Notes under the pieces: model-generated
What the model was told of the DNA's origin: nothing
The model's input: the letters and a program-made list of their open reading frames with translations, nothing else
The model's database searches: none
DNA from: a virus
Taxonomy: Duplodnaviria > Heunggongvirae > Uroviricota > Caudoviricetes
DNA: 41,286 nt
Virus record (IMG/VR): IMGVR_UViG_2851933302_000002
Span: 1-41,286 of that record
Strand: one strand, 5' to 3'
Position numbers and translations under genes: made by a program
Part shown: positions 1 through 41,286 of the stretch, one piece after another
How the letters are laid out: each line of letters opens with the position of its first letter
Numbering within the stretch: position 1 is the first letter of the stretch

Positions 1-1131
1 TCAAATGACCAGTTTTTTCCATTCCTTACCGCGTGCGTCGTTGTAAATATCGGTCATTTTTTGATTCGAATGGCCTAGCAAAATTTTGGTATCAACCCCC
101 TGCTCTCTGAACAATCGCTCTGATAAAGATCTCTGCTCATGGAAAGAGGGAGGGGTGCCATTAGCACGCCAGTTGTAATCCACAGAATCCCGGGCTTTTT
201 TAAATGCAACGGTTAATGTTGCTGGCTTAACCATCCCGCCGCGCTTAGCTGTCCCTTTCGCGTGATGGTGGTGCAATAGCCACGGACTAAGAACGCAATC
301 GCGGCAGGATGACACCACATCATCTAGGGTGAGATTTAATTTATCGCAACGCAGAGCCAGAGGGATGGCAATCCGGGTTCCTGTTTTTTGCTGTTCGACA
401 TGAAGATAACCATCCCGGATATCCGAAAATTGCATTTTGCAAATATCTGAAAGGCGCTGGCCTGTCATCAGTGCCAGCAGCATACCGCGCTGTAAAAAGT
501 AACCATCCTTTTCCGCTGCGTTATAAATCATCATCCACTCATCAAAAGTCAGTCGCTGTCTTGATATCCGCACCTGCGGTTTTTTTGCCGATTCTGCAGG
601 GTTAAAGCCTGGCGGGACATCGCCCGTTTGCTGAGCTTCCCGGAAAACATCGATCAGTACTTTCCTGAAAATTTGTCCCATTCTGTTATGTCCTCTGGCC
701 TTGTACTCTTCCAGTACTGATACCACATCTTTTACGGTTATGGCATCTAACGGTCTGGTGCCAAAACGTTCATCAAATACCCTGAGAGGGGCCGCTTTCT
801 GTTTCAGCGTGTTGAGTTTGATCTCGCCGTTTTCATATCTTTCCTGTTGAATTTTTCTGTAATTATTCAGAAAAATGGTAACGGTTGATGAACCGCCGGT
901 ATCACTAATAATTTTCTCCTGCAGACTGAGCATTTGTTCCATTTGCTGCCGGGCAAGACGGCTGTTCGCTTCTGCTGCAATAGTTTCTGCCAGTTTCTGG
1001 TCAATACTGCCGAGACCGTGATTTTTGCCTGTTATGGGATGCCTGTAACGCCAGTAAACTTTGTTATTTCTTTTGTCAAAATACGGAGATAATCCCGGAA
1101 CATCGGTTTTATATTTTCGCGGGCGCGCCAT
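1..1131 (-). CDS. int: Phage integrase (tyrosine recombinase, lambda Int family)
   Basis: 376-aa ORF at the prophage edge. The C-terminal region carries tyrosine-recombinase-like motifs (HxxR, catalytic-Tyr region near the end) as I read them. The start overlaps the upstream xis-like gene. Confidence 0.9.
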   Translation of the reverse strand: MARPRKYKTDVPGLSPYFDKRNNKVYWRYRHPITGKNHGLGSIDQKLAETIAAEANSRLARQQMEQMLSLQEKIISDTGGSSTVTIFLNNYRKIQQERYENGEIKLNTLKQKAAPLRVFDERFGTRPLDAITVKDVVSVLEEYKARGHNRMGQIFRKVLIDVFREAQQTGDVPPGFNPAESAKKPQVRISRQRLTFDEWMMIYNAAEKDGYFLQRGMLLALMTGQRLSDICKMQFSDIRDGYLHVEQQKTGTRIAIPLALRCDKLNLTLDDVVSSCRDCVLSPWLLHHHHAKGTAKRGGMVKPATLTVAFKKARDSVDYNWRANGTPPSFHEQRSLSERLFREQGVDTKILLGHSNQKMTDIYNDARGKEWKKLVI

Positions 1132-1357
1132 CTTCCAGTATCCTCTTCAAAGCAGGGTGATCTGTGGCGATCACCTCCGGCTTGTTTACCATTCCGACAA
1201 AGCGAGCTTGCGGATCCACTCGCCAGCGTCTTCCAACTTTTTTGGGGAGAGGAAATATCATTCCGGCTTTAGCGTATTTACTTAACGTACTCGGAGTAGG
1301 GACCGGTTCACTGAATTCCTCTTTTGCCCACTCAGTGAGCAGAATAAGTCTTGCCAT
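1109..1357 (-). CDS. xis: Excisionase (Xis-like DNA-binding protein)
   Basis: 82-aa ORF immediately upstream of int and overlapping it by 23 nt. Small basic protein with an Xis-like winged-helix segment (FPLPKKVGRRWRV). Position is the classical int-xis one. Confidence 0.7.
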   Translation of the reverse strand: MARLILLTEWAKEEFSEPVPTPSTLSKYAKAGMIFPLPKKVGRRWRVDPQARFVGMVNKPEVIATDHPALKRILEDGAPAKI

Positions 1358-1421
1358 GAGCGTCGTTCGCTAATCATGGTCGCCGCCACTATAGCTGGTG
1401 GGCAACGACCGGGGTTGAACA

Positions 1422-3893
1422 TTAAAAATCAGCCTGATTCGGGATCAGTTTTTGCCAGATAGCTGAAACGTATTTTGCCTGGTAACGGGCATCATCCAGC
1501 GCATTGTGGCGCTCACCTTCGAATGGGATAGCAGTTCTGGCATCGAAGTCTACGGCTTTCCCCAGCTCAACGATTGTGCGTACATCGCGATCGTTGCAGT
1601 AGCGCCACGGGCAGGGGATACCCTGTCGTTCGTATGAACGGCGCAAAATCGTGTTGTCGAAGTTGGCCCCATTACCCCAGACCTGAACAAAAAACTCACC
1701 GGAGTTTTCGTCGATAAATTCCCGCAATTGCAGTAGTGCATCATCTAACGGGATTTCATCGGTCATAATGGCAGACTGCGCTTCACGTGATTGCTTCAGC
1801 CACCATTTAATGACGTCACGATCAATGACTCCGCCAGCAGTATCCAGATCGATGGTCTTGCTAAATTCTGGTCCCATATCTCCGGTTTGCGGATCGAAAA
1901 ATATTGCGCCTATTGAGATAATCGGGGCATCGGGATTTTTTCCCATGGTTTCAAGGTCGATCATCAGATGAATCCCCGCTCTGCTGGTGGATGTGAGATT
2001 ATGATGACTGTTCGCCTTAATTAAGGGATCTGACGCCTCGCCAGTTTCACTATCGCTGGCATGATGCTGATTGCCGCCAGTGTTCTCCTTGTGCTGATGT
2101 GCAGTACCTTCCATTTCCTCCGGATCATTTTCCTGAACTTCAGGCTGATTCTCTTCATCGAATATTTCCTGGTATGTTGCGTCGCCCATCACCGCGCCAC
2201 AATCAGGGCAGTTGCCGCCGCCGGTCTGACCGCAGGCGGTGCAGACTTTTTCCGGTTCCTGTTGCGCCACTGGTTCAGGCTGTTTCGTTTCTGGCTCGTT
2301 TTGTAACGCATTTGGGCTGTTTTGTTCCGCTTTCTGGTCGTTCTGTTCCGTTTCTTGCTGGTTCTGGTTCACAGAATCGCGGGTTTCAATCCCCTTCACC
2401 CATTTCGGATCATTCGGGTCGCTAATCCCTGCAACAAATTCACCACGTGATGCGGCGAGCAACTGATTGGCGTCAGGCTGGCTGATATTGGCTGCCTGCA
2501 TAATTTTCTTTACTTCGTCAGCGGTAACTTTTACCGGTTCTGGTTGTTCAGAATTTTGTGCGGTATTTGCATTTTGCGGTAAGCCTGTGTATGTGCCATT
2601 TTTTCGGGCAAAATATTCTTCTTTTGTGATTTCAGTAGCCCCGGCAGCCAGCGCCTTATCCAGACCAGAAAGTTTGTTTGCGCGACCGTATTTTTCGCAA
2701 TCCTTGTCGGTGAAGAAGAAGTAGAACGGCCCCTCACGCTCTACAGATGGTTCGACTTCCACTTTGCATTCGGTTTTTTCGTTGTCCGGAATTGCCGTTT
2801 CCACTGCATCAGTTTCTGGTACTGGCGACGAGAGAGTGTCAGTTGCGCTCTGATTTGTTCCTTCATCTTCAAACACGCCCTTTGTAGTCAGGTATTCAGT
2901 AATGTATTTGTTCAGTGCCACAGGGTCTTTGTGAATGTCGATCGGACGTTCACGGACAAGGCCAAAAATAGTCTGGCGGTCGTAGCGAAGGGCATCAGGC
3001 TGTTTGCGCATTGATGCCGAGATACTCTTCCAGTCTTCGCGGTCGTTGTCGATAACTTCATTTTTTGCCCAGCGATGGATGCTGCCGTCAATGTTTCCGG
3101 CATCCACATCACCAGGCCAGAGAGCGTAGGCCAGTTCGTCATCCAGTGTTTTCCATGTCTGCTTATATTCGCGACGAATGACTGCAGTGACAGGGGGGAT
3201 TTTTTCTGCTGAGTTTTCAGTGTGCTGTCGGTGGACTCTGGCGCGGGCGAGATCAACAACAGACGTGTATTTTCCGGTTTCCTTGCGTTCACCTTCGCGA
3301 CGTTTTTTCCAGATGCGCATCTCTGCCTGAATTTCGGGCCATTTGGCACCAGGCTTACATTTATGCTTAACCCACCCGATGGCATGCAGCTTAAGCTCCG
3401 GATACATGGCGTTAACTTCTGGCATTTTCATCAACGCTTCAACGATATGTCCGTCGAATGTTGCCATGTCTTCCTGCAACAATTCCTGCGCGCTAATCAC
3501 CATATCAACGGTGATGTTTTCACATGTGTCGAACTTAACCATGACAGCGTTCTGTACTTCAGGGGCCAGCTTGTCAAAAGCGACGTTCATCGGATCTGAT
3601 TCAGTCTCAACCGGGACAAAGGAAGTAGCCCCCTCATCCCAGCGGTTTTCCTGCATATATTCAGCATCCCATGAATCGAGGGCAGGGCGGGGTATACCGG
3701 GTTTATCCTCGCAAACAAGAAATTTATAAGCGCAGTCCTGAGCAGCCGGATAATGCTCCAGGAATTGCCAGTGAAATTTTGCGCGGGCGCGACGTTCATC
3801 ACCGGCTTCAATGGCAGTGGCTACAGCGACTGCACCTTCTTCCTTTATTGCCTGTTCGTCCGGAATGGCGGCGCAAATAAAGACTTTACTCAT
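1422..3893 (-). CDS. Large phage exonuclease with C-terminal DnaQ-like DEDDh 3'-5' exonuclease domain and internal zinc ribbon
   Basis: 823-aa ORF. C-terminal DEDDh motifs are visible: Exo I (IDLET), Exo II (NGANFDNTIL), Exo III (HNALDDARYQ). A central CTACG...CPDCG zinc ribbon is flanked by Q/E/N-rich low-complexity linker. Sits where exo/recE genes lie in lambdoid prophages; no recT/bet partner is seen. Confidence 0.75.
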   Translation of the reverse strand: MSKVFICAAIPDEQAIKEEGAVAVATAIEAGDERRARAKFHWQFLEHYPAAQDCAYKFLVCEDKPGIPRPALDSWDAEYMQENRWDEGATSFVPVETESDPMNVAFDKLAPEVQNAVMVKFDTCENITVDMVISAQELLQEDMATFDGHIVEALMKMPEVNAMYPELKLHAIGWVKHKCKPGAKWPEIQAEMRIWKKRREGERKETGKYTSVVDLARARVHRQHTENSAEKIPPVTAVIRREYKQTWKTLDDELAYALWPGDVDAGNIDGSIHRWAKNEVIDNDREDWKSISASMRKQPDALRYDRQTIFGLVRERPIDIHKDPVALNKYITEYLTTKGVFEDEGTNQSATDTLSSPVPETDAVETAIPDNEKTECKVEVEPSVEREGPFYFFFTDKDCEKYGRANKLSGLDKALAAGATEITKEEYFARKNGTYTGLPQNANTAQNSEQPEPVKVTADEVKKIMQAANISQPDANQLLAASRGEFVAGISDPNDPKWVKGIETRDSVNQNQQETEQNDQKAEQNSPNALQNEPETKQPEPVAQQEPEKVCTACGQTGGGNCPDCGAVMGDATYQEIFDEENQPEVQENDPEEMEGTAHQHKENTGGNQHHASDSETGEASDPLIKANSHHNLTSTSRAGIHLMIDLETMGKNPDAPIISIGAIFFDPQTGDMGPEFSKTIDLDTAGGVIDRDVIKWWLKQSREAQSAIMTDEIPLDDALLQLREFIDENSGEFFVQVWGNGANFDNTILRRSYERQGIPCPWRYCNDRDVRTIVELGKAVDFDARTAIPFEGERHNALDDARYQAKYVSAIWQKLIPNQADF

Positions 3894-3985
3894 TTTGTTT
3901 TACCTCATTACAGATTTAAGGGTGAACAAATCCCTGCCATTGCTGGCATATAAGAATGAAATCGGATGTTTATTACGGAACTGTT

Positions 3986-4231
3986 TTAAAGACCTGCCGG
4001 GATTTCGCTATTATCCTGGTGAATAACTTTATCGACAGGGTAACAGTTACCGGGAATTTTCTGTTCGGTTGCTGCAGTCACACACTCCTGCATTGTCCTG
4101 TGAACACTGACTGCAATATCAACTGGCTCTCCGGAAACAAGAAAAACTGTCAGAACAAGTGCAAATGCTGTATTCATTGCCAGCATCCTTTTTGTATCGG
4201 ACGTAAACGGGCCAGCATTGAAAGAATGCAT
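3986..4231 (-). CDS. Hypothetical small protein with predicted N-terminal signal peptide (early-left operon)
   Basis: ORF on the leftward operon strand. Hydrophobic N-terminus (MLAMNTAFALVLTVFLVSG) followed by a polar domain with 2 Cys. The real start may be the internal Met at 4186. Confidence 0.3.
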   Translation of the reverse strand: MHSFNAGPFTSDTKRMLAMNTAFALVLTVFLVSGEPVDIAVSVHRTMQECVTAATEQKIPGNCYPVDKVIHQDNSEIPAGL

Positions 4232-4362
4232 ATTTTATTTAATAACTCCCGTTCGTGTTTTCTCTTGTTAATGGCATCTTCAGTAAATACAGGGTTACTG
4301 ATAGTGACACCAATTTCAAAACAACCTTCAGACGTATTAACGTTTGGTAATAACGTTTCCAT
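4174..4362 (-). CDS. Hypothetical small protein (early-left operon)
   Basis: 62-aa version of track ORF 4174..4467, starting at an ATG preceded by GAGGA at about -9. Function unknown. Confidence 0.3.
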   Translation of the reverse strand: METLLPNVNTSEGCFEIGVTISNPVFTEDAINKRKHERELLNKICILSMLARLRPIQKGCWQ

Positions 4363-4911
4363 TATCGCGTCCTCAACAATGAATTTTGTGATGCGGTGCC
4401 TGGTGCCTCCAGGTGACGTTAACCAGTTAACAATTAACGCCGGATACAGAGAATCCACCCATAACACTGTTTTTGGTTTTAACTGTTCCGCGTGCGCTTA
4501 GCCGCATTCACTGCATCACAAAATTCACTTTAAAAAGGGTGGCAGAGCAGTCACGGAGTAGAACTGATGCCACCAAAGACTACACATGGATATTGTGGCG
4601 GGGCTGTCACTTAAGCGTATGGTCAGCCTGACAACCCGGTGTCCTCAAGGGGAAGGAATAACCCCGCCATACTTACCGCCGCGCCATTTCGCGGATTGCC
4701 ACAACCGGAAGCGCACGGTCGAATTAAATTTAACGACAAAGTACAGAGAGACGAGCTTCTCCGTGTGCTTTCGCGTTATGCTCTGACTTTTCAGAGAAAT
4801 ATCCTTTCAGTAAACTGTCAGTGCCGGATGTTCACCCGTGTCCGGCGCACGCACTCCACTTCACCCGTGGAGAACTCCTTAATTACCAACCTTAGCTTCG
4901 TTGGTTAGCTA

Positions 4912-5130
4912 TTAACGCGGGTATGTAATCATTCTGGCAATGCTTAATGCCGCTGCTTTTTCCAGATTGGTGATATCCTGCTCCAGAGCGGACAGATTTT
5001 CAGCCTGCTTAGCCCTGGCTTCATTGGCCCATTTCAGATCCTGCGCTGCATTAATTTTCTGGCGCATCCACTCATAAAGTTCATCATCGGTATAGTCTGG
5101 CGCGATGATGACGGGTTCTCGTTTCTGCAT
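4912..5130 (-). CDS. Hypothetical small protein, predicted coiled coil (early-left operon)
   Basis: 72-aa ORF with a strong SD (AAGGAG, 5-nt spacing). Same strand as the leftward operon. No recognisable family. Confidence 0.5.
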   Translation of the reverse strand: MQKREPVIIAPDYTDDELYEWMRQKINAAQDLKWANEARAKQAENLSALEQDITNLEKAAALSIARMITYPR

Positions 5131-5201
5131 GTCGGCTCCTTGTGGTTAGCGTTGCCTGCTTTTAACCACGTCAGGCGAGGTGGTATCCTCTGAGGGGTCT
5201 G

Positions 5202-5558
5202 TTACTCGAGAGGAAATTGGTTATGAGTACAATCAAGTTTTCTTGCCCAGAATGTGGTGGCGAAGTCTTTGACACATCCTTTAAGCCGCAGGGCTCTGAC
5301 AGTTTCGCGGGAGCCATCTGCAAAAATTGTGGTCACCTTGTAACTGAAGATGAGTCCTCGCAGTTCGATGACGAAATCGTTGACAATATCTTCGGTGCAC
5401 TCACCAGAGACTTTCTGAAGTAAAGGCGCATACCGCTTAGTTACCGCTCTGATAATTCTTACCTGTCCGGCAATGGCGCTGATGTCAATATAAAGCGCCA
5501 TTGCTGCTTCTTTGCCGATCCCGGGATGCCTTCCATTCTGATGTTTGACTTCGCCCAC
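5202..5558 (-). CDS. Hypothetical protein, first gene downstream of the pL-like promoter
   Basis: 118-aa ORF, GTG start with AGAGGA SD. Fits leftward operon logic, but fully overlaps a plausible plus-strand zinc-ribbon ORF. Confidence 0.35.
   Translation of the reverse strand: MGEVKHQNGRHPGIGKEAAMALYIDISAIAGQVRIIRAVTKRYAPLLQKVSGECTEDIVNDFVIELRGLIFSYKVTTIFADGSRETVRALRLKGCVKDFATTFWARKLDCTHNQFPLE
5223..5423 (+). CDS. Hypothetical zinc-ribbon protein (CxxC-x26-CxxC), antisense to the leftward operon
   Basis: 66-aa ORF with SD GAGAGGA and two CxxC pairs (CPECGG ... CKNCGH). Lies entirely inside minus-strand ORF 5202..5558; only one of the two is likely real. Confidence 0.3.
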   Translation: MSTIKFSCPECGGEVFDTSFKPQGSDSFAGAICKNCGHLVTEDESSQFDDEIVDNIFGALTRDFLK

Positions 5559-5740
5559 TGAGAAATCCTCTGTTTCCCCTTAACGCCGGGGTAGCGGAAC
5601 AAAAACCTGCTGCATAGTTATTAAAGTTGAACCCTGCCGTCATGTTCTTACGCCTCGGGCTGGCTACTTAACCCCTGACCACTGCCTGGTAACTCGAAGT
5701 ATTGCCCTGCATTCTGTGGGGCGGGGTGGGTGGCAGGTAT

Positions 5741-5790
5741 ATAATGTACTTTGCGTTCATTGTTGTAAAGTACTTTTAGTACATTTTGTG
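5741..5790 (-). promoter_or_regulatory. pL-like early-left promoter with overlapping operator repeats
   Basis: On the minus strand: -35 TTTACA (plus coordinates 5764-5769), 17-nt spacer, -10 CATTAT (5741-5746). Overlaps operator motif ATGTACT-N4-GTTC (5744-5758) and a GTAC-rich near-palindrome (5768-5788). Confidence 0.45.
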
Positions 5791-5859
5791 TGTAAAAAAA
5801 TGAGATGGGATAAAGTGAAGCACAAACCCGGAGGAAGGCGCTACCGGATTTATGCTGGT

Positions 5860-6279
5860 TTAAGAGGCTTTTTGTTTTTTCTTTCGTGCTAACTCTTCGT
5901 AAATTGCATTGTACTTCTGTTTTTTCTCTTCAAGAGTTTTTAAAAGTTCATCTGTCTCACTGTCAGGGAGCTCGTCCAGAAGGTCAATGATGATTTTTTG
6001 TCTTGGATTTAACTCCTGATAGAAACGTACCTGTCCACTTTCTTCTGTATCCTCTCCCAAAAGATAGGTTGGTGTTGTTCCTATTAGTGTTGCTAATTCC
6101 CTTAATTTCTCCCGGCGAGGAATTGTTTCGCCATTAAACCATTTGCTAACCGCTTTTGGTGTTAATTTCATTCGACGGGCAATTTCTGCCTGCCTTCCAT
6201 GTTGTTCATAACCAGCGTTTTCACAGGCTAGCGCAAGCCTACTGGCGAACTCTTTACGCGCTTTATCTTCATGAACCAT
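5860..6279 (-). CDS. Prophage repressor, XRE-family HTH (RacR/CI-like, no peptidase domain)
   Basis: 139-aa ORF with an N-terminal HTH (QAEIARRMKLTPKAVSKWFNGE). Divergent from the cro-like gene, with operator repeats in the intergenic region. Confidence 0.85.
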   Translation of the reverse strand: MVHEDKARKEFASRLALACENAGYEQHGRQAEIARRMKLTPKAVSKWFNGETIPRREKLRELATLIGTTPTYLLGEDTEESGQVRFYQELNPRQKIIIDLLDELPDSETDELLKTLEEKKQKYNAIYEELARKKKQKAS

Positions 6280-6299
6280 AAGTTCAATGATATTCGCTC

Positions 6300-6342
6300 T
6301 TGAATGTACTGTCAGTTCTGTTATAGCATGTACTCAAAGTTC
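6300..6342. promoter_or_regulatory. Divergent immunity-region promoter/operator (pR/pRM-like)
   Basis: Two direct copies of ATGTACT-N4-GTTC (6304-6318 and 6328-6342) lie between the repressor and cro-like starts. A candidate rightward promoter (-35 TTGAAT 6300-6305, -10 TATAGC 6322-6327) overlaps them. Confidence 0.45.
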
Positions 6343-6358
6343 ACATTGTGAGGGTGAT

Positions 6359-6613
6359 ATGAACCAGAAAACACTTGAAGATGTAATCAAAACTGTTCGC
6401 GTTGCTGTTGTGGCCGACGTTTGTGGTGTCAGCCAAAGAGCAATCTATAAATGGATGGATAACGGAAAATTGCCTCGCACAGAATATACCGGCGAAACAA
6501 ATTACGCTGAAAAAATCGCTCTTGCATCAAACGGATTATTTTCTGCCGATGCAATTTTAACTATTGGCAGGAATAAAACTACTACGAAAAAGCTGATGGG
6601 AGTTGATTCATGA
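6359..6613 (+). CDS. Cro-like / YdaS-like HTH regulator
   Basis: 84-aa ORF from the ATG at 6359 with SD GAGGGTG. HTH segment DVCGVSQRAIYKW. Translationally coupled to the next gene through an ATGA overlap. Confidence 0.7.
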   Translation: MNQKTLEDVIKTVRVAVVADVCGVSQRAIYKWMDNGKLPRTEYTGETNYAEKIALASNGLFSADAILTIGRNKTTTKKLMGVDS

Positions 6614-7035
6614 AAATCAAGCATGAACACATCCGCATGGCGATGAATGCCTGGGCGCATCCGGACGGCGAAAAAGTACCGGCTGCGAAAATTACCAAAG
6701 CGTATTTCGAGCTGGGAATGACGTTCCCGGAACTGTATGACGACAGCCATCCGGAAGCCCTGGCCCGTAATACCCAGAAAATTTTCCGTTGGCTGGATAA
6801 AGACACCCCTGATGCTGTTGAAAAAATGCAGGCTCTGTTACCGGCGATCGAAAAGGCGATGCCGCCTTTGCTGGTGGCCCGTATGCGCAGCCACAGTTCT
6901 GAATATTACCGTGAGATCGTCGAACGGAGGGATCGGCTGGTGAAGGATGTCGATGATTTTGTTGCGTCAGCGGTTGTTTTGTATGACCAGATGAATCGCG
7001 GCGGCCCGGCAGGGAATGCTGTGGTGATGCACTAA
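6610..7035 (+). CDS. YdaT-like protein (Rac-type early region)
   Basis: 141-aa ORF beginning MKIKHEHI. Assigned from the position after the cro/YdaS-like gene and recalled similarity to the YdaT family. Confidence 0.55.
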   Translation: MKIKHEHIRMAMNAWAHPDGEKVPAAKITKAYFELGMTFPELYDDSHPEALARNTQKIFRWLDKDTPDAVEKMQALLPAIEKAMPPLLVARMRSHSSEYYREIVERRDRLVKDVDDFVASAVVLYDQMNRGGPAGNAVVMH

Positions 7036-7042
7036 AAGCACG

Positions 7043-8020
7043 GTGTTCGGGGGGGTTATGAGCAGCAAGCTTCATGGTCTTGTCTGGGAAGGGTGCGCCT
7101 TCACCGGCATGATCTTATCCAGGGTGGCGGTTATGGCCCGTCTTGCAGACTACAGCAATGACGAGGGCGTGTCATGGCCTGCCATTGAAACTATCCGGCG
7201 TCAGATCGGTGCAAGAAGTGAATCCACAGTGAAATCGGCTATTGCAGAACTGGCGAAAGAGGGCTGGCTGACGAAGGAAGAGCGTAAGGTCGGTGGGCGT
7301 AATGTAAGCAATATCTATCGGCTTAATGTGGAAAAACTCGAAGCAGCTGCGGCGGCGGCGCGTGAGTCATATAAACCGAAAAGAAAAATTAGCCCGGCAA
7401 AAAATGACCCGTTAACAGTTGACCCGTCAAATATTGACCCCTCAACGGTTGACCCGTCAAATTTTGATGGATCAACTGTTGATAAAAAACTGCCGATTAG
7501 GGGGGCGATGATTGACCCCGATCCGTCAGTATTAAAACCTGATCCGTCAGATAAAAGATCTTCTTGTCCGGACGCTTCGCAACCGGACCCGCAGACGGCT
7601 GAACAGGATTTTTTAACCCGACACCCTGACGCGGTTGTGTTCAGTGCGAAAAAACGCCAGTGGGGAAGTCAGGAAGATTTGGTGTGCGCACAGTGGATCT
7701 GGGGACGAATCGTGAGTCTTTACGAGCAGGCGGCCAGCTATGATGGCGAGATCACTAGACCGAAAGAACCCAACTGGACAGCATGGGCCAATGACGTTCG
7801 CACAATGCGGATGCTGGATGGCAGAACTCACAGACAAATTTGTGAAATGTTTGGGCGTCTCCAGCGGGATTCGTTCTGGGTAAAAAACATCATGAGTCCG
7901 GCAAAACTCCGGGAAAAATGGGATGAACTGGTTATCCGCCTGGGGCGTTCGCCTGCGCAGCGTTGCGTGAATCACATTTCTGAACCGGACACTGAAATAC
8001 CGCCGGGATTCAGGGGGTGA
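7043..8020 (+). CDS. Replication initiation protein (O-like, N-terminal winged helix) with internal iteron-like repeats
   Basis: 325-aa ORF with an N-terminal HTH-like segment. The coding sequence holds 12-bp direct repeats (TTGACCCGTCAA type, 7404-7460) and GATCCGTCAG repeats (7520-7550), as in a lambda-type ori inside O. Followed by a DnaC-like gene. Confidence 0.75.
   Translation: MFGGVMSSKLHGLVWEGCAFTGMILSRVAVMARLADYSNDEGVSWPAIETIRRQIGARSESTVKSAIAELAKEGWLTKEERKVGGRNVSNIYRLNVEKLEAAAAAARESYKPKRKISPAKNDPLTVDPSNIDPSTVDPSNFDGSTVDKKLPIRGAMIDPDPSVLKPDPSDKRSSCPDASQPDPQTAEQDFLTRHPDAVVFSAKKRQWGSQEDLVCAQWIWGRIVSLYEQAASYDGEITRPKEPNWTAWANDVRTMRMLDGRTHRQICEMFGRLQRDSFWVKNIMSPAKLREKWDELVIRLGRSPAQRCVNHISEPDTEIPPGFRG
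7404..7550 (+). repeat. Candidate replication origin iterons inside the initiator gene
   Basis: Four copies of (A/T)TGACCC(G/C)T(T/C)AA at 15-bp spacing (7404-7415, 7419-7430, 7434-7445, 7449-7460), then an A-rich stretch and two GATCCGTCAG copies (7520-7529, 7541-7550). Confidence 0.55.
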
Positions 8021-8026
8021 CGTGTC

Positions 8027-8773
8027 ATGAAAAACATTGCGGCAGTTGGGGTTCTTGAACGTATTCGCAGACTTGCACCACAGGGGTCGGTTCCACCGTA
8101 CCGGACGGTGGAGGAGTGGCGGGAATGGCAACTTGCTGAAGGACGAAAACGCAGCGAGGAGATTAACCGCCAGAATCGCCAGTTGCGGGTGGAAAAAATC
8201 CTGAATCGTTCGGGCATCCAGCCTCTGCACAGCAAATGCTCGTTTGCAAATTATCAGGTGCAGAACGACGGGCAAAAATACGCGCTGAGCCAGGCCAAAT
8301 CCATAGCTGACGAACTGATGACCGGGTGCACGAATTTTGTGTTCAGCGGTAAAACCGGCACCGGGAAAAATCACCTTGCAGCGGCGATGGGCAACCGGCT
8401 GATGGTGAAGGGGCGCAGCGTGATTATCGTCACCGTGTCTGACGTCATGAGCGTGTTGCATGACAGCTACGACAACGGCAAATCCGGGGAAAAATTTTTA
8501 CAGGAGCTTTGCGGGGTTGATTTGCTGGTCCTGGATGAAATAGGCGTTCAGCGGGAGACGAAAAACGAGCAGGTGGTATTGCACCAGATAATTGATCGCC
8601 GGACAGCATCACTGTGCAGTGTCGGGATGTTAACAAACCTGAATCATGCCGCAATGAGTACGCTTCTTGGTGAGAGGATTATGGACCGCATGACCATGAA
8701 CGGTGGTCGATGGGTGACGTTTAACTGGGATAGCTGGCGTCCAAATGTCAGCAATATGAGGGTTGTGAAGTAA
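8027..8773 (+). CDS. DnaC-like helicase loader / replication ATPase (AAA+)
   Basis: 248-aa ORF with Walker A GKTGTGKNHL and Walker B LLVLDEIG. Lies immediately downstream of the initiator gene. Confidence 0.85.
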   Translation: MKNIAAVGVLERIRRLAPQGSVPPYRTVEEWREWQLAEGRKRSEEINRQNRQLRVEKILNRSGIQPLHSKCSFANYQVQNDGQKYALSQAKSIADELMTGCTNFVFSGKTGTGKNHLAAAMGNRLMVKGRSVIIVTVSDVMSVLHDSYDNGKSGEKFLQELCGVDLLVLDEIGVQRETKNEQVVLHQIIDRRTASLCSVGMLTNLNHAAMSTLLGERIMDRMTMNGGRWVTFNWDSWRPNVSNMRVVK

Positions 8774-8794
8774 TTTTGTCCGGAGGAAATTTTA

Positions 8795-9565
8795 ATGGAA
8801 ACCGTATCTGACGCACTGAAAGCACTGAAAAAAGCCTCTTCACATGTGGTGGCAGCTCGCCTTGGAATCAGTCGTGAAGAGGCTGTCAACGAGCTGTGGG
8901 AACTCAAAAGAAAAGGCGTCGTTGATAAAACTGGTCACACCTGGTTTCTGGCTGGCGAAGGTGAATCCCGGGTAACCGAAGAGCGGCCAGTAAAATCTGA
9001 AGCACAGGATATGCTGACCGGGGAGGTCGAACAAAAAGTTACCGCAGACATGATGATTGAGTTTATCGGTCAGGATGGGGCTAAAACGTGTGAGGAACTG
9101 GCGGGTAAGTTCGGTGTCAGTACTCGCAAGGTTGCTTCCACGCTGGCGGTGGTAACCGCAACGGGGCGGCTGGCACGCGTTAATCAGAACGGTAAATTTC
9201 GTTACTGCATGCCGGGCGATAATTTACCAGCAGAGCCGAAAGCCGCGCTGGTAACGGAAAGTGATGGTAAGGCCTTTCCTCAGCCAGCAGGTGCTGCGTT
9301 ACCAGGCCGGGAAGCCGCAACACAGGAAGAAATTAAAACAGAAACTGTGGCGGACATTGTGCAGTCGTTGCCATCGTTTACCGAAACGCAAGCAGATGAG
9401 CTGATTTTTCCGTCCCTGCGCAGGGCAAACCTGGCGCTGCGCAGGGCGAAAAGTGATGTTCAGAAGTGGGAGCGAGTCTGCGCCGCGCTGCGGGAGCTGA
9501 ACAAGCACCGGGATATTGTTCGACAGATTACTGATTCTTCCCGCCGTGTTGTATCGGAAAAGTGA
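8795..9565 (+). CDS. Hypothetical phage protein with two winged-helix-like modules
   Basis: 256-aa ORF at the start of the nin-like region. Two HTH-like segments (VAARLGISREEAVNEL; CEELAGKFGVSTRKVAS). No confident family assignment. Confidence 0.5.
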   Translation: METVSDALKALKKASSHVVAARLGISREEAVNELWELKRKGVVDKTGHTWFLAGEGESRVTEERPVKSEAQDMLTGEVEQKVTADMMIEFIGQDGAKTCEELAGKFGVSTRKVASTLAVVTATGRLARVNQNGKFRYCMPGDNLPAEPKAALVTESDGKAFPQPAGAALPGREAATQEEIKTETVADIVQSLPSFTETQADELIFPSLRRANLALRRAKSDVQKWERVCAALRELNKHRDIVRQITDSSRRVVSEK

Positions 9566-10006
9566 TTGCCGGAGGCGCTTATGGCAAAAGTATTTACACA
9601 AGAAGAGCGGGAAAAAATTAAAGGGCAGGTTGTTGAACTTGTACGTCTGAGCGGTCGCGAGACGTTACGGCAACTGGAAGCCAAGACAGGTGCGACAAGA
9701 TATCTGATGAGCGTTCTTGCCAGAGAGCTGGTTGCCAGTGGCGATGTATACGACTCTGGTTACGGGTTATTCCCGTCTGAACAGGCGCGTAAGGACTGGC
9801 AAAATGCTCGCAAAAAACTCTCAAGGGCAAAGGTGAAGAAACCTGCAGTGGTTGATCCGGACCTTATCTGGTCGTTACCAGACGGCGAAATACGCCGCTA
9901 CGACAGGCGCCTGAATATAATCTGTCGCGAGTGCCGGAAGAGCGAAGCTATGCAGCGTGTACTGGCATTTTATCAAGGAAATGTTAGGTATTTTAGACGT
10001 TACTAG
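9566..10006 (+). CDS. Hypothetical phage protein
   Basis: 146-aa ORF, tightly coupled to the upstream gene. Function unknown. Confidence 0.45.
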   Translation: MPEALMAKVFTQEEREKIKGQVVELVRLSGRETLRQLEAKTGATRYLMSVLARELVASGDVYDSGYGLFPSEQARKDWQNARKKLSRAKVKKPAVVDPDLIWSLPDGEIRRYDRRLNIICRECRKSEAMQRVLAFYQGNVRYFRRY

Positions 10007-10159
10007 ATTAAAGAGCATTAGTTCAGATGTGAATTGACATTTTCATGGCGCAGGGTAGAGCCAGCGTGGTTGTCCGCTTTGCGTCAAAACCAGATATTAC
10101 CAGATTTAGACATATATTCCCGATAGACCTGCTCTGATGCTACACTCTGTGCTATTTTC

Positions 10160-10846
10160 ATGACCCCAATAAAAATATTTATGACTATTGCTGATTTCAA
10201 ACGGCCTAAATTGGAGCTCCCAAACGGGGCAAACAAACTACTACTGCACTCTTGCTGTGCTCCATGTTCCGGTGAAGTGATGGAGGCGCTTCAGGCCTCG
10301 GGAATCGACTACACCATCTTTTTCTACAACCCGAACATTCATCCTCAGAAAGAGTATTTAATTCGTAAGGATGAAAATATTCGCTTTGCTGAACAACACG
10401 GCGTGCCGTTTATCGATGCTGATTACGACACCGACAACTGGTTTGAACGTGCCAAAGGAATGGAATGGGAGCCTGAGAGGGGGATCCGTTGTACCATGTG
10501 TTTTGACATGCGTTTTGAGCGGACAGCGTTGTACGCTGCTGAAAATGGTTTCAGTGTGATCAGCAGTTCACTGGGCATTTCACGCTGGAAAAATATGCAG
10601 CAGGTTAACGAGTGTGGGCGGCGAGCTGTTGCGCATTATCCGGGTATGGTGTACTGGGATTATAACTGGCGCAAGCAGGGCGGCTCGTCCCGTATGATTG
10701 AAATCAGCAAGCGCGAAAAATTCTATCAGCAGGAATATTGTGGCTGTGTGTATTCTCTGCGCGATACCAATCTACACCGCAAATCTCAGGGACGCCCTCT
10801 TATCAAAATTGGCCAACTCCACTACGGAAAAGAAGAGAAGGAGTGA
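10160..10846 (+). CDS. QueH-like protein (DUF208, epoxyqueuosine reductase family)
   Basis: 228-aa ORF with the [11 protein letters not shown] motif and further Cys residues (CTMC, CGC) that I recall as characteristic of DUF208/QueH. Family assignment is from memory of the motif. Confidence 0.65.
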
Positions 10847-11083
10847 TTTTATGGATCACCTTTCTGATTGATTTCATATTGGCGAGGTGACGTGAGTTAA
10901 GTAGAATGGCTGCGGGTGCTTGAGGCTATCTGTCTCAGGCATGAACACTGAAAGGCAGATAGAGAAAAGCCCCAGTTAACATTTCGCGTCCTGCAAGACG
11001 CTTAACATTAATCTGAGGCCCAATCTATGTCTCACAAATGTAGGTTAGCCTCTTACGTGCCGAAAGGCAAGGGGAAGCAGGCT

Positions 11084-11239
11084 ATGAAGCAGCAAAAGGC
11101 GATGTTAATCGCCCTGATCGTCATCTGTTTAACCGTCATAGTGACGGCACTGGTAACGAGGAAAGACCTCTGCGAGGTACGAATCCGAACCGGCCAGACG
11201 GAGGTCGCTGTCTTCACAGCTTACGAACCTGAGGAGTAA
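11084..11239 (+). CDS. hok: Hok/Gef-family type I toxin (HokD/RelF-like)
   Basis: 51-aa peptide MKQQKAMLIALIVICLTVIVTALVTRKDLCEVRIRTGQTEVAVFTAYEPEE, matching my recollection of HokD. Structured leader upstream (10860-11080) would hold mok/sok elements. Terminator follows at 11310-11337. Confidence 0.9.
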   Translation: MKQQKAMLIALIVICLTVIVTALVTRKDLCEVRIRTGQTEVAVFTAYEPEE

Positions 11240-11309
11240 GAGACCTGGCGGGGGAGAAATCCCTCGCCACCTCTGATGTGTCAGGCATCCTCAACGCACC
11301 CGCACTTAA

Positions 11310-11337
11310 CCCGCTTCGGCGGGTTTTGTTTTTTTCT
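11310..11337 (+). terminator. Rho-independent terminator after hok
   Basis: CCCGC-TTCG-GCGGG hairpin followed by TTTTGTTTTTTT. Confidence 0.7.
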
Positions 11338-11406
11338 GGCATTCTGGTTTACAATTCGCACGTCAGCCTGAACACCTGACACCTGCTGCGCCAGCAGAGA
11401 AAACAG

Positions 11407-11679
11407 ATGGCGCACAAAACCAAATTTCACAATTCTGATACCGACCTTGCCATCCGGCATGGGCGGCGTTCACACGCATTTAAAACCGACTGGTACCAAC
11501 ACCCACCATGTACTGAAGAACAGGCCGAATGGCTAATTCATAACTACCGCAGACGCGGATACGAGATTAAGAAAGCCCTCAGCCTCGATTATCGTCACTG
11601 GATAATCTCCGTCAGGCTTCCTTACTCTGAACGCCCACCGCGTCCGTCCCGCACATTCCAGCAACGCATCTGGAGGTAA
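11407..11679 (+). CDS. Hypothetical protein (position matches rem in Qin-type prophages)
   Basis: 90-aa ORF between hok and the DUF968 gene. Assignment is by gene order only. Confidence 0.4.
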   Translation: MAHKTKFHNSDTDLAIRHGRRSHAFKTDWYQHPPCTEEQAEWLIHNYRRRGYEIKKALSLDYRHWIISVRLPYSERPPRPSRTFQQRIWR

Positions 11680-11680
11680 C

Positions 11681-12736
11681 GTGCGGGTATTACTTCGACC
11701 TGTTCTGGTACCGGAACTCGGGCTGGTGATCGTTAAGCCGGGCCGTGAATCCATGCCGGTATTCCACAATACCCGGGTACTGGTGGAGCCGGAACCGAAA
11801 AGCATGCGTAATCTGCCGTCCGGGGTCGTTCCTGCCGTTCGCCAGCCGCTGGCGGAGGATAAATCATTACTGCCATTTTTCAGCGACGAACGAGTGATTC
11901 GTGCTGCTGGTGGCGCTGGCGCATTGTCTGACTGGTTACTGCGCCATGTTAAATCCTGCCAGTGGCCACACGGCGATTATCACCACAGTGAAACCGTCAT
12001 TCACCGTTATGGTACCGGCGCAATGGTGTTGTGCTGGCACTGCGACAACCAGCTGCGCGACCAGACCTCCGAATCACTCGGGCAACTTGCTCACCAAAAC
12101 CTGTCTGCATGGATGATTGACGTCATACGCCATGCAATGAATGGCTCGCAGGAACGGGAATTATCGCTGGCTGAATTATCCTGGTGGGCGGTCCGCAATC
12201 AGGTGGCGGACGCGCTACCGGAAGCGGTATTACGTCGTTCGCTGGGGTTGCGTGCGGAAAAAATCCGCTCAATGTACCGTGAAAGCGACATCGTACCGGG
12301 AGAGCAGACCGCCACCAGCATACTGAAGCAGCGCACAAAAAATCTTGCGCCGCTGCCTCACGCCCACCAGCAAAACCCGCCACAGGAAAAGACGGTGGTC
12401 AGCATTGCCGTTGATCCGGAGTCACCGGCTCAGTATCTCCAGCGCCAGAAATCACAACGGGAAGAGATGCCTGTATACACGCGTTGGGTAAAAACGCAGA
12501 AATGCATGACGTGTGGCAATCAGGCAGATGATCCGCATCACATCATTGGTCATGGACTGGGAGGGATGGGAACAAAGGCTGATGATTTGTTTGTTATTCC
12601 GCTGTGCCGTAAATGCCATAGCGAACTACACGCCGGGGTAAAAGATTTTGAAGAAAAACACGGCAGCCAGCTGTTGTTGCTGATTCGTTTTTTAATGCAC
12701 GCGAGAAATTCGGGTGTTCTGAAGTGGAAAGCATAA
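11681..12736 (+). CDS. DUF968-family protein (YdfU-like) with C-terminal HNH-like zinc motif
   Basis: 351-aa ORF, GTG start with SD GGAGG. C-terminal CMTCG...HHIIGH...CRKCH motif. Conserved hok-rem-ydfU-like order. Confidence 0.7.
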   Translation: MRVLLRPVLVPELGLVIVKPGRESMPVFHNTRVLVEPEPKSMRNLPSGVVPAVRQPLAEDKSLLPFFSDERVIRAAGGAGALSDWLLRHVKSCQWPHGDYHHSETVIHRYGTGAMVLCWHCDNQLRDQTSESLGQLAHQNLSAWMIDVIRHAMNGSQERELSLAELSWWAVRNQVADALPEAVLRRSLGLRAEKIRSMYRESDIVPGEQTATSILKQRTKNLAPLPHAHQQNPPQEKTVVSIAVDPESPAQYLQRQKSQREEMPVYTRWVKTQKCMTCGNQADDPHHIIGHGLGGMGTKADDLFVIPLCRKCHSELHAGVKDFEEKHGSQLLLLIRFLMHARNSGVLKWKA

Positions 12737-13102
12737 ATGACTGAACGCATAGAATTTGTTTTGCCTTACCCGCCAACGGTGAACACTTACTGGCGACGTC
12801 GTGGCAGCACATATTTTGTATCAAAAGTCGGTGAGCGTTATCGCCGTGATGTGGCGCTTATTGTTCGCCAGCAGCAACTGAAATTAAACCTGTCCGGAAG
12901 GCCGGCAATAGAAATTATTGCAGAGCCACCGGATAAGCGCCGTCGTGACCTGGACAATATCCTGAAGGCACCACTGGATGTACTGACGCATGCGGGGCTG
13001 CTCATAGACGACGAGCAGTTTGATGAAATTAATATTGTGCGCGGTCAGCTTGTTCCTGGTGGGCGGTTGGGGATAAAAATCACAGAACTGGAGTACGCAT
13101 GA
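12737..13102 (+). CDS. rusA: Holliday junction resolvase RusA
   Basis: 121-aa ORF with the RusA-like N-terminal motif (LPYPPTVNTYW) and an acidic catalytic region. Classical position upstream of Q. Confidence 0.85.
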   Translation: MTERIEFVLPYPPTVNTYWRRRGSTYFVSKVGERYRRDVALIVRQQQLKLNLSGRPAIEIIAEPPDKRRRDLDNILKAPLDVLTHAGLLIDDEQFDEINIVRGQLVPGGRLGIKITELEYA

Positions 13103-13788
13103 ATAACCAGTATTTACAGTTTGTTCGTGAGCAACTCATGATTGCCACCGCCGATTTGAGTGGATCAACAAAAGGGCAGCTTGAGGCCTGGCAGGAGAAT
13201 GCCATGTTTGATACAGGGCGTTACAGGCGTAAAAAAATCCGGTACCGCGATGAAGTGACTGGAAAAATGATAACGCGGGATAATCCACCAATCCCGGGAA
13301 AGCAATCGCTGGCGAAGGGGGTGTCAATTCCTCTCGTCAGTCCGGTTGAGTTTTCGACATCATCGTGGCGGCGGGCTGTTCTGTCTCTTGAAGAACATCA
13401 TAAAGCCTGGTTGTTGTGGTGTTACAGCGGGAGTATTTGTTGGGAATATCAGATCGCGATAACGCAGTGGGTGTGGAATGAATTTAAAACCCGGTACGGC
13501 ACCAGAAAAATTGCAGGGAAAACGCAGGAGCGCGTGAAGAAGTTGATCTGGCTGGCGGCACAGGATGTCAGAGGATGGATTACCGGGTGTGAGGTCTACC
13601 AGAGACAGGAGCTTGCCAGACTGTGTGGAGTTAAGCCTGATAACTGGAGCCATAATTATGCGAACTACTGGCGTGAGATGTGCGATATTTTTAAGAGTCT
13701 CGATAGAGAATCTGTGATTTGCACCGTGAAAATAAGAGCGCAACAAAAAGCGACTTTTTCACGACGAGATATTGCAAAAGTCAATTAA
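13099..13788 (+). CDS. Late-gene antiterminator Q-like protein (phage 82/Qin QuuQ type)
   Basis: 229-aa ORF overlapping the rusA stop (ATGA). Size and position fit the large Q family; followed by a promoter/terminator-like intergenic region. No motif-level confirmation. Confidence 0.55.
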   Translation: MNNQYLQFVREQLMIATADLSGSTKGQLEAWQENAMFDTGRYRRKKIRYRDEVTGKMITRDNPPIPGKQSLAKGVSIPLVSPVEFSTSSWRRAVLSLEEHHKAWLLWCYSGSICWEYQIAITQWVWNEFKTRYGTRKIAGKTQERVKKLIWLAAQDVRGWITGCEVYQRQELARLCGVKPDNWSHNYANYWREMCDIFKSLDRESVICTVKIRAQQKATFSRRDIAKVN

Positions 13789-13857
13789 ATAGCGTACGTT
13801 TCGTATAAATCTGATATTTTGCCGATTTTGTACGCGATGGCAAAGTAAGAAAAAAAA

Positions 13858-13880
13858 CTGCCGTCAGGCGGTTTTTTTTT
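13858..13880 (+). terminator. Candidate tR'-like terminator downstream of Q
   Basis: Short 5-bp hairpin (CTGCC-GTCA-GGCGG, one G-U pair) followed by T9 and preceded by A7. Confidence 0.5.
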
Positions 13881-14002
13881 ATGCCCAAAATCGCGTCAGT
13901 ACAGTAAACACGCTGGTGGTTGCGAATACGGGTCTTTCAGCTTGCTGGCTTTTTCGACAAGAGTTATTGGTATGTCACGTTAACCGGAAAAAGGAAAAAG
14001 AC

Positions 14003-14200
14003 ATGCTAAAACAGCAGGATATGACAGAAACCGCCAGAGTGGTGTTTAATGAATTAAGCGTTACCGAACCGGCGACAGTCGGGGAGATAGCGCAGAATAC
14101 TTACCTTTCACGCGAACGCTGCCAGTTAATACTGACTCAGCTGGTTATGGCGGGTCTGGCAGACTATCAGTTCGGTTGTTACAGACGCCTTCCGCAGTGA
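14003..14200 (+). CDS. Small winged-helix-like protein upstream of the DNA methyltransferase (possible controller)
   Basis: 65-aa ORF from the ATG at 14003 with SD AAGGA. HTH-like segment TVGEIAQNTYLSRERCQLILTQL. Confidence 0.4.
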   Translation: MLKQQDMTETARVVFNELSVTEPATVGEIAQNTYLSRERCQLILTQLVMAGLADYQFGCYRRLPQ

Positions 14201-14350
14201 AGGCTTTTTTATTTGTGGTAAATGGGCGGCTGGTGGGTGTTAGGGGCACTTACCAGCCATCTGCTCATGCGTTGGGTTCACAAGCAAACCTCAGGCCCAC
14301 TGCTTTGCGCAAAAGCAGAATGAGCCTATCAGAGACAGGCTTAATGATCC

Positions 14351-15400
14351 ATGCTTAATACTGTAAAAATATCCAGTTGTGAGTTAATCAACGCCGACTG
14401 CCTGGAATTTATCCGGTCGTTACCCGAAAATTCTGTTGACCTGATAGTCACGGACCCGCCGTACTTTAAAGTGAAGCCTGAGGGCTGGGATAACCAGTGG
14501 AAGGGCGACGATGATTACCTGAAGTGGCTGGACCAGTGTCTGGCGCAGTTCTGGCGGGTGCTGAAACCTGTCGGAAGTCTTTACCTGTTCTGTGGTCATC
14601 GCCTGGCATCTGATATCGAAATCATGATGCGTGAACGCTTCAGTGTGCTGAACCATATTATCTGGGCGAAGCCGTCCGGACGCTGGAACGGATGCAACAA
14701 GGAAAGCCTGCGGGCGTATTTCCCCGCCACAGAGCGCATTCTGTTCGCGGAACATTATCAGGGGCCGTATCGTCCGAAAGATGCCGGGTATGCGGCGAAG
14801 GGCAGTGCACTGAAACAGCATGTGATGGCCCCGCTGATTTCTTACTTTCGTGATGCGCGCGCGGCCCTGGGGATAACGGCAAAACAGATTGCAGATGTCA
14901 CAGGAAAGAAAAACATGGTGTCGCACTGGTTCAGTGCCAGTCAGTGGCAGCTACCGAACGAAAGCGATTATCTGAAATTACAGTCGCTGTTTGCCCGGGT
15001 GGCAGAAGAGAAACATCAGCGCGGTGAACTGGAAAAGCCCCACCACCAGCTGGTGGATACGTATACGTCACTGAACCGGCAGTATGTGGAGCTGCAGAGT
15101 GAATATAAGCATCTGCGGCGGTATTTTGGTGTGACGGCGCAGGTGCCGTACACGGATGTATGGACACATAAACCGGTGCAGTTCTATCCCGGGAAACATC
15201 CGTGCGAAAAACCGGCAGAAATGCTGCAGCAGATAATCAGCGCAAGCAGTCGTCCGGGTGACCTGGTTGCAGATTTTTTTATGGGCTCAGGTTCAACGGT
15301 AAAAGTGGCACTGGCGCTCGGGCGTCGTGCGATTGGCGTTGAACTGGAGACCGGACGTTTTGAGCAGACAGTCAGGGAAGTTCAGGATTTAATCGTTTGA
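14351..15400 (+). CDS. DNA methyltransferase (beta-class N6-adenine/N4-cytosine type, orphan)
   Basis: 349-aa ORF with motif IV DPPY (TDPPYF) preceding motif I FxGSG (FFMGSGST), i.e. permuted beta-class order. No adjacent restriction endonuclease gene. Confidence 0.85.
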   Translation: MLNTVKISSCELINADCLEFIRSLPENSVDLIVTDPPYFKVKPEGWDNQWKGDDDYLKWLDQCLAQFWRVLKPVGSLYLFCGHRLASDIEIMMRERFSVLNHIIWAKPSGRWNGCNKESLRAYFPATERILFAEHYQGPYRPKDAGYAAKGSALKQHVMAPLISYFRDARAALGITAKQIADVTGKKNMVSHWFSASQWQLPNESDYLKLQSLFARVAEEKHQRGELEKPHHQLVDTYTSLNRQYVELQSEYKHLRRYFGVTAQVPYTDVWTHKPVQFYPGKHPCEKPAEMLQQIISASSRPGDLVADFFMGSGSTVKVALALGRRAIGVELETGRFEQTVREVQDLIV

Positions 15401-15449
15401 AACGGATGAGATTGCAGAATTAATTACGCACCATTATTATTCTGCTCCC

Positions 15450-15525
15450 GGCCCTTTAGCTCAGTGGTGAGAGCGAGCGACTCATAATCGCCAGGTCGCT
15501 GGTTCAAATCCAGCAAGGGCCACCA
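15450..15525 (+). tRNA. ileZ: tRNA with anticodon CAT (Ile2/Met type; ileZ-like)
   Basis: 76-nt cloverleaf. Acceptor stem GGCCCTT/AAGGGCC, anticodon CAT at 15483-15485, T-loop GGTTCAAATCC, 3' CCA. Confidence 0.85.
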
Positions 15526-15532
15526 TCACATA

Positions 15533-15609
15533 CCGCCATTAGCTCATCAGGAAAGAGCGCCAGCTTTCGAAGCTGGTTGCGCGGAGTTCGGGTCCCCGAA
15601 GGCGGTCCA
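15533..15609 (+). tRNA. argN: tRNA-Arg (anticodon TCG; argN-like)
   Basis: 77-nt candidate. Anticodon stem CCAGC/GCTGG with loop TTTCGAA (anticodon TCG), 3' CCA. One mismatch in the acceptor stem and one in the T-stem. Confidence 0.7.
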
Positions 15610-15622
15610 TTATCTGTATCCT

Positions 15623-15699
15623 GCGTTGTTAGCTCAGCCGGACAGAGCAATTGCCTTCTAAGCAATCGGTCACTGGTTCGAATCCAGTACAACGCGCCA
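15623..15699 (+). tRNA. argO: tRNA-Arg (anticodon TCT; argO-like)
   Basis: 77-nt cloverleaf. Acceptor GCGTTGT/ACAACGC, anticodon loop CTTCTAA (TCT), T-loop GGTTCGAATCC, 3' CCA. Confidence 0.85.
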
Positions 15700-15714
15700 C
15701 ACTTATTTTCCCTG

Positions 15715-15737
15715 GCTCGCTTTTGCGGGCTTTTTTT
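15715..15737 (+). terminator. Terminator-like hairpin after the tRNA cluster
   Basis: GCTCGC-TTTT-GCGGGC hairpin followed by T7. Confidence 0.55.
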
Positions 15738-15743
15738 AAATGT

Positions 15744-15960
15744 CTCACAATTCAGGCGGTTGACTGTTGTCTGGTTTGCGGGGAGTTTGTTAAAAGAAAC
15801 TGGCATGGTGAATCCCCCTGTGCGGAGGGGCAATCAGCGAGTAGGTATATGGGATAATCGCGGATTCAGGTGCTGGTACTGAATTCACCGGGAGGCACCC
15901 GGCACCATGCAATGGCACATAGCGCCACTCTCCAGCCCCTCTCCGGAGGGGCTTTTCTGT
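15744..15960 (+). repeat. Structured repeat unit, copy A (promoter-like TTGACT plus hairpins plus terminator)
   Basis: Shares blocks with copy B: CTCACAATTCAG..GTTGAC, GCATGGTGAATCCCCCTG.GCGGAGGGGC, CACCGGGAGGCACCCGGCACCATG, and the terminator hairpin AGCCCCTCTCCGGAGGGGCT followed by T-run. Confidence 0.6.
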
Positions 15961-16147
15961 GCCGGATACATCACAGTTTCTGGAACCTTAGGTACTACAG
16001 TATCAGTCAGGGTGCTATATTTTCAGATGTGATGAAAGCCTGTCAGCAGGCAGGGCGTATCGGAAATGACCCAGTAGAGAAAACGTTGACTCAGATACCG
16101 GTGCTGAGTTACCGGGAAACCGGCATCACATGACCGCTATCCTTCCA

Positions 16148-16174
16148 GGCCCATCCGCTCCGGTGGGCCTTTTT
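16148..16174 (+). terminator. Rho-independent terminator between repeat copies
   Basis: GGCCCA-(10-nt loop)-TGGGCC hairpin followed by TTTTT. Confidence 0.6.
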
Positions 16175-16211
16175 ACTGCAGAAAACAGGTTCCCCGTTAA
16201 ATGCTATGTTG

Positions 16212-16446
16212 CTCACAATTCAGTAAGTTGACAGTTGCCTGTCAGACTGGGCATTTGTTAAAAAAATTTCGCATGGTGAATCCCCCTGAGCGGAGGGGCG
16301 ACTGGTGACGGTATAATCTCTGATTATCAAAACGAGAATGACGCGGGTTTAGTGGCACCGGGCTGAACTCACCGGGAGGCACCCGGCACCATGTGCATGA
16401 TGATACAGATACGCGGCTTTAGCCCCTCTCCGGAGGGGCTTTCTTA
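16212..16446 (+). repeat. Structured repeat unit, copy B
   Basis: Second tandem copy of the copy A element. Contains TTGACA, a perfect TATAAT at about 16309-16314, the same GC hairpins and the AGCCCCTCTCCGGAGGGGCT terminator hairpin. Confidence 0.6.
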
Positions 16447-16451
16447 TGGAC

Positions 16452-16480
16452 AAAAAAAGCCCGCGCTGGGAGACGCGGGC
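16452..16480 (-). terminator. Minus-strand rho-independent terminator
   Basis: GCCCGCG-CTGGGAGA-CGCGGGC hairpin preceded by A7 on the plus strand, i.e. a T-run after the hairpin on the minus strand. Confidence 0.5.
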
Positions 16481-16673
16481 GGCAAGGAATAAACAATAAA
16501 ACGTGAAGTAATATTTCAGCTGGCGAATAATACCCCATAGTAATCACTCTGCGCAACTGCGCGGTCTTTTTCGAATTGCGGGCTGTAGTCTCCCTTCTGC
16601 CATTGTCCTGTAACTTCCGGACTTCAGCCTGCTCCTTATCTGACTCACAACATTATCCCGCCCGGGAGGATTC

Positions 16674-18527
16674 ATGGCATTTAAACACTATGACGTGGTC
16701 AGGGCGGCATCGCCGTCAGACCTTGCGAAACGACTGACACAAAAACTGAAGGAGGGCTGGCAGCCGTTTGGTAGTCCGGTGGCCATAACCCCTTATACCC
16801 TGATGCAGGCGATTGCAGCAGAAGGTGATGTGGTCGTCAGTGGTGCAACTGAGCCGGAGTGGTACTACGTCATCGTACTGGCCGGGCAATCCAATGCCAT
16901 GGCTTACGGTGAAGGGCTTCCGCTTCCGGATTCATACGATGCGCCCCATCCGCGCATTAAGCAACTGGCCCGTCGTAACACAGTGACTCCCGGTGGTGAA
17001 GTATGCGTATTTAACGACATCATTCCTGCTGACCATTGTCTGCATGATGTTCAGGATATGAGTACGATTAACCATCCCCGGGCTGACCTGAGCAAAGGGC
17101 AGTACGGCTGTGTCGGACAGGGCTTACATATTGCCAAAAAACTGCTTCCGTATATCCCTAATAATGCGGGGATCCTGCTGGTACCATGCTGTCGTGGTGG
17201 TTCGGCATTCACCCAGGGCACGGAGGGGACATTCAGCGAGTCCACGGGAGCCAGTCAGGATTCGGCTCGCTGGGGAGTGGGTAAGCCGTTATATCAGGAT
17301 CTGCTTTTCCGCACGAAGGCAGCATTGCAGAAAAACCCGAAAAACGTTTTGCTGGCGATATGCTGGATGCAGGGGGAATTCGATATGACGAATGCCAGTT
17401 ACGCCCAGCAGCCAGCAGCATTTCTTGCAATGGTACAGCAGTTCCGTGCTGACCTTGCCGGGCTGGCGGCGCAGTGTCACGGTGGAAGTCCGGCATCAGT
17501 CCCCTGGATTTGTGGCGACACGACATACGCGTGGAAACAAGAACACGGTACGCAATATGAAGTGGTATATGGTGCATATAAAGGTAAAGAATCCCAGCAG
17601 ATTTATTTTGTTCCCTTTATGACCGATGGTAGCGGAGTTAATACACCGACAAACAACCCGTCAGAAGATCCTGATATTGCCGGGTCTGGTTATTACGGTT
17701 CGGCATCCCGAACGAACAAAAACTGGGTATCATCAAATCGCCCGACGCATTTCAGCTCATGGGCGCGTCGTGGCATTATTCCCGATCGTATGGCAACTGC
17801 TATTCTGAACGTAGCCGGTCGCACCTTAGCCTTCATTAGTGGTAAGGCACCGGAAATCAAACCCTCGCCCGGCGGCGACACGCCATCGGGGCCGTCTGAA
17901 GATGCATCCATACGCACAATCTCCCTGTTGCCGACAGCCGGAGACGCTGCTGCGCAGGGCTGGAGCATTAAGAATGGCGGAATTCAGTTGTCAGATGGTG
18001 TATTTAAGATCACCAAGCAGAGCAATAAAGCCTGGTCCCTGACGCGCCCGGTGGATGACGCAGTCTCCCTGCTGACACGGGGTGGCAGACTGAGCTGTAA
18101 GTTTCGACTGTCAGGCGCACTGACCAACAACCAGTTCGGTCTGGGAATTTATCTGTATACCGATGTAGCGTTACCTGACGTCGTGGCGATGACCGGGACT
18201 GGTAACCCGTTCCTGATGTCGTTCTTCACCCAGACCACAGACGGCAAACTGAATCTGATGCATCACAAGAAAGCAGGAAACACAAAGTTGGGCGAGTTCG
18301 GGAATTACAGTAACGACTGGCAGACGCTGGAGCTGGTGTTCACCGCCGGCAGTGCCACGGTTACTCCGAAACTGAATGGAGTGGCTGGCCCGGCATTCCA
18401 GGTCATAAAAGACAGTCTGACACTGGGGCTGAATGCGCTGACGCTGACGGATATTACCAAAAATGCAGCGTATGGCGTTGAGATAGAAAGTCTGGTGCTG
18501 GAGATAAATGCACCGGCATCATCATAA
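16674..18527 (+). CDS. nanS-p: Prophage sialate O-acetylesterase (NanS-p-like; SASA esterase domain)
   Basis: 617-aa ORF with SD GGGAGGA. N-terminal module followed by an SGNH/SASA-like esterase motif (VLAGQSNAMAYG). Sits between the tRNAs and the lysis cassette, as in Stx-type lambdoid phages. Confidence 0.75.
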   Translation: MAFKHYDVVRAASPSDLAKRLTQKLKEGWQPFGSPVAITPYTLMQAIAAEGDVVVSGATEPEWYYVIVLAGQSNAMAYGEGLPLPDSYDAPHPRIKQLARRNTVTPGGEVCVFNDIIPADHCLHDVQDMSTINHPRADLSKGQYGCVGQGLHIAKKLLPYIPNNAGILLVPCCRGGSAFTQGTEGTFSESTGASQDSARWGVGKPLYQDLLFRTKAALQKNPKNVLLAICWMQGEFDMTNASYAQQPAAFLAMVQQFRADLAGLAAQCHGGSPASVPWICGDTTYAWKQEHGTQYEVVYGAYKGKESQQIYFVPFMTDGSGVNTPTNNPSEDPDIAGSGYYGSASRTNKNWVSSNRPTHFSSWARRGIIPDRMATAILNVAGRTLAFISGKAPEIKPSPGGDTPSGPSEDASIRTISLLPTAGDAAAQGWSIKNGGIQLSDGVFKITKQSNKAWSLTRPVDDAVSLLTRGGRLSCKFRLSGALTNNQFGLGIYLYTDVALPDVVAMTGTGNPFLMSFFTQTTDGKLNLMHHKKAGNTKLGEFGNYSNDWQTLELVFTAGSATVTPKLNGVAGPAFQVIKDSLTLGLNALTLTDITKNAAYGVEIESLVLEINAPASS

Positions 18528-18612
18528 AAAGTGAGCCAGCCAAATGGAAGGTATCGTTAAACTCACCGGTAGTGTCAGTGGGTCGTCTGAGATGCCTGCA
18601 TGAGTTATCAGA

Positions 18613-18643
18613 GCCATCAGTACTTAACTGGTGGCTTTTTTTA
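18613..18643 (+). terminator. Terminator-like hairpin after nanS-p
   Basis: GCCATCAG-TACTTAA-CTGGTGGC hairpin (one G-T pair) followed by T8. Confidence 0.5.
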
Positions 18644-18677
18644 TTGTTGTCAGCTTCCGGATAACGGGAGACGGGGT

Positions 18678-18893
18678 ATGTACCAGATGGAAAAAATCAC
18701 AACAGGTGTGTCATACACCACGTCAGCGGTGGGAACGGGCTACTGGTTCCTGCAGTTGCTGGACAGGGTTTCCCCGTCTCAGTGGGCGGCAATAGGCGTG
18801 CTGGGGAGTCTGCTGTTTGGGCTGCTGACATATCTGACTAACCTGTATTTCAAAATCAGAGAGGACCGTCGTAAGGCTGCACGGGGAGAGTAA
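18678..18893 (+). CDS. S: Holin, phage 21 S-type pinholin with dual start
   Basis: 71-aa product [13 protein letters not shown]...[36 protein letters not shown], near-identical in its C-terminal two-thirds to my recollection of S21. Dual-start Mets at 18678 and 18687. Confidence 0.85.
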
Positions 18894-18897
18894 TTCA

Positions 18898-19242
18898 ATG
18901 ACTCAAAACTATGAACTGATTGTGAAAGGGATCCGCAATTTTGAGAATAAAGTTACGGTAACTTTAGCGTTACGGGACAAAAAACGCTTTGACGGTGAAA
19001 TTTTTGACCTGGACATCTCGCTGGACCGTGTTGAAGGTGCCTCGCTGGAGTTTTATGAGGCAGCAGCCAGAAGGAGCATCAGACAGGTCTTCCTGGATGT
19101 TGCTGCCGGGTTATGTGAAGGGGATGAGCAGTCGCCGGAAAAGCGCCCCGTAATTTTAGAGGCGCAGGATGTGTTGATAACCTACAGAGGAAAACTACCG
19201 GGAATAATTACGGGTTCTCTGAAGAGTCCGCCGAAATGGTAA
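18898..19242 (+). CDS. Hypothetical protein inserted between holin and endolysin
   Basis: 114-aa ORF starting 5 nt after the holin stop, with SD GGAGAG. No recognisable family. Confidence 0.5.
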   Translation: MTQNYELIVKGIRNFENKVTVTLALRDKKRFDGEIFDLDISLDRVEGASLEFYEAAARRSIRQVFLDVAAGLCEGDEQSPEKRPVILEAQDVLITYRGKLPGIITGSLKSPPKW

Positions 19243-19480
19243 TTTTACCAGCATATTTTTCATCCAGTAATACAGCAAGCCGCCTGAAAGAGTCTTGTTG
19301 TTCCTGAGACCATTTGGGATTGCATGATTCAAACTGGATTGATGCCAGCGTTGATTGCATCTGTTCCCTTGGAATTGAGAATGCCAGATATGAGAAGGCG
19401 ACGGTAAGGGTATTCACGTCTTCCCGAAGCCTGGAAATGCTGTCGAGCAACTCCTGTAGAGAAATGGTGTTATTGTCCAT
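19208..19480 (-). CDS. Hypothetical protein, antisense to the late operon
   Basis: 90-aa ORF on the opposite strand with SD GAGGA. Its 3' end overlaps the 3' end of the 114-aa gene by 35 nt. A 7-bp-stem hairpin lies in its upstream region (19513-19534). Confidence 0.5.
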   Translation of the reverse strand: MDNNTISLQELLDSISRLREDVNTLTVAFSYLAFSIPREQMQSTLASIQFESCNPKWSQEQQDSFRRLAVLLDEKYAGKITISADSSENP

Positions 19481-19585
19481 AAATAATCCTCATGATTGTA
19501 TTGACCTGTTAGCAGCCTGAGGCAACAGGCTGGAACTGATAAACATATCTAGGGCTCAGAAACCGATAAATCCTGATAAATATCC

Positions 19586-20119
19586 ATGAACGCAAAAATC
19601 AGATACGGCCTGTCGGCTGCCGTTCTGGCGCTGATTGCCGCTGGTGCGCCTGCGCCTGACATTCTCGACCAGTTTCTGGATGAAAAGGAAGGTAACCACA
19701 CCACGGCATACCGTGATGGCGCGGGTATCTGGACCATCTGCCGCGGTGCCATCCTGGTGGATGGCAAACCTGTCGTTCCGGGCATGAAGTTGTCGAAGGA
19801 AAAATGCGACCGGGTTAACGCCATTGAGCGTGATAAGGCGCTGGCATGGGTGGAGAAAAACATCAGAGTGCCATTGAGTGAACCCCAGAAAGCGGGGATC
19901 GCGTCATTCTGTCCGTACAACATTGGTCCCGGTAAGTGTTTCCCGTCGACGTTTTATAAACGAATTAATGCAGGTGATCGCAGGGGAGCGTGTGAGGCGA
20001 TTCGCTGGTGGATTAAGGACGGTGGCAGAGACTGCCGTGTCCGCTCAAATAACTGTTATGGTCAGGTATCCCGTCGTGACCAGGAGAGCGCGCTGGCGTG
20101 CTGGGGAATCGACAGATAA
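19586..20119 (+). CDS. R: SAR endolysin (phage 21 R-type lysozyme with N-terminal signal-anchor-release domain)
   Basis: 177-aa ORF. N-terminal hydrophobic Ala/Gly-rich SAR segment (LSAAVLALIAAGAPA) followed by a lysozyme core (E...D...T) resembling R21. Confidence 0.85.
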   Translation: MNAKIRYGLSAAVLALIAAGAPAPDILDQFLDEKEGNHTTAYRDGAGIWTICRGAILVDGKPVVPGMKLSKEKCDRVNAIERDKALAWVEKNIRVPLSEPQKAGIASFCPYNIGPGKCFPSTFYKRINAGDRRGACEAIRWWIKDGGRDCRVRSNNCYGQVSRRDQESALACWGIDR

Positions 20120-20213
20120 GCAGAATATTTTGCTGAAAAATAAGGTATGGCCACGCGGGCGGATAACACGAAATCCTGCGAACTGGCGAAACGTAAGTGA
20201 ATAAAAGTAAAAA

Positions 20214-20249
20214 CCCCGTTTGTTGGCACCAAGCGGGGTTTTGTGTTTC
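20214..20249 (+). terminator. Terminator-like hairpin between endolysin and downstream small ORF
   Basis: CCCCG...TTGG-CA-CCAA...CGGGG hairpin followed by TTTTGTGTTT. Confidence 0.5.
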
Positions 20250-20278
20250 CTGACTCCGGAAAAGTCAAAGGAGAAAGT

Positions 20279-20416
20279 GTGTTTGATTTTAGCAAACTGA
20301 TTCGGGAGATTCGAGTGATGGCTGAAAAATTATCCACCTGGAAGTTCATTCTTATCTGGCTGGTGTTTGTGATTATGGCCTCCGGTTATTTCATCGGTCA
20401 GATACGCTGGTGGTGA
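20279..20416 (+). CDS. Small single-pass membrane peptide between R and Rz
   Basis: 45-aa ORF from GTG at 20279 with SD AAGGAG at 5-nt spacing; an in-frame ATG at 20318 gives a 32-aa version. Hydrophobic core [20 protein letters not shown]. Stop lies 1 nt before the Rz start. Not in the ORF track (under 60 aa). Confidence 0.35.
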
Positions 20417-20417
20417 A

Positions 20418-20885
20418 ATGAACCGCGTACTGTGCGTGGTCATCATTGCCCTGCTGGTGGCCTGTGGTGCGCTTAGTCTGGGGCTGAATCATTACCGTGA
20501 TAACGCCATTACCTACAAAGCCCAGCGCGACAAAAATGTCAGAGAACTGAAGCTGGCGAACGCGGCAATTACTGACATGCAGATGCGTCAGCGTGATGTT
20601 GCTGCGCTCGATGCAAAATACACGAAGGAGTTAGCTGATGCGAAAGCTGAAAATGAAACTCTTCGCGCTGACGTTGCCGCTGGTCGTAAGCGCCTGCGTA
20701 TCAACGCCACCTGTCCAGGTCCCGTGCGTGAAGCCACCGGCACCGCCCGCGTGGATAATGCAACCGGCCCCCAACTGGCAGACACCGTTACACGGGATTA
20801 TTTCACCCTCAGAGAGCGGCTGATGACGATGCAGAAGCAACTGGAAGGGGCGCAGGAATATATCCGTACTCAGTGCCTGAAATAA
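20418..20885 (+). CDS. Rz: Spanin, inner membrane subunit (Rz)
   Basis: 155-aa ORF with an N-terminal transmembrane segment and a coiled-coil periplasmic domain. Sequence closely resembles lambda Rz. Confidence 0.85.
20638..20823 (+). CDS. Rz1: Spanin, outer membrane lipoprotein subunit (Rz1), embedded in Rz +1 frame
   Basis: 61-aa ORF inside Rz in another frame. Lipobox-like LVVSAC followed by a proline-rich mature part. Confidence 0.85.
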
Positions 20886-21235
20886 GTTTTGTTGATGCGC
20901 CGTATCGTCGCTGTATTCCCTCATTAACAGAGACCGCAGCCCGACAGGGAGACTCCTCTGCGCGAGTGTGCGGGGATAATCAAAAACGATACACACCGGG
21001 GTTTACCGCGTTAACGGAGCGCGGCGTTGTCCCCTCATAGTCGCCTGTCCGGTGCGATGGTGGAAGAAACCGGATGTTTATCACTATTAATTGATGACAC
21101 AGAAATGGATTCATTGAATTTCAGCACGTTTTTGTATTCGTGTTATTGAACATCTGTTTATTTTACTTTTAACATATTGATAATAAAAAGAGCTGTAAAT
21201 CTTTAGATGAGTCGATTTTGTCCGGGGAAGTTCAA

Positions 21236-21376
21236 ATGGATTTTATGCTGACGGTTTCTGGTGTGGTTATCCTGTCCATTGCTTATACTGCAGATAAATA
21301 TGGCTGCCATTTGTTATCACGTATTGGCGCTTATTGTTCGTTGATGCTGATTTTCTCGTCGCTTTTTTTTGAGTAA
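21236..21376 (+). CDS. Small hydrophobic peptide in AT-rich Rz-cos spacer
   Basis: 46-aa ORF with SD GGGGAAG. Hydrophobic sequence (VSGVVILSIAY...SLMLIFSSLFF). Not in the ORF track. Confidence 0.25.
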   Translation: MDFMLTVSGVVILSIAYTADKYGCHLLSRIGAYCSLMLIFSSLFFE

Positions 21377-21508
21377 GTTATATTAATTATAACAAATAAT
21401 TTTCTGTGTTATTTTTTCAGGCTATCCCGTCAGAGGGGAAGCCTGTACTGCCGGGGAGCGAATGGAAAACTGATGTGTCCGGTAACTGCGTGTTCTGTGA
21501 ACACCATG

Positions 21509-21694
21509 TTACTTAATTATGTAATTCATACCCGAACTCTCTGTTGACAGCCTTCTTCTGCAGGCTTCAATAACCCACGCTGAAAAGTTTCCTGAACCTT
21601 TCAGATCAAGAGCGATGTTAATTTGTTCAATCATCTGGTTTGGAAATCGGATGTTGCGGGTTGTTGTTCTGCGGGTTCTGTTCTTTGATGACAT
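21509..21694 (-). CDS. Ribbon-helix-helix (Arc/MetJ/CopG-like) DNA-binding protein
   Basis: 61-aa ORF with SD GGGGA. Basic N-terminus, beta-strand RNIRFPNQ, helices MIEQINIALD and NFSAWVIEACRRRL. Located in the AT-rich region between Rz and cos, where lambda carries bor. Confidence 0.55.
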   Translation of the reverse strand: MSSKNRTRRTTTRNIRFPNQMIEQINIALDLKGSGNFSAWVIEACRRRLSTESSGMNYIIK

Positions 21695-21879
21695 AATGTT
21701 TCCCCATATTCAGTGTTGCTGATTTGTATTATCTGAAGTTGCTTTTACGTTAATTTGATGCAGATCAATTAATACGATACCTGCGTCATAATTGATTATT
21801 TCTCGTGGTTTGATGGCGTACACACATGTTGTGATAAACCTTATATAGATGATAATCATTATCATTTTCGTGGGTCCTT

Positions 21880-22060
21880 TCCGGCGATCCGACCGGTTAC
21901 GGGGCGGCGACCTCGCGGATTTTCACTATTTATGAAAATTTTCCGGGATCCATGTCCGGTTTCTCTGCAAGTTAACCATATGAAAAATATAAAAACATGC
22001 TTTCCATGAACCGGACATGCGCAAAAAATAGACACTAAAACCGGACATGACCGGTTTTGT
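21880..22060 (+). other. cos: Cohesive end site (cosQ-cosN-cosB), lambda type
   Basis: GGGCGGCGACCT at 21902-21913 with flanks (CCGACCGGTTACG upstream; CGCGGATTTTCACTATTTATGAAAATTTTCCGG downstream) near-identical to my recollection of the lambda cos junction. Downstream are three copies of a 9-bp motif: CATGTCCGG (21951-21959, inverted) and CCGGACATG (22011-22019, 22041-22049). Confidence 0.8.
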
Positions 22061-22097
22061 TGTGATTGTGAGGTGAGAGTTTTTTGCGAGGTGAGGA

Positions 22098-22607
22098 GTG
22101 GCTACGCAGACTGAAGTTGCCAGGCATTTAAGTCTGACCGATCGCCAGCTTCGCAGATTGCAGAAATTGCCGGGTGCCCCGATATCGAATAAGCGAGGGC
22201 AACTGGATCTGGATGCCTGGCGCGATTTTTACATATCGTATCTGAGAAGAAGTAAAAACGATGTGCCTGATGGCGATAGCGAAGACGACTATGAGGAGAA
22301 ATTGCTTATTGCCAGATGGGAACTGACAGCAGAACAGGCTGTTACACAGCAGTTAAAAAATGAGGTGTCAAAAGGAAAACTTATTGACACCGGGTTCTGT
22401 ATTTTTGCCCTCAGCAAGCTGGCAATGGCGTTATCCAGTACGCTTGATTCCATCCCTTTATCCATGCAGCGACAGTTTCCTGATTTAACACCGCGCCATC
22501 TTGACCATCTGAAAACCCTTATTGCGAAGGGGGCAAATCAGTGTGCGCGGGCGGGGGATAAATTACCGGATTTACTCGATGAATATATCAGAGCAACAAC
22601 TGAATAA
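22098..22607 (+). CDS. Nu1: Terminase small subunit (Nu1-like)
   Basis: 169-aa ORF directly downstream of cos. N-terminal HTH (VARHLSLTDRQLRRLQ). C-terminal region resembles the Nu1 family. Overlaps the terminase large subunit start. Confidence 0.8.
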   Translation: MATQTEVARHLSLTDRQLRRLQKLPGAPISNKRGQLDLDAWRDFYISYLRRSKNDVPDGDSEDDYEEKLLIARWELTAEQAVTQQLKNEVSKGKLIDTGFCIFALSKLAMALSSTLDSIPLSMQRQFPDLTPRHLDHLKTLIAKGANQCARAGDKLPDLLDEYIRATTE

Positions 22608-24507
22608 TATGATGAGTGCTGTCACAACAGCATTACAGCCCCTGATAAGGGCATTGCCGGTGACGCCAGTTGAATGGGCTGATCAAAATTATTATCTGCC
22701 TAAAGAATCTTCATATGGTGAGGGAGAATGGAAAACGCTGCCGTTCCAGATCGCCATCATGAACAGCATGGGGAATGATCAGATCCGGACTGTTAATCTG
22801 ATTAAATCTGCCCGTGTTGGCTATACAAAGATGTTGCTGGGAGTCGCCGGGTATTTTATTGAGCATAAATCCCGAAACAGTCTGCTTTTTCAGCCCACGG
22901 ATTCTGCCGCTGAAGATTTTATGAAGTCTCACGTGGAGGCGACGATTCGCGATGTTCCCTGCCTGAAAAAACTTTCTCCCTGGCTGGGACGTAAACATCG
23001 TGATAATACCATCACGCTGAAACGCTTTTCATCGGGTGTGGGCTTCTGGTGCCTGGGCGGCGCTGCCGCCAAAAACTACCGTGAAAAATCCGTGGACGTG
23101 GTCTGCTATGACGAACTTTCCTCGTTCGAGCCGGATGTCGAAAAAGAGGGCTCGCCAACCCTGCTGGGGGATAAGCGTATTGAGGGCTCGGTATGGCCAA
23201 AATCCATTCGCGGCTCGACGCCTAAAATAAAAGGCTCCTGCCAGATCGAAAAAGCGGCCAACGAGTCGGCGCATTTCATGCGTTTTTATGTGCCCTGCCC
23301 GCACTGTGGGGAGGCGCAGTATCTGAAATTTGGCGATGAGTCCACGCCTTTTGGCCTTAAATGGGAGAAGGACAGCCCCGAAAGCGTTTTCTACCTCTGT
23401 GAACATCATGGCTGCGTGATCCATCAGTCTGAGCTTGACCAGAGCAACGGGCGGTGGATCTGTGAAAACACGGGGATGTGGACCCGCGACGGTCTGACGT
23501 TTTTCAGCGCCGCGGATAATGAAATTCCGCCGCCGCGCTCCATCACATTCCATATCTGGACGGCGTACAGTCCGTTCACCACCTGGGTACAGATTGTCTA
23601 TGACTGGCTGGATGCACTGAAAGATCCCAACGGCCTGAAAACCTTTGTGAACACCACGCTGGGCGAGACCTGGGAAGAGGCCGTGGGCGAAAAACTCGAT
23701 CACCAGGTGCTGATGGATAAGGTTGTGCGTTACACGGCTGCGGTGCCTTCCCGGGTGGTTTATCTGACGGCGGGCATTGACTCGCAGCGAAACCGTTTTG
23801 AGATGTATGTCTGGGGATGGGCTCCGGGAGAGGAAGCCTTTCTGGTGGATAAAATCATCATTATGGGGCGTCCCGATGAGGAAGAGACGCTGTTACGTGT
23901 GGATGTGGCGATCAACAAAAAATACCGCCATGCAGACGGAACCGAAATGACCATTTCCCGTGTCTGCTGGGACATCGGGGGGATCGATGGCGAAATTGTC
24001 TATCAGAGGTCAAAAAAACACGGTGTTTTCCGGGTGCTGCCGGTAAAAGGTGCATCTGTTTATGGCAAGCCGGTGATCACCATGCCAAAAACCCGCAATC
24101 AGCGGGGCGTGTATCTGTGCGAAGTGGGGACGGACACCGCAAAAGAAATTCTCTATGCCCGTATGAAAGCCGATCCCACGCCTGCGGATGAAGCCACGTC
24201 GTATGCCATCCGTTTTCCTGATGATCCGGAGATTTTTTCGCAGACAGAGGCGCAGCAACTGGTGGCGGAAGAGCTTGTGGAGAAGTGGGAAAAAGGAAAG
24301 ATGCGTCTGCTGTGGGATAACAAAAAGCGGCGTAACGAAGCGCTGGACTGCCTGGTGTATGCCTACGCGGCATTACGTGTGTCCGTGCAACGCTGGCAGC
24401 TTGATCTGGCTGTACTGGCAAAATCCCGGGAAGAAGAGACGACCCGGCCAACCCTTAAAGAACTGGCAGCGAAGCTGTCCGGAGGAGTGAATGGTTACAG
24501 TCGCTGA
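22579..24507 (+). CDS. A: Terminase large subunit (lambda gpA-like)
   Basis: From the ATG at 22579 (MNISEQQL...). Extensive similarity along the protein to recalled lambda gpA (VEWADQNYYLPKESSYGEGEWKTLPFQ, Walker A-like KSARVGYTKMLLG, nuclease region). Confidence 0.95.
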   Translation: MNISEQQLNNMMSAVTTALQPLIRALPVTPVEWADQNYYLPKESSYGEGEWKTLPFQIAIMNSMGNDQIRTVNLIKSARVGYTKMLLGVAGYFIEHKSRNSLLFQPTDSAAEDFMKSHVEATIRDVPCLKKLSPWLGRKHRDNTITLKRFSSGVGFWCLGGAAAKNYREKSVDVVCYDELSSFEPDVEKEGSPTLLGDKRIEGSVWPKSIRGSTPKIKGSCQIEKAANESAHFMRFYVPCPHCGEAQYLKFGDESTPFGLKWEKDSPESVFYLCEHHGCVIHQSELDQSNGRWICENTGMWTRDGLTFFSAADNEIPPPRSITFHIWTAYSPFTTWVQIVYDWLDALKDPNGLKTFVNTTLGETWEEAVGEKLDHQVLMDKVVRYTAAVPSRVVYLTAGIDSQRNRFEMYVWGWAPGEEAFLVDKIIIMGRPDEEETLLRVDVAINKKYRHADGTEMTISRVCWDIGGIDGEIVYQRSKKHGVFRVLPVKGASVYGKPVITMPKTRNQRGVYLCEVGTDTAKEILYARMKADPTPADEATSYAIRFPDDPEIFSQTEAQQLVAEELVEKWEKGKMRLLWDNKKRRNEALDCLVYAYAALRVSVQRWQLDLAVLAKSREEETTRPTLKELAAKLSGGVNGYSR

Positions 24508-24697
24508 ACTGCAGGCGCTGCGTCAGGCGCGCCTTGATTTATTAACCGGTAAACGGGTGGTGTCTGTCCAGAAAGATGGTCGCAGAATTGAATATACGGC
24601 AGCTTCTCTGGATGAGCTTAACCGGGCGATCAATGATGCGGAGTCGGTACTGGGGACAACCCGCCGTCGCCGTCGTCCGCTGGGAGTGAGGTTATGA
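24491..24697 (+). CDS. W: Head-tail joining protein gpW
   Basis: 68-aa ORF strongly similar to recalled lambda gpW (LLTGKRVVSVQKDGRRIEYTAASLDEL). Confidence 0.9.
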   Translation: MVTVAELQALRQARLDLLTGKRVVSVQKDGRRIEYTAASLDELNRAINDAESVLGTTRRRRRPLGVRL

Positions 24698-26287
24698 AAC
24701 GAACGCCTGTCCTGATTGATGTGAACGGCGTTCCGCTTCGGGAGAGCCTCAGCTACAACGGTGGCGGTGCAGGATTTGGCGGGCAAATGGCAGAGTGGTT
24801 GCCACCCTCGCAGAGTGCCGATGCGGCCCTGCTGCCCGCGTTGCGTCTGGGGAATGCCCGTGCAGATGATCTGGTGCGCAATAACGGAATAGCGGCCAAT
24901 GCGGTGGCCCTGCATAAAGGATCACATTGTCGGGCATATGTTTCTGATCAGCTACCGTCCGAACTGGCGCTGGCTGGGGATGCGGGAGACCGCAGCAAAA
25001 AGCTTTGTCGATGAGGTGGAGGCGGCCTGGTCGGAATACGCCGAAGGGATGTTTGGCGAGATCGACGTGGAAGGAAAACGCACGTTCACGGAATTTATCC
25101 GTGAAGGTGTGGGCGTTCATGCGTTTAACGGCGAAATCTTTGTGCAGCCGGTCTGGGATACGGAAACCACGCAGTTATTCCGTACGCGTTTTAAAGCCGT
25201 GAGTCCGAAACGGGTGGACACGCCTGGACACGGTATGGGGAACCGTTTTCTGCGGGCCGGTGTGGAGGTCGATCGATATGGCCGTGCCGTCGCGTACCAT
25301 ATCTGTGAGGATGATTTTCCGTTCTCTGGTAGTGGACGATGGGAACGGATCCCGCGTGAACTTCCCACCGGGCGTCCGGCCATGCTGCATATTTTCGAGC
25401 CGGTGGAGGACGGGCAGACCCGTGGGGCTAATCAGTTTTACAGCGTCATGGAACGGCTGAAGATGCTCGATTCCCTGCAGGCAACACAGCTTCAGTCGGC
25501 CATAGTGAAGGCGATGTATGCAGCGACGATTGAAAGTGAACTTGATACCGAAAAGGCCTTTGAATATATCGCCGGCGCGCCACAGGAGCAGAAGGATAAT
25601 CCGCTTATTAATATTCTGGAGAAGTTTTCCAGCTGGTATGACACGAATAACGTGACACTGGGCGGTGTCAAAATTCCGCACCTTTTCCCTGGTGATGATC
25701 TGAAACTACAGACTGCGCAGGATTCAGACAATGGATTTTCTGCGCTTGAACAGGCGCTGCTGCGGTATATCGCCGCCGGTCTTGGCGTTTCCTACGAACA
25801 GTTGTCCCGTGATTACTCGAAGGTCAGTTACTCAAGTGCCCGCGCCTCCGCCAATGAGTCGTGGCGCTATTTTATGGGGCGGCGAAAATTTATTGCGGCC
25901 CGGCTGGCCACGCAGATGTTTTCCTGCTGGCTGGAAGAGGCACTTCTTCGGGGGATTATTCGTCCGCCACGGGCACGTTTTGATTTTTATCAGGCGCGAT
26001 CAGCCTGGTCACGGGCAGAGTGGATTGGTGCCGGAAGAATGGCCATTGACGGGCTCAAGGAAGTCCAGGAATCAGTGATGCGCATTGAGGCCGGACTGAG
26101 CACGTATGAGAAAGAGCTGGCGCTGATGGGCGAGGATTATCAGGACATTTTCCGCCAGCAGGTCAGGGAATCTGCTGAGCGGCAAAAAGCCGGACTCTCA
26201 CGTCCGGTGTGGATAGAGCAGGCGTATCAGCAGCAGATAGCGGAGAGTCGTAGGCCGGAAGAGGAGACAACACCACGTGAGACGTAA
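24694..26287 (+). pseudogene. B: Portal protein gpB, disrupted by a 1-nt insertion frameshift near 24919-24920
   Basis: The N-terminal 75 codons are in the frame of 24694 (…NNGIAANAVALHK). The rest (DHIVGHMFLISYRPNWRWLG… to 26287) is in the frame of 24899. Both halves match recalled lambda gpB contiguously; the join falls at CTGCATAAAGGATCAC, which has one extra G. Confidence 0.85.
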
Positions 26288-27782
26288 TCTTTCACACATT
26301 ATTGCCGCAGCATTCAATGAACCGCTGCTTCTGGAGCCCGCCTATGCGCGGGTTTTCTTTTGCGCGCTCGGGCGCGAGATGGGGGCAGCAAGTCTTTCGG
26401 TACCACAACAGCAGGTACAGTTTGATGCTCCCGGAATGCTGGCTGAAACGGACGAGTACATGGCCGGAGGTAAACGACCGGCCCGTGTTTACAGGGTGGT
26501 GAACGGTATTGCTGTACTGCCGGTGACCGGCACGCTGGTGCACCGGCTGGGTGGTATGCGGCCATTTTCCGGAATGACAGGCTATGACGGCATTGTCGCC
26601 TGTCTTCAGCAGGCAATGGCGGATAGCCAGGTGCGGGGTGTACTGCTGGACATTGACAGTCCGGGCGGGCAGGCCGCCGGTGCGTTTGACTGTGCTGACA
26701 TGATTTACCGCCTCCGTCAGCAGAAGCCGGTCTGGGCACTGTGCAATGACACGGCCTGTTCTGCAGCCATGCTGCTGGCGTCGGCCTGCTCCCGACGGCT
26801 GGTTACCCAGACATCCCGTATCGGCTCCATTGGCGTGATGATGAGCCATGTCAGCTATGCCGGTCATCTGGCGCAGGCCGGTGTGGATATCACGCTGATT
26901 TATGCCGGGGCGCACAAGGTGGATGGCAATCAGTTTGAAGCGTTGCCGGCAGAGATTCGCCAGGACATGCAGCAGCGGATTGATGCGGCGCGCCGGATGT
27001 TTGCCGAAAAAGTGGCGATGTATACCGGTCTGTCTGTTGATGCAGTCACGGGAACAGAGGCCGCCGTTTTTGAAGGTCAGTCCGGCATTGAGGCCGGGCT
27101 GGCGGATGAATTAATCAATGCGTCGGATGCCATCAGCGTGATGGCTGCGGCGCTGAACACACATGATACAGGAGGCACTATGCCGCAATTAACTGCAACG
27201 GAAGCTGCCGCGCAGGAGAACCAGCGAGTGATGGGGATCCTGACGTGTCAGGAAGCGAAAGGACGTGAACACCTTGCCACGATGCTGGCAGGACAACAGG
27301 GCATGAGCGTTGAACAGGCCCGGGCGATTCTGACCGCGGCAGCACCACAGCAGCCGGTGGCATCCACGCAGAGTGAAGCCGATCGCATTATGGCGTGTGA
27401 AGAGGCTAAAGGTCGTGAACAACTGGCGGCAACGCTGGCGGCGATGCCGGAGATGACGGTGGAAAAAGCCCGCCCGATCCTTGCGGCTGCACCACTGGCG
27501 GATGCCGGACCCTCACTCCGTGATCAGATTATGGCTCTGGATGAGGCAAAAGGGGCTGAGGCGCAGGCTGAAAAACTGGCGGCGTTTCCCGGAATGACGG
27601 TGGAGGCTGCCCGCGACATTCTGTCCTCATCGCCGGATAAAGCAGAACCGGTCTCTGCATCCACAACCGCCCTGTTTGAACATTTCATGGCGAATCATTC
27701 ACCGGCAGCGGTGCGGGGTGGCGTGTCACAGACGTCAGCAGACGGTGATGCGGACGTGAAAATGCTCATGGCCATGCCATGA
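26277..27782 (+). CDS. C: Prohead protease/scaffold gpC (S49 ClpP-like) with C-terminal Nu3-like repeats
   Basis: 501-aa ORF. S49 protease-like core. The C-terminal part has three tandem copies of about 45 aa (CQEAKGREHLATMLA.. / CEEAKGREQLAATLA.. / LDEAKGAEAQAEKLA..). Confidence 0.9.
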   Translation: MRRNLSHIIAAAFNEPLLLEPAYARVFFCALGREMGAASLSVPQQQVQFDAPGMLAETDEYMAGGKRPARVYRVVNGIAVLPVTGTLVHRLGGMRPFSGMTGYDGIVACLQQAMADSQVRGVLLDIDSPGGQAAGAFDCADMIYRLRQQKPVWALCNDTACSAAMLLASACSRRLVTQTSRIGSIGVMMSHVSYAGHLAQAGVDITLIYAGAHKVDGNQFEALPAEIRQDMQQRIDAARRMFAEKVAMYTGLSVDAVTGTEAAVFEGQSGIEAGLADELINASDAISVMAAALNTHDTGGTMPQLTATEAAAQENQRVMGILTCQEAKGREHLATMLAGQQGMSVEQARAILTAAAPQQPVASTQSEADRIMACEEAKGREQLAATLAAMPEMTVEKARPILAAAPLADAGPSLRDQIMALDEAKGAEAQAEKLAAFPGMTVEAARDILSSSPDKAEPVSASTTALFEHFMANHSPAAVRGGVSQTSADGDADVKMLMAMP

Positions 27783-27818
27783 AGTCAGTGCTGACCATCA
27801 ATATGAGGTTTTTACAAT

Positions 27819-28166
27819 ATGGTAACGAAAACCATCACTGAACAACGTGCAGAAGTACGTATTTTTGCCGGTAATGATCCGGCTCATACCGCCACAGGCA
27901 GCAGCGGGATTTCTCAGGCAACACCGGCACTGACGCCCCTGATGCTGGATGAAGCCACCGGGAAACTGGTGGTCTGGGACGGACAGAAAGCCGGTAGTGC
28001 GGTTGGCATACTGGTACTGCCGCTTGAAGGCACAGAGGCGGTGCTGACGTATTACAAGTCGGGGACCTTTGCGACGGAGGCAATCCGCTGGCCTGAAAGT
28101 GTGGATGAACACAAAAAGGCCAACGCCTTTACCGGCAGTGCCCTGAGTCACGCGGCGCTGCCGTAA
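27819..28166 (+). CDS. D: Head decoration protein gpD
   Basis: 115-aa ORF matching recalled lambda gpD (DPAHTATG...TPLMLD...KLVVWDG...GILV...YKSGTF). Confidence 0.9.
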   Translation: MVTKTITEQRAEVRIFAGNDPAHTATGSSGISQATPALTPLMLDEATGKLVVWDGQKAGSAVGILVLPLEGTEAVLTYYKSGTFATEAIRWPESVDEHKKANAFTGSALSHAALP

Positions 28167-28223
28167 CACGTTATCAGGCCACCGCGTTGGCCTGACTGAT
28201 TTCTTAATGAAAGGAACTGATTT

Positions 28224-29252
28224 ATGGGATTGTTTACGACCCGCCAGTTACTCGGTTATACCGAACAAAAAGTTAAATTCCGTGCGCTGTTTCTGGAGCT
28301 GTTTTTCCGCCGTACGGTGAATTTCCACACCGAAGAGGTGATGCTGGACAAAATTACCGGAAAAACGCCGGTGGCGGCCTATGTCTCCCCGATCGTTGAA
28401 GGAAAAGTGCTTCGCCATCGCGGTGGTGAAACCCGCGTGTTACGTCCGGGCTACGTCAAGCCCAAACACGAATTTAATTACCAGCAGGCGGTTGAGCGCC
28501 TTCCTGGTGAAGATCCGGCTCAGCTGAACGACCCGGCCTACCGTCGTCTGCGTATCATTACCGATAACCTCAAACAGGAAGAGCACGCTATTGTGCAGGT
28601 GGAAGAAATGCAGGCGGTGAATGCCGTGCTGTATGGCAAATACACCATGGAAGGGGATCAGTTTGATACTGTCGAGGTGGATTTCGGGCGCTCTGAAGGA
28701 AATAACATTGAGCAGGCTGACGGTAAAAAATGGTCTGAGCAGGACCGTGATACGTTTGATCCGACGCATGATATTGACCTCTATTGCGATCAGGCCAGCG
28801 GCCTTGTGAATATCGCCATTATGGACGGTACGGTCTGGCGTCTGCTGAATGGCTTTAAGCTGTTCCGCGAAAAACTGGATACCCGTCGCGGCTCAAATTC
28901 ACAACTCGAAACGGCAGTGAAAGACCTGGGGGCGGTGGTGTCCTTCAAGGGGTATTACGGCGATCTGGCCATTGTGGTGGCGAAAACGTCTTATGTGGCA
29001 GAGGACGGTACCGAAAAACGTTATCTGCCGGAGGGCACACTGGTCCTGGGGAATACGGCAGCAGAGGGCATTCGTTGCTATGGTGCCATTCAGGATGCGC
29101 AGGCGTTGTCCGAAGGTGTGGTGGCCTCTTCCCGTTATCCGAAACACTGGCTGACTGTGGGCGATCCGGCCCGTGAATTCACCATGACGCAGTCCGCACC
29201 GCTGATGGTGCTGCCGGATCCGGATGAGTTTGTGGTGGTACAGGTGAAATAA
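28224..29252 (+). CDS. E: Major capsid protein gpE
   Basis: 342-aa ORF with extensive similarity to recalled lambda gpE (YVSPIV, PGYVKPKHE, VEEMQAVNAVL, KLDTRRGSNS, TGDPAREFTM, SAPLM). Confidence 0.95.
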   Translation: MGLFTTRQLLGYTEQKVKFRALFLELFFRRTVNFHTEEVMLDKITGKTPVAAYVSPIVEGKVLRHRGGETRVLRPGYVKPKHEFNYQQAVERLPGEDPAQLNDPAYRRLRIITDNLKQEEHAIVQVEEMQAVNAVLYGKYTMEGDQFDTVEVDFGRSEGNNIEQADGKKWSEQDRDTFDPTHDIDLYCDQASGLVNIAIMDGTVWRLLNGFKLFREKLDTRRGSNSQLETAVKDLGAVVSFKGYYGDLAIVVAKTSYVAEDGTEKRYLPEGTLVLGNTAAEGIRCYGAIQDAQALSEGVVASSRYPKHWLTVGDPAREFTMTQSAPLMVLPDPDEFVVVQVK

Positions 29253-29303
29253 TCCGTGAGCGGGGGCGAAATGCCCCCGTGTCTTTTTTCACAGGAGGCT
29301 GAG

Positions 29304-29687
29304 ATGGCAACAAAAGAAGAAAATCTGAATCGTCTTCGTCAACTGGCTGGCCTGCTGGGGCGCGAGGCGGATATGTCGGGGAGTGCTGCGGATATTGCTC
29401 AACGTGTGTCTGAGTGGGAAGAGGAGCTTGCTGTTTCCCCGGAGGGCATTATGCACTCTGATGAGAGCGGGGCTGATCAAAATCACACAGACGATGGTGA
29501 GCAGTTGAACAACACGGATGCTCCGGATGATGTTAAAGCCGTCCGGGTACGGAAGTGCCTGCAAGTAATGGGGTATTGCCCGGAGACAGGTCGTCCCGTT
29601 GAGCTGGCGTTACGGGGTATGCGTGTTCTGGTGCCATCATCACTGGCAACGGCCATGATACAGCACGGAACGGCTGAATATGCGTGA
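29304..29687 (+). CDS. FI: DNA packaging protein gpFI
   Basis: From the ATG at 29304 with SD AGGAGG. Position and size match lambda FI; acidic middle region. An upstream in-frame ATG at 29256 is less likely. Confidence 0.8.
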   Translation: MATKEENLNRLRQLAGLLGREADMSGSAADIAQRVSEWEEELAVSPEGIMHSDESGADQNHTDDGEQLNNTDAPDDVKAVRVRKCLQVMGYCPETGRPVELALRGMRVLVPSSLATAMIQHGTAEYA

Positions 29688-30033
29688 TTTTCAGAATGCC
29701 TTTGATGCTGCCCTCGCCGGGGTGGACAGTACGATCGTTGAAGTGATGGGGATCCGTGCGCAGTTCACCTCCGGAGCACAACGTGGCGGCGAAGTTCAGG
29801 GGGTTTTTGACGATCCGGAGTCGCTGGGTTTTGCCGGTGGCGGGGTCCGTATTGAAGGAAGCAGCCCGTCATTATTTGTGCGGACGGATACGGTGCGTGC
29901 CGTGCGGCGTGGTGACACGCTGACCATTAACGGCGAGATGTTCTGGGTGGATCGTGTTTCTCCGGATGACGGGGGAAGCTGTTATCTCTGGCTCAACCGT
30001 GGGCAACCACCCGCTGTTAACCGGCGACGATAA
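29680..30033 (+). CDS. FII: Head completion protein gpFII
   Basis: 117-aa ORF near-identical at the C-terminus to recalled lambda gpFII (VDRVSPDDGGSCYLWLNRGQPPAVNRRR). Confidence 0.9.
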   Translation: MRDFQNAFDAALAGVDSTIVEVMGIRAQFTSGAQRGGEVQGVFDDPESLGFAGGGVRIEGSSPSLFVRTDTVRAVRRGDTLTINGEMFWVDRVSPDDGGSCYLWLNRGQPPAVNRRR

Positions 30034-30048
30034 ACGCAGGGTGAAATT

Positions 30049-30624
30049 ATGGCGATAAAAGGGCTTGATCAGGCGATTGATAATCTGAGCCGGGTTCGTA
30101 AAAACGCCATTCCGGCGGCTTCAGCAATGACGATTAACCGCGTGGCCACAACGGCGATTAATCAGTCTTCATCACAGGTTGCCCGGGAGACAAAGGTACG
30201 CCGGAAACTGGTTAAGGAACGGTCCAGACTGAAACGGGCCACGGTCAGAAATCCGAATGCAAAAATTATCGTTAACCGCGGTGATCTCCCTGTGATTAAG
30301 CTGGGGATCAGAATGCTGGGGCGTCGTCCGGACAGCATACTCAAAGCCGGTCAGCATCGTTATCAGCGGGCATTTATCCAGCGATTAAATAATGGGCGCT
30401 GGCATGTTATGCAACGTCTTCCCCAGGCCAGATATGAGGAGGGCAATGACGACAAGGGAAGGAAAAAGCGTAATCGCCTTCCCATTCAGGTGGTGAAAAT
30501 CCCGATGGCGGCCCCACTGAAACAGGCATTTGATGAGAATGTTGACCGTATCCGGCGTGAACGCCTGCCTAAAGAACTGGCATACGCGCTGAAACAACAA
30601 CTGAGGATTGCGATAAAACGATGA
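30049..30624 (+). CDS. Z: Tail completion protein gpZ
   Basis: 191-aa ORF with N- and C-termini matching recalled lambda gpZ (MAIKGL..., ...[22 protein letters not shown]). Confidence 0.9.
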   Translation: MAIKGLDQAIDNLSRVRKNAIPAASAMTINRVATTAINQSSSQVARETKVRRKLVKERSRLKRATVRNPNAKIIVNRGDLPVIKLGIRMLGRRPDSILKAGQHRYQRAFIQRLNNGRWHVMQRLPQARYEEGNDDKGRKKRNRLPIQVVKIPMAAPLKQAFDENVDRIRRERLPKELAYALKQQLRIAIKR

Positions 30625-31016
30625 AACACACTGACATTCGTGCCGCAGTGCTGGATGCACTCGAGCAGCATGAACACGGGGCGACGCTGTTTGATGGTCG
30701 CCCCGTTGTTTTTGACGAAGAGGATTTTCCTGCGATCGCGGTTTATCTGACGGATGCAGAGTATACCGGTGAAGAGCTGGATGCAGATACCTGGCGGGCC
30801 ACGCTGCATATTGAGGTGTTTTTACCGGCACAGGTACCGGATTCAGAGCTTGATCAGTGGATGGAAAGCCGGATTTACCCGGCGATGACTGCGATCCCGG
30901 CACTGGCAGGACTGATTACCACGATGGTTACGCAGGGCTATGAGTATCGTCGTGATGACGATATGGCGTTATGGAGCTCTGCGGATCTGACTTATTCCAT
31001 TACATACGAGATGTGA
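30621..31016 (+). CDS. U: Tail terminator protein gpU
   Basis: 131-aa ORF highly similar to recalled lambda gpU throughout. Confidence 0.9.
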
Positions 31017-31023
31017 GGACGAT

Positions 31024-31770
31024 ATGGCAACACCAAATCCCCTGGAGCCGGTAAAAGGTGCCGGTACCACTCTGTGGGTTTACAACGGCAAGGCTGATGC
31101 TTATGCAAACCCGTTGTCAGACGATGACTGGCAGCGACTGGCTAAGGTGAAGGATCTGACGCCGGGCGAGATGACGGCTGAACCCTACGATGATAACTAC
31201 CTGGATGATGAAGACGCGGACTGGACCGCGACCGGGCAGGGACAGAAATCTGCAGGTGATACCAGTTTTACGCTGGCCTGGAAACCGGGAGAGGAAGGTC
31301 AGAAAGGGCTTATAGGCTGGTTTGAAAGCGGCGATGTCCGGGCCTATAAAATCCGTTTTCCGAATGGCACGGTGGATGTGTTTCGTGGCTGGGTCAGCAG
31401 TATCGGTAAGGCCGTGACGGCGAAAGAAGTGATCACCCGCACGGTGAAAGTCACTAACGTGGGTAAACCTTCTGTAGCGGAAGAACGCAGCAAAATTACG
31501 CCGGTCACTGCGATTAAGGTAACGCCGACAGGTACGGTTGAAAAAGGGAAAACAACCACCCTGACCGTTACTGTGGAACCGGAAAATGCAACGGATAAGA
31601 CATTCAGGGCGATTTCCGCCGATCCATCAAAAGCCACCATTAGCGTGAAAGATATGACGATTACTGTGACGGGGGTTAAGGATGGAAAAGTCAGCATCCC
31701 TGTGATTTCCGGTAATGGTCAGTTTGCTGCGGTGGCTGAAATTACCGTTAATAATGTGCCGGGTGGCTAA
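31024..31770 (+). CDS. V: Major tail tube protein gpV (with C-terminal Ig-like domain)
   Basis: 248-aa ORF highly similar to recalled lambda gpV ([48 protein letters not shown]). Confidence 0.9.
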
Positions 31771-31788
31771 AGAGCTGAGAGATAAGCG

Positions 31789-32220
31789 ATGTTCCTGAAA
31801 ACAGAACAATTTGAATATAACGGTGTATCCGTCACGCTTTCTGAGCTGTCTGCGCTGCAGCGTATTGAGCATCTTGCCCTCCTGAAACGGCGGGCAGAAG
31901 AGGCTGAAGCCAGCGGCAACCTGCAGGTGAGTGTGGAAGATCTTGTCAGAACCGGCGCGTTTCTGGTGGCGATGTCCCTGTGGCATAACCATCCACAGAA
32001 AACGCAGTCACCGTCAATGAATGAGGCCGTGATGAAGATAGAGCAGGAAGTGCTCACCACCTGGCCTGCCGATGCCATTGCCCGGGCGGAAGACGTGGTG
32101 TTGTGCCTGTCCGGGATGATCGAAGCTGTTCGTCCGGATACTGATATTACTGAAGTGGCGAAAAATAACACGCTGACTGATGATGATTTTTCTGCGGGAA
32201 AGTCTTCGACGGCGAGCTGA
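31789..32220 (+). CDS. G: Tail assembly chaperone gpG
   Basis: 143-aa ORF in the lambda G position. Ends just after the slippery heptamer GGGAAAG (32196-32202). Confidence 0.85.
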   Translation: MFLKTEQFEYNGVSVTLSELSALQRIEHLALLKRRAEEAEASGNLQVSVEDLVRTGAFLVAMSLWHNHPQKTQSPSMNEAVMKIEQEVLTTWPADAIARAEDVVLCLSGMIEAVRPDTDITEVAKNNTLTDDDFSAGKSSTAS

Positions 32221-32660
32221 ACTTTGCCCTCAGACTGGCGCGTGAGATGGGGAGACCCGACTGGCGCGCCATGCTTGCCGGGATGACATCCACCGAATAT
32301 GCCGACTGGCACCGTTTTTACCGCACGCATTATTTTCAGGATACCCAGCTGGATATGCATTTTTCCGGGCTGACGTACGCTGTACTCAGCCTGTTTTTTT
32401 GCGATCCGGATATGCATCCCTCTGATTTCAGTCTGCTTGTCCCCCGGCATGAGGAAGAGCAGGTGGAGAGGCCGGATGAGGACAAAATGCTGATGCAGAA
32501 AGCGGCAGGACTTGCCGGAGGCGTCCGGTTCGGTGGGGACGGAGGGCGCGATATTTTATCGTCTGCGGATGTGGCGGATGTCATGGTGGATGATGCCGCA
32601 TTAATGATGGCTTCAGCGGGGATTCCGGGAGGTGTGAGATATGTCCCAGCCGGTTGGTGA
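31789..32660 (+). CDS. GT: Tail assembly chaperone gpGT (product of programmed -1 ribosomal frameshift at GGGAAAG)
   Basis: Slippery sequence G GGA AAG at 32196-32202 in the G frame. A -1 slip moves into the T frame (…[26 protein letters not shown]…), which runs to 32660. Same arrangement as lambda G/T. Confidence 0.8.
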
Positions 32661-35600
32661 TCTTGTTATTGACCTTAGTCTGGATGCTGTCCGTTTCGAT
32701 GAGCAGATGAGCCGGGTAAGGCGTCATTTTTCAGGTCTGGATACCGACGCCAGAAAAACCGCCAGTGCTGTTGAACAGGGCCTGAGCCGCCAGGCGCTGG
32801 CTGCACAAAAAGCCGGGATTTCCGTCGGGCAGTATAAAGCGGCCATGCGAACCCTGCCCGCACAGTTTACGGATATCGCCACGCAGCTTGCCGGTGGTCA
32901 GAATCCCTGGCTGATCCTGCTGCAACAGGGCGGTCAGGTGAAGGACTCCTTCGGCGGGATGATCCCCATGTTCAGGGGGCTTGCCGGTGCGATCACCCTG
33001 CCGATGGTCGGGGTCACCTCGCTGGCGGTGGCGACAGGTGCGCTGGTGTACGCCTGGTACCAGGGAGATTCCACGCTTTCAGCGTTTAATAAAACCCTGG
33101 TTCTTTCCGGTAATCAGTCCGGACTGACTGCCGATCGCATGCTGACGCTCTCCAGAGCCGGACAGGCCGCAGGGCTGACGTTTAACCAGGCGAGTGAGTC
33201 ACTGGCAGCCATGGTGAATGCCGGTGTGCGTGGTGGTGAACAGTTTGATGCCATCAACCAGAGTGTCGCGCGTTTTGCTTCTGCATCCGGTGTGGAGGTG
33301 GACAAGGTTGCAGAGGCTTTCGGAAAACTGACCACTGACCCGACGTCGGGGCTGATTGCGATGGCGAAGCAGTTCCATAACGTGACGGCGGAGCAGATTG
33401 CGTATGTTGCTCAGTTGCAGCGTTCCGGCGATGAAACCGGGGCATTGCAGGCGGCGAACGAGGCCGCAACGAAAGGGTTTGATGACCAGACCCGCCGCCT
33501 GAAAGAGAACATGGGCACGCTGGAGACCTGGGCAGACAGGACAGCGCGGGCATTCAAATCCATGTGGGATGCGGTGCTGGATATTGGTCGTCCTGATACC
33601 GCGCAGGAGATGCTGATTAAGGCAGAGGCTGCGTTTAAGAAAGCAGACGACATCTGGAATCTGCGCAAGGATGATTATTTTGTTAACGATGAAGCGCGGG
33701 CGCGTTACTGGGATGATCGTGAAAAGGCCCGTCTTGCGCTTGAAGCCGCCCGAAAGAAGGCTGAGCAGCAGACTCAACAGGACAAAAATGCGCAGCAGCA
33801 GAGCGATACCGAAGCGTCACGGCTGAAATATACCGAAGAGGCGCAGAAGGCTTACGAACGGCTGCAGACGCCGCTGGAGAAATATACCGCCCGTCAGGAA
33901 GAACTGAACAAGGCACTGAAAGACGGGAAAATCCTGCAGGCGGATTACAACACGCTGATGGCGGCGGCGAAAAAGGATTATGAAGCGACGCTGAAAAAGC
34001 CGAAACAGTCCGGCGTGAAGGTGTCTGCGGGCGATCGTCAGGAAGACAGTGCTCATGCTGCCCTGCTGACGCTTCAGGCAGAACTCCGGACGCTGGAGAA
34101 GCATGCCGGAGCGAATGAGAAAATCAGCCAGCAGCGCCGGGATTTGTGGAAGGCAGAAAGTCAGTTCGCGGTACTGGAGGAGGCGGCACAACGTCGCCAG
34201 CTGTCCGCACAGGAGAAATCCCTGCTGGCGCATAAAGATGAGACGCTGGAGTACAAACGCCAGCTGGCTGCACTTGGCGACAAGGTTACGTATCAGGAGC
34301 GCCTGAACGCGCTGGCGCAGCAGGCGGATAAATTCGCACAGCAGCAACGGGCAAAACGGGCCGCCATTGATGCAAAAAACCGGGGGCTGACTGACCGGCA
34401 GGCAGCGCGGGAAGCCACGGAACAGCGCCTGAAGGAACAGTATGGCGATAATCCTCTGGCGCTGAATAACGTCATGTCAGAGCAGAAAAAGACCTGGGCG
34501 GCTGAAGACCAGCTTCGCGGGAGCTGGATGGCAGGCCTGAAGTCCGGCTGGAGTGAGTGGGAAGAGAGCGCCACGGACAGTATGTCGCAGGTAAAAAGTG
34601 CAGCCACGCAGACCTTTGATGGTATTGCACAGAATATGGCGGCGATGCTGACCGGCAGTGAGCAGAACTGGCGCAGCTTCACCCGCTCCGTGCTGTCCAT
34701 GATGACAGAAATTCTGCTTAAGCAGGCAATGGTGGGGATTGTCGGGAGTATCGGCAGCGCTATTGGCGGGGCTGTTGGTGGCGGCGCATCCGCGTCAGGC
34801 GGTACAGCCATTCAGGCAGCTGCGGCGAAATTCCATTTTGCGACCGGAGGATTTACGGGAACCGGCGGCAAATATGAGCCAGCGGGGATTGTTCACCGTG
34901 GTGAATTTGTCTTCACGAAGGAGGCGACCAGCCGGATTGGTGTCGGCAACCTGTATCGTCTGATGCGCGGGTATGCGGAAGGTGGTTATGTCGGCGGTGC
35001 CGGAAGTCCGGCGCAGATGCGGCGGGCGGAAGGTATCCGGTTTGAGCAGAACAACAGCGTGGTGATTCAGAACGACGGTATCAACGGACAGGCCGGGCCG
35101 CAGCTGATGAAAGCGGTGTATGAGATGGCCCGTAAAGGTGCGCAGGATGAGATCCAGTCCGTCACCGACGGCGTGAAGGTAAAAGTGAGCCGTGTTCCTG
35201 ACGGCGTTGCTGAATACAGCGTGTGGGGGCTGAAGCTGCCGACGCTGCGCCAGCGCCTGTTCCGCTGCGTGAGTATCCGTGAGAACGACAACGGCACGTA
35301 TGCCATCACCGCCGTGCAGCATGTACCGGAAAAAGAGGCCATCGTGGATAACGGGGCGCACTTTGACGGCGACCAGAGCGGCACGGTGAACGGGGTCACA
35401 CCGCCAGCAGTGCAGCATCTGACTGCCGAAGTCACCGCAGACAGCGGGGAATACCAGGTGCTGGCGCGCTGGGATACGCCGAAGGTGGTGAAGGGTGTGA
35501 GCTTTATGCTTCGCCTGACCGTGGCAGCGGATGACGGCAGTGAGCGGCTGGTCAGCACGGCCCGGACGACGGAAACCACATACCGCTTCACGCAACTGGC

Positions 35601-36945
35601 GCTGGGAAACTACAGGCTGACAGTCCGGGCGGCAAATGCCTGGGGGCAGCAGGGCGATCCGGCATCGGTATCGTTCCGGATTGCCGCCCCGGCAGCGCCG
35701 TCGCGGATTGAGCTGACGCCGGGCTATTTTCAGATAACTGCCACGCCGCATCTTGCGGTTTATGATCCGACGGTACAGTTTGAGTTCTGGTTCTCGGAAA
35801 CGCGGATTACCGATATCAGGCAGGTTGAAACCACAGCCCGCTACCTTGGCACGGGGCTGTACTGGATAGCCGCCAGTATCAATATCAAACCGGGCCATGA
35901 TTATTACTTTTATATCCGCAGTGTGAACACCGTTGGCAAATCGGCATTCGTGGAGGCCGTCGGTCGGGCGAGCGATGATGCGGAAGGTTACCTGGATTTT
36001 TTCAAAGGCAAGATAACCGAATCCCATCTCGGTAAAGAGCTGCTGAAAAAAGTCGACCTGACGGAGGATAACGCCAGCAGACTGGATGAGTTTTCGAAAG
36101 AGTGGAAGGACGCTAACGATAAATGGAATGCTATGTGGGGCGTCAAAATTGAGCAGACCAAAGACGGCAAACATTATGTCGCGGGTATTGGCCTCAGCAT
36201 GGAGGACACGGAGGAAGGCAAGCTGAGCCAGTTTCTGGTTGCCGCCAATCGTATCGCGTTTATTGACCCGGCAAACGGGAATGAAACGCCGATGTTTGTG
36301 GCGCAGGGCAACCAGATATTCATGAACGACGTGTTCCTGAAACGCCTGACGGCTCCCACCATTACCAGCGGTGGAAATCCGCCGGCATTTTCCCTGACAC
36401 CGGACGGAAAGCTGACCGCTAAAAATGCGGATATCAGCGGTAATGTGAATGCAAATTCAGGGACGCTCAACAACGTCACGATTAACGAGAACTGTCGGGT
36501 TCTGGGAAAACTGTCCGCGAACCAGATTGAAGGCGATCTCGTTAAAACAGTGGGCAAAGCTTTCCCCCGGGACTCCCGTGCACCGGAGCGGTGGCCATCA
36601 GGGACCATTACCGTCAGGGTTTATGACGATCAGCCGTTTGACCGGCAAATTGTTATTCCGGCGGTGGCTTTCAGCGGTGCCAGACATGAGCGGGAGAATA
36701 GCGATACTTATTCGTCATGCCGCCTGATAGTGAAGAAAAACGGGGCTGAAATTTATAACCGAACGGCTCTGGATAATACGCTGATATACACGGGTGTTAT
36801 TGATATGCCTGCAGGCAGTGGCGTAATGACACTGGAGTTTTCTGTATCAGCATGGTGGGTAAATGGTTGGTATCCCACAGCAAGTATCAGCGATTTGCTG
36901 GTTGTTGTGATGAAGAAAGCCACTGCAGGCATCACGATTAGCTGA
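32641..36945 (+). CDS. In-frame fusion of tape measure protein (gpH, N-terminal about 840 aa) to the C-terminal half of central tail fibre/host specificity protein (gpJ); deletion derivative
   Basis: 1434-aa ORF. The first about 840 aa track recalled lambda gpH nearly residue by residue up to …[10 protein letters not shown]. The sequence then continues …[23 protein letters not shown]… through Fn3-like and C-terminal receptor-binding regions that match recalled lambda gpJ. No M, L, K or I genes are present anywhere in the window. Confidence 0.85.
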
Positions 36946-36964
36946 ATTTTATAACCCAGATACG

Positions 36965-36988
36965 GGCGCCAGAAATGGCGCCTTTTTT
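36965..36988 (+). terminator. Rho-independent terminator after the H-J fusion gene
   Basis: GGCGCC-AGAAAT-GGCGCC hairpin followed by TTTTTT. Confidence 0.8.
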
Positions 36989-37012
36989 ATTGCAGAAAAG
37001 CGAGAGGTAATT

Positions 37013-37612
37013 ATGCGTAAATTATGTGCTGTTATTCTGTCCGCAGTAGTCTGGCTGGTTGCCGCTGGTACGCCAGCGAGTGCAGCAGAGCATCAGTCCA
37101 CACTAAGCTCCGGGTATATTCAGTCCCATACTGATATGCCCGGCAACGATGACCTGAAGGGCATTAACGTGAAATACCGTTATGAATTTACGGACACGCT
37201 GGGGCTGGTGACGTCATTCAGTTATGCTGGAGACAAGAATCGCCAGATTACCCGTTACAGTGATACCCGCTGGCATGAAGATTCAGTGCGTAACCGCTGG
37301 TTCAGCATGATGGCGGGGCCATCTGTGCGCGTGAATGAGTGGTTCAGCGCATATGCGATGGCGGGTGTGGCTTACAGCCGTGTTTCGACTTTCTCCGGGG
37401 ATTATCTCCGCGTAACTGACAACAAGGGGAAAACGCACGATGTGCTGACCGCAAGTGATGATGGTCGCCACAGTAACACGTCTCTGGCGTGGGGGGCTGG
37501 CGTGCAGTTTAACCCGACCGAATCCGTGGCCATTGATATTGCTTATGAAGGCTCCGGCAGTGGTGACTGGCGCACTGACGGTTTTATCGTGGGTGTCGGT
37601 TATAAATTCTGA
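37013..37612 (+). CDS. lom: Outer membrane protein Lom (Ail/PagC/OmpX family)
   Basis: 199-aa ORF with a signal peptide and a beta-barrel pattern ending in ...GVGYKF. Position after J as in lambda. Confidence 0.9.
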
Positions 37613-37628
37613 TTAGCAGTGTTATGAC

Positions 37629-37655
37629 AGCCCGCATATTCTGGCGGGCTTTTTT
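37629..37655 (+). terminator. Rho-independent terminator after lom
   Basis: AGCCCGC-ATATTCTG-GCGGGCT hairpin followed by TTTTT. Confidence 0.8.
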
Positions 37656-37666
37656 GTGGGGTGGAT

Positions 37667-39496
37667 ATGGCAGCAGTAAAAATCTCAGGTGTGCTGAAAG
37701 ATGGTGCGGGAAAACCAATACAGAACTGCACTATTCAACTGAAGGCAAAACGTAACAGCACAACGGTTGTGGTGAACACGGTGGCCTCAGAAAATCCGGA
37801 TGAAGCTGGACGTTACAGCATGGATGTTGAGTATGGTCAGTACAGCGTCACCCTGCTGGTTGAAGGTTTTCCGCCTTCACATGCCGGGACCATTACCGTT
37901 TATGAAGGTTCCAGACCAGGTACGCTGAATGATTTTCTGACTGCCCCCGACGAAGGCGACCTGAAGCCAGATGTGGTGAAACGATTTGAAGATTTGACAA
38001 GTCAGGCGCGACGAAGTGCAGATGTGGCAATATCAGCGACAAAAAGGGCAGAAGCGTTACTGTCTGAAATGCAGGGAATAGCCGATAGTTTTCCCGGTTT
38101 GCGCTTTGAGAACTTTGACGACATCGTGAGTCGTTGCACTACTGCAATGTTAAAACTGGAACAACCCGAGGTTGTTGATACATCAATATCTTTAAAAATA
38201 AAAGAAAATATCGATTTTAATTATGTCGGTGCAGTTAACGGATATTGCGATATTTCTGAACCAGAAAAGTATAAAGTCGAAATGTATGCTTATACAACCG
38301 GAGAGTATTTTAACGGCGACGCTAATTTGAATAGTGACGGAACTTTCTATTTCAGACGTTGCTGGACGGGAGCAAAACAGTTTCGTCTTATTCGGATTGA
38401 GGATAATGCGTGGATCACAACGCTGGAGTTTCCACTGCTCATTCGTAGCTACTGGATGCCGGAGGACGCAGACCCCGAAGTGATCAGGGTGATGAAAGAT
38501 CGGTGTTACACGTATGACCAGGCGCTGGCAGCACTGGCGTTGATGGTTCAGCGACATGAGGCTGTAGAAAGATACGTTGCGGGCTTGTGTGCGCTTGTTG
38601 ATGAAAACGGTGGAGTAAAGTTTTTTGTTAACAGGCTGTCTGCCATGTCACCGCGTACCTATTACCGCTTGGGCAATGCGGCATGGGTTTATTATGCTCT
38701 TGCTTTCTATCTGGAGAAGTATCCGGACGGTACTCAGACTGCGCGGGTCAGAGAAAAGCTATTGGCAGGCATTGCCTGGCTGGATACTTTTCTGGTGAGC
38801 ACACCAGGCGACCTGCGTGAAGGCCTGTATAAAGGGGGGCAGGGGCGTTATGTGGACGGCAATTTTGATGAAACTTTCGTCGCCGAATGGTGCGCACTGG
38901 AGCATAACGTTGATATCTGGTTTTTGTTTGAACTGATGGGACGGCTGGGATTTGACGGTTTCAGTGAGCGGGCTGACAGGCTGGCAAAGAGTATCATCAG
39001 AGGTCTGTGGGTGGAAGATGAAGGCCGATTTCGACAGGGGGTTCATTCAACCCACTATGACAACGCAGCGGCGCTGGATCAGTCTTCCTGGGGCGGATTG
39101 TTTGTTGCCAATATTGATGCTGAGAAAGCGGCTAAGTGCCGAAAATATATGGGGCGTTTTTTATTTGGTACGAGGGAAACCACGGGTTACACACCGTACC
39201 ACCCTGATTATGGTTATAGTGGTCACAGCCGTGGCGTGTGGGTGGAAGGAACGGCAGGTGTGGCACTTTTTGAGCGCAAGCTGGGTAATGAGCTGAATGC
39301 GGTGAATCTTGTGGCAGCAATGGCTCCACTTTTTAATGAGTACGGTTATCGTGATTCTTGCGATAACCTGGCATACGATGTGCTGCCTTCCTGGCCATCA
39401 ACAACAAACACTGCCTGGATCATTCTGGCTGTAAAGCCAGATAATTTCTGGTTAGTGGATTCGCCAGAAATGGATGTAGGGACAATCCGCTATTGA
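37667..39496 (+). CDS. stf: Side tail fibre-like protein: Stf N-terminal tail-attachment domain fused to an unrelated C-terminal domain, possibly enzymatic
   Basis: The N-terminal about 100 aa (MAAVKISGVLKDGAGKPIQNCTIQLKAKRNSTTVVVNTV…GFPPSHAGTITVYEGS) match the recalled lambda Stf N-terminus. The remaining about 500 aa lack the fibrous repeats of lambda Stf and are rich in Trp/Tyr helical segments (YYRLGNAAWVYYALAFYLEKY, WVEGTAGVALFE), suggestive of an alpha/alpha-toroid fold. An AT-rich stretch (38160-38420) marks the junction. Confidence 0.7.
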   Translation: MAAVKISGVLKDGAGKPIQNCTIQLKAKRNSTTVVVNTVASENPDEAGRYSMDVEYGQYSVTLLVEGFPPSHAGTITVYEGSRPGTLNDFLTAPDEGDLKPDVVKRFEDLTSQARRSADVAISATKRAEALLSEMQGIADSFPGLRFENFDDIVSRCTTAMLKLEQPEVVDTSISLKIKENIDFNYVGAVNGYCDISEPEKYKVEMYAYTTGEYFNGDANLNSDGTFYFRRCWTGAKQFRLIRIEDNAWITTLEFPLLIRSYWMPEDADPEVIRVMKDRCYTYDQALAALALMVQRHEAVERYVAGLCALVDENGGVKFFVNRLSAMSPRTYYRLGNAAWVYYALAFYLEKYPDGTQTARVREKLLAGIAWLDTFLVSTPGDLREGLYKGGQGRYVDGNFDETFVAEWCALEHNVDIWFLFELMGRLGFDGFSERADRLAKSIIRGLWVEDEGRFRQGVHSTHYDNAAALDQSSWGGLFVANIDAEKAAKCRKYMGRFLFGTRETTGYTPYHPDYGYSGHSRGVWVEGTAGVALFERKLGNELNAVNLVAAMAPLFNEYGYRDSCDNLAYDVLPSWPSTTNTAWIILAVKPDNFWLVDSPEMDVGTIRY

Positions 39497-39823
39497 CTCT
39501 CTTGTTGTTTGATAAACCGACAAAAGGATAAATATCAGCGATCCATTCTGTGCTGTTTGATTGTGCGCTCCCCGCTCAGAATTGCGCGTCAATTAGCCTA
39601 TAAAAAATCGCGAAGATACAATACGTACTTCATTGCGCTTGAACACCCCAGGCATAATATCGCTGGATTGAAATGTTCGGACATGGCAAGCGAATGAATA
39701 TGCCGTGGTGGGGCGGTTTTGATCCGCGCGCGTGGGATGTGGCAAGCCTGATGGATTTTGCTGTGCCGGTGGTGGCGTGTCTGCTGGTCTGGCTGTTGGT
39801 TAATCGTGGGTGAAAAAAGGTGA

Positions 39824-39952
39824 GCTGTATATGCAACGGAGGAAGAAACCTCGTTGCTGGAAGCCTGGAAAAAGTATCGGGTGTTGCTGAACCGTGTTGA
39901 TACATCAACTGCCCCTGATATTGAGTGGCCTGTGAACCCTGTCAGGGAGTAA
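39824..39952 (+). pseudogene. Tail fibre assembly protein (Tfa) 3' remnant
   Basis: Frame without a start codon encodes …[38 protein letters not shown], the conserved Tfa C-terminus. Duplicated as the 3' end of the intact-looking gene at 40732..41001. Confidence 0.6.
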
Positions 39953-40006
39953 TCATTGGGATTATGCCGCAGCACGTCTTAAGCAAGAACGTGCTGCGGT
40001 TGGATG

Positions 40007-40675
40007 CTATTTTTTCCCTGAAGCGGAAAACATTACTACAGTACCTTGAACCTTGGTTTTAACATTCTCGAAATGCTCTGAGAGTATATGTGTTAAGCCT
40101 TCTTCGGAATCTTTTGTGTTTGAAAAGATGCCTTTCTGATTGTAAATGCGCATCAGTTTTTGACCGAAGCTATTGTGCACAACGCCGTCACCAAGAATTG
40201 TGGCTCCGTATAGAGTTCCATCGTCAGTTAAGGCCTGCGCCGCATTGCGTATTACACAGCTTTTTGTAGATATATTTCCAGGCAGGCAGTGAAGAAGGTA
40301 AAACATGGAAATGGAATCAAATTGACCATGTAACGCCGCGGGATAAGGATCAAAAACATCATGGCTAATTTTATGTTTAATTTTTGATTCCCCAGCCCTT
40401 GTCGATGCCGCGTTCAGGCTAGCTTCGTTCAAATCCATTAAAGATATCAGACTACTCTCAGGTACGTGAGTAAGGTAAAACCCAGTTCCAACACCAATAT
40501 CCAGATGGTTGTTACCTAAATGTTCCAGAAAGTGTGGAAGAAGGTGTTCCTTTGTAGGACATCCCCATGCAAGCCGATTTGATACTCCCAAAACCCACCA
40601 GTCATAAAGCTTTAGGGTAAGTGGTGTGTAAATTTTAGCCCCATCATCTGTGTTTTTTTTCATTAATTTCACCAT
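40007..40675 (-). CDS. Class I SAM-dependent methyltransferase (small-molecule/RNA type), cargo gene
   Basis: 222-aa ORF on the opposite strand to the tail genes. Motif I HLDIGVGTGFY with a Rossmann-fold pattern. Flanked by direct repeats of the tfa 3' end. Confidence 0.7.
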   Translation of the reverse strand: MVKLMKKNTDDGAKIYTPLTLKLYDWWVLGVSNRLAWGCPTKEHLLPHFLEHLGNNHLDIGVGTGFYLTHVPESSLISLMDLNEASLNAASTRAGESKIKHKISHDVFDPYPAALHGQFDSISMFYLLHCLPGNISTKSCVIRNAAQALTDDGTLYGATILGDGVVHNSFGQKLMRIYNQKGIFSNTKDSEEGLTHILSEHFENVKTKVQGTVVMFSASGKK

Positions 40676-40731
40676 GTTATAGTTTTATTTGTGAATTAAA
40701 TCAATTATGGCGATGAATTACAAGGGGTTAA

Positions 40732-41001
40732 ATGCTGCCGCAGCATAGCGATATTGAAATAGCCTGGTATGCTTCGATACAGCAGGAGCCGAATGGCTGG
40801 AAGACCGTCACCACACAGTTCTACATCCAGGAATTCAGTGAGTATATTGCGCCACTGCAGGATGCTGTAGATCTGGAAATCGCAACGGAGGAAGAAAGAT
40901 CGTTGCTGGAGGCATGGAATAAATATCGGGTATTGTTGAATCGTGTTGATACATCAACTGCACCTGATATTGAGTGGCCTGCAAATCCTGTCAGGGAGTA
41001 A
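40732..41001 (+). CDS. Tail fibre assembly protein (Tfa-like), short form
   Basis: 89-aa ORF whose C-terminus ([32 protein letters not shown]) is the conserved Tfa C-terminal motif. May be N-terminally truncated relative to canonical Tfa of about 190 aa. Confidence 0.55.
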
Positions 41002-41004
41002 TCA

Positions 41005-41286
41005 TTGGGATTATGCCGCAGACACGTCGTATGCAGGAACGTGCTGCGGTTAGTTTGTGAGCTTTCGATAGTGGTTGTTATTTTTGCCCTTATTTGTTCC
41101 GGAGGCCCTGGTTCAATGGTCCGTCTGCCCCCTGTGGTGATGTCAGCAAAATCAGCCACTGCGCGAACCACAATAGCCCGGGAAGATGCTGAAGATCACC
41201 AGGTAAAGCTGTCAGCGCAGAAACTGGAAGAACTGCTCGCATCAATGGTTAAGGATGAGGTTGATCGCAATGATGGGATTTATTGA
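41005..41286 (+). CDS. Hypothetical protein at window edge
   Basis: 93-aa ORF ending at the last base of the window. The likely start is an internal Met (MVRLPP…). Function unknown. Confidence 0.3.
   Translation: MGLCRRHVVCRNVLRLVCELSIVVVIFALICSGGPGSMVRLPPVVMSAKSATARTTIAREDAEDHQVKLSAQKLEELLASMVKDEVDRNDGIY

Follow-up and report, generated by a model that had tools for sequence, protein, structure and literature searches.

The window analysed here is a stretch of 41,286 nucleotides of viral DNA (IMG/VR record IMGVR_UViG_2851933302_000002), in which an open reading frame resembling the epoxyqueuosine reductase QueH lies among lambdoid phage genes. The question raised by this locus is why a temperate phage of E. 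coli should carry an enzyme that would complete queuosine (Q) in tRNA, when its host has an enzyme of its own for that purpose. QueG and QueH are described as unrelated families, of which QueG is cobalamin-dependent (PMC4646009, PMC5615194) and one of four cobamide-dependent enzymes of E. coli (PMC11841063), while QueH is presented as an alternative that needs no cobalamin (PMC5615194, PMC10378866). The same reaction is predicted for both enzymes, and both are encoded in queH-carrying E. coli. Such a pairing has been noted elsewhere, since Acinetobacter baylyi reportedly keeps both QueG and QueH, as is said to have been described by Zallot in 2017. Both are also kept in S. aureus, where their expression profiles differ (PMC13443448).

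Coding sequence and start codon

The plus strand of the window contains an uninterrupted ORF of 228 codons at 10160-10846, whose product includes the motifs LHSCCAPCS, CxxC (RCTMC) and CGC (YCGC). A previous reading, made from the sequence only, had taken these limits as those of the gene; the reading frame stands, but the start is better placed further downstream. PGAP places the CDS of identical E. coli records at 10181-10846, the N-termini of homologs fall at or after the residue encoded at 10181 in the alignment, and ATG 10160 is unconserved in related loci and has a conserved -10-like motif only ~14 nt upstream of it. Because these observations agree, the true start is most likely ATG 10181, which gives a protein of 221 amino acids. 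The identical protein WP_000150294.1 bears the RefSeq name 'epoxyqueuosine reductase QueH'; the identity of the gene is unremarkable and a matter of existing annotation, its location in a phage alone being mildly unusual. The coding features are as follows.

10181-10846, plus strand: queH coding sequence (221 amino acids and stop codon), based on the ORF list, the PGAP CDS, the PF02677 match and dN/dS
10247-10270, plus strand: HSCCAPCS codons (H23-S-C25-C26-A-P-C29-S30), based on the sequence and its alignment to 7lc5
10490-10501, plus strand: CxxC codons (C104-T-M-C107), aligned to C87 and C90 of T. maritima QueH
10739-10747, plus strand: CGC codons (C187-G-C189), aligned to C169 and C171 of T. 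maritima QueH

Family, fold and ligand positions

The only Pfam family matched was PF02677 (QueH/DUF208), with 221.5 bits (E = 1.1e-65; gathering cutoff 23.5 bits) over profile positions 1-174 of 175, which bears out the family assignment made earlier from the motifs. A phmmer search of the PDB returned T. maritima QueH only (7lc5 and its mutants; E = 8e-22 for 7lc5). An AF2 model built from 44 homologs was of moderate confidence (pLDDT 76.5, pTM 0.77), and T. maritima QueH entries occupied Foldseek ranks 1-5 against it, with target-normalised TM scores of 0.76-0.79. Other alpha-hydrolase-fold enzymes, LarE and TtuA, came next and well behind (TM < 0.5). As modelled, the window protein has the QueH fold, a variant of the adenine-nucleotide alpha-hydrolase fold.

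The NCBIfam search gave no model match despite the PGAP name QueH, and hence no equivalog-level evidence. The PHROGs search matched only phrog_3217, a family of 'unknown function' with 188 positions, whose alignment covers residues 41-228 of the 228-aa ORF (window 10280-10846), beginning at Met41 and leaving out the CCAPC motif. PHROG-based annotation therefore misses both this motif and the QueH function, which may be the reason why the copy in Escherichia phage HannyBb is labelled 'hypothetical protein'. Many database gene calls also begin late, at query residue 34 in the 221-aa numbering.

Residues C25, C26, C104, C107, C187 and C189 align to C9, C10, C87, C90, C169 and C171 of T. maritima QueH, so that all six cysteines of that enzyme are kept, including the iron-sulfur ligands that the initial reading had expected. 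All six columns are Cys in 63 of 63 diverse full-length representatives, a sample drawn from the best 150 matches at 37-77% identity to the query and biased toward its relatives. At the column of C29, which aligns to T. maritima D13, 60 of the same query-biased representatives have Cys and three have Asp; judging from this alignment, CCAPC is typical of the family and the CCAPD of T. maritima a rarer form. The PDB depositors made mutant structures of the T. maritima enzyme with C9S and D13N (9DCO) replacements, implying that both positions matter mechanistically. In the work of Li et al. in 2021, the T. maritima cysteines are said to hold a [4Fe-4S] cluster and an adjacent iron.

The window protein thus shares with the solved T. 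maritima QueH (PDB 7LC5, 7LC7 and 9DEU) the same full-length domain, the predicted fold and the six Cys positions, and because of this match the conversion of oQ34-tRNA to Q34-tRNA would be expected of it. It differs from the T. maritima enzyme in being only ~30-33% identical, in having C29 in place of Asp13, in a conserved basic C-terminal extension of ~25 residues common to proteobacterial homologs, and in being encoded by a prophage rather than at a chromosomal locus.

The host prophage

The window amounts in essence to a single, complete lambdoid prophage that has integrated beside ompW and is collinear with those found in E. coli CE10 and MS 21-1 (99.4% identity over window positions 1-29426). 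The left part comprises int, xis, exo, dicB and the DicF RNA, followed by repressor/cro-like genes, YdaT and an O-like gene. In the middle part are genes for a DnaC-like ATPase, DUF1627 and DUF977 proteins, queH, sok/hok, DUF968, RusA, Q and a DNA methyltransferase. The right part contains genes for tRNA-Ile, tRNA-Arg and tRNA-Arg, a SASA esterase, the lysis proteins and the head and tail proteins. This order upholds the location of queH in the nin-like region of a lambdoid phage, as first read from the sequence. The DicF antisense sRNA (61 bits; 4537-4588, minus strand) adjoins dicB, which marks the early-left region as Qin/dic-type. The features around queH and the tRNA genes are listed below.

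10100-10900, plus strand: approximate minimal mobile cassette (leader and queH), based on breakpoints in 80 IMG/VR contigs
10138-10146, plus strand: candidate extended -10 element TGcTACACT, ~35 nt upstream of ATG 10181, proposed from conservation
10914-11239, plus strand: hok/sok type I toxin-antitoxin locus (Rfam sok, 120.5 bits, 10914-11089; hokD CDS in identical records)
15450-15699, plus strand: three tRNA genes, CAU (annotated tRNA-Ile), Arg-UCG and Arg-UCU, from ARAGORN, PGAP and Rfam

Compared with the otherwise near-identical prophage of MS 21-1, the window lacks ~4 kb between the tape-measure gene and gpJ, spanning the genes for a small tail protein that follows the tape measure, minor tail protein L, a C40 peptidase and a tail assembly protein, as well as the 5' part of gpJ. 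On the two sides of the missing stretch, window segments 33815-35157 and 35149-41286 correspond to positions 35887-37223 and 41270-47407 of the MS 21-1 locus, and the 3' region of the tape-measure gene is only 81.5% identical between the two. The window prophage is probably tail-defective. The CE10 copy carries an IS3-family insertion (CE10 locus 31866-33079) between the lysis and terminase genes that is absent from the window (~21815-21824), along with a frameshifted exonuclease gene and a frameshifted lysis gene.

The three tRNA genes noticed in the same phage at the outset were located by ARAGORN at 15450-15699. The first (15450-15525, plus strand) is called tRNA-Met(CAT) by ARAGORN and tRNA-Ile by PGAP in identical records; the latter annotation makes it a lysidine-type decoder of AUA, as in the ileZ-argN-argO trio known from Stx phages. 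Past the tRNA cluster, and before the gene for the SASA-family esterase, are two full-length STnc100 sRNA copies (136 and 165 bits; 15774-15964 and 16242-16451, plus strand). Queuosine is confined to tRNAs with GUN anticodons, namely those for Asp, Asn, His and Tyr (PMC9508795). Since none of the anticodons CAU, UCG and UCU is of this type, the phage tRNAs are not queuosine substrates, and the suggestion that they are tied to queH through modification is not supported. The link is thematic only, both being translation-related cargo.

The queH cassette

Among the best 80 of the 189 IMG/VR contigs that encode a relative, the homology block around queH has variable limits on both sides. In these 80 contigs the upstream ends cluster at ~7000, 8700, 9500 and 9800 and reach inward as far as the 10000-10199 bins; the downstream ends cluster at ~11000, 11300, 12400 and 13000, the 10900-10999 bin being the innermost. 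The alleles of HannyBb and E. coli B, which have a methyltransferase fragment as the upstream gene, are alignable to the window from ~10100. The slot immediately 3' of queH is variable and is occupied by hok/sok in the window. The corresponding slot of the K-12 MG1655 Qin prophage contains relBE, ydfV, flxA and ydfWX, and no queH is found there. In O157:H7 Z570 the same slot encodes a cytosine methyltransferase and an NgoMIV-type endonuclease (locus 7851-9861). The GC content of the queH cassette is slightly below that of its flanks.

Comparison with the HannyBb and E. coli B alleles gave dN/dS values of 0.046 and 0.060, respectively, at dS of about 0.27-0.29; queH is under strong purifying selection, with dN/dS of about 0.05. 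The E. coli B allele (WP_021568046.1) differs from the window protein by eight amino acids, and B strains carry it intact in a defective Qin prophage (REL606 locus 30377-31042; B-LamR 7001-7666). Around the intact gene in REL606, the ancestor of the long-term evolution experiment, are a frameshifted integrase gene, IS3 copies and truncated genes. The persistence of an intact queH in this dead prophage suggests that selection acts via the host.

The best explanation of these observations is that queH forms a self-contained, 'moron'-like cargo cassette within the nin region of lambdoid prophages of the Qin type. Like the lambdoid morons, it is discrete, is present in some prophages and absent from others, has variable junctions, lies near other cargo (hok/sok, relBE, restriction-modification genes) and is kept in defective prophages. 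Of the promoter and terminator that a moron would bring along, a candidate extended -10 element is conserved across phage and non-phage copies, but neither a canonical -35/-10 pair nor a terminator-like site immediately behind the gene was seen. The cassette is distinguished from other lambdoid and translation-related cargo in that it encodes a tRNA-modification enzyme of the queuosine pathway, a kind of which a survey of viral 7-deazaguanine genes reported none (PMC6884629).

Expression signals

Four prophage alleles with different upstream genes share, without change, the sequence TGATGCTACACT, which holds TGn and TACACT. In Scandinavium, Kluyvera and Enterobacter, the non-phage copies retain GCTACA[A/C]T at the same distance from queH, and the rest of their upstream DNA cannot be aligned. 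The -10-like motif appears again at ~-40 in loci of Erwinia, Brenneria, Symbiopectobacterium and Pantoea; in more distant clades other sequences are found instead. This conservation points to a native promoter that may travel with the cassette.

A two-hexamer consensus scan of the plus strand around queH found no convincing promoter or terminator and did not report TGcTACACT, and an Rfam search upstream of the gene detected no riboswitch (e.g. preQ1) at the gathering threshold, giving one spurious miRNA match (E = 0.19). Since no canonical sigma-70 promoter or terminator brackets the gene, queH may be transcribed merely by read-through from the early-right operon, which is equally possible and would be additive to the candidate promoter.

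Distribution and origin

The queG gene is core in E. coli, being present in 5425 of 5426 complete genomes, whereas queH is accessory and was found in 994 of them (~18%), nearly always as a single chromosomal copy. Among deposited phages, Escherichia phage HannyBb is the only clear carrier in 50,697 records. Two records of 'Acinetobacter phage MD-2021a' (CAKLQH020000001.1 and CAKLQF020000001.1; 328-379 kb) were rejected as carriers, being evidently bacterial chromosome; their QueH homolog, annotated 'putative prophage protein', is surrounded by soxR, cynX, tadA and a LysR regulator gene. QueH-like records from human-faecal 'Bacteriophage sp.', Staphylococcus and Listeria are unannotated and were unusable as phage evidence.

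QueH relatives occur across many Proteobacteria with 78-92% identity. The closest proteins (~79-86% identical) are QueH of Erwinia, Gibbsiella, Photorhabdus, Providencia, Proteus, Sodalis and Ewingella; the copies of Scandinavium, Kluyvera and Enterobacter are 88-92% identical and have neighbours unlike the phage genes of the window. More generally, the chromosomal queH genes of Erwinia, Serratia, Photorhabdus, Providencia, Gibbsiella, Enterobacter and Kluyvera encode proteins of the same length and termini with 78-92% amino acid identity, and the nearest of these relatives have the same -10-like upstream motif as the window copy. They differ from it in their non-phage contexts, the window copy being located between phage replication genes and hok/sok. 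In a scan of one genome per species, which yielded 80 loci, only E. albertii (100% identity) shares the DUF1627, DUF977 and hok neighbours.

A core chromosomal setting is seen in Serratia (S. grimesii, locus 5523-8741), where queH is flanked by genes read as yciI and tonB, with yciA-like and yciB-like genes next in line. In E. coli, the ompW site occupied by the prophage with queH is a few kb away from yciI-tonB-yciA-yciB-yciC (CE10 locus 5692-9777), a parallel with Serratia that may be coincidence. Capture of queH by aberrant excision near ompW was considered and rejected, as the gene is internal to the prophage and its phage context recurs only in E. albertii. The phage gene probably goes back to a queH resident in the chromosome of a different Enterobacterales bacterium.

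Proposed function and alternatives

It is probable that the locus encodes a functional, cobalamin-independent QueH on a prophage cargo cassette, which would complete Q when cobamides are scarce and has no role in DNA modification. The enzyme would reduce the epoxide of epoxyqueuosine (oQ) at position 34 to give Q in the tRNAs for Asp, Asn, His and Tyr, and the reduction would be carried out by an iron-sulfur centre held by the conserved cysteines. The prophage copy probably brought its own promoter, and the enzyme would let lysogens, and the phage during its growth, finish Q under conditions of cobamide scarcity. E. coli has no de novo cobalamin synthesis, and prophage queH would aid lysogens because the QueG of the host needs a cofactor that the host cannot make. 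To our knowledge, no E. coli phenotype separates oQ from Q and no difference in decoding between them has been established, so that the size of any benefit is uncertain.

A rather unlikely reading, though one compatible with a host benefit, is that the phage and not the host profits from the gene. On this account queH would be a delayed-early nin gene, transcribed from the early-right promoter after induction, and its product would top up Q34 for optimal decoding of NAU/NAC codons in the late structural genes, in parallel with the tRNAs for rare codons. The position of queH in the rightward early operon, which runs from the replication genes to Q with no terminator-like site upstream, is consistent with this account, as is the presence of the three tRNA genes as translation-related cargo on the same prophage. 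HannyBb, an inducible or free phage, retains the gene, and a review cites work in which Q increased during infection by a Shewanella phage and relates this to a bias for UAC codons in late phage genes (PMC13191261). On the other hand, the queH of the REL606 Qin prophage is intact and under purifying selection although this prophage is unable to make virions, which points to selection at the host level; the window prophage has itself lost ~4 kb of tail genes; and the -10-like element common to the non-phage chromosomal copies suggests independent transcription.

That queH is a non-functional passenger of a decaying prophage remnant is very improbable. The gene is redundant with a universally present queG and sits in a defective prophage region, as a passenger might, but its low dN/dS at this divergence, the presence of at least 80% of the gene length in 984 of the 994 matching genomes (with sampled rows annotated QueH), the conservation of all ligand positions and the identity of the protein encoded by the best 80 of the 189 viral-contig matches all argue against decay.

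There is likewise scant probability that an enzyme of the QueH fold was recruited for conflict, whether evading or triggering anticodon nucleases via the modification status of the Q-family tRNAs or acting on another epoxide or nucleoside. The cassette adjoins a hotspot of toxin-antitoxin and restriction-modification cargo, and proteins of the QueC family have been co-opted into defence systems (PMC13639016); yet no family among the PADLOC defence models matches QueH, the 78-92% identity to many proteobacterial QueH proteins leaves little room for a new function, and the flanks vary with no consistently linked partner gene. The DUF1627 protein encoded upstream (8795-9562, plus strand) gave weak PADLOC matches of the CARF/Csa3 type (E ~1e-3, 17 bits), which probably reflect a mere winged-helix or HTH likeness.

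Finally, a role in 7-deazaguanine modification of phage DNA (Dpd/preQ0/archaeosine-type) instead of tRNA, although synthesis genes for such modification are encoded by many phages, is hardly credible: no queC, queD, queE, folE, tgt or dpdA appears in the annotations of the two collinear prophages, which match nearly the whole window, so that the 7-deazaguanine pathway considered in the first reading is left unsupported; oQ in DNA would require a QueA-like step, which is absent; and the viruses examined by Hutinet et al. (2019) yielded no homologs of QueA, QueG or QueH (PMC6884629).

Significance

The enzyme family and its reaction are already known, and the modest value of the finding lies in the phage context, which appears undescribed in the literature searched, as no paper on a phage- or prophage-borne QueH was found. 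Prophages of E. coli often carry the gene (994 of 5426 complete genomes; 189 IMG/VR contigs) despite the negative viral survey (PMC6884629). It is about as likely as not that this is the first recognised virus-borne enzyme specific to tRNA queuosine maturation, borne on a cassette that uncouples Q34 from the cobamide supply in about one fifth of E. coli strains, including the B lineage (REL606) and not K-12. Plausibly, the prophage here provides its host with a cofactor-independent isozyme for an enzyme of the core genome, much as MetE backs up MetH.

If this is true, temperate phages trade tRNA-modification capacity as well as tRNAs, and the state of oQ versus Q in B12-free media would differ between common laboratory strains for a prophage-encoded reason. 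REL606, which carries queH, and K-12 MG1655, which has no queH in the Qin slot, provide a ready natural strain contrast, and carriage of the gene could be an unrecognised variable in studies of tRNA modification and codon usage in B12-free media.

Follow-up and report, generated by a model that had tools for sequence, protein, structure and literature searches.

A conserved folded leader RNA precedes an M.EcoGII-family adenine methyltransferase gene in a lambdoid Escherichia coli prophage

Enzymes of the M.EcoGII type are widely used as reagents for chromatin footprinting. M.EcoGI and M.EcoGII, encoded by prophages of E. coli O104:H4 C227-11, are paralogues sharing 333 of 349 residues (95% identity), and both methylate adenine in any sequence context (PMC5778455). 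Reconstructed ancestors of this clade were also reported to be largely non-sequence-specific (PMC11551740), and RNA and DNA:RNA hybrids are further substrates of M.EcoGII (PMC5778455). Neither enzyme was expressed in the native strain and growth was slowed upon expression, and M.EcoGII was fully active when produced from plasmids (PMC5778455). An orthologue from ST131 was silent by RT-PCR (PMC4659465), those of O111 strains gave no methylation signal (PMC6602927), and a review places M.EcoGII beside Mom of phage Mu as "silent in lysogens and toxic" (PMC12707154). An upstream small ORF, terminators or a leader RNA are not described in the accessible text of the M.EcoGI/M.EcoGII papers.

The com-mom operon of Mu likewise encodes a promiscuous, toxic, late-expressed anti-restriction DNA modifier that is silent in lysogens (PMC12707154, PMC6483171), and a small ORF lies ahead of the modifier gene, whose start codon adjoins a structured stretch of mRNA; Mom, however, is not a methyltransferase (MTase). 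Hia5, Hin1523 and Nme1821 of Mu-like prophages are phage-borne adenine MTases of extremely relaxed specificity with a small upstream regulator gene and no detectable in vivo activity in laboratory conditions (PMC3299994). Unlike the M.EcoGII type they are alpha-class enzymes of a different sequence family (PMC5778455), belong to Mu-like and not to lambdoid late operons, and have a Com zinc finger as their partner in place of the winged helix. In lambdoid phages, the late leader between PR' and tR' (lambda 6S RNA; the short PR' transcript of Stx phages) ends in a strong intrinsic terminator, after which cargo genes follow. The C proteins of Type II restriction-modification (RM) systems are Xre-type helix-turn-helix (HTH) dimers that bind C-boxes before their own gene and time expression of the restriction endonuclease (REase). 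Protection of phage DNA against host restriction is the accepted role for the MTase family, and orphan phage MTases with regulatory roles exist.

The stretch of DNA analysed here (the window; 41,286 nucleotides, IMG/VR record IMGVR_UViG_2851933302_000002) is a complete lambdoid prophage that extends from integrase to tail genes, similar to Stx phages but without stx (Table 1). Very probably, it carries an M.EcoGI/M.EcoGII-type cassette at the head of a putative late operon, which is off in the lysogen and hypermethylates phage DNA after induction. The proposed order is Q, putative PR', tR'-like terminator, small winged-helix (wH) ORF, second terminator-like hairpin, leader and MTase, and the position between Q and a tRNA cluster given in the initial annotation is correct. 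The new observation is the conserved folded leader just before the MTase start codon, which neither Rfam 15 nor RefSeq lists.

Table 1. Coordinates of the MTase cassette and its flanking features in the window.
Feature	Position	Strand	Description and basis
Antiterminator Q gene	13099-13788	+	PF06323 Phage_antiter_Q, 1.4e-83; PHROG 304 'anti-termination protein Q-like', 6.9e-104
Putative late promoter PR' region	13772-13810	+	Position directly after Q, before terminator
tR'-like intrinsic terminator	13850-13881	+	A-run, stem GCCGTCAGGCGGT, T9; terminator scan
Conserved block 5' of small ORF	13941-13978	+	cTTGCTG-N16-CAGAGTTAYNTGTRTGTCA
Small winged-helix protein gene	14003-14200	+	65 aa, from ATG after AAGGA Shine-Dalgarno
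Second terminator-like hairpin	14187-14214	+	GCCTTCCGCAGTGAAGGC (14187-14204) then TTTTTTATTT; terminator scan
Structured leader RNA of MTase gene	14212-14342	+	~130 nt; alignments, RNAalifold
MTase gene	14351-15400	+	349 aa, M.EcoGI/M.EcoGII-family beta-class N6-adenine DNA methyltransferase
tRNA cluster	15450-15525, 15533-15609, 15623-15699	+	CAT anticodon, Arg-TCG, Arg-TCT; ARAGORN, Rfam tRNA

The MTase matched Pfam PF01555 (N6_N4_Mtase; E 2.5e-44, 152.3 bits against a cutoff of 26.7) and the PADLOC model MTase_II (PDLC03265, 3e-166). The catalytic motif DPPY occupies residues 35-38 (nt 14453-14464) and the SAM-binding motif FxGxG, here F-M-G-S-G, residues 310-314 (nt 15278-15292), with the target-recognition domain (TRD) between them, which is the beta-class order. 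The initial annotation had proposed an orphan phage-borne beta-class MTase from this arrangement, and had named degenerate catalytic motifs as grounds for rejecting it; both motifs are intact and, like many more residues, do not vary among 25 members of the family that share 57-65% identity with the window protein, and the proposal was borne out. The large internal insertion that it also reported is real, but is nothing unusual, as it corresponds to the normal target-recognition region of the family. The 221 positions of the PF01555 profile cover residues 29-340, and alignments with solved relatives (M.RsrI, CcrM, M1.MboII and 9c3u) are confined to residues 8-141 and 270-343. In the AlphaFold model, residues ~147-254 form an all-helical module (pLDDT ~80-92), the TRD, and the published model of M.EcoGII agrees with a helical middle module (PMC11551740).

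Alignment of the window MTase with M.EcoGII, which has the same length of 349 aa, beta-class order, central helical TRD and prophage setting, gave 328/350 identical positions (94%). The reference came from a supplementary table (PMC11551740) that had been read by machine and is not free of reading errors, and true identity may therefore be higher; of the 22 scored differences, some are such errors and four fall in the TRD (A164S, A183V, P191S and S236D). Full-length identity including the TRD, together with prophage location and the absence of any detected REase domain, places the protein in the M.EcoGI/M.EcoGII family of non-specific adenine MTases. By close homology, it would methylate adenines in essentially any sequence context, and the earlier view that its target specificity is unknown was not correct, because M.EcoGII methylates any adenine. 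The MTase of phage 1720a-02, whose DNA is 94.9% identical to the window, has been called 'very similar' to M.EcoGII (PMC5778455). The exact protein is known from E. coli APEC O18 (WP_047340608.1 / AKK32861.1), its 90%-identity cluster holds 5932 members, and the gene was found in 1965 of 5426 complete E. coli genomes as well as in Stx2a/c/d phages, phiP27 and 1720a-02. The enzyme itself is thus ordinary, a near-copy of a characterised and commercially used protein with nothing new in it: one of thousands of copies whose likely specificity, namely none, can be read from homology.

Pfam and PADLOC scans that covered the neighbours of the MTase and the larger ORFs on the early (left) side of the prophage detected no REase. 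Around the MTase lie genes for Q, RusA, a DUF968/HNH protein and a SASA esterase, besides those for tRNAs, and no PADLOC model matches any of them. The locus is accordingly not a conventional Type II RM system, with no REase gene adjoining the MTase as the initial annotation had stated, and the search it proposed for a cognate enzyme in the neighbouring genome yielded none within the same scope. Its suggestion that the MTase protects against host restriction is supported, this being the role accepted for the family. Upon induction, the MTase would hypermethylate replicating phage DNA before packaging, and progeny would enter new hosts resistant to the many Type I, II and III restriction enzymes that are blocked by adenine methylation. 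Such a benefit is assumed for phages carrying an M.EcoGII-type enzyme, and we found no demonstration of it in the literature.

It is also conceivable, although highly improbable, that the main benefit lies elsewhere and that hypermethylation or weak RNA methylation serves phage development, through shutdown of host transcription or replication, a packaging mark, or a block of nucleases other than REases. The RNA substrates and slowed host growth described above (PMC5778455) would suit such a role, as would the action of some phage MTases in packaging, for example P1 Dmt (cited in PMC12707154). A search for evidence of these roles found none, and the frequent loss or replacement of the MTase without loss of the prophage backbone (see below) fits an accessory, host-range function.

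The Q gene marks the start of the late operon. A putative PR' was placed directly after Q and before the first terminator, as in lambdoid phages, with candidate hexamers TTGCAA (13772-13777) and either TACGTT (13795-13800) or TATAAA (13804-13809); it is absent from the calls of the sigma-70 consensus scan. The pattern TTGCAAAA..CAA..AAATA in this region is common to loci with related Q alleles (L164, L162, L165 and L190), and the stretch co-varies with Q type: the full interval 13789-14002 was found in 305 E. coli genomes versus 2284 for its 3' part. The first terminator-like hairpin (13860-13872, then T9) lies within ~95 nt of Q as in other lambdoid phages, and a G+C hairpin followed by a T-run occurs at this position in 24/24 aligned loci, with differing stem sequences. 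A match of STnc370 to this hairpin was weak (39 bits against a gathering score of 54), on the minus strand, and rejected as noise. The second hairpin overlaps the stop codon of the small ORF; a hairpin with co-varying stem precedes the leader in most genera, whatever the upstream gene, and is absent in Proteus and Providencia. Both predicted hairpins have the G+C-rich stem-loop and T-run of intrinsic terminators.

No plus-strand promoter was called in 13600-16700, including before the small ORF or the MTase. The block at 13941-13978 is kept across genera from E. coli to Plesiomonas and is without a good sigma-70 -10 hexamer; an inverted repeat considered there was rejected, as its arms shift register between genera. 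A Q gene was called upstream of the MTase in the Yersinia and Orbus loci and in the metagenome locus L323, and holin/lysis genes lie directly downstream of the MTase in Yersinia, Orbus, V. anguillarum, Erwinia and Serratia. Given its position behind two hairpins after Q, we infer that the MTase is an early gene of a Q-dependent late operon, in which the PR'-tR' segment is ordinary lambdoid backbone and the MTase cassette, as the first cargo after tR', is specific to the window.

In the lysogen, the two terminators should halt any transcription that starts at PR' or arrives by read-through and leave the MTase off, its start codon without a Shine-Dalgarno sequence and behind the folded leader; once the prophage is induced, RNA polymerase modified by Q should pass both. 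The non-specific activity, lysogen silence and toxicity ascribed to the cassette are those published for near-identical orthologues, and the position behind two terminators after Q offers a simple explanation for the published silence of M.EcoGI and M.EcoGII in lysogens. Epigenetic control in the lysogen, which the initial annotation had considered, is unlikely, because the orthologues are silent and without methylation signal, expression is deleterious, and two terminator-like hairpins precede the gene.

The leader comprises a helix P0 (14214-14218 with 14278-14282), a long hairpin P1 (14222-14268; a near-perfect helix of ~13-20 bp, depending on the orthologue), a hairpin P2 (14294-14326) and a tentative P3, in which AAGC (14282-14285) pairs with GCUU (14339-14342) at -12 to -9 from the AUG. 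In the alignment, 95% of cells at paired positions were compatible with pairing versus 31-45% in slid controls, and 54 G-U cells fit only the plus-strand RNA. Fifteen pairs had changed on both sides, as compared with 9.6 +/- 1.4 in shuffles (0/500 shuffles reached 15), a covariation that derives from a limited number of independent lineages; a diverse leader set (A5) was needed because the pattern-selected viral alignment (A4) was too uniform to add much covariation. Nucleotide identity in the leader (0.55-0.77) exceeded that at MTase third codon positions (0.36-0.50), and the leader is thus conserved well above the synonymous-site level. Across genera, many of the unpaired nucleotides do not vary (AAUGGG, CAUU, AACCAAG and AAAGC).

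A covariance model of the leader (R1) matched the window at 100 bits and 80/80 pattern-selected viral loci at 89-142 bits, as well as Yersinia, Erwinia, Sodalis, Serratia, Xenorhabdus, Vibrio anguillarum and Orbus. The MTase lies 3' of the leader in all 76 pattern-selected viral loci with room downstream, and the leader precedes the MTase start codon in most genera sampled, at a near-constant distance of ~19 nt from the ATG. In V. anguillarum it precedes a small Com-like ORF instead of the MTase directly, and no leader was detectable in a Mu-like member from V. parahaemolyticus (L314). Rfam 15 gave no match within 14200-14350 at E <= 1 and, for the isolated leader, nothing above noise at E <= 10, RefSeq lists no feature at this position, and a literature search with the leader sequence string returned no papers. 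Several other identities were rejected. A conserved peptide does not account for the leader: the product of the mini-ORF reads MGGWWVL* in numerous genera, is 31 aa long in the window and 18 aa long in Proteus, and indels are not in threes. An RfaH ops element, lambda nut boxA/boxB, HK022 put and a CRP site (TGTGA..TCACA) were dismissed by eye from sequence and spacing, and a start-sequestering pairing of GGUC (14276-79) with GAUC (-8 to -5) was dropped as unsupported in Erwinia, Xenorhabdus, Orbus and Vibrio.

The fixed spacing to the AUG and the placement of P3 over the Shine-Dalgarno position point to translation initiation, and we infer that the leader controls MTase translation in a manner analogous to the com-mom leader of Mu, from which it differs in being much larger (~130 nt, with four helices). 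Mean unpaired probability at -15 to -5 of the MTase was 0.34 versus 0.54 at the small ORF start, a small difference that varies by locus. We tentatively propose, at somewhat less than even confidence, that the leader represents an undescribed class of cis-regulatory RNA of M.EcoGII-family genes in Enterobacterales, Vibrionales and Orbales that gates translation of a toxic, promiscuous methylase, whether alone, with the acidic wH protein as a non-zinc-finger functional analogue of Com, or by way of a ligand or an RNase. In that case, the com-mom problem would have been solved a second time, independently, and on an enzyme used for chromatin footprinting. The conserved leader offers a way to study how phages prevent a genome-wide methylase from doing harm before lysis, and could serve as a part for controlling toxic genes tightly.

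An unlikely alternative is that the leader is no translational gate and serves as a processing and stability element, at which RNase III or RNase E splits the MTase message from the upstream transcript, or as a metabolite riboswitch responding to, for example, SAM or SAH. P1 is the kind of long, near-perfect helix that RNase III cuts, invariant unpaired nucleotides are seen in ligand- or protein-binding RNAs, and the downstream MTase consumes SAM. No known riboswitch model of Rfam 15 matches the leader, however, no expression platform such as a terminator follows it, and the fixed 19-nt spacing to the AUG and the position of P3 argue for the translational gate.

The 65-aa HTH-like ORF noted upstream of the MTase in the initial annotation is a real, conserved gene. 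The mechanical ORF opens at GTG 13916, and its length is counted here from the ATG. The ORF is intact at 62-67 aa in 30/31 species-level loci, and identity by codon position follows the coding order pos2 > pos1 > pos3 (e.g. 0.92/0.89/0.51). It belongs to PHROG 331 (function unknown; 1.4e-37), with 334 homologues and a 90%-identity cluster of 1869 members, and carries database names of 'TrmB family' or 'hypothetical'. The Pfam TrmB match, although sub-threshold (E 0.0026, 18 bits against 25.6), supports a helix-turn-helix protein. AlphaFold predicted three helices and a beta-hairpin wing, with a pLDDT of 91.7 for the best model and 52-65 for the other four. Foldseek against the PDB returned 1933 generic winged-helix matches (MarR/OhrR/IclR or O-MTase wH; best E 1.5e-3), none at E <= 0.001, so that no specific structural relative emerged, and m6A-reading winged helices of the DpnI type were not in the top 50. 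The annotation labels 'TrmB family transcriptional regulator' for this ORF and 'site-specific DNA-methyltransferase' for the MTase are probably misleading.

The initial annotation had further suggested that this ORF could be a controller protein. A small ORF immediately upstream, on the same strand and with a DNA-binding-type fold, recalls the C proteins of Type II RM systems, and together with the existence of regulatory orphan phage MTases it could suggest a C-protein-like transcription factor beside an MTase that regulates the lysogen epigenetically through a discrete, unknown motif. We consider this extremely unlikely. The protein has a winged-helix model and no HTH_3 match, as opposed to an Xre-type HTH; there is no REase, no plus-strand promoter called before either gene and no robust upstream inverted repeat that could serve as a C-box; and the orthologous MTases are non-specific and silent in lysogens. 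Moreover, the protein is acidic to neutral (pI 4.4-6.8 in 12/14 orthologues) and dispensable, being absent from 11/77 leader-bearing loci (~14%), with the MTase kept in 10/10 of those with room downstream, and the ORF survives in O157 prophages in which the MTase has been replaced.

The wH protein and leader could instead form a translational switch resembling Com and mom, in which binding of the protein to the leader RNA opens or closes structure over the MTase ribosome-binding region, so that enzyme is made only once enough wH protein has accumulated late in infection. The order of wH ORF, gap (134-153 nt) and MTase is kept in at least 12 genera, ORF and gap are also kept in Erwinia and Xenorhabdus, and the MTase is next after the wH ORF in 32/33 assessable species-level loci. 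[quoted passage not shown] In V. anguillarum, a 41-aa CxxC..CxxC ORF lies between leader and MTase; its best Pfam match, Zn_ribbon_Com, is sub-threshold (E 0.0016) and it falls in PHROG 6417 'translational regulator' (3.3e-5). Against this, the wH protein has two Cys and a winged-helix fold, placing it outside Mu Com (Pfam PF10122), a basic zinc ribbon of ~40-60 aa with CxxC...CxxC; its acidic to neutral charge is unusual for an RNA binder, its Foldseek matches are generic and it is missing from the 11 leader loci noted above. Plasmid-expressed M.EcoGII is, furthermore, fully active (PMC5778455), and no Dam, OxyR or C-type transcriptional control like that of Mu is evident in the window, where antitermination by Q is proposed instead. 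We therefore regard the two-component switch as improbable, and the wH protein as an accessory modulator, if it has a role here, rather than an essential controller.

The MTase is often lost or replaced with the prophage backbone kept (L158; L176). In O157 prophages an AraC-type gene takes its place after the small ORF, and the replacement junction falls within the leader, after GGCGGCTGGTGGG; the 237-aa product was considered as a truncated MTase and rejected, having no similarity to it and belonging to the AraC family of regulators. In the adjacent tRNA cluster, the tRNA with the CAT anticodon was called Met by ARAGORN, and its counterpart in O157 records (Sakai, ATCC 43894) is ileZ (tRNA-Ile).

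The window is a complete lambdoid prophage (Table), with a methyltransferase (MTase) gene and an upstream winged-helix ORF between Q and the tRNA cluster, as the initial annotation had proposed. Long ORFs after the lysozyme gene are taken to be putative head and tail genes, and the prophage has no stx gene. The absence of an adjacent restriction endonuclease was borne out, as none was found in the window by Pfam and PADLOC scans of the MTase neighbours and larger early-region ORFs; the DUF968/HNH protein matched no PADLOC model and is not a recognised restriction enzyme.

Table. Features of the prophage and of the MTase cassette (window coordinates).
Feature	Position	Remarks
Integrase	1-1131	minus strand
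Exonuclease-domain protein		after integrase
cI-like repressor		after exonuclease-domain protein
Replication genes		after cI-like repressor
DUF1627, DUF977, QueH homologue	QueH: 10160-10846	between replication genes and DUF968/HNH protein; QueH in early-right region
DUF968/HNH protein	11681-12736	351 aa; HNH-type nuclease match at the C-terminus (PF16784, 3.9e-07); immediately before RusA and Q
RusA	12737-13102	
Antiterminator Q	13099-13788	stop codon 13786-13788
First terminator-like hairpin (tR')	13860-13881	strong; with T9
Conserved block	13941-13978	cTTGCTG-N16-CAGAGTTAYNTGTRTGTCA
Small ORF	14003-14200 (+)	65 aa, counted from the ATG after AAGGA
Second terminator-like hairpin	14187-14204	followed by T-run; overlaps small ORF stop codon
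Leader RNA	14212-14342 (+)	~130 nt
Leader helix P0		UGUGR/UCACA
Leader helix P1		long hairpin
Leader helix P2		second hairpin
Leader helix P3		short helix, tentative; 3' strand at -12 to -9 from MTase AUG
MTase	14351-15400 (+)	349 aa
Three tRNA genes		downstream of MTase
tRNA gene, CAT anticodon	15450-15525	
STnc100, strong matches	15774-15964; 16242-16451	Rfam
STnc100, weak third copy	16003-16176	Rfam
SASA-type esterase	16674-18527	
Lysozyme		downstream of esterase

The MTase matched PF01555 (Pfam, E 2.5e-44), and its DPPY (residues 35-38) precedes FMGSG (residues 310-314), confirming the beta-class order already recognised. The large internal insertion ascribed to it is present but not peculiar: because alignment with solved relatives (M.RsrI, CcrM, M1.MboII and others) covers only the N- and C-terminal thirds, and residues ~147-254 form a helical module in the AlphaFold model, it is best read as the target-recognition region normal to the family. 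Target specificity, considered unknown in the initial annotation, is answered by homology, since the MTase closely matches the non-specific enzyme M.EcoGII. M.EcoGII is a prophage-borne enzyme of 349 aa, “very similar” to that of phage 1720a-02 (PMC5778455), and 328/350 positions are identical (94%), a lower bound because some mismatches are plainly reading errors in the machine-read reference (Supplementary Table S1, PMC11551740). M.EcoGI and M.EcoGII, which differ at 16 positions, each methylate adenine regardless of sequence context (PMC5778455); O111 orthologues are listed as “nonspecific” and gave no signal in lysogens (PMC6602927). An identical protein is on record as WP_047340608.1 / AKK32861.1 from E. 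coli APEC O18, within a 90%-identity cluster of 5932 members, and of 5426 complete E. coli genomes 1965 carry the gene. At the DNA level, positions 13789-15400 share 81–95% identity with Stx2a/c/d phages, phiP27 and phage 1720a-02. A gene with 99.4% DNA identity to that of the window occurs in ST131 genomes, and we infer it to be the same gene as M.EcoMV of the ST131 strain EC958, reported as 99% identical to M.EcoGI and silent by RT-PCR (PMC4659465). As posed, the MTase finding is unremarkable, and the literature already accounts for it. The RefSeq/NCBI name, “site-specific DNA-methyltransferase”, is at odds with the non-specific activity characterised for this family.

Two terminator-like hairpins separate Q from the MTase (Table). 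The first has a counterpart at the same position in 24/24 aligned loci, with differing stem sequences, and variation in the ~70 nt upstream of it tracks the Q allele, a pattern to be expected of a Q-specific region holding the putative late promoter (PR'/qut). No sigma-70 promoter was called on the + strand between 13600 and 16700. Holin or lysis genes come immediately after the MTase in Yersinia, Orbus, V. anguillarum, Erwinia and Serratia, and a Q gene was called upstream of it in the Yersinia, Orbus and metagenome (L323) loci. We infer that the late operon carries the cassette as its first cargo, and that the cassette would be read only after induction, by Q-modified polymerase. Probably, a late, Q-controlled, non-specific adenine methylase hypermethylates progeny DNA, which would confer broad anti-restriction protection, and in the lysogen its location behind two terminators would hold it off. 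The conserved block downstream of tR', which precedes the small ORF and is shared by loci from E. coli to Plesiomonas, makes a poor sigma-70 promoter, and the aligned loci revealed no covarying hairpin in it.

The one feature of the cassette that appears undescribed is a conserved structured RNA, the leader, whose paired bases show compensatory changes in Enterobacterales, Vibrio and Orbus. DNA of the inter-ORF spacer is conserved more than the small ORF protein, and leader identity to the window was 0.55–0.77 versus 0.36–0.50 at MTase third codon positions. Helices were assigned by agreement of RNAalifold, single-sequence folds and manual inspection. Among 30 Enterobacterales sequences, 95% of leader cells pair (31–45% with slid partners), six pairs changed on both sides, and 54 G-U cells fit a + strand RNA only. 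When Yersinia, Erwinia, Serratia, Xenorhabdus, Sodalis, Orbus and Vibrio were added, 15 pairs changed on both sides versus 9.6 ± 1.4 in shuffles, with 0/500 shuffles reaching 15; three of the four P3 pairs were among them. P1 stem sequences are diverse (GGCUGGUGGGUG, GACUGUAAAAGUG, GACAGUGAGGAUG, GGCAGAAGAGUG, GCGGUGAUGGUG, ACUGCUGCAUG).

A covariance model built from the leader (R1) scored the window at 100 bits and 80/80 pattern-selected viral loci at 89–142 bits, and detected the leader in eight further genera. The distance from the end of the leader to the MTase ATG is ~19 nt there, Orbus (14 nt) and Vibrio being the exceptions. In 76/76 viral loci with room downstream, the leader is followed by the MTase. 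One enterobacterial genome retains a full-scoring leader (L176 5168-5288, 112 bits) although the MTase is deleted, and a V. parahaemolyticus Mu-like prophage (L314) has a family MTase without a detectable leader. The leader had no match in Rfam 15, its region carries no feature in RefSeq, and its sequence string did not occur in the literature searched.

The MTase start has no Shine-Dalgarno sequence, and positions -15 to -5 are predicted to be mostly paired (mean unpaired probability 0.34 versus 0.54 at the small ORF start), which would weakly favour a gated start. We interpret the leader, at about even odds, as a translational gate; precedents are Mu com-mom (PMC6483171) and the Com-like genes that precede other non-specific adenine MTases (PMC3299994). 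In a V. anguillarum prophage (L315 2862-2987), a 41-aa CxxC..CxxC ORF lies between leader and MTase; its best Pfam match is Zn_ribbon_Com, the Mu Com zinc ribbon (E 0.0016, below threshold), and it matches PHROG 6417, “translational regulator” (3.3e-5). This ORF stands in place of the upstream winged-helix ORF, and the MTase there has a GGAGG Shine-Dalgarno sequence. The leader RNA deserves a bench test.

The small ORF is modelled by AlphaFold as a winged helix, with three helices and a beta-hairpin wing (best pLDDT 91.7, the other four models poor); a sub-threshold TrmB match agrees with this fold, and Foldseek returned generic winged-helix matches only (best E 1.5e-3). Sequence comparison indicates a real partner of the MTase cassette. 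In close IMG/VR relatives, the small ORF is followed by the MTase in 66/68 loci, and the MTase is preceded by the small ORF in 74/75. The same order holds in 32 of 34 species-representative genomes, including E. albertii, Kluyvera, Salmonella, Klebsiella, Citrobacter, Buttiauxella, Enterobacter, Proteus, Providencia, Mangrovibacter, Mixta, Scandinavium and Plesiomonas; of the two exceptions, one is cut off by the end of its contig. An intact ORF is present in 30/31 loci, with the gap to the MTase held at 134–153 nt, and codon-position conservation is of the coding-gene type.

The suggestion that it encodes a controller protein did not hold up. Pfam found no Xre-type HTH, the product is acidic or neutral in 12/14 orthologues, and the ORF is absent from 11 of 77 loci picked by RNA-element pattern rather than by protein, where the leader directly follows tR' or an unrelated ORF. 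It also outlives the MTase: O157 prophages carry a 237-aa AraC-family regulator gene in its place (L158 4001-5047, ATCC 43894, versus window 14003-14240), with a recombination junction within the leader, after GGCGGCTGGTGGG, so that the small ORF and first part of the leader were left as remnants. In E. coli, 4057 places have the small ORF versus 2789 with the MTase. The winged-helix protein may be a counterpart of Com, a subunit that binds the MTase, or unrelated to either. PADLOC and NCBIfam gave no match for it, and it is assigned to PHROG 331 (“unknown function”); a Pfam TrmB match was below threshold, and the RefSeq/NCBI name, “TrmB family transcriptional regulator”, rests on this sub-threshold domain resemblance.

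Several further observations concern RNA genes and tRNA modification. The epoxyqueuosine reductase (QueH) homologue (PF02677, 1.1e-65) is a tRNA-modification gene in a phage that also bears three tRNA genes. The CAT-anticodon tRNA gene was called tRNA-Met by ARAGORN; its O157 counterparts, in Sakai and ATCC 43894, carry the annotation ileZ / tRNA-Ile, implying that the CAT anticodon is lysidine-modified. STnc100, a gammaproteobacterial sRNA, gave two strong matches and one weak one (165, 136 and 30 bits; gathering score 47). The three form a tandem array after the tRNA cluster and before the esterase gene, the position of stx in Stx phages, and both strong copies end with an identical terminator hairpin, AGCCCCTCTCCGGAGGGGCT.

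Follow-up and report, generated by a model that had tools for sequence, protein, structure and literature searches.

The region from 15739 to 16673 of the window (the whole stretch of DNA that was analysed, 41,286 nucleotides long) is best read as a set of clustered genes for small non-coding RNAs, located in a lambdoid prophage at the "moron" slot of its late operon, a reading to which we give a probability of about 0.72. It draws on RNA family assignments, folding and covariation, on synteny and the limits of the slot, and on distribution across genomes. The content of the region is largely ordinary biology that has been described before, and convergent sRNAs at the same moron site were reported earlier (Tree et al. 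2014), so that the current view of prophage sRNAs is unchanged. What is new is a three-unit array and its middle member, which lacks annotation.

The region lies downstream of a Q gene (PF06323, 13099-13788) and an N6/N4 DNA methylase gene (14351-15400), both identified with Pfam. ARAGORN located three tRNA genes on the plus strand, Met(CAT) at 15450-15525, Arg(TCG) at 15533-15609 and Arg(TCT) at 15623-15699, and the cluster (15450-15699) was also matched by the Rfam tRNA model; the CAT tRNA is tRNA-Ile (ileZ-type) according to PGAP in strain CE10, which carries this prophage (NC_017646.1, 1469100-1470040), and to the Sakai annotation. An intrinsic terminator on the same strand (15714-15738, stem GGCTCGC/GCGGGCT followed by T7) closes the tRNA unit and forms the left edge of the moron slot. 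The right neighbour of the slot is a NanS-p-type SASA esterase gene (16674-18527, plus strand; Pfam DUF1737, SASA and DUF6645), named 'SASA family carbohydrate esterase' by PGAP, and Pfam places holin, lysozyme and Rz genes downstream of it. ARAGORN and Pfam therefore agree with the original prediction of three tRNAs (CAT, TCG, TCT) after Q and the methylase and before a nanS-p-like gene.

Protein coding in the region was rejected because no ORF is supported (the longest in the ORF listing that overlaps 15700-16673 has at most 109 aa) and because indels and compensatory substitutions account for the differences between the copies described below. In PGAP this 1-kb stretch either carries no annotation or has a single call, a partial pseudogene on the opposite strand that is spurious. 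Terminator-like sites are abundant, with 10 observed against 1.6 expected. Five such hairpins lie on the plus strand (15714, 15934, 16147, 16421 and 16549), all inside 860 bp, and one site on the minus strand (16480-16459). Terminators beyond the repeats, on both strands, had been anticipated and are present, the minus-strand one being assigned here to a convergent sRNA gene.

Two of the plus-strand units are members of the STnc100 family. The covariance-model search of Rfam suggested with the original prediction identified both repeats as full-length RF02076, unit a at 15774-15964 (136.3 bits, E = 4.6e-30) and unit b at 16242-16451 (165.4 bits, E = 1.6e-37), each over model positions 1-206. 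These E values place the full-length matches far above chance, and both scores exceed the RF02076 gathering score of 47 bits. Direct repeats join the two units at 15744-15831/16212-16299 (80% identity) and 15879-15909/16363-16393 (97%), and their global identity is 68%. Two structured repeats of about 200 nt had been noticed before and are confirmed, but they are not adjacent: the copies are spaced 468 bp apart, with a diverged third unit between them.

The promoter region of unit a (15744-15802, plus strand) has a CTCACAATTCAG box, TTGACT, a -35-like TTGTCT (15767-15772), a 17-nt spacer and a -10-like TTAAAA (15790-15795). That of unit b (16212-16270, plus strand) has the CTCACAATTCAG box, TTGACA, a -35-like TTGCCT (16235-16240), a 17-nt spacer and TTAAAA (16258-16263). 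The TTGAC(T/A) boxes (15760 and 16228) to which a promoter role had been given are indeed there, but they stand 24 nt from the likely -10 TTAAAA, and the properly spaced -35 (TTGTCT or TTGCCT) begins 7 nt beyond them. The promoter region of unit a is conserved in seven copies (alignment A1). In the window the -10-like hexamers end 6-8 nt upstream of the closing helix P1, as they do in the Raoultella and Kosakonia copies when the sequences are read by eye, and the 5' end of PasD2, known from RNA-seq/Northern, lies at the equivalent base, GCAUGG (PMC8550237 Table S6). We infer promoter activity for both units. The RNA of unit a probably runs from about 15803 to 15958, with a modelled P1-P2-P3-P4-P5 domain, a linker (15912-15933) and a terminator at 15934-15953; that of unit b probably runs from about 16271 to 16445, with a linker at 16394-16420 and the predicted terminator at 16421-16440.

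Minimum free energy (MFE) folds of a and b reproduce the STnc100 consensus structure, a closing helix around hairpins followed by a terminator hairpin, and units a, middle and b have in common the MFE architecture P1-P2-(P3)-P4-P5-linker-terminator. In an alignment of 14 sequences, which takes in the Kosakonia, Atlantibacter and Raoultella copies and PasD2, compensatory changes occur in 12 of 28 pairs, mostly in P1 and P4. P2 and P5 are invariant across genera, which a plain base-pairing sRNA does not explain and which hints at an extra partner; a weaker possibility is that the 5' multi-helix domain, common to enterobacterial genera, could be a platform for some protein or for RNA polymerase. 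A pattern scan of genome contigs (TGGTGAATCC-N65-95-GGGAGGC) proved too unspecific: of 120 loci almost all were chance matches, the true homologues being the Kosakonia, Atlantibacter and Raoultella loci only.

In units a and b the terminator ends in a short U tract (UUUUCUGU and UUUCUUAU), which suits neither termination nor Hfq binding well, so that read-through could yield longer products. For EcOnc27, as the family is called in E. coli O157:H7, Northern blots give about 235/247 nt (PMC4104026 Table S2), more than the roughly 177 nt from P1 to the terminator, and the assigned 5' or 3' end may therefore be wrong. The STnc100 family is multicopy in lambdoid prophages. Its bodies are mosaic, being assembled from a small set of variable-region and linker types: the L003 copy has a b-like 5' end and an a-like 3' end, and L009 has an a-type body at the third position. 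Tandem copies consequently probably differ in their targets, and units a and b, which have different linkers, are probably not redundant.

Transcription, Hfq binding and target pairing are carried over, by analogy, from papers on homologues. In EDL933, RNA-seq reads fall on all 11 STnc100 copies and STnc100_4 was positive by Northern (PMC5331693), and in Salmonella LT2 RpoD was bound at STnc100 promoters (PMC10794520). In Sakai, EcOnc27 and EcOnc28 are Hfq CRAC peaks (PMC4104026 Table S2). We found that these two peaks map to the 3' part of the Rfam matches in Sp5 and Sp9, and that the Sp5 homologue (207.7 bits), located downstream of stx2B, overlaps the EcOnc27 peak. For PasD, RIL-seq targets are available, with chimeras to many mRNAs in trans. 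STnc100 itself is not known to have a validated target or phenotype, save an overexpression effect cited for EcOnc27 (PMC12711010). The option of small RNA genes, one of two that the original prediction had offered for the repeats, is borne out by the Rfam matches and by homologues that are transcribed and in some cases Hfq-bound (PMC5331693; PMC4104026 Table S2).

Between a and b lies a diverged STnc100-type unit (16003-16176, plus strand). It matches RF02076 with 30.1 bits (E = 5.8e-4), below the 47-bit gathering score. It has an extended -10, TGcTATATT, at 16013-16021, its promoter being a consensus match only, a predicted RNA of about 16027-16176, a linker at 16132-16146 and a terminator at 16147-16170 followed by T5. 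Despite the different sequence, its MFE fold has the architecture of a and b (z = -2.6). In phage PhiR5_2 this unit is 84-92% identical, against 62-69% for a and b, which makes it the best-conserved part of the array. A variant in L004 and L009 keeps P2 and the terminator by means of different sequence, and overall P1, P2, P4, P5, the extended -10 and the terminator are kept despite sequence turnover. Of 5,426 complete E. coli genomes, 672 (~12%) have the middle unit and 344 the three-unit array, and the STnc100-middle-STnc100 order recurs in three different backgrounds. We tentatively suggest that the DNA between the repeats may be a third sRNA gene, a paralogue of STnc100/PasD, and that a-middle-b may form a conserved cassette of three sRNA genes that alternates in one slot with stx2AB and other morons. 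Read as such a gene, again as a suggestion that we hold with reserve, the middle unit would have had its "invariant" hairpin sequences replaced and its fold kept, with its own extended -10 and the best terminator of the three.

A convergent sRNA gene of the EcOnc08/21/42 type occupies about 16453-16634 on the minus strand, with a CCUUGCC seed, a terminator at 16480-16459 followed by T7, and a promoter-like ATGCCA-17-GATAAT at 16680-16652, from which a start at about 16634-16645 would be expected. By eye the locus is about 93% identical to the PP6 locus of E2348/69, where the RIL-seq sRNA E2348C_1409.E2348C_1408.IGR has 182 nt and the target motif GGCAAGG. In a four-sequence alignment of window positions 16400-16700 the mean column identity is 90% and CCUUGCC is kept. 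The EcOnc08/21/42 probe matches the plus strand at 16526-16560 with a few mismatches by eye, and homology that includes the seed places the gene in this type. The unit matches no Rfam family, the best being a weak OmrA-B match of 25 bits. AsxR and AgvB (RF02703 and RF02702), the anti-sRNAs that occupy this position in Sakai and have some 42 conserved nt in their 3' region, have no match in 15400-18800 at E up to 1, and the Sakai AsxR/AgvB loci score 56-96 bits with their own models. Identification as AsxR/AgvB was accordingly rejected, the RNA body and terminator also being different (alignment A3). HnrS was considered as another candidate for the minus-strand unit, but by eye the unit has no evident similarity to the 3' end of mazF, which HnrS is said to match. 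A plus-strand terminator-like hairpin, CTGCGCAACTGCGCGG followed by TCTTTTT, lies within the gene (16549-16571), and a GCGCAGTTGCGCAG element is invariant in seven of seven loci (alignment A3).

The slot can be delimited by comparison with Stx2a phages, in which the order is tRNAs, stx2A, stx2B, one STnc100 and nanS-p. Positions 15302-15738 (methylase end, tRNAs and terminator) are 90% identical to these phages, and positions 16213-16775 are 89-92% identical to the segment after stx2B. The boundaries, 15738/15739 and 16212/16213, coincide with unit starts, and 15739-16212, comprising unit a and the middle unit, stands in place of the 1.3-kb stx2AB cassette. With tblastn, Stx2A and Stx2B found nothing better than E = 0.45 in the whole window, and no stx gene is present. 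The Stx-phage-like layout without toxin genes is as first described, and the placement of the repeats in the toxin locus holds for unit a (with the middle unit) but not for unit b, which in Stx2 phages normally resides downstream of stx2B. By position and homology, unit b corresponds to EcOnc27. Since stx2AB and a + middle are exact alternatives between the tRNA terminator and the CTCACAATTCAG box, the site offers a precise junction for studies of toxin gain and loss.

In the model that we propose, the plus strand carries three paralogous units head to tail (a, middle, b) on the same strand as the late genes. Each would have its own sigma-70-type promoter and start on the first base of the 8-bp closing helix P1 or directly beside it; P1 encloses three or four predicted hairpins (P2 to P5), with a single-stranded linker and an intrinsic terminator after it. 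Units a and b are STnc100 members (EcOnc27/sRNA103 in EHEC; PasD-related) and the middle unit is a diverged paralogue with the same fold. The promoter of the minus-strand gene would overlap the start codon of the esterase gene, and the 3' ends of this convergent gene and of unit b would lie back to back. Transcription of the units in the lysogen would be constitutive, would stop at their own terminators and would give stable RNAs of about 150-180 nt, whose variable linker, and perhaps a variable internal region, may pair with host or prophage mRNAs aided by Hfq. During lytic growth, Q-modified RNA polymerase from a Q-adjacent promoter would pass the five plus-strand terminators and so reach the genes for the esterase and for lysis. 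The model supplies three of these elements by inference: the use of the promoters, the ends of the RNAs in the window and the Q read-through.

The units could instead be mainly cis-acting, as an array of terminators that in the lysogen insulates the esterase and lysis genes from transcription begun at the tRNA or moron promoters, or as a structured 5' leader with control over the gene downstream, in which case the free RNAs would be by-products. The five plus-strand terminator-like hairpins in 860 bp are in keeping with this, as are the weak U tracts of the a and b terminators, which could let some transcription pass. In Raoultella scottii, moreover, the domain lies directly upstream of a small lipoprotein ORF with no terminator seen between them, and StxS is a precedent for a terminated leader that doubles as an sRNA (PMC7547250). 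However, one terminator would be enough for insulation, which has no need of a covarying multi-helix 5' domain, and units with their own promoters add transcription instead of only blocking it. The homologues bind Hfq, those PasD chimeras are with mRNAs in trans, and the downstream gene is variable: nanS-p, iraM on the opposite strand (L009) or a further unit. We therefore regard a mainly cis-acting role as unlikely.

Units a and middle might also be non-functional debris: once stx or another moron had been lost or exchanged, recombination between prophages at the conserved unit boundaries would have left them behind. Recombination is frequent in the late regions of prophages, the slot boundaries match unit starts, and the unit bodies of L003 and L009 are mosaic, all of which would suit such an origin. 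Decay is nevertheless hard to reconcile with unit a, whose STnc100 match is full-length and high-scoring and whose promoter and terminator are intact, or with a middle unit that has kept its fold, -10 and terminator and its 84-92% identity with PhiR5_2. The recurrence of the array in three backgrounds and of the middle unit in 672 genomes also argues against debris, and we consider it quite improbable.

The original prediction had further proposed that the repeats might be duplicated late-promoter/pause/terminator modules, that is, copies of pR'-qut-tR' at which Q loads on RNA polymerase. Every unit does have a promoter and then a terminator within ~180 nt, as in lambda 6S RNA or StxS, and the units sit upstream of lysis genes; in PhiR5_2 the array lies ~540 bp after the Q-position gene, with neither tRNAs nor methylase between. 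In the window, however, a promoter-like region with a strong terminator lies directly after Q (13789-13881, plus strand), with TATAAA at ~13803 and GCCGTCAGGCGGT followed by T9 at 13860-13872. It is a candidate pR'/tR' by position and conservation, its blocks being conserved in E2348/69 PP2 after a Q of 62% identity. From the Q stop codon (13788) to the unit starts the distances are 1.9, 2.2 and 2.5 kb, with a small ORF, the methylase gene, the three tRNAs and a terminator in between, so that the units do not follow Q immediately. Each Q has its own specific recognition sites, and STnc100 accompanies at least three unrelated Q-position genes: PF06323 here, a 144-aa Q in Sakai Sp5 and a dissimilar 204-aa protein in PhiR5_2. 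Near the Raoultella and Kosakonia copies no Q gene was seen. The pR' start site of Sakai Sp5 has been mapped beside Q, ~2.2 kb upstream of the STnc100 copy and not at it (PMC7547250). Alignment of the window with the Sp5 Q-to-tR' region (blastn), the comparison proposed at the outset, gave chance-level matches only, the sole one touching 15700-16673 being 17 nt on the minus strand (16450-16466, E = 0.3), and nothing in the repeats resembles the StxS region. Position, the unrelated Q-position genes and the lack of likeness to StxS led us to reject the duplication as highly improbable.

Read as a cluster of small RNA genes, the stretch is dense in regulatory RNA genes of families already linked to virulence regulation in EHEC and EPEC, and the middle unit is a family member overlooked by covariance-model annotation. 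The value of the analysis is mostly one of correction and annotation.

Among the closest known systems is STnc100 itself (RF02076; EcOnc27 or sRNA103 in E. coli O157:H7), with which a and b share the fold, the position in the late region and the placement just upstream of nanS-p. In Stx2a phages a single copy, 89-92% identical to unit b, lies ~75 nt after stx2B (PMC12370729, PMC12711010), whereas here there are three tandem units and no toxin gene upstream. The Rfam model begins ~29 nt before the likely transcript start and thus takes in the promoter spacer and the -10. PasD1 and PasD2 of EPEC (EcOnc13 in EHEC) have the same promoter layout as the units, the same position upstream of an esterase gene, the same 5' sequence (GCAUGGUGAAUCC) and a P1/P2/P4/P5-like 5' domain, and common ancestry of STnc100 and PasD has been proposed (Zhu, Shabalina and Storz 2026). 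Units and PasD diverge beyond the P5 region (alignment A1): the units lack the 3' half of PasD, where the UGUGAG seed and the long-U terminator lie, and the PasD Northern probe region CCUUGUGAGUUCUGGCUGCGCAUG, searched with as many as 3 mismatches allowed, was not found in the window. Units a and b were accordingly rejected as PasD, both probe and seed being absent; PasD2 itself falls below the STnc100 gathering score.

StxS and lambda 6S RNA resemble the units as short terminated late-operon transcripts that Q-modified polymerase reads through, and StxS became an Hfq-dependent sRNA too (PMC7547250). It starts at pR' directly after a 144-aa Q, whereas the units lie 1.9-2.5 kb beyond a PF06323 Q. 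The arrangement as a whole is like that of the convergent pairs of Tree et al. 2014 at the moron site downstream of pR', EcOnc27/AsxR in Sp5, STnc100/AgvB in Sp10 and EcOnc28/EcOnc03 in Sp9. There, as in the window, a minus-strand sRNA comes immediately after a plus-strand STnc100-type RNA and runs towards it, the two lying between the moron and the conserved esterase ORF, with the common GCGCAGTTGCGCAG element upstream of the minus-strand gene. The minus-strand RNA of the window is the other allele known from this position (EcOnc08/21/42), not AsxR/AgvB, and is longer, ~182 nt in EPEC.

The window represents a lambdoid prophage of E. coli, in which the gene order runs from RusA through Q (13099-13788, PF06323), a 65-aa ORF, an N6/N4 methylase (14351-15400), three tRNAs (15450-15699, by ARAGORN and Rfam) and a NanS-p-type esterase (SASA/DUF1737/DUF6645; 16674-18527) to holin, DUF1327, lysozyme and Rz, with protein genes assigned by Pfam. 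The tRNA with anticodon CAT is labelled tRNA-Ile (ileZ-type) in the CE10 and Sakai annotation. Among the matches listed, CE10 (O7:K1) and 17 other genomes are 100% identical over 15400-16700, and at least 80% of this segment is carried by 340 of 5,426 complete E. coli genomes. The original prediction that stx genes are absent was borne out, as tblastn across the whole window revealed no Shiga-toxin homologue (lowest E = 0.45). In the early/nin region, 10914-11089 (+) matches the Rfam sok antitoxin RNA (120.5 bits) and adjoins a hokD type I toxin CDS (CE10 annotation, ~11086-11241). A full-length Rfam match (61.1 bits) to DicF, an sRNA inhibitor of cell division that is typical of Qin-like prophages, lies at 4537-4588 (-). 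A gene for QueH, epoxyqueuosine reductase (PGAP; ~10183-10848 (+), mapped from CE10 locus L001 784-1449), is located inside the prophage a few kb upstream of the tRNA cluster, placing a phage-borne tRNA-modification gene near phage tRNAs. In the 150-nt gap that separates the esterase stop codon from the holin gene, a hairpin (CCATCAGTACTTAACTGGTGG) followed by a T-run (CTTTTTTT) was seen by eye at 18613-18645 (+); no PasA/PasC-type sRNA and no other Rfam match was found there, in contrast to E2348/69 PP2.

Repeats had been predicted between the tRNAs and the esterase, and they are real: 15744-15831 and 16212-16299 are 80% identical, 15879-15909 and 16363-16393 are 97% identical, and ten terminator-like sites were observed in 15700-16673 against 1.6 expected. 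Both repeats are full-length matches to the prophage sRNA family STnc100 (Rfam RF02076), namely unit a at 15774-15964 (136 bits, E = 4.6e-30) and unit b at 16242-16451 (165 bits, E = 1.6e-37), which confirms the earlier suggestion of small RNA genes. A third RF02076 match, the middle unit (16003-16176), scored 30.1 bits (E = 5.8e-4) in a permissive scan, under the 47-bit gathering score. The locus therefore consists of three units arranged head to tail, repeating every ~230-240 nt, and the notion of two copies separated by a spacer has to be abandoned. RefSeq/PGAP annotates zero ncRNA anywhere in 15700-16673. Opposite unit a it places a partial pseudogene ("hypothetical protein, missing C-terminus"; 15793-15918 (-), from CE10 L001 6394-6519), a call that is probably an artefact of annotation across a structured RNA gene.

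The minimum-energy folds of all three predicted RNAs share one architecture: an 8-bp helix (P1) beginning at the first nucleotide, a P2 hairpin, a variable P3 region, a P4 hairpin, a P5 hairpin stacking on the 3' strand of P1, and a single-stranded linker followed by the terminator hairpin. The middle unit forms this fold from different sequence (P1 AUGUGAUG/CAUCACAU, P2 GCCUG/CAGGC, P5 CCGG-GAAA-CCGG). The 5' domain was aligned for 14 sequences, among them Kosakonia, Atlantibacter and Raoultella copies and PasD2; 12 of 28 predicted pairs are kept by two-sided changes, so selection acts on the RNA structure. These compensatory changes cluster in P1 and P4. P2 and P5 are sequence-invariant across genera. 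In Raoultella scottii, a copy of the 5' domain with P1, P2 and P5 conserved (L066 3034-3165 (-)) stands immediately before an ORF for a proline-rich lipoprotein of 69-74 aa (2789-3013 (-)), with no terminator seen between them. The site is chromosomal, flanked by a class A beta-lactamase-like gene and by a dcp-like gene. Such a layout suggests that the 5' domain can also work as an mRNA 5' leader.

Units a and b have -35-like hexamers (TTGTCT and TTGCCT, respectively) 17 nt upstream of TTAAAA, and P1 starts 7 nt past TTAAAA, at 15803 and 16271. The TTGACT and TTGACA boxes first described as promoter-like lie 7 nt upstream of these hexamers, too distant from the -10. In the middle unit, an extended -10 (TGcTATATT, 16013-16021) precedes P1 at 16027. 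From these elements, transcription of each unit is predicted to start at P1. This is supported because the PasD2 5' end, from RNA-seq coverage and Northern size, coincides with the equivalent GCAUGG (PMC8550237 Table S6), and because -10-like hexamers likewise end a few nt before P1 in the Raoultella and Kosakonia copies, read by eye. The Rfam STnc100 model appears to include ~29 nt of promoter. The terminator U tracts of units a and b are short (UUUUCUGU and UUUCUUAU), and that of the middle unit is UUUUU. EcOnc27, the copy downstream of stx2B, measures ~235/247 nt by Northern (Tree et al., PMC4104026 Table S2), against ~177 nt from P1 to terminator in the corresponding Sakai Sp5 copy (L006 2952-3128). 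The real ends may lie elsewhere, or most of the product may be read-through RNA; the excess would reflect either a start near the CTCACAATTCAG box or terminator read-through. The hexamer CUCACA, which EPEC RIL-seq gives as the PasD target motif (PMC8550237 supplementary file 9), lies at 15744-15749 and 16212-16217 (+), within the conserved box that precedes units a and b, and again at 16645-16650 (+), ~25 nt before the esterase start codon.

It had also been proposed that the repeats are late-promoter modules (pR'/tR'). Directly 3' of Q, 13789-13881 (+) holds a promoter-like TATAAA around 13803 and, at 13860-13872, a strong terminator (GCCGTCAGGCGGT) followed by T9; blocks of this segment are conserved downstream of the 62%-identical Q of E2348/69 PP2, and it is probably the prophage's true pR'/tR', with a leader of only ~65 nt. 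The STnc100 element is found with three unrelated genes in the Q position, the Sakai pR' start site is mapped beside Q with StxS as its terminated product (PMC7547250), and no similarity was found between StxS and the window repeats. For these reasons the units are very unlikely to be pR'/tR'.

Back to back with unit b lies a convergent minus-strand sRNA gene, to which the terminator at 16480-16459 is assigned. AsxR and AgvB were ruled out, as there is no Rfam match and the RNA body differs in an alignment of seven such loci. Over 16400-16700, mean column identity is 90% over four sequences, including the E2348/69 PP6 locus (~93% to PP6 by eye). That locus encodes the 182-nt RIL-seq sRNA E2348C_1409.E2348C_1408.IGR, an EcOnc08/21/42 homologue that has the target motif GGCAAGG and counts cfa as one of its partners. 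The window keeps the CCUUGCC seed, and by homology its RNA would span ~16453-16634; a promoter-like ATGCCA-17-GATAAT (16680-16652 (-)) overlaps the esterase start codon.

The entire array with the minus-strand gene is present in PhiR5_2 (79% identity), the sole carrier among 50,697 phage records, where the gene before it in the Q position is unrelated and tRNAs are absent. Compared with the window, the middle unit of PhiR5_2 is best conserved (84% overall, 92% over 16091-16176), against 62-69% for the RNA bodies of a and b. E. coli 4/2-1 has STnc100, middle unit and STnc100 in a row, the last body being 92.5% identical to unit a, with iraM next on the opposite strand. The middle-unit variant of PhiR5_2 and 4/2-1 retains P2 and the terminator via different sequence. 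Among 5,426 complete E. coli genomes, 344 have the full array, 672 the middle unit and 2,868 any STnc100-like match, with as many as 12 places in one genome. Each unit body is a mosaic drawn from a small set of variable-region and linker types; linkers differ between a and b, and it is in the linker that PasD has its seed. The copy in LC645409 has a b-like 5' end and an a-like linker.

The elements are a known family in a known arrangement. EDL933 has 11 STnc100 copies, all with RNA-seq reads, and STnc100_4 is Northern-positive (PMC5331693); in Salmonella LT2, STnc100 promoters are bound by RpoD (PMC10794520). Two groups noted a copy ~75 nt downstream of stx2B that overlaps the Hfq-binding sRNA EcOnc27/sRNA103 (PMC12370729, PMC12711010), and PasD and STnc100 share a common structure and probably ancestry (Zhu, Shabalina and Storz, bioRxiv 2026). 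Sakai bears out the arrangement described by Tree et al., with convergent sRNAs at the moron site: STnc100 matches in Sp5, Sp10 and Sp9 (146-208 bits) are each directly followed by a minus-strand AsxR or AgvB-type match, and the EcOnc27 and EcOnc28 Hfq peaks, once coordinates are shifted by +142 from one genome version to the other, map to the 3' part of the STnc100 matches. For the window copies, these homologues serve to predict transcription, RNA ends, targets and any dependence on Hfq. What the present analysis contributes is a third unit of diverged sequence, an identification of the convergent gene, the array frequency and the exact boundaries of the slot relative to stx2AB.

Sakai Sp9 shares the window's layout of Q, methylase, tRNAs and esterase, except that it has two tRNAs and one STnc100 copy. 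In the Stx2a phages LC616079 and LC645409 the order is tRNAs, stx2A, stx2B, a single STnc100 and nanS-p. Homology to the window (blastn) breaks at 15738/15739, right behind the tRNA terminator, and at 16212/16213, at the CTCACAATTCAG box of unit b, which is present in both layouts. Hence the 474 bp spanning unit a and the middle unit form an exact alternative to the 1,338-bp stx2 promoter-stx2AB segment.

Follow-up and report, generated by a model that had tools for sequence, protein, structure and literature searches.

The holin and endolysin genes of a lambdoid Escherichia coli prophage are separated by a convergent pair of small genes, a late gene of the YdfR family (ORF1) and an antisense gene of the Ybl58/PHROG-2411 family (ORF2). 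The unit that recurs elsewhere is the last ~20–30 codons of ydfR, which encode an ITGSL tail, together with ORF2, and not the whole of ydfR with ORF2. To our knowledge, the recurrence of ORF2 with this tail motif across genera and insertion sites, as seen in sequence comparisons, is a new observation; no earlier description of the pairing was found in the literature searched. Because the co-occurrence repeats across genera and sites, it suggests that ORF2 and its tail-bearing partner are functionally linked, rather than being lysis proteins. The reading that we tentatively favour, with a probability of roughly 0.4, is that both are cytoplasmic accessory genes and that the YdfR tail and ORF2 form a convergent unit whose two halves would be expressed reciprocally, the ORF2 product binding either the tail of its partner or a host factor.

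The window, i.e. the whole 41,286-nt stretch of DNA analysed (IMG/VR record IMGVR_UViG_2851933302_000002), represents a complete E. coli prophage of the lambdoid type, with a late region laid out like that of the Stx-type phages, stx itself being absent. A lambda-type integrase occupies positions 1–1131 on the minus strand and is followed, further along, by RusA (12737–13102), the antiterminator Q (13099–13788), a DNA methylase (14351–15400) with three tRNAs 3′ of it (15450–15699), and a DUF1737 + SASA esterase (16674–18527) upstream of the lysis genes. The holin is of the S21-type class II (18678..18893, plus strand; Pfam PF04971 Phage_holin_2_1, E 2.3e-32, and PHROG holin families). It has 71 aa and starts with MYQM, a dual-start motif; a 97-aa ORF from 18600 is the same frame extended upstream, and related phages annotate the gene as a 216-bp holin. 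By analogy with phage 21 we take it to be of the pinholin type. The endolysin R (19586..20119, plus strand) belongs to the phage lysozyme family (Pfam PF00959 Phage_lysozyme, E 1.2e-23), and its hydrophobic N-terminal stretch is read as a putative signal-arrest-release (SAR) domain, as in R of phage 21. Rz starts at 20418 and the terminase genes Nu1/gpA follow the lysis genes from 22098. The holin and the endolysin lie outside the pair and are treated here as its context.

ORF1 (18898..19242, plus strand) encodes 114 aa. The first-pass annotation of this DNA described it as coupled to the holin stop, and its ATG does lie 4 nt past the holin TAA, with GGAGAG 8 nt upstream of the ATG. Residues 1–111 score 144 bits on Pfam DUF1327 (PF07041), for which the cut-off is 25 bits (E 1.7e-42), a match that rules out a chance ORF; the protein also matches phrog_406, and NCBI and UniRef list the identical sequence as ‘YdfR family protein’. 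The order S21-type holin, ydfR, lysozyme-family endolysin is found in the Qin prophage of K-12 MG1655, in the window and in 80 IMG/VR loci. In Qin, the genes essQ-ydfR-rrrQ-rzpQ/rzoQ follow each other without gaps, the stop codon of ydfR overlapping the start of rrrQ.

The first-pass annotation took direct succession of S and R to be the normal order, and this is indeed the commoner layout among S21-type cassettes: S and R are 4 nt apart in PA27, a phage without ydfR in the cassette, and YdfR is present in just 101 of the 434 GenBank phage records with an S21-type holin (~23%). Phages with both genes include H-19B, BP-4795, YYZ-2008 and many Stx1a and Stx2c phages. A large minority of S21-type cassettes thus have ydfR as a regular and annotated member, and ORF1 did not arise as an insertion peculiar to this locus. 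The earlier picture of an inserted two-gene cassette therefore needs to be divided: the convergent unit is real and ORF2 is insert-like, whereas ORF1 is a regular cassette member. The same annotation stated that its reading would fall if the ORFs proved to be conserved, annotated lysis-accessory genes of phage 21 relatives; for ORF1 this applies in part, as it is conserved and annotated, as YdfR/DUF1327, but not as a lysis-accessory gene.

Like K-12 YdfR (b1555), the window protein is a full-length member of the family, and its gene occupies the same position, directly after the S21-type holin and before the lysozyme-family endolysin. The two proteins align over residues 1–74 only, with 80% identity; unlike the window protein, K-12 YdfR has 103 aa, a different C-terminus, no ITGSL tail and no antisense gene. 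YdfR alleles share a common core of ~111 residues and then diverge, with forms of 103, 104, 114, 116, 176/183, 211 and 268 aa. The AF2 model of the window protein consists of three strands (residues 5–14, 18–27 and 34–43) and a long helix (50–76); the pLDDT is 63 overall and about 70–82 in the strands and the helix, and the C-terminus is poorly defined. The maximum 19-residue hydropathy is 0.69. No TM segment, signal peptide, lipobox or muralytic domain was found in the window protein, and it has no match to a lysis family in Pfam or PHROG.

Several phage proteins target RNase E or the degradosome, among them phiKZ Dip, T7 gp0.7 and T4 Srd. The only functional study of YdfR found in our literature search is that of Gopel et al. 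2026 (PMC13232886); one paper names DUF1327 in passing. In that study, K-12 YdfR emerged from a two-hybrid screen and binds RNase E 1–597, residues 1–72 of YdfR being enough for the binding; it co-purifies with Rne 1–598 and brings down DNase-resistant nucleic acid, and its over-expression alters few transcripts (PMC13232886). RNase E and RNA binding are reported for K-12 YdfR only, and the RNase E data rest on the over-expressed K-12 allele, which has no ITGSL tail (PMC13232886). The part of the window protein that aligns with the K-12 protein (residues 1–74) is the reported RNase E-binding part. By homology, this N-terminal domain probably binds the catalytic half of host RNase E and/or RNA, and the homology suggests a late-infection role in RNA metabolism for YdfR. 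If YdfR does act on RNase E late in infection, it would provide temperate phages with a new way into the decay of host RNA.

ORF2 (19208..19480, minus strand; 90 aa) matches phrog_2411 over residues 1–90 of 90 (E 1.1e-58). It lies just upstream of the endolysin and converges with ORF1, their 3′ ends overlapping by 35 bp (19208–19242), so that the final ~10 ORF2 codons are antisense to the conserved 3′ end of ydfR. The earlier description of an antisense gene with its own Shine–Dalgarno sequence, an upstream hairpin and an overlapping 3′ end was correct in each of these points: the overlap is accompanied by a GAGGA element and by an inverted repeat at 19513–19532. ‘Ybl58’ is the name of ORF2 in some sources, but the literature search returned no paper naming it. 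The exact sequence is present on at least 1000 contigs, and the family comprises 62 clusters at 90% identity and has 19 representatives among 1.84 billion proteins, mostly in Escherichia, Shigella and Citrobacter. A few relatives at 25–40% identity keep the length and the helix pattern, and the distant homologue P0186 also matches phrog_2411 (E 2.5e-17). Against alleles about 80% identical, the ORF2 frame gives dN/dS of 0.14–0.30. The other five frames of the same DNA all contain stops; four of them give 0.64–3.1, and the antisense mirror frame gives 0.16–0.18, yet is likewise interrupted by a stop. These dN/dS values, together with the depth of the family, rule out that ORF2 is spurious; on this sequence evidence, ORF2 is a real gene under purifying selection.

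The ORF2 product is acidic (pI 4.5) and soluble, with a maximum 19-residue hydropathy of 0.75. Its AF2 model (pLDDT 70) has three helices (residues 8–35, 38–52 and 59–77) followed by a disordered tail. No TM segment, signal peptide, lipobox, or enzymatic or muralytic domain was found in ORF2, in agreement with the first-pass opinion that neither ORF resembles a lysis protein. Searches of ORF2 against Pfam, NCBIfam and PADLOC gave no family match, Foldseek of the model against PDB and BFVD gave nothing below E 0.5, and a PDB profile search gave no match. A weak resemblance of ORF2 to Mip/Gp4, an anti-silencing protein, reached E 0.037 in NCBIfam (13.7 bits, where the cut-off is 50) and E 1.3 with PDB 6yse, and was rejected as a chance match.

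Comparison with ORF2-less relatives, as had been recommended for locating insertion boundaries, shows that it is ORF2 and its upstream sequence that are bounded. In a pairwise alignment with phage vB_EcoS-640R1, which has a 116-aa YdfR and no ORF2, homology ends at 19237 and restarts at 19532, leaving an ORF2-specific segment of 294 bp (19238..19531) where ORF2-less ydfR alleles have about 21 bp. The segment contains ORF2 codons 1–81, the Shine–Dalgarno sequence and 51 bp upstream including the hairpin, and its GC content is 0.442, compared with 0.532 in S and 0.552 in R. From 19557 onward and into the endolysin, the window is 100% identical to ORF2-less phages. Within the 80 IMG/VR loci, ORF2 accompanies all 60 YdfR-114 alleles ending in ‘...PPKW’, at a fixed distance from R, and none of 19 other alleles. 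Since the segment is absent from ORF2-less alleles and lower in GC, ORF2 reads as an added gene, and it behaves as an added antisense gene. Of 5426 complete E. coli genomes, 4304 contain some part of the 688-bp pair region and 1128 contain 80% or more of it; strains B1172 and MS 21-1 are 100% matches. The ydfR gene is among the commonest E. coli prophage genes of no known function, and in related phages the operon to which it belongs also drives the release of Shiga toxin. ORF2 is found in only 3 GenBank phage records, one of them that of phiSTEC1575, described below.

These boundaries are what would be expected of a moron, the kind of accessory gene known from lambdoid phages as bor and lom in lambda and, in Stx phages, as the ant gene that separates R from Rz; Juhala and Hendrix are credited with the concept. 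ORF2 resembles morons in being small, sharply bounded, deviant in GC, absent from close relatives and located in the late operon, and like bor it lies on the strand opposite to that operon. No clear promoter-plus-terminator frame was found for it (a weak candidate promoter is present and no terminator was found). Unlike morons, it overlaps its late neighbour and recurs with the 3′ end of that neighbour, and is cytoplasmic rather than an envelope protein. The genes are not a new kind of system: the YdfR family and ORF2 are abundant and already catalogued, as ‘YdfR family protein’ and ‘hypothetical protein’, and accessory genes or morons in the lambdoid late operon are a well-known kind of feature. 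What is modestly new is the recurrent pair with its hairpin.

It is conceivable that ORF2 is simply independent cargo, expressed in the lysogen for superinfection exclusion, defence or anti-defence, which landed beside ydfR without a functional tie. Its antisense position in the late operon, the sharply bounded segment of lower GC and its own Shine–Dalgarno sequence would fit such an origin, and small acidic helical proteins are typical of phage inhibitors. The slot itself has the look of a hot spot: in other phages the position equivalent to that of ORF2 next to ydfR holds other small antisense genes, phrog_2572 (86–88 aa) and phrog_1853 (104 aa), to which no homology of ORF2 was detected. 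On the other hand, the exclusion or defence function suggested in the first-pass annotation gained nothing from PADLOC-DB, in which no defence family matched ORF1 or ORF2 at E up to 1; the lack of Pfam and NCBIfam families, of a PDB or BFVD fold, and of a TM segment or enzymatic domain also speaks against cargo of this sort. Moreover, the type of partner, the overlap and the C-terminal motif are kept across genera and sites, as described below, which would not be expected of unlinked genes. We therefore regard unlinked cargo as somewhat doubtful.

The motif shared by the partners of ORF2 is located at the very end of YdfR. In the window it is YRGKLPGIITGSLKSPP, encoded at 19183..19233 (plus strand) and identified by alignment and hhalign; it can be written as G.L....ITGSL..P and covers residues ~96–112. 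Homologues of ORF2 in Citrobacter, Yersinia and uncultured phages are likewise convergent with a sense ORF, with 3′ overlaps of 7–47 bp, and the partners of the distant homologues end in the motif of the window YdfR, YRGKLPGIITGSLKSPPKW. Hhalign matches between these partners and the window YdfR are confined to the tail motif. The partners differ widely in length and setting. One Citrobacter locus (L007) has a partner of 238 aa ending IEGKIRNEKITGSLRVPMKL, upstream of a lambda-S-type holin, a CHAP-domain endolysin and Rz/Rz1; that this protein is a YdfR homologue throughout was rejected, as the tail motif alone aligns and Pfam finds nothing in it. A second Citrobacter partner (L090) has 63 aa ending INGEIRNEKITGSLRAPIKL, and the Yersinia partner (L005), located after tail gene I, has 71 aa ending GELYSEKITGSLFAPLSAHPSE. 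Partners of 71 aa ending KGNIFSDQIFGDLKKPPSY lie between tail genes M and L (L093–95), as does the pair of L096, and partners of 62 aa ending KGGQLRYKRLTGDILIPLES lie beside the terminase (L091/92). At L217 the partner, ending DDVIFVDKLTAPPMKLRS, precedes a further holin and an endolysin of 110 aa which, judged by eye, looks like an M15 peptidase. In Salmonella (L221), near an HP1-type holin and a lysozyme, the partner is intact and ORF2 has decayed.

The small partners have a coiled-coil-like N-terminal stretch followed by the motif. Codon differences within ITGSL between E. coli, Citrobacter and Yersinia are synonymous in the partner (YdfR) frame, so the peptide is what is conserved. The pairing, judged from only about a dozen independent contexts, is not obligatory, since some ydfR alleles (116 aa, ‘...PPLA’) carry the ITGSL tail without ORF2.

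The positions of these pairs also bear on the possibility that the pair tunes the timing of lysis, YdfR and/or ORF2 modulating the triggering of the holin, or an antisense RNA from ORF2 damping leaky expression of S in the lysogen. The pair or its relatives are found in, or immediately upstream of, five kinds of lysis cassette: the S21 holin with R (the window and L006); S21 with an additional pair of holins and an M15 peptidase; the lambda-S-type holin with the CHAP-domain endolysin; the HP1-type holin with lysozyme; and the holin with the 110-aa endolysin of L217. The second of these is that of phiSTEC1575-Stx2k, an Stx2k-converting phage with the order S21-ydfR-ORF2 followed by the different holin pair and the M15 peptidase. 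Coupling links ydfR to S and, in the Qin prophage, also to R. Beyond the end of ORF2 no terminator was found, so that transcripts could read through in antisense to S. According to PMC13232886, which cites Paradis-Bleau 2014, a screen for envelope integrity picked up a K-12 mutant of ydfR; in our view, polarity on rrrQ could account for this phenotype. Over-expressed YdfR, unlike YegJ in the same study, was not reported to arrest growth (PMC13232886). The regulatory role in lysis timing suggested at first is further weakened by the pairs between gpM and gpL, after gpI and beside the terminase. YdfR and ORF2 are both soluble, with no membrane segment for contact with a holin, and most S21-type cassettes function without ydfR or ORF2. 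A role in lysis timing thus appears quite unlikely.

A selfish, toxin–antitoxin-like addiction unit, with the tail-bearing protein in the role of toxin and the acidic product of ORF2 as its antidote, might explain the mobility between sites. Two small genes do travel together to varied insertion sites, ORF2 is acidic, and overlapping convergent transcripts resemble the 3′-overlap layout of some type I toxin–antitoxin loci. However, neither gene matches any toxin or antitoxin family, and both products are proteins under selection, encoded by genes that are convergent and not co-operonic; ydfR and ORF2 have neither the co-directional operon nor the TA domain of type II systems. Alleles that retain the tail without ORF2 are common and evidently tolerated, and the Salmonella locus, with ORF2 decayed and the partner intact, would be lethal were the partner a toxin. 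We consider addiction very improbable.

The convergent unit with reciprocal expression is suggested by the layout at the 3′ ends. Antisense effects or collision between convergent units are the basis of ‘excludon’-type regulation and of 3′-overlapping type I toxin–antitoxin loci. Like excludon-type units, the genes described here keep a 3′ overlap of opposed genes, of 7–47 bp, at every site examined; unlike type I toxin–antitoxin loci, they encode two conserved proteins, and no toxin is involved. The ydfR gene would be transcribed with the Q-dependent late operon, in the slot where R starts in cassettes without ydfR, and the N-terminal domain of its product may, by homology with K-12 YdfR, act on RNase E and/or RNA late in infection. 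Transcription of ORF2 would oppose the late operon and presumably start at a weak promoter belonging to ORF2 itself. The two transcripts would then collide and be complementary at their 3′ ends, and expression should therefore be reciprocal, ORF2 being produced during lysogeny or the early phase of infection and the tail-bearing partner once late transcription fires. The ORF2 product would most likely bind the tail of the partner or a host factor.

The Shine–Dalgarno sequence of ORF2, GAGGA (19487..19491, minus strand) lies 6 nt before the ATG and is kept in both E. coli allele groups. Our own scan located a weak sigma-70-like promoter candidate (TTGCCT, 19-nt spacer, TACAAT; 19495..19525, minus strand), the -10 hexamer of which ends 14 nt before the ATG, giving a leader of ~7 nt; both hexamers are kept in the allele with 80% identity (TTGAAT/TACAAT), and the element may serve as the ORF2 promoter. 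A stricter promoter and terminator scan listed no promoter and no terminator for ORF2. That this sole candidate has a 19-nt spacer and so short a leader, and that no terminator was found, counts against the favoured reading. A stem-loop region (19507..19532, minus strand) can adopt only one at a time of two hairpins, CAGCCTG-N6-CAGGCTG or CCTGTT-N13-AACAGG, the former being the inverted repeat mentioned above, with 7 bp and a 6-nt loop. The E. coli hairpin is not unusually stable (folding energy z = -1.1), and an Rfam scan of 18500–20500 found nothing relevant.

In six distant ORF2 homologues, a hairpin is found 25–40 nt before the ATG, with a nearly invariant loop, GGATGGCTGATTAAC. The stem covaries across the six loci, with 94% of cells paired and compensatory changes at 4 of 6 pairs, and none of 500 shuffles reached the observed value. 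A box within the E. coli stem-loop region, GGCTGCTAAC, at the edge of the ORF2 segment, resembles the box of the distant homologues. An exact 14-mer scan of viral contigs with the box found an ORF2 homologue downstream in 2 among the 120 matches listed; the 14-mer alone is therefore not diagnostic, and the remaining matches are probably chance.

These elements allow a more ambitious proposal, which we regard as unlikely, that the Ybl58 gene, its 5′ stem-loop box and the tail-motif partner constitute an undescribed module, present at several sites in lambdoid late operons, whose interacting halves would be expressed reciprocally in lysogeny and in lytic growth. For example, ORF2, expressed in the lysogen, would inhibit an effector expressed late, which in E. 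coli would have become fused to an RNase E-binding domain. The recurrence of the pair makes its function testable, as it reduces to two small proteins, a 17-residue motif and one hairpin.

Some further loci depart from the pairing and count against it. At L089 and L099, distant homologues of ORF2 lie in the chromosome, outside any phage context and with no partner, and at L097/L098 a clear motif is missing from the convergent partner. Atlantibacter has ORFs resembling the partner between tail genes M and L, but these oppose other small helical antisense ORFs, one of which, of 83 aa, aligns in register, though not significantly, with the ORF2 profile (hhalign E 0.006, probability 6%).

Genes of the Ybl58 family, to which ORF2 belongs, are preceded by a conserved stem-loop situated 25–40 nt 5′ of the gene. 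The structure occupies positions 4914–4947 in the Yersinia locus (L005), 3947–3982 in the copy beside terminase (L091), 3949–3990 in that between tail genes M and L (L093), and 4808–4835 in that upstream of a holin (L217); in two further compared loci it lies at approximately 405–445 (L096) and 770–805 (L097). The E. coli counterpart is at 19507–19532 of the window. The loop, GGATGGCTGATTAAC, is almost invariant among the loci, and the stem covaries (CGGAG/CTCTG, AAAGAGG/CCTCTTT and CCGAAG/CTTCGG). This element may be a promoter, an operator or a 5′-UTR structure. The loop is also readable as a mini-ORF of three codons (ATG GCT GAT TAA). A distant member of the family (P0197, 29% identity) is chromosomal (L099 3001–3279, and also L100), flanked by dinI and bssS, with rne three genes upstream; given the reported binding of RNase E by K-12 YdfR (PMC13232886), this proximity is a curious coincidence.

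YdfR itself varies in length. Longer alleles of 183, 211 and 268 aa carry C-terminal extensions that differ from one another (L002 3299–4429, L003 3288–4131 and L076 3001–3766), and each is convergent with a different small antisense gene, belonging to phrog_2572 (86–88 aa) or phrog_1853 (104 aa). Since each extension faces its own antisense gene, the variable C-terminus and the antisense gene seem to change jointly. In some YdfR-family proteins (P0107 and P0142), the strand-helix unit of the N-terminal part is duplicated internally. In the Stx2k-converting phage phiSTEC1575-Stx2k (L228 1936–3954), what comes after S21-ydfR-ORF2 is not the R endolysin but another pair of holins together with an M15 metallopeptidase; this phage therefore has two holin systems.

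Two terminator-like hairpins accompany the lysis genes of the window. The first (18610–18638) has a 12-bp stem and a T-run. It precedes the holin start by about 40 nt and falls where the S frame is spuriously extended upstream to 97 aa. The second, a strong one (20210–20242; 13-bp stem), lies within the late operon in the gap of about 300 bp between R and Rz (20120–20417), a second slot that in related phages is occupied by ant or small ORFs.

The late region between Q and the holin (14351–18527) has the architecture of an Stx phage, without stx. Q is followed by a DNA methylase gene (14351–15400), by tRNA-Met, tRNA-Arg(tcg) and tRNA-Arg(tct) (15450–15699) and, directly before the holin, by a gene for a 617-aa protein with DUF1737, SASA esterase and DUF6645 domains, which we read as NanS-p-like. 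Genes of the early region include one for a protein of 823 aa whose C-terminal domain is an Rv2179c-like 3′–5′ exoribonuclease (1422–3893) and one for a QueH-like epoxyqueuosine reductase (10160–10846; E 1e-65).

Follow-up and report, generated by a model that had tools for sequence, protein, structure and literature searches.

A conserved mobile cassette in the late operons of temperate phages encodes a single-pass membrane peptide and may form a promoterless type I toxin-antitoxin-like locus

Introduction

In the type I toxin-antitoxin (TA) systems Ibs/Sib, Ldr/Rdl, TisB/IstR-1, ShoB/OhsC, ZorO/OrzO and Hok/Sok, the toxin is a peptide of fewer than 60 residues with a single transmembrane (TM) segment, and its Shine-Dalgarno sequence (SD) is sequestered in the full-length mRNA; small systems of this type also have an antisense RNA with a Rho-independent terminator and are carried on mobile DNA. 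Translation of the small membrane proteins lambda S and phage 21 S21 is controlled by an sdi hairpin and dual starts. Classical morons have a promoter upstream and a terminator downstream and are expressed in the lysogen, and HK97 gp15, whose gene lies among tail genes, is a small exclusion protein of the inner membrane. In symE/SymR of E. coli the SymR promoter lies inside the open reading frame (ORF) of symE, in its first codons, and a short cis-antisense RNA spans the ribosome-binding site (RBS), with repression at several levels; SymE, a cytoplasmic AbrB-fold protein of 113 aa, has its own promoter, which LexA controls (PMC1891008). The hokW-sokW locus of the Stx2 prophage Sp5 encodes a type I toxin that rises on induction and assists lysis and phage release (PMC8621323).

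Here we describe a locus that shares features with several of these systems. It lies in the window, by which we mean the whole 41,286-nt stretch of Caudoviricetes DNA that was analysed (IMG/VR record IMGVR_UViG_2851933302_000002). Its predicted layout resembles that of symE/SymR in the place of the antisense promoter, in a short antisense RNA over the RBS and in multilevel repression; unlike symE/SymR, it encodes a 45-aa membrane peptide, has no promoter of its own, and the predicted antisense terminator doubles as the 5' boundary of a mobile cassette. With the small type I systems it has in common the short single-TM peptide, the sequestered SD, an antisense RNA with a Rho-independent terminator (here predicted) and mobile carriage; unlike their toxins, the peptide has no sequence similarity to them and holds its TM segment C-terminally, behind a conserved 20-residue basic helix, and its gene lacks an autonomous promoter and lies co-directionally inside phage late operons. 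Like HK97 gp15 and other lambdoid morons, it is a small extra membrane-protein gene that has moved horizontally into a place between conserved late genes; unlike a classical moron, it has its terminator upstream and no sense promoter. Like lambda S and S21, it is a small membrane-protein gene with a hairpin at the RBS and possibly two starts that differ in N-terminal charge, whereas its peptide is not holin-homologous and the internal start is predicted from the sequence.

Results

The ORF between endolysin and i-spanin is a conserved gene

The lysis region of the window contains the following features:

18678-18893: S21-type holin, a separate gene of the window
19586-20119, plus strand: SAR-type (R21-like) phage lysozyme R, the upstream neighbour (Pfam Phage_lysozyme, E 1.2e-23; RefSeq name 'lysozyme'), with its stop codon at 20117-20119
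20120-20200, no strand assigned: conserved spacer of ~80 nt after R, outside the mobile cassette (BLAST and alignments)
20268-20273, plus strand: SD AAGGAG, read from the sequence, 5 nt before the GTG
20279-20416, plus strand: 45-codon single-pass membrane-peptide gene with GTG start (phrog_6632, dN/dS, TM and helix predictions)
20304-20320, plus strand: candidate internal start, GGGAG at 20304-20308, nine nucleotides (N9), and ATG codon 14 at 20318-20320
20418-20885, plus strand: i-spanin Rz (Pfam Phage_lysis, E 4e-51; ORF list)
20638-20823, plus strand: o-spanin Rz1, nested in Rz (ORF list)

The ORF at 20279-20416 is a genuine gene; it is conserved and encodes a single-pass membrane peptide. 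A preliminary description of this DNA had pointed out a hairpin with a T-run after the endolysin stop, the SD AAGGAG, a 45-codon ORF that starts with GTG at 20279 and ends 1 nt before Rz, and an internal ATG giving 32 aa; each of these is in place (hairpin at 20210-20242, ATG at codon 14, 20318). The start codon (20279-20281) is in frame with the stop codon at 20414-20416. In relatives the SD is found at the same spacing, and the start codon is non-AUG in nearly all family members (types GTG/TTG). The peptide matches PHROG 6632, whose function is unassigned, over its full length (E 1.2e-29; residues 1-45 on profile positions 1-45 of 45). Searches for homologous loci with subfamily alignments were carried out, and ~57 distinct peptides were found in Enterobacterales and Pseudomonas phages (41 cluster representatives at E<=1e-3), with homologues from E. 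coli, Salmonella, Citrobacter, Edwardsiella, Yersinia, Serratia, Brenneria, Sodalis, Providencia and Pseudomonas phages, the last with identity up to 50%.

Across 46 distinct ORFs, the median dN/dS was 0.167, entropy at codon positions 1/2/3 was 0.71/0.28/0.94, and this was the sole frame open in 46/46, the other five carrying stops in most or all. The preliminary description had called for a conservation check and held that absent conservation, with variation of a non-coding type, would speak against the gene; that is not what we see: the ORF is conserved, and its substitutions follow a coding-type pattern. One could still suppose a chance ORF in the spacer behind the R terminator, since the gene is usually unannotated in GenBank/RefSeq records and terminator-like hairpins alone occur at chance level (3 found in 3 kb vs 3.1 expected from shuffles). 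The dN/dS value, the single open frame, the full-length PHROG match and the 50% identity in Pseudomonas phages already refute this reading, which we consider hardly credible. Two other ORFs were dismissed: a 17-aa ORF at 20148 is not conserved (933W lacks its ATG), and a minus-strand 95-aa ORF (20062-20349), annotated in CP-1639, has no PHROG match and is broken by stops in 31-46 of 46 homologues.

Over residues 23-42 (nt 20345-20404) the 19-residue Kyte-Doolittle mean is above 2.0, marking a TM helix with 5 K/R in its N-terminal flank, and AlphaFold2 gives one helix over residues 4-44 (pLDDT 86); the two methods agree with the single hydrophobic helix described earlier, for which a TM prediction had been advised. 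The predicted topology is N-in, with a conserved basic helix at the N-terminus in the cytoplasm, then one TM helix and a short end (...IRWW) in the periplasm. Searches against Pfam, NCBIfam, PADLOC and PDB sequences returned no informative match, and in these same searches the peptide bore no likeness to a known type I toxin, holin, defence protein or solved structure. RefSeq WP_000459345.1 is the same peptide, annotated 'hypothetical protein'. M14 is nearly invariant among homologues, and a purine-rich GGAG/GGGG is kept at codons 9-10 although the residues shift from RE to KE, ME, QG or RG; initiation at M14 is possible and would yield a 32-aa product without the charged N-terminus.

Two covarying RNA hairpins precede the start codon

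Upstream of the gene we found two hairpins:

20201-20242, no strand assigned: SL1, an A-tract plus GC-rich hairpin at the left end of the cassette (terminator scan, folds, RNAalifold)
20246-20274, plus strand: SL2, hairpin UUUCC-UGACU...AGUCA-AA-GGAGA (minimum free energy folds of the window and 36 relatives)

The SL1 stem-loop (20210-20242) has 13 pairs, flanking A-U pairs included, and a 7-nt loop. On the plus strand it runs into the T-tract TTTTGTGTTT (20239-20249) and on the minus strand into TTTTTACTTTTATT (20213-20200). Because the T-tract follows it and an A-tract precedes it, SL1 looks bidirectional and has the form of a bidirectional intrinsic terminator, that is, a GC-rich stem-loop with a U-tract. 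Wherever a simple hairpin finder detected SL1, tail/baseplate operons included, its distance to the start codon was 34-39 nt. As SL1 alone is within chance, its significance comes from conservation, covariation and the coding signature across relatives. SL1 was somewhat stabler on the plus strand in 29 of 36 sequences and may therefore serve mainly the sense strand.

SL2 pairs the SD, as its 3' arm, with the distal part of the SL1 T-tract, as its 5' arm. Covariation is seen in the inner stem (CCTTG/CAAGG, TGACT/AGTCA, CGTTA/TAACG, CCTAT/ATAGG), and the SD is paired in most single-sequence folds of the window and 36 relatives. RNAalifold gave compensatory change in 9 of 11 SL1 pairs. In a count based on a covariance model (CM), whose alignment leans towards the modelled structure, helix 1 (SL1) was 96% paired with both sides changed in 9/12 pairs and helix 2 (SL2) 84% paired with both sides changed in 8/10, so that the two together show compensatory changes in 17 of 22 base pairs. 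Paired cells amounted to 90.7% vs 78.7% in shuffles; none of 500 shuffles reached the observed value, and slid controls stayed at or below 60%. The SD within SL2, the covarying helix 2 and the non-AUG start together make it likely, on these modelled folds, that translation of the peptide mRNA is restrained by its own structure.

An Rfam search of 19900-20600 gave nothing at gathering score, the best match being the rimP leader (E 0.12; 24.7 bits vs a 47-bit cutoff). A G-U vs A-C strand test leaned to the plus strand for SL1 and to the minus strand for SL2; its outcome depends on the alignment and we did not count it as evidence. The spacer 20120-20200 was dropped as a candidate structured RNA, since alifold of 5 sequences gave it no covariation support.

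The hairpins and the peptide gene move together among late operons

The spacer is common to 933W, CP-1639, phiSTEC1589 and Salmonella FSL SP-016 (BLAST, alignments). In 933W homology reaches ~window 20213 and then breaks, and exactly the hairpin and ORF are swapped for ant and another small ORF. Between unrelated contexts, homology begins ~12 nt 5' of SL1 and stops at the stop codon. Judged from these sequence boundaries, SL1, SL2 and the GTG/TTG single-pass peptide gene travel as one conserved mobile cassette. With a match defined as covering >=80% of a 341-nt query (window 20100-20440), 870 of 5,426 complete E. coli genomes carry it, including Stx1 and Stx2c phages and H-19B.

The cassette lies between endolysins of four families (GH24 SAR, phrog_181, phrog_873, GH108/phrog_315) and spanins of five (PF03245, phrog_1275, 1026, 214, 312), in at least eight endolysin/spanin combinations, with its stop 1-4 nt from the spanin start. 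In the window the Rz ATG at 20418 is 1 nt past the peptide stop, and the end of the peptide gene, TGG TGG TGA, provides the SD-like GGTGGTGA for Rz. Outside lysis cassettes it is found after tail gene K, inside baseplate operons, after a major tail gene and after TerL, and SEN34-like, Yersinia, Serratia and Pseudomonas phages have copies in tail/baseplate operons far from lysis genes. In the loci examined, the structural or lysis neighbours were co-directional and some downstream accessory genes convergent. The 'terminator after endolysin' of the preliminary description therefore holds as to a hairpin of terminator form at that place; the hairpin is, however, the 5' end of the cassette and occurs also where no endolysin is near. 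Read on the plus strand, SL1 would be polar in baseplate operons of phages not known to antiterminate, which argues for leaky termination there.

It had also been suggested that the peptide modulates holin or spanin function. A dedicated lysis component (an antiholin, a holin helper, a spanin regulator or a SAR-endolysin factor of 'releasin' type) acting directly on S21, R or Rz would fit the recurrence of the cassette right after the endolysin and right before the i-spanin while both families are swapped, as well as the short distance to the spanin start; the possible dual start is reminiscent of holin/antiholin pairs, and other small TM ORFs fill the same slot in 933W and Sakai (e.g., ECs_5741). 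The cassette is, however, not confined to lysis cassettes, given its tail and baseplate copies, and many lambdoid phages lyse without it. Both SAR and apparently non-SAR endolysins (N-termini judged by eye) and at least five spanin families flank it, which makes a specific protein partner unlikely, and Pfam and NCBIfam show no holin-family homology. A specific modulator of this kind is thus not what the distribution indicates, and we regard direct action on S21, R or Rz as distinctly unlikely.

The distribution also agrees with a plain accessory late gene, a moron-like insert that encodes an ordinary late membrane protein and makes no antisense RNA, SL1 being a mere terminator or mRNA-stabilising hairpin at a recombination junction. 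The insert separates genes that are adjacent in relatives lacking the cassette (in K-12 Qin, rrrQ and rzpQ overlap by 4 nt), 933W and Sakai hold alternative cargo at this place, the unrelated contexts are many, and SL1 is stabler on the sense strand. The arrangement of a classical moron is not found, the terminator being upstream and a sense promoter absent, and a plain insert does not explain why a bidirectional terminator lies at a fixed 34-39 nt from the start codon. Further evidence on this explanation comes from the first codons of the gene.

Frozen codons point to an antisense promoter at the start of the gene

Two further features, neither of them in the preliminary description, which had also not remarked on the SD-sequestering hairpin, are predicted on the minus strand:

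20286-20314, minus strand: predicted antisense-RNA promoter inside codons 3-12 of the peptide gene
20203-20280, minus strand: predicted cis-antisense sRNA of ~75 nt (promoter geometry plus terminator)

The promoter consists of an extended -10 (TGCTAAAAT, 20294-20286), a 17-nt spacer and a -35-like TCGAAT (20314-20309) in which only 3 of 6 positions match. The motif TGnTAnnnT occurs at the same offset in ~40 of 53 distinct 5' regions, Pseudomonas included, while some divergent members lack the TG or the entire -10 motif. Third-position entropy is ~0 at most of codons 1-12 vs 1.5-2.0 at codons 24-43. The synonymous sites that build the -10 are frozen (GAT in 44/46, NTT never NTC, AGC in 45/46, CGA in 46/46), whereas in the rest of the ORF these amino acids are encoded by mixed codons; for example, R12 is CGA in 46/46 and R43 uses five codons. 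Read on the minus strand, the frozen bases give TGnTA(A/T/G)(A)AT at a fixed offset, and the -10-type hexamer TAAGAT persists despite residue changes, as in ESYIKF-type members. With SL1 lying ~40 nt downstream of the predicted antisense start, the extended -10 and SL1 together predict an antisense RNA of ~75 nt that covers the SD and start codon. Its 5' end would be near 20280, opposite the start codon, and the RNA would span the SD and SL2 and end in the U-tract after SL1. The predicted sRNA folds into a 5' hairpin and the terminator (-23.2 kcal/mol, z = -3.2).

Could the codons be frozen for another reason? A plain accessory gene would owe them to translation initiation or to an internal start, and the GGAG at codons 9-10 with the invariant M14, as a possible internal RBS, would explain part of the constraint. 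The frozen bases are, however, exactly those that make TG-n-TA---T on the opposite strand, and an initiation effect predicts none of GAT never GAC, NTT never NTC and Ser as AGC; the survival of TAAGAT through residue changes likewise speaks against it. A sense-strand hairpin over the start codon appears in the window's own fold; by inspection, I2-type sequences are unable to form it, and it appears not to be conserved. Folds of the relatives revealed no conserved sense-strand element that would account for the frozen codons; these folds reach 6 nt into the ORF and so do not test the start-codon hairpin. All in all, we think a plain late gene without antisense RNA an unlikely explanation.

A scan with inspection found no sigma-70-like sense promoter in 20120-20278. 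The AATAAA/TATAAA just 5' of SL1 was rejected as one, since it has neither the -7 T nor a -35 and makes better sense as the template of the antisense U-tail. Also rejected was CTGACC-18-CATAAT (20401-20372, minus strand) as an antisense promoter, its -10 not being conserved in FSL SP-016. Pas/AgvB-type sRNAs are located upstream of the holin and not here. Elsewhere in the window, at 10914-11089, there is a separate sok match. Literature searches on the peptide sequence, on small R-Rz genes and on lysis-cassette antisense RNAs returned nothing on this element.

An antisense RNA or a membrane peptide might instead protect the lysogen or infected cell from other phages, which would make the cassette a superinfection-exclusion or defence moron. 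It occupies classic moron slots, such as the K/I junction beside Bro-N and other accessory genes, and HK97 gp15 offers a precedent for the peptide. For the RNA the precedent is the BTP1 asRNA STnc6030, which acts against late genes and excludes related phages (PMC7067206). Expression of the peptide in the lysogen would, however, want a sense promoter, and none was found, while SL1 would block read-through; PADLOC gave no matches. As the predicted antisense RNA covers only its own 75-nt leader, it could exclude only phages with the same cassette. We judge a defence function very unlikely.

Discussion

Our reading of 20201-20416, which we hold to be somewhat probable on the sequence evidence, is a type I toxin-antitoxin-like cassette that has no promoter of its own and is expressed together with the late genes of temperate phages. 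It would have four parts: the bidirectional terminator SL1; SL2, which pairs part of the SL1 U-tract with the SD; the GTG-started 45-aa peptide; and a minus-strand extended -10 promoter in codons 3-12. Transcription of the minus strand would start opposite the start codon, cross the SD and SL2 and halt at SL1, giving the ~75-nt cis-antisense RNA. Outside late lytic growth the peptide would be silenced in three ways, with SL1 halting unmodified RNA polymerase, SL2 masking the SD and the antisense RNA pairing with the RBS. Under Q-antiterminated late transcription, the mRNA would exceed the antisense RNA in number, and the peptide would be produced alongside R and Rz, insert N-in in the inner membrane and, like type I toxins, probably perturb it, thereby helping or speeding lysis. 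By analogy, the role that we propose is that of hokW-sokW of Sp5; unlike the cassette, hokW is a member of the Hok family that is driven by a promoter of its own and sits outside the lysis cassette (PMC8621323).

Among the functions considered in the preliminary description, the small toxin gains most support, as suggested by the sequestered SD, the non-AUG start and the conserved predicted antisense promoter and terminator. At 45 aa, the membrane peptide is within the <60 aa of type I toxins. No promoter for its mRNA was found inside the cassette, and so the cassette is not an autonomous TA locus. It is puzzling for the toxin-antitoxin-like model that an antitoxin should be needed in the lysogen if SL1 already bars entry of polymerase.

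A wider, tentative reading, which we find rather doubtful when its parts are taken jointly, is that the leader (SL1 plus SL2) marks an undescribed superfamily of promoterless, antisense-guarded, 'terminator-first' cassettes with diverse peptides that carry a C-terminal TM segment. Such cassettes would hop among late-operon junctions (endolysin|spanin, K|I, baseplate) of temperate phages from Enterobacterales to Pseudomonas, with up to 4 copies per contig; as membrane toxins, their peptides would serve the phage to fix the moment of lysis or make it sharper, or would kill the cell upon unscheduled late transcription, and the 45-aa and 32-aa products would be an effector/inhibitor pair.

The cassette is common yet mostly unannotated and without assigned function, and the covariance model and peptide profile allow annotators to find these genes. 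The R|Rz junction is a cargo slot, for which this cassette, ant and other small TM ORFs are alternatives. If the toxin-antitoxin-like model is true, the cassette would represent a new type I TA layout, in which the toxin gene relies on the late promoter of the phage and contributes only its own locks (a terminator, a hairpin that hides the SD, and an antisense RNA), and it would offer a testable handle on how temperate phages, Shiga-toxin phages included, tune lysis and hence the release of toxin and phage.

The R-to-Rz gap holds a conserved small membrane-peptide gene

The lysis region of the window is of the phage-21/Stx type, and its lysozyme gene R and spanin gene Rz are separated by 297 nt. 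The preliminary description had placed a hairpin, an SD, a GTG-started 45-codon ORF ending 1 nt short of Rz and an ATG at codon 14 between them, and all of these are present.

Features of the lysis region (window positions)
18678-18893: S21-type holin
18898-19242, + strand: YdfR/DUF1327 gene
19208-19480, - strand: convergent 90-aa gene, phrog_2411 (function not assigned)
19586-20119: SAR-type lysozyme R
20210-20242: hairpin with 5' A-tract and 3' T-tract (SL1)
20268-20273: SD, AAGGAG
20279: GTG start, in frame
20414-20416: stop of the 45-codon peptide ORF, 1 nt from the Rz ATG
Codon 14 of the peptide ORF: internal ATG
20418-20885: Rz, with Rz1 embedded within

Two extra genes lie between holin and lysozyme, so the S|R junction of the lysis cassette is interrupted too; the 3' end of the phrog_2411 gene overlaps the YdfR/DUF1327 gene. 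A strong terminator-like hairpin (18610-18638, + strand) separates the SASA/sialate esterase and holin genes (gap 18528-18677), a position at which the Pas sRNAs (pasA, pasC) are placed in many prophages (2026 preprint); no Rfam match was found in this gap. Rfam matches at gathering score in the window are STnc100 (twice, 15774-15964 and 16242-16451), sok antitoxin RNA (10914-11089), DicF (4537-4588, - strand) and, upstream of the esterase gene, three tRNAs (15450-15696); the sok match indicates that the window also encodes a hok/sok type I TA.

The peptide has one hydrophobic stretch (residues 23-42, Kyte-Doolittle mean >2.0), and AlphaFold2 models it as a single helix (residues 4-44, pLDDT 86), in agreement with the single hydrophobic helix proposed originally. 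Five K/R on the N-terminal side of this stretch imply an N-in orientation. Full-length similarity was found to PHROG 6632, whose function is not assigned (E 1.2e-29), and no match in Pfam, NCBIfam, PADLOC or the PDB. The gene is widespread and is listed in databases, though only as a hypothetical protein: it is WP_000459345.1 in some RefSeq annotations and a 'putative bacteriophage protein' in CP-1639. Among 5,426 complete E. coli genomes, 870 carry the 341-nt region (window 20100-20440) at a coverage of at least 80%; H-19B and many Stx1a, Stx2c and Stx2a phages carry it too. A search with the peptide profile over 1.84 billion representatives matched 41 clusters; together with tblastn and locus searches it yielded about 57 distinct peptides from phages and prophages of E. 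coli, Salmonella, Citrobacter, Edwardsiella, Yersinia, Serratia, Brenneria, Sodalis, Providencia and Pseudomonas. Their conserved architecture is a segment of 21 protein letters (not shown) followed by /R-F, then the TM helix and a short tail, often G-Q-I-R-W-W.

Among 46 distinct 45-codon ORFs, entropy at codon positions 1, 2 and 3 was 0.71, 0.28 and 0.94, and the other five frames contained stops in most or all sequences. The median dN/dS of 0.167 and a peptide frame open in 46/46 show the ORF to be conserved and coding, against the possibility, raised when it was first noted, that it lacks conservation in related phages. We are nearly certain that the peptide gene and its cassette are real.

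The hairpin travels with the peptide gene

Taken singly, the terminator-like hairpin is within chance expectation, and the case for it therefore rests on comparative evidence. Nearly all relatives, irrespective of gene neighbourhood, have SL1, GC-rich and flanked by A- and T-tracts, 5' of the start codon; the distance is 34-39 nt wherever a simple hairpin finder picked it up. On these comparisons SL1 belongs with the peptide gene, and is not simply a terminator of R.

Similarity across unrelated contexts runs from about 12 nt 5' of SL1 to the peptide stop codon. In the K-12 Qin prophage rrrQ and rzpQ overlap by 4 nt with no insert. In phage 933W homology to the window extends from R to the foot of SL1 (~20213) and resumes at the start of Rz; the hairpin and peptide ORF give way to ant and to a small TM ORF of a different kind, which is unannotated. 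These boundaries mark off 20201-20416 as a discrete cassette and make the R|Rz junction a cargo slot. The preceding spacer of ~80 nt after the R stop (20120-20200; …AGAATATTTTGCTGAAAAAT…GGATAACACGAAATCCTGC…) is kept in E. coli, in cassette-less 933W and in Salmonella FSL SP-016; no ORF, promoter or supported structure was found in it.

The different single-TM ORF (MISDKLITLVKSLCVLVGISFLVMLVAIFFSTAWRVLTLSGLVG) lies directly 5' of Rz, after ant, in 933W-type phages. It was located in 933W (4436-4570, unannotated), in Sakai Sp15 (7749-7895, - strand, ECs_5741, 'hypothetical') and at locus L007 (3138-3269). It has no match in NCBIfam or PADLOC. In phiSTEC1589-Stx1c it stands in tandem behind a phrog_6632 homologue, and the pre-Rz slot thus repeatedly holds small membrane peptides.

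The cassette occupies several genomic habitats

Annotation of neighbouring genes with PHROGs revealed two habitats. The first is endolysin, cassette, i-spanin, with endolysins of four unrelated families (GH24 SAR, phrog_181, phrog_873, GH108/phrog_315) and spanins of five (PF03245, phrog_1275, 1026, 214, 312). The second comprises structural operons, where the cassette follows the lambda-like tail gene K, lies between a baseplate protein gene and wedge genes (phrog_120, phrog_43; SEN34, Yersinia, Serratia), or follows a major tail gene or TerL. At the loci examined, adjoining lysis or structural genes are co-directional with the cassette; some downstream accessory genes are convergent, e.g., a Bro-N gene after tail gene K. 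Such varied habitats argue against a factor dependent on one particular holin, endolysin or spanin, although the cassette's repeated occurrence between endolysin and spanin genes is notable. The elements first observed all stand, and their interpretation is partly supported.

The SL1 + SL2 leader is present in 2-4 copies per contig in some environmental phage contigs (L194: 2717-2799, 2967-3049, 3406-3488, 5812-5895; L190: 1483-1566, 2420-2505, 3123-3207; also L191, L193, L195, L189). Behind most of these copies stands a small ORF other than the peptide gene, with its TM helix at the C-terminus; several of these ORFs end ...RWW or ...LPWD. The leader thus appears to be the reusable cassette head of a wider superfamily.

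Small hydrophobic ORFs also adjoin the cassette: a 38-aa ORF immediately 3' of the Salmonella endolysin in FSL SP-016 (L003, 2386-2502), and a 38-aa ORF (MNAKDAGIVGKRLANAALILATGVAIASIIAAIGVVLG) directly after the homologue of Pseudomonas phage YMC11/02/R656 (L005, 3171-3287), which resembles an ORF behind another leader copy in L194. Yersinia-type baseplate operons (L133-L135) carry tandem peptide-gene copies (~3489-3626 and 3746-3892); the first has lost its start codon, and the second, with a new ATG-started N-terminus and neither leader nor antisense -10, may be a 'domesticated' peptide gene.

A second hairpin covers the SD

When 36 distinct leaders were folded one by one, a second stem-loop, SL2, emerged. 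The SD forms its 3' arm, and the distal part of the SL1 T-tract forms its outer 5' arm (UUUCC/GGAGA in the window, UUUCU/AGAA in other leaders). Covariation is seen in the inner stem (CCTTG/CAAGG, TGACT/AGTCA, CGTTA/TAACG, CCTAT/ATAGG). RNAalifold, given a MAFFT alignment, retrieved SL1; 9 of its 11 pairs show compensatory change. In 29/36 sequences the sense-strand form of SL1 has a slight edge in stability. A covariance model of both hairpins, R1, has a single match in the window (20201-20284, 77.9 bits) and 65 plus-strand sites in related loci; no Rfam family matches this site. In the R1 alignment, which is itself fitted to the model, pairing reaches 90.7% of cells (78.7% in shuffles), 17/22 SL1 + SL2 pairs show changes on both sides, none of 500 shuffles reached the observed values, and sliding the partners reduced pairing to at most 60%.

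Frozen codons point to a putative antisense promoter

Third-position entropy, ~0 at most positions from codon 1 to codon 12, rises to 1.5-2.0 in the C-terminal half.

Codons at constrained and comparison positions (46 ORFs)
D3: GAT 44, GAC never
Residue 4: TTT, ATT or CTT, NTC never; compare F23: TTC 27, TTT 19
S5: AGC 45
E10: GAG 44; compare E16: GAA 24, GAG 15
R12: CGA 46; compare R43: CGC 20, CGT 17, CGG 3, CGA 5, AGA 1

Codons 3-6 form, on the minus strand, an extended -10, which in the window is TGCTAAAAT (20294-20286) and in other sequences TGCTAATAT or TGCTAAGAT. TGnTAnnnT recurs at a constant offset in ~40 of 53 distinct sequences, the Pseudomonas ones included, and the TAAGAT hexamer is retained where residues differ, e.g., in ESYIKF-type members. 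Codons 11-12 supply a poor -35 (TCGAAT or TCGCAA) at 17-nt spacing, and the span of constraint, codons 1-12, matches a promoter footprint. The frozen synonymous sites reveal a predicted antisense promoter inside the peptide ORF, and an antisense RNA probably exists. From a start at ~20280, facing the start codon, its transcription would proceed over the SD and SL2 to SL1, behind which UUUUUACUUUUAU lies on the minus strand. The fold of the predicted RNA, ~75 nt in length, has a hairpin at its 5' end and then a terminator (-23.2 kcal/mol, z = -3.2). That it would end at SL1 would explain why a bidirectional terminator lies at a fixed short distance 5' of the gene. No published account of the peptide, or of an RNA at this site, was found in the literature.

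Proposed mode of action and relation to known systems

Without antitermination, SL1 would halt polymerase; in read-through mRNA, SL2 would shut translation and the predicted antisense RNA would cover the ribosome-binding site. During late growth, Q-modified polymerase would pass SL1 and mRNA would exceed antisense RNA, such that the peptide is made and inserted N-in. By analogy with type I toxins, the inserted peptide would disturb the inner membrane, favouring holin triggering and lysis; a related precedent is hokW-sokW of prophage Sp5, which is induced with the prophage and doubled phage release (PMC8621323). GGGAG-N9-ATG at codon 14 is conserved at the nucleotide level, and we speculate that this ATG yields a second, 32-aa product outside the antisense RNA cover. 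As the TGG TGG TGA end of the peptide gene provides an SD-like GGTGGTGA just 5' of the Rz ATG, Rz translation may be coupled to that of the peptide. Lacking a sense promoter, the cassette is not an autonomous TA locus, and a sense-strand terminator within baseplate operons implies leaky termination there.

The peptide resembles small hydrophobic type I toxins, and the embedding of the predicted antisense promoter in its ORF is the layout of symE/SymR, where the SymR promoter sits inside the symE ORF (PMC1891008). On the sequence evidence, we lean slightly towards the overall model of a type I TA-like, cis-antisense-controlled cassette. A role in lysis timing is doubtful. We group the cassette, as a variant and not a proven member, with type I TA-like, cis-antisense-controlled small membrane peptides; its architecture, in which the terminator comes first, a hairpin hides the SD, the start is non-AUG and the predicted antisense promoter is embedded in the ORF, seems not to have been described previously.

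What the first reader, a model, noticed from the sequence alone, without database searches (positions are those of the whole stretch)
20886..21880. AT-rich island between Rz/Rz1 and cos encoding a ribbon-helix-helix protein and a small hydrophobic peptide
Lambda carries bor in this position. Here there is a markedly AT-rich kilobase with a minus-strand 61-aa RHH protein with good SD and a plus-strand 46-aa hydrophobic peptide (21236-21376). Base composition and gene content suggest horizontally acquired cargo; an RHH regulator next to a small membrane peptide is reminiscent of toxin/regulator or exclusion modules.
Basis: partly seen in the sequence, partly recalled or inferred. Interest (0 to 1): 0.55.

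Follow-up and report, generated by a model that had tools for sequence, protein, structure and literature searches.

The report
Ordinary lambdoid Rz–cos accessory region
The AT-rich stretch between the lysis genes and cos is the usual mix-and-match accessory region of lambda-like prophages, holding a YlcI/YnfO-family small protein that lambda itself also encodes, an unrelated small hydrophobic ORF, and an unannotated conserved element that may be a structured RNA.

Summary
Window 21076-21880 is the most AT-rich 805 bp of the window (GC 0.37). It carries a minus-strand 61-aa ORF and a plus-strand 46-aa hydrophobic ORF. The first 190 bp of the finding are GC-rich (0.57), though.

The 61-aa protein belongs to the YlcI/YnfO family (DUF3950). 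It is not acquired cargo: lambda has an unannotated 64-aa homologue next to cos, as do DLP12 (ylcI) and Qin (ynfO). The gene and its upstream DNA up to cosQ are about 88% identical to lambda.

The 46-aa ORF sits in a separate 430-bp module found in 733 of 5426 complete E. coli genomes. It occurs without the DUF3950 gene, and that gene usually occurs without it. The two genes are convergent and match no toxin or defence family. They are not a toxin/regulator pair.

A ribbon-helix-helix fold is plausible but unproven. Coding status of the 46-aa ORF is only moderately supported.

The most interesting item is a discrete ~180-bp conserved element (20895-21075). It is unannotated, absent from Rfam and present in about 4100 of 5426 E. 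coli genomes. Its substitution pattern fits a plus-strand RNA structure.

Overall this is a known, ordinary region of unknown function.

The parts
20418..20885 (+). Rz i-spanin gene (with the embedded Rz1 frame). It is the left boundary of the interval and context only.
   Evidence: Pfam Phage_lysis 4.2e-51. PGAP calls it 'lysis protein' in identical DNA.
20895..21075 (+). Element A. A discrete GC-rich (0.57) conserved non-coding element of about 180 bp. It is a candidate plus-strand structured RNA with a 5' long hairpin (~20902-20992), a central hairpin closed by GGG/CCC (~20998-21040) and a 3' hairpin (~21046-21072).
   Evidence: Conservation boundaries are sharp across 88 unique variants. 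It is found in 4144 of 5426 E. coli genomes at 11129 places, nearly always unannotated. It always follows Rz or Rz-bor/iss, whatever lies to its right. Of stem cells, 98.6% pair, against 35-61% with slid partners, and covariation exceeds all 500 shuffles. Only 89.4% pair if it is read as the minus strand. Of 11 common transition polymorphisms in stems, 10 keep the pair by G-U wobble and the eleventh is compensated, where 54% would be expected. There is no Rfam match. The single-sequence folding z-score is not significant.
21076..21508 (.). Module B. An AT-rich (GC 0.365) insertable cargo module that carries the small ORF.
   Evidence: It is present as a whole unit in 733 of 5426 E. coli genomes. 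All copies are at least 95% identical except one at 77%. Its homology boundaries with other prophages fall at about 21075 and about 21484-21560.
21156..21190 (+). A 35-nt block, invariant across four copies, upstream of the small ORF (GTTTATTTTACTTTTAACATATTGATAATAAAAAG). It is a possible promoter with a GATAAT -10.
   Evidence: It is identical in the 77%-identical SHP24 copy, where the surrounding DNA is 78% identical. A consensus scan found only a minus-strand promoter-like site here (21199->21171). Promoter function is inferred.
21236..21376 (+). 46-aa hydrophobic ORF (MDFMLTVSGVVILSIAYTADKYGCHLLSRIGAYCSLMLIFSSLFFE). It is a possible small membrane protein with two hydrophobic segments.
   Evidence: PGAP CDS WP_000347013.1 'hypothetical protein'. 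Homologues are found only in E. coli, 13 clusters. The ORF stays open with no internal indel at 17% nucleotide divergence. dN/dS is 0.31 against L004 and 0.74 against L016. The C-terminus changes with the length of a T-run, and some copies are frameshifted. No family hits.
21482..21512 (.). Imperfect inverted repeat (GTAACTGCGTGTTC/GAACACCATGTTAC) that overlaps the stop codon of the DUF3950 gene. The two convergent genes meet here.
   Evidence: the repeat finder I4 and a terminator-like scan hit at 21490-21504. A function as a terminator is inferred. In K-12 the analogous ybcW-ylcI pair is reported as a convergent 'excludon' with overlapping transcripts (PMC12288877).
21509..21694 (-). YlcI/YnfO-family (DUF3950) gene, 61 aa. 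It is a probable ribbon-helix-helix DNA-binding protein.
   Evidence: Pfam PF13132 67.5 bits against a cutoff of 25. NCBIfam NF041551 35.2 bits against a cutoff of 30. phrog_949 9e-32. PGAP 'YlcI/YnfO family protein' WP_001329960.1. dN/dS 0.16. The AF2 monomer model shows a strand at 11-16 and helices at 19-32 and 39-55, with pLDDT 62.
21695..21871 (.). Conserved non-coding region upstream of the DUF3950 gene, with three copies of an ATCAATTA half-site (21750-21759 inverted, 21764-21772 and 21789-21796 inverted). These are candidate promoter and operator sites.
   Evidence: It is nearly identical in lambda, DLP12 and SHP24. The overlapping 51-aa minus ORF (21710-21865, phrog_9395) is not conserved in frame, because the window has a 7-nt indel relative to lambda. 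Operator function is inferred.
21872..21913 (+). Lambda-type cosQ heptamer GGGTCCT (21872-21878) and the cosN cohesive-end sequence GGGCGGCGACCT (21902-21913). This is the right boundary.
   Evidence: Read directly. It aligns to the right end of lambda and to DLP12. The identities of cosQ and cosN come from established lambda knowledge.

Best explanation
The interval is the normal mosaic accessory slot that lambdoid phages keep between the lysis cassette and cos. It consists of independently assorting modules.

(1) Element A is a ~180-bp conserved non-coding element that always follows Rz, or Rz-bor/iss. It is most likely a structured part of the plus-strand (late) transcript.

(2) Module B is an AT-rich 430-bp cargo module. 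It carries a 46-aa hydrophobic ORF that may be a small membrane protein.

(3) The YlcI/YnfO (DUF3950) gene lies on the strand opposite to late transcription, with about 180 bp of conserved upstream DNA that runs into cosQ. Lambda, DLP12 and Qin carry the same gene in the same place.

The most likely mechanism for the DUF3950 protein is as follows. It is a small dimeric ribbon-helix-helix-type DNA-binding protein. It is made from its own promoter in the lysogen, because its gene is antisense to the late operon, as bor is. It probably binds the ATCAATTA repeats upstream of its own gene and autoregulates. Its other targets are unknown. It is not dedicated to the neighbouring small ORF.

Shown here: the anatomy, the family membership, the distribution and the independence of the modules. 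Inferred: the fold, DNA binding, expression in lysogens and autoregulation.
For: Family and coding status of the 61-aa ORF.

Same gene next to cos elsewhere:
- lambda has an unannotated 64-aa ORF at 48109-48303 on the minus strand;
- DLP12 has ylcI;
- Qin has ynfO;
- nucleotide identity from inside the gene to cosN is 87-88%.

Modules assort independently. Among 120 viral contigs that carry element A, the layouts include Rz-A alone, Rz-A-RHH-HNH, Rz-A-DUF1398-RHH-Nu1, Rz-A-Nu1, Rz-A-pep46-RHH-Nu1 and Rz-bor-A-RHH-Nu1.

The peptide module is in 733 genomes, against 4343 with some match to the interval. It is present without the DUF3950 gene in L017/L018.

Lambda's own Rz-cos region is just as AT-rich, at GC 0.32-0.43.

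ylcI is transcribed in K-12, convergently with ybcW (PMC12288877).

Secondary-structure order is strand-helix-helix. The alignment to Arc is in the RHH register.

The inverted repeats upstream are conserved.
Against: - No experiment or paper found gives a function for YlcI/YnfO.
- The upstream repeats are almost invariant among the copies compared, so they cannot be tested by covariation. Their conservation could instead reflect packaging functions near cosQ.
- In complete E. coli genomes the peptide module is almost always next to a YlcI/YnfO gene, so a functional link cannot be excluded from distribution alone.
Confidence: 0.6

Rival explanations
1. The 46-aa peptide is a toxic or exclusion membrane peptide, and the adjacent RHH protein is its dedicated repressor or antitoxin. 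The two form one horizontally acquired module.
For: The peptide is small and hydrophobic. RHH proteins are common antitoxins and regulators. There is a weak HicB-like PHROG hit at E=0.012. In complete E. coli genomes the peptide module nearly always has a YlcI/YnfO gene to its right.
Against: - The DUF3950 gene is found without the peptide in lambda, DLP12, Qin and thousands of genomes.
- The peptide is found without it in L017/L018.
- The genes are convergent, with separate upstream regions.
- The RHH gene's upstream region is shared with lambda, which lacks the peptide.
- There are no toxin or defence family hits.
- Frameshifted peptide variants persist.
Confidence: 0.07
2. The 46-aa ORF is not translated. 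Module B is an AT-rich non-coding spacer, for example an H-NS-bound or regulatory region, or one that encodes an RNA. The open frame is incidental.
For: - Homologues exist only within E. coli.
- The ORF is barely more conserved than its upstream flank: 82.6% against 78.3%.
- Differences are spread 8/6/10 over the three codon positions.
- dN/dS is 0.74 against L016.
- The C-terminus shifts with a T-run, and truncated variants exist.
- The most conserved piece of the module is a 35-nt non-coding block.
Against: - The frame stays open with no internal indel at 17% divergence, while the downstream flank collects 10-15 gap columns.
- The other two forward frames contain stop codons.
- Replacements are conservative (V/I, S/A, F/L, M/I), and the Shine-Dalgarno sequence and ATG are kept.
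- dN/dS is about 0.3 in the two deep comparisons.
Confidence: 0.3
3. The YlcI/YnfO protein works in DNA packaging. It would bind the conserved cos-proximal DNA near cosQ to modulate termination of packaging or cos cleavage, rather than regulate transcription.
For: The gene and its upstream DNA abut cosQ/cosN and are co-conserved with lambda-type cos. The gene usually precedes the terminase genes.
Against: - The same gene sits upstream of a different packaging module (HNH endonuclease plus another small terminase) with unrelated upstream DNA.
- It is on the strand opposite to late transcription.
- Many element-A phages with Nu1 lack it.
- Distant homologues are chromosomal and lie next to TonB-dependent receptor and copper genes.
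Confidence: 0.08
4. Element A is conserved for a DNA-level reason, not as RNA. It could be a recombination 'boundary' sequence between mosaic modules, or the upstream regulatory region of bor/iss.
For: It lies exactly at a mosaic joint, with variable DNA on both sides. In lambda, DLP12 and iss plasmids it lies upstream of bor/iss. The single-sequence folding energy is no better than shuffles.
Against: The substitution pattern is specific to one strand and to the proposed structure. The element is retained where bor is absent, as in this window.
Confidence: 0.35

Closest known systems
YlcI (DLP12) / YnfO (Qin) of E. coli K-12, and the unannotated 64-aa ORF of lambda at 48109-48303 (DUF3950, PF13132; NCBIfam NF041551)
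   Same: Same family by curated thresholds. About 90% identical over the first 52 residues. Same position (last gene before cos/nohD/nohA), same orientation (opposite to the late genes) and, for lambda and DLP12, the same upstream DNA.
   Different: The C-terminal tail differs after about residue 50 (STESSGMNYIIK against TSEKRAYTSIKSDEE). The left-hand neighbour differs: the 46-aa ORF module here, ybcW/lambdap79 in lambda and DLP12, and ydfO in Qin.
Arc/Mnt/CopG-type ribbon-helix-helix repressors (Pfam Arc PF03869 and relatives)
   Same: Size. An N-terminal basic arm. Predicted strand-helix-helix order. An NIRFP motif aligned to Arc's NLRWP. A glycine-containing loop before the second helix.
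   Different: No significant sequence or profile match (hhalign probability 10%). No structural match from the monomer model. The dimer, the DNA binding and the operators are all untested.
Lambda bor / plasmid iss and other late-operon 'morons' (lom, DUF1398 ybcV/ydfO, cspI, gnsB in Qin)
   Same: They occupy the same Rz-to-cos slot, are AT-rich, and several lie on the strand opposite to late transcription and are expressed in lysogens (PMC7067206).
   Different: No bor/iss gene is present in this window. The cargo here is a 46-aa ORF of unknown function.
Type I toxin-antitoxin small hydrophobic toxins (Hok, Ldr, Ibs, ZorO)
   Same: A small hydrophobic peptide encoded in a prophage.
   Different: No family match. 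No Rfam antisense RNA. Two short hydrophobic segments rather than one transmembrane helix with a charged tail. Frameshifted copies are tolerated.

Membership tests
YlcI/YnfO family (Pfam DUF3950 PF13132; NCBIfam NF041551) | Score above the curated family thresholds | tested here: met
   Pfam 67.5 bits against a gathering score of 25, E 9e-19. NCBIfam 35.2 bits against a cutoff of 30.
YlcI/YnfO family (Pfam DUF3950 PF13132; NCBIfam NF041551) | Conserved core IRF...NFSAWV.EAC in a protein of about 60-80 aa | tested here: met
   Columns I15, R16, F17, I25, F37, S38, V41, A44 and C45 are invariant, and N36, A39 and W40 nearly so, across 17 members down to 34% identity.
YlcI/YnfO family (Pfam DUF3950 PF13132; NCBIfam NF041551) | Typical prophage context: last gene before cos/terminase, opposite to the late genes | tested here: met
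   Not universal: distant members are chromosomal, next to TonB-dependent receptor and cop genes.
Ribbon-helix-helix (Arc/MetJ/CopG) superfamily | Beta-strand, helix, helix order in about 45 residues | tested here: met
   The AF2 model has a strand at 11-16 and helices at 19-32 and 39-55, but mean pLDDT is only 62.
Ribbon-helix-helix (Arc/MetJ/CopG) superfamily | Detectable sequence, profile or structure similarity to a known RHH protein | tested here: inconclusive
Ribbon-helix-helix (Arc/MetJ/CopG) superfamily | Intertwined homodimer whose paired strands form the DNA-reading ribbon | not testable with these tools
Ribbon-helix-helix (Arc/MetJ/CopG) superfamily | Binding to direct or inverted DNA repeats (operators) | not testable with these tools
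   Candidate ATCAATTA half-sites lie at 21750-21796. They are invariant among the copies compared, so there is no comparative test.
Toxin-antitoxin or toxin/regulator module | The two genes are inherited together as a unit | tested here: not met
   The RHH gene occurs without the peptide in lambda, DLP12, Qin and most genomes. The peptide occurs without the RHH gene in L017/L018.
Toxin-antitoxin or toxin/regulator module | Co-transcribed operon (type II), or an antisense RNA overlapping the toxin mRNA (type I) | tested here: not met
   The genes are convergent and 132 nt apart. No Rfam family matched at E<=1. An uncatalogued antisense RNA cannot be excluded.
Toxin-antitoxin or toxin/regulator module | The toxin resembles a known toxin family | tested here: not met
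   No hits in Pfam, PHROGs, NCBIfam or PADLOC.
Bor/Iss lipoprotein locus | A bor/iss gene on the minus strand directly after Rz | tested here: not met
   There is no such ORF in 20886-21900 and none is annotated in identical DNA. Only the element that lies upstream of bor in lambda (element A) is present.
Any Rfam RNA family (for element A and module B) | Covariance-model match | tested here: not met
   Only two chance-level matches (E 0.25 and 0.66) in 20300-22500, neither in element A.

The most novel reading that the evidence does not exclude
Element A (20895-21075) is an unrecognised, very widespread cis-acting structured RNA of lambdoid phages. It would be a three-hairpin domain in the late transcript directly after the lysis cassette. 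It is present in lambda itself at 46868-46981, in about three quarters of complete E. coli genomes, and on iss-bearing plasmids. Possible roles are an RNA processing or stability element, or the source of a 3'-UTR-derived small RNA. It is not in Rfam and was not among the Hfq-bound sRNAs reported for the Sakai prophage Sp6.
Probability: 0.4. Interest if true: 0.55.

Novelty: already known. Interest (0 to 1): 0.3.

Why it matters
As stated, the finding matters little. Both ORFs are already annotated in hundreds of identical prophages. The 61-aa protein belongs to a named family of unknown function, which lambda itself encodes. The proposed toxin/regulator pairing is not supported.

Two points have some value:
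- The lambda reference record (NC_001416) lacks the YlcI/YnfO homologue next to cos. One of the best-studied genomes therefore still carries an unannotated, conserved, probably DNA-binding gene of unknown role.
- The GC-rich 180 bp at the left edge is a very common, sharply bounded, unannotated element whose substitution pattern points to a plus-strand RNA structure. If real, it would be a new phage RNA element that is easy to test in lambda.

Tried and rejected
- PDB sequence and profile searches with the protein, the family profile and two distant members found nothing relevant.
- Literature on YnfO, YlcI and DUF3950 gave only gene lists and one transcript-overlap mention.
- I checked whether the interval holds a known prophage sRNA. 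There was no Rfam hit. The EcOnc/AgvB/AsxR sRNAs lie at the Q-S moron site. HnrS is in Sp9, Sp10 and Sp12. The two Hfq peaks in Sakai Sp6 lie outside this interval.
- The 51-aa minus ORF at 21710-21865 matches phrog_9395 at 3e-39. I rejected it as a gene because a 7-nt indel relative to lambda breaks its frame and lambda's version starts elsewhere. The match reflects conserved cos-proximal DNA.
- The 55-aa plus ORF at 20873-21040 matches the 'Rz-like spanin' phrog_6954 at 1e-16. I rejected it because indels in other copies of element A break the frame.
- In one genome a DUF1398 ORF reads through into element A. This is a non-conserved tail, not homology.
- Single-sequence folding of element A on either strand is not better than shuffles. 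Only the comparative signal supports a structure.
- A tblastn search with the peptide in phage genomes found only two identical copies.
Full report
**1. What is there**

The interval runs from the stop codon of Rz to a lambda-type cos. Rz is at 20418-20885 (Pfam Phage_lysis 4e-51). The cosQ heptamer GGGTCCT is at 21872-21878 and the cohesive-end sequence GGGCGGCGACCT at 21902-21913. Both align to the right end of lambda. A Nu1-type small terminase gene follows at 22098.

The AT-richness is real. 21076-21880 has GC 0.368 against 0.514 for the window, the lowest of 1620 sliding 805-bp windows. The first 190 bp of the finding are GC-rich (0.568) and are a different object.

The same 1017 bp occur at 100% identity in many E. 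coli chromosomes. There PGAP annotates exactly two genes: a 46-aa 'hypothetical protein' (= 21236-21376, plus strand) and a 'YlcI/YnfO family protein' (= 21509-21694, minus strand).

**2. The 61-aa protein**

It is a clear member of DUF3950, the YlcI/YnfO family:
- Pfam 67.5 bits against a cutoff of 25;
- NCBIfam NF041551 35.2 bits against a cutoff of 30;
- phrog_949 at 9e-32.

It is under purifying selection. Against an 83%-identical prophage copy, 24 of 37 differences are at third codon positions and dN/dS is 0.16.

It is not cargo peculiar to this phage. Lambda's reference sequence has an unannotated 64-aa homologue at 48109-48303 on the minus strand. DLP12 has ylcI and Qin has ynfO in the same place. 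From inside the gene to cosN the DNA is 87-88% identical to lambda. Lambda's own Rz-cos region is equally AT-rich, at GC 0.32-0.43.

The same gene also precedes a different packaging module (HNH endonuclease plus another small terminase). In that arrangement the homology stops right at its start codon.

Across 1.84 billion representative proteins the family is small: 106 hits, about a dozen truly distinct. The core IRF...NFSAWV.EAC is invariant.

**3. Is it ribbon-helix-helix?**

It is plausible but not shown.

In favour:
- The AF2 monomer model has a strand at 11-16 and helices at 19-32 and 39-55, though pLDDT is only 62.
- Profile-profile alignment to an Arc-family alignment places NIRFP on Arc's NLRWP with helix A following. 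The pairwise P is 0.003 and the probability 10%.
- There is a weak HicB-like PHROG hit at E=0.012.

Against, or uninformative:
- PDB sequence searches found nothing.
- Dimer modelling was not possible.

I put the RHH fold at roughly 0.7.

**4. The 46-aa ORF**

It has a Shine-Dalgarno sequence (GGGGAA, 6 nt upstream) and two hydrophobic segments separated by DKYGCHLLSR. Homologues exist only in E. coli, in 13 clusters, and it matches no family.

The surrounding 430-bp AT-rich module occurs as a unit in 733 of 5426 complete genomes. All copies are at least 95% identical except one at 77%.

Evidence for coding:
- In the 77% copy the frame is still open, with no internal indel and conservative replacements. 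dN/dS is 0.31.
- The other two forward frames have stop codons.
- The downstream flank collects 10-15 gap columns.

Evidence against coding:
- Differences are spread 8/6/10 over the three codon positions.
- The ORF is hardly more conserved than its upstream flank (82.6% against 78.3%).
- dN/dS is 0.74 against a third variant.
- The C-terminus shifts with the length of a T-run, and frameshifted variants persist.

I rate it about 0.6-0.7 likely to be a real small protein.

**5. Are the two a pair?**

No.
- The DUF3950 gene is found without the peptide in lambda, DLP12 and Qin. Some match to the interval is found in 4343 genomes, the peptide module in only 733.
- The peptide module is found without the DUF3950 gene in L017/L018. 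There homology ends at window 21484 and other plus-strand genes and TerL follow.
- The two genes are convergent.
- The DUF3950 gene's conserved upstream region is shared with phages that lack the peptide.
- Among 120 viral contigs the slot shows many combinations of bor, DUF1398, the peptide, the DUF3950 gene and two packaging types.

In K-12 the analogous convergent pair ybcW-ylcI is reported to have overlapping transcripts (PMC12288877). That shows ylcI is transcribed in a cryptic prophage.

**6. Most likely mechanism**

The DUF3950 gene is antisense to the late operon, as are bor and other lysogen-expressed morons (general principle in PMC7067206). It has its own conserved upstream region with three ATCAATTA half-sites at 21750-21796.

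I infer a small dimeric DNA-binding protein made in the lysogen that autoregulates through these repeats, with other targets unknown. None of these steps is shown.

Distant homologues (37-43% identity) lie directly after TonB-dependent receptor genes and beside copC/copD in enterobacterial chromosomes. The family is therefore not tied to packaging.

**7. Element A, the unexpected part**

The GC-rich 20895-21075 is a sharply bounded conserved element. It is found in 4144 of 5426 E. coli genomes at 11129 places, almost never annotated. It is also on iss plasmids. It always follows Rz or Rz-bor/iss, whatever lies to its right. Its 5' half is in lambda at 46868-46981, between bor and lambdap78, and in DLP12 between borD and ybcV, at 79% identity.

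I tested a three-hairpin structure on 78 unique copies. It combines the RNAalifold consensus with a central hairpin I added by eye.
- 98.6% of stem cells pair, against 35-61% with slid partners.
- The covariation score exceeds all 500 shuffles.
- Read as the opposite strand, only 89.4% pair.
- Of 12 common polymorphic pairs, 10 are compatible on the plus strand and 1 on the minus strand.
- Of 11 common transition polymorphisms in stems, 10 are wobble-compatible and the eleventh is compensated (C-G to U-A). About 54% would be expected, giving a binomial p of about 0.01.
- Lambda's copy adds one C-G to G-C swap and two mismatches.

Caveats:
- The copies are related, so these counts are not independent events.
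- Part of the structure was derived from these same sequences.
- Single-sequence folding is not better than shuffles.

The element has no Rfam match. No Hfq peak is reported in this interval of Sakai Sp6. The exact 26-nt core was found only in Escherichia among species-representative genomes; the other hits look like contamination.

I treat it as a candidate cis-acting RNA of the late transcript, at a probability of about 0.4.

**8. Verdict**

The interpretation as acquired cargo and a toxin/regulator pair is not supported. The region is an ordinary, already annotated lambdoid accessory slot whose genes have unknown function. The finding itself is of low interest. Element A and the missing lambda annotation add a little.

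Noticed in passing
window 20895-21075 (also lambda NC_001416 46868-46981; L014 2510-2624): A sharply bounded ~180-bp GC-rich conserved element right after the lysis cassette. It is present in about 4100 of 5426 E. coli genomes and on iss plasmids, is unannotated, and is absent from Rfam. Its strand-specific, pair-preserving substitution pattern suggests a plus-strand RNA structure.
   Followed up: yes
L015 2710-2904 (lambda NC_001416 48109-48303, minus strand): The lambda RefSeq record does not annotate the 64-aa YlcI/YnfO (DUF3950) homologue that lies directly before cos. Some other lambda records call it 'hypothetical protein'.
   Followed up: partly
L008/L009 4001-4225; L010-L013 (e.g. L010 4001-4192): Distant chromosomal DUF3950 homologues (37-43% identity) sit immediately downstream of a TonB-dependent receptor gene and next to copC/copD/yebY, in two different arrangements. 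This hints at a role in metal-uptake regulation. The family's single cysteine (EAC) is invariant.
   Followed up: no
window 21951-22057: Four copies of an 11-12-nt repeat (CATGTCCGGTTT / AACCGGACATG, in both orientations) lie between cosN and the Nu1 start. They are probably the cosB R sites for this phage's small terminase, and their sequence differs from lambda's R sites.
   Followed up: no
window 21710-21865 (-) and 20873-21040 (+): Two ORFs match PHROG families strongly (phrog_9395 at 3e-39; phrog_6954 'Rz-like spanin' at 1e-16) but are not conserved in frame. These PHROG families appear to be built from ORF calls over conserved non-coding DNA.
   Followed up: partly
window ~5600-6700 and ~39900-40900: Two other stretches with GC below 0.42 in 805-bp windows. 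They may be further accessory or moron islands in this prophage.
   Followed up: no
L017 and L018 (222-362, then 440-2373): A variant of the 46-aa ORF module (89% protein identity) is followed by two small plus-strand genes and a TerL of another type, with no DUF3950 gene. The module has therefore moved between different packaging backgrounds.
   Followed up: partly
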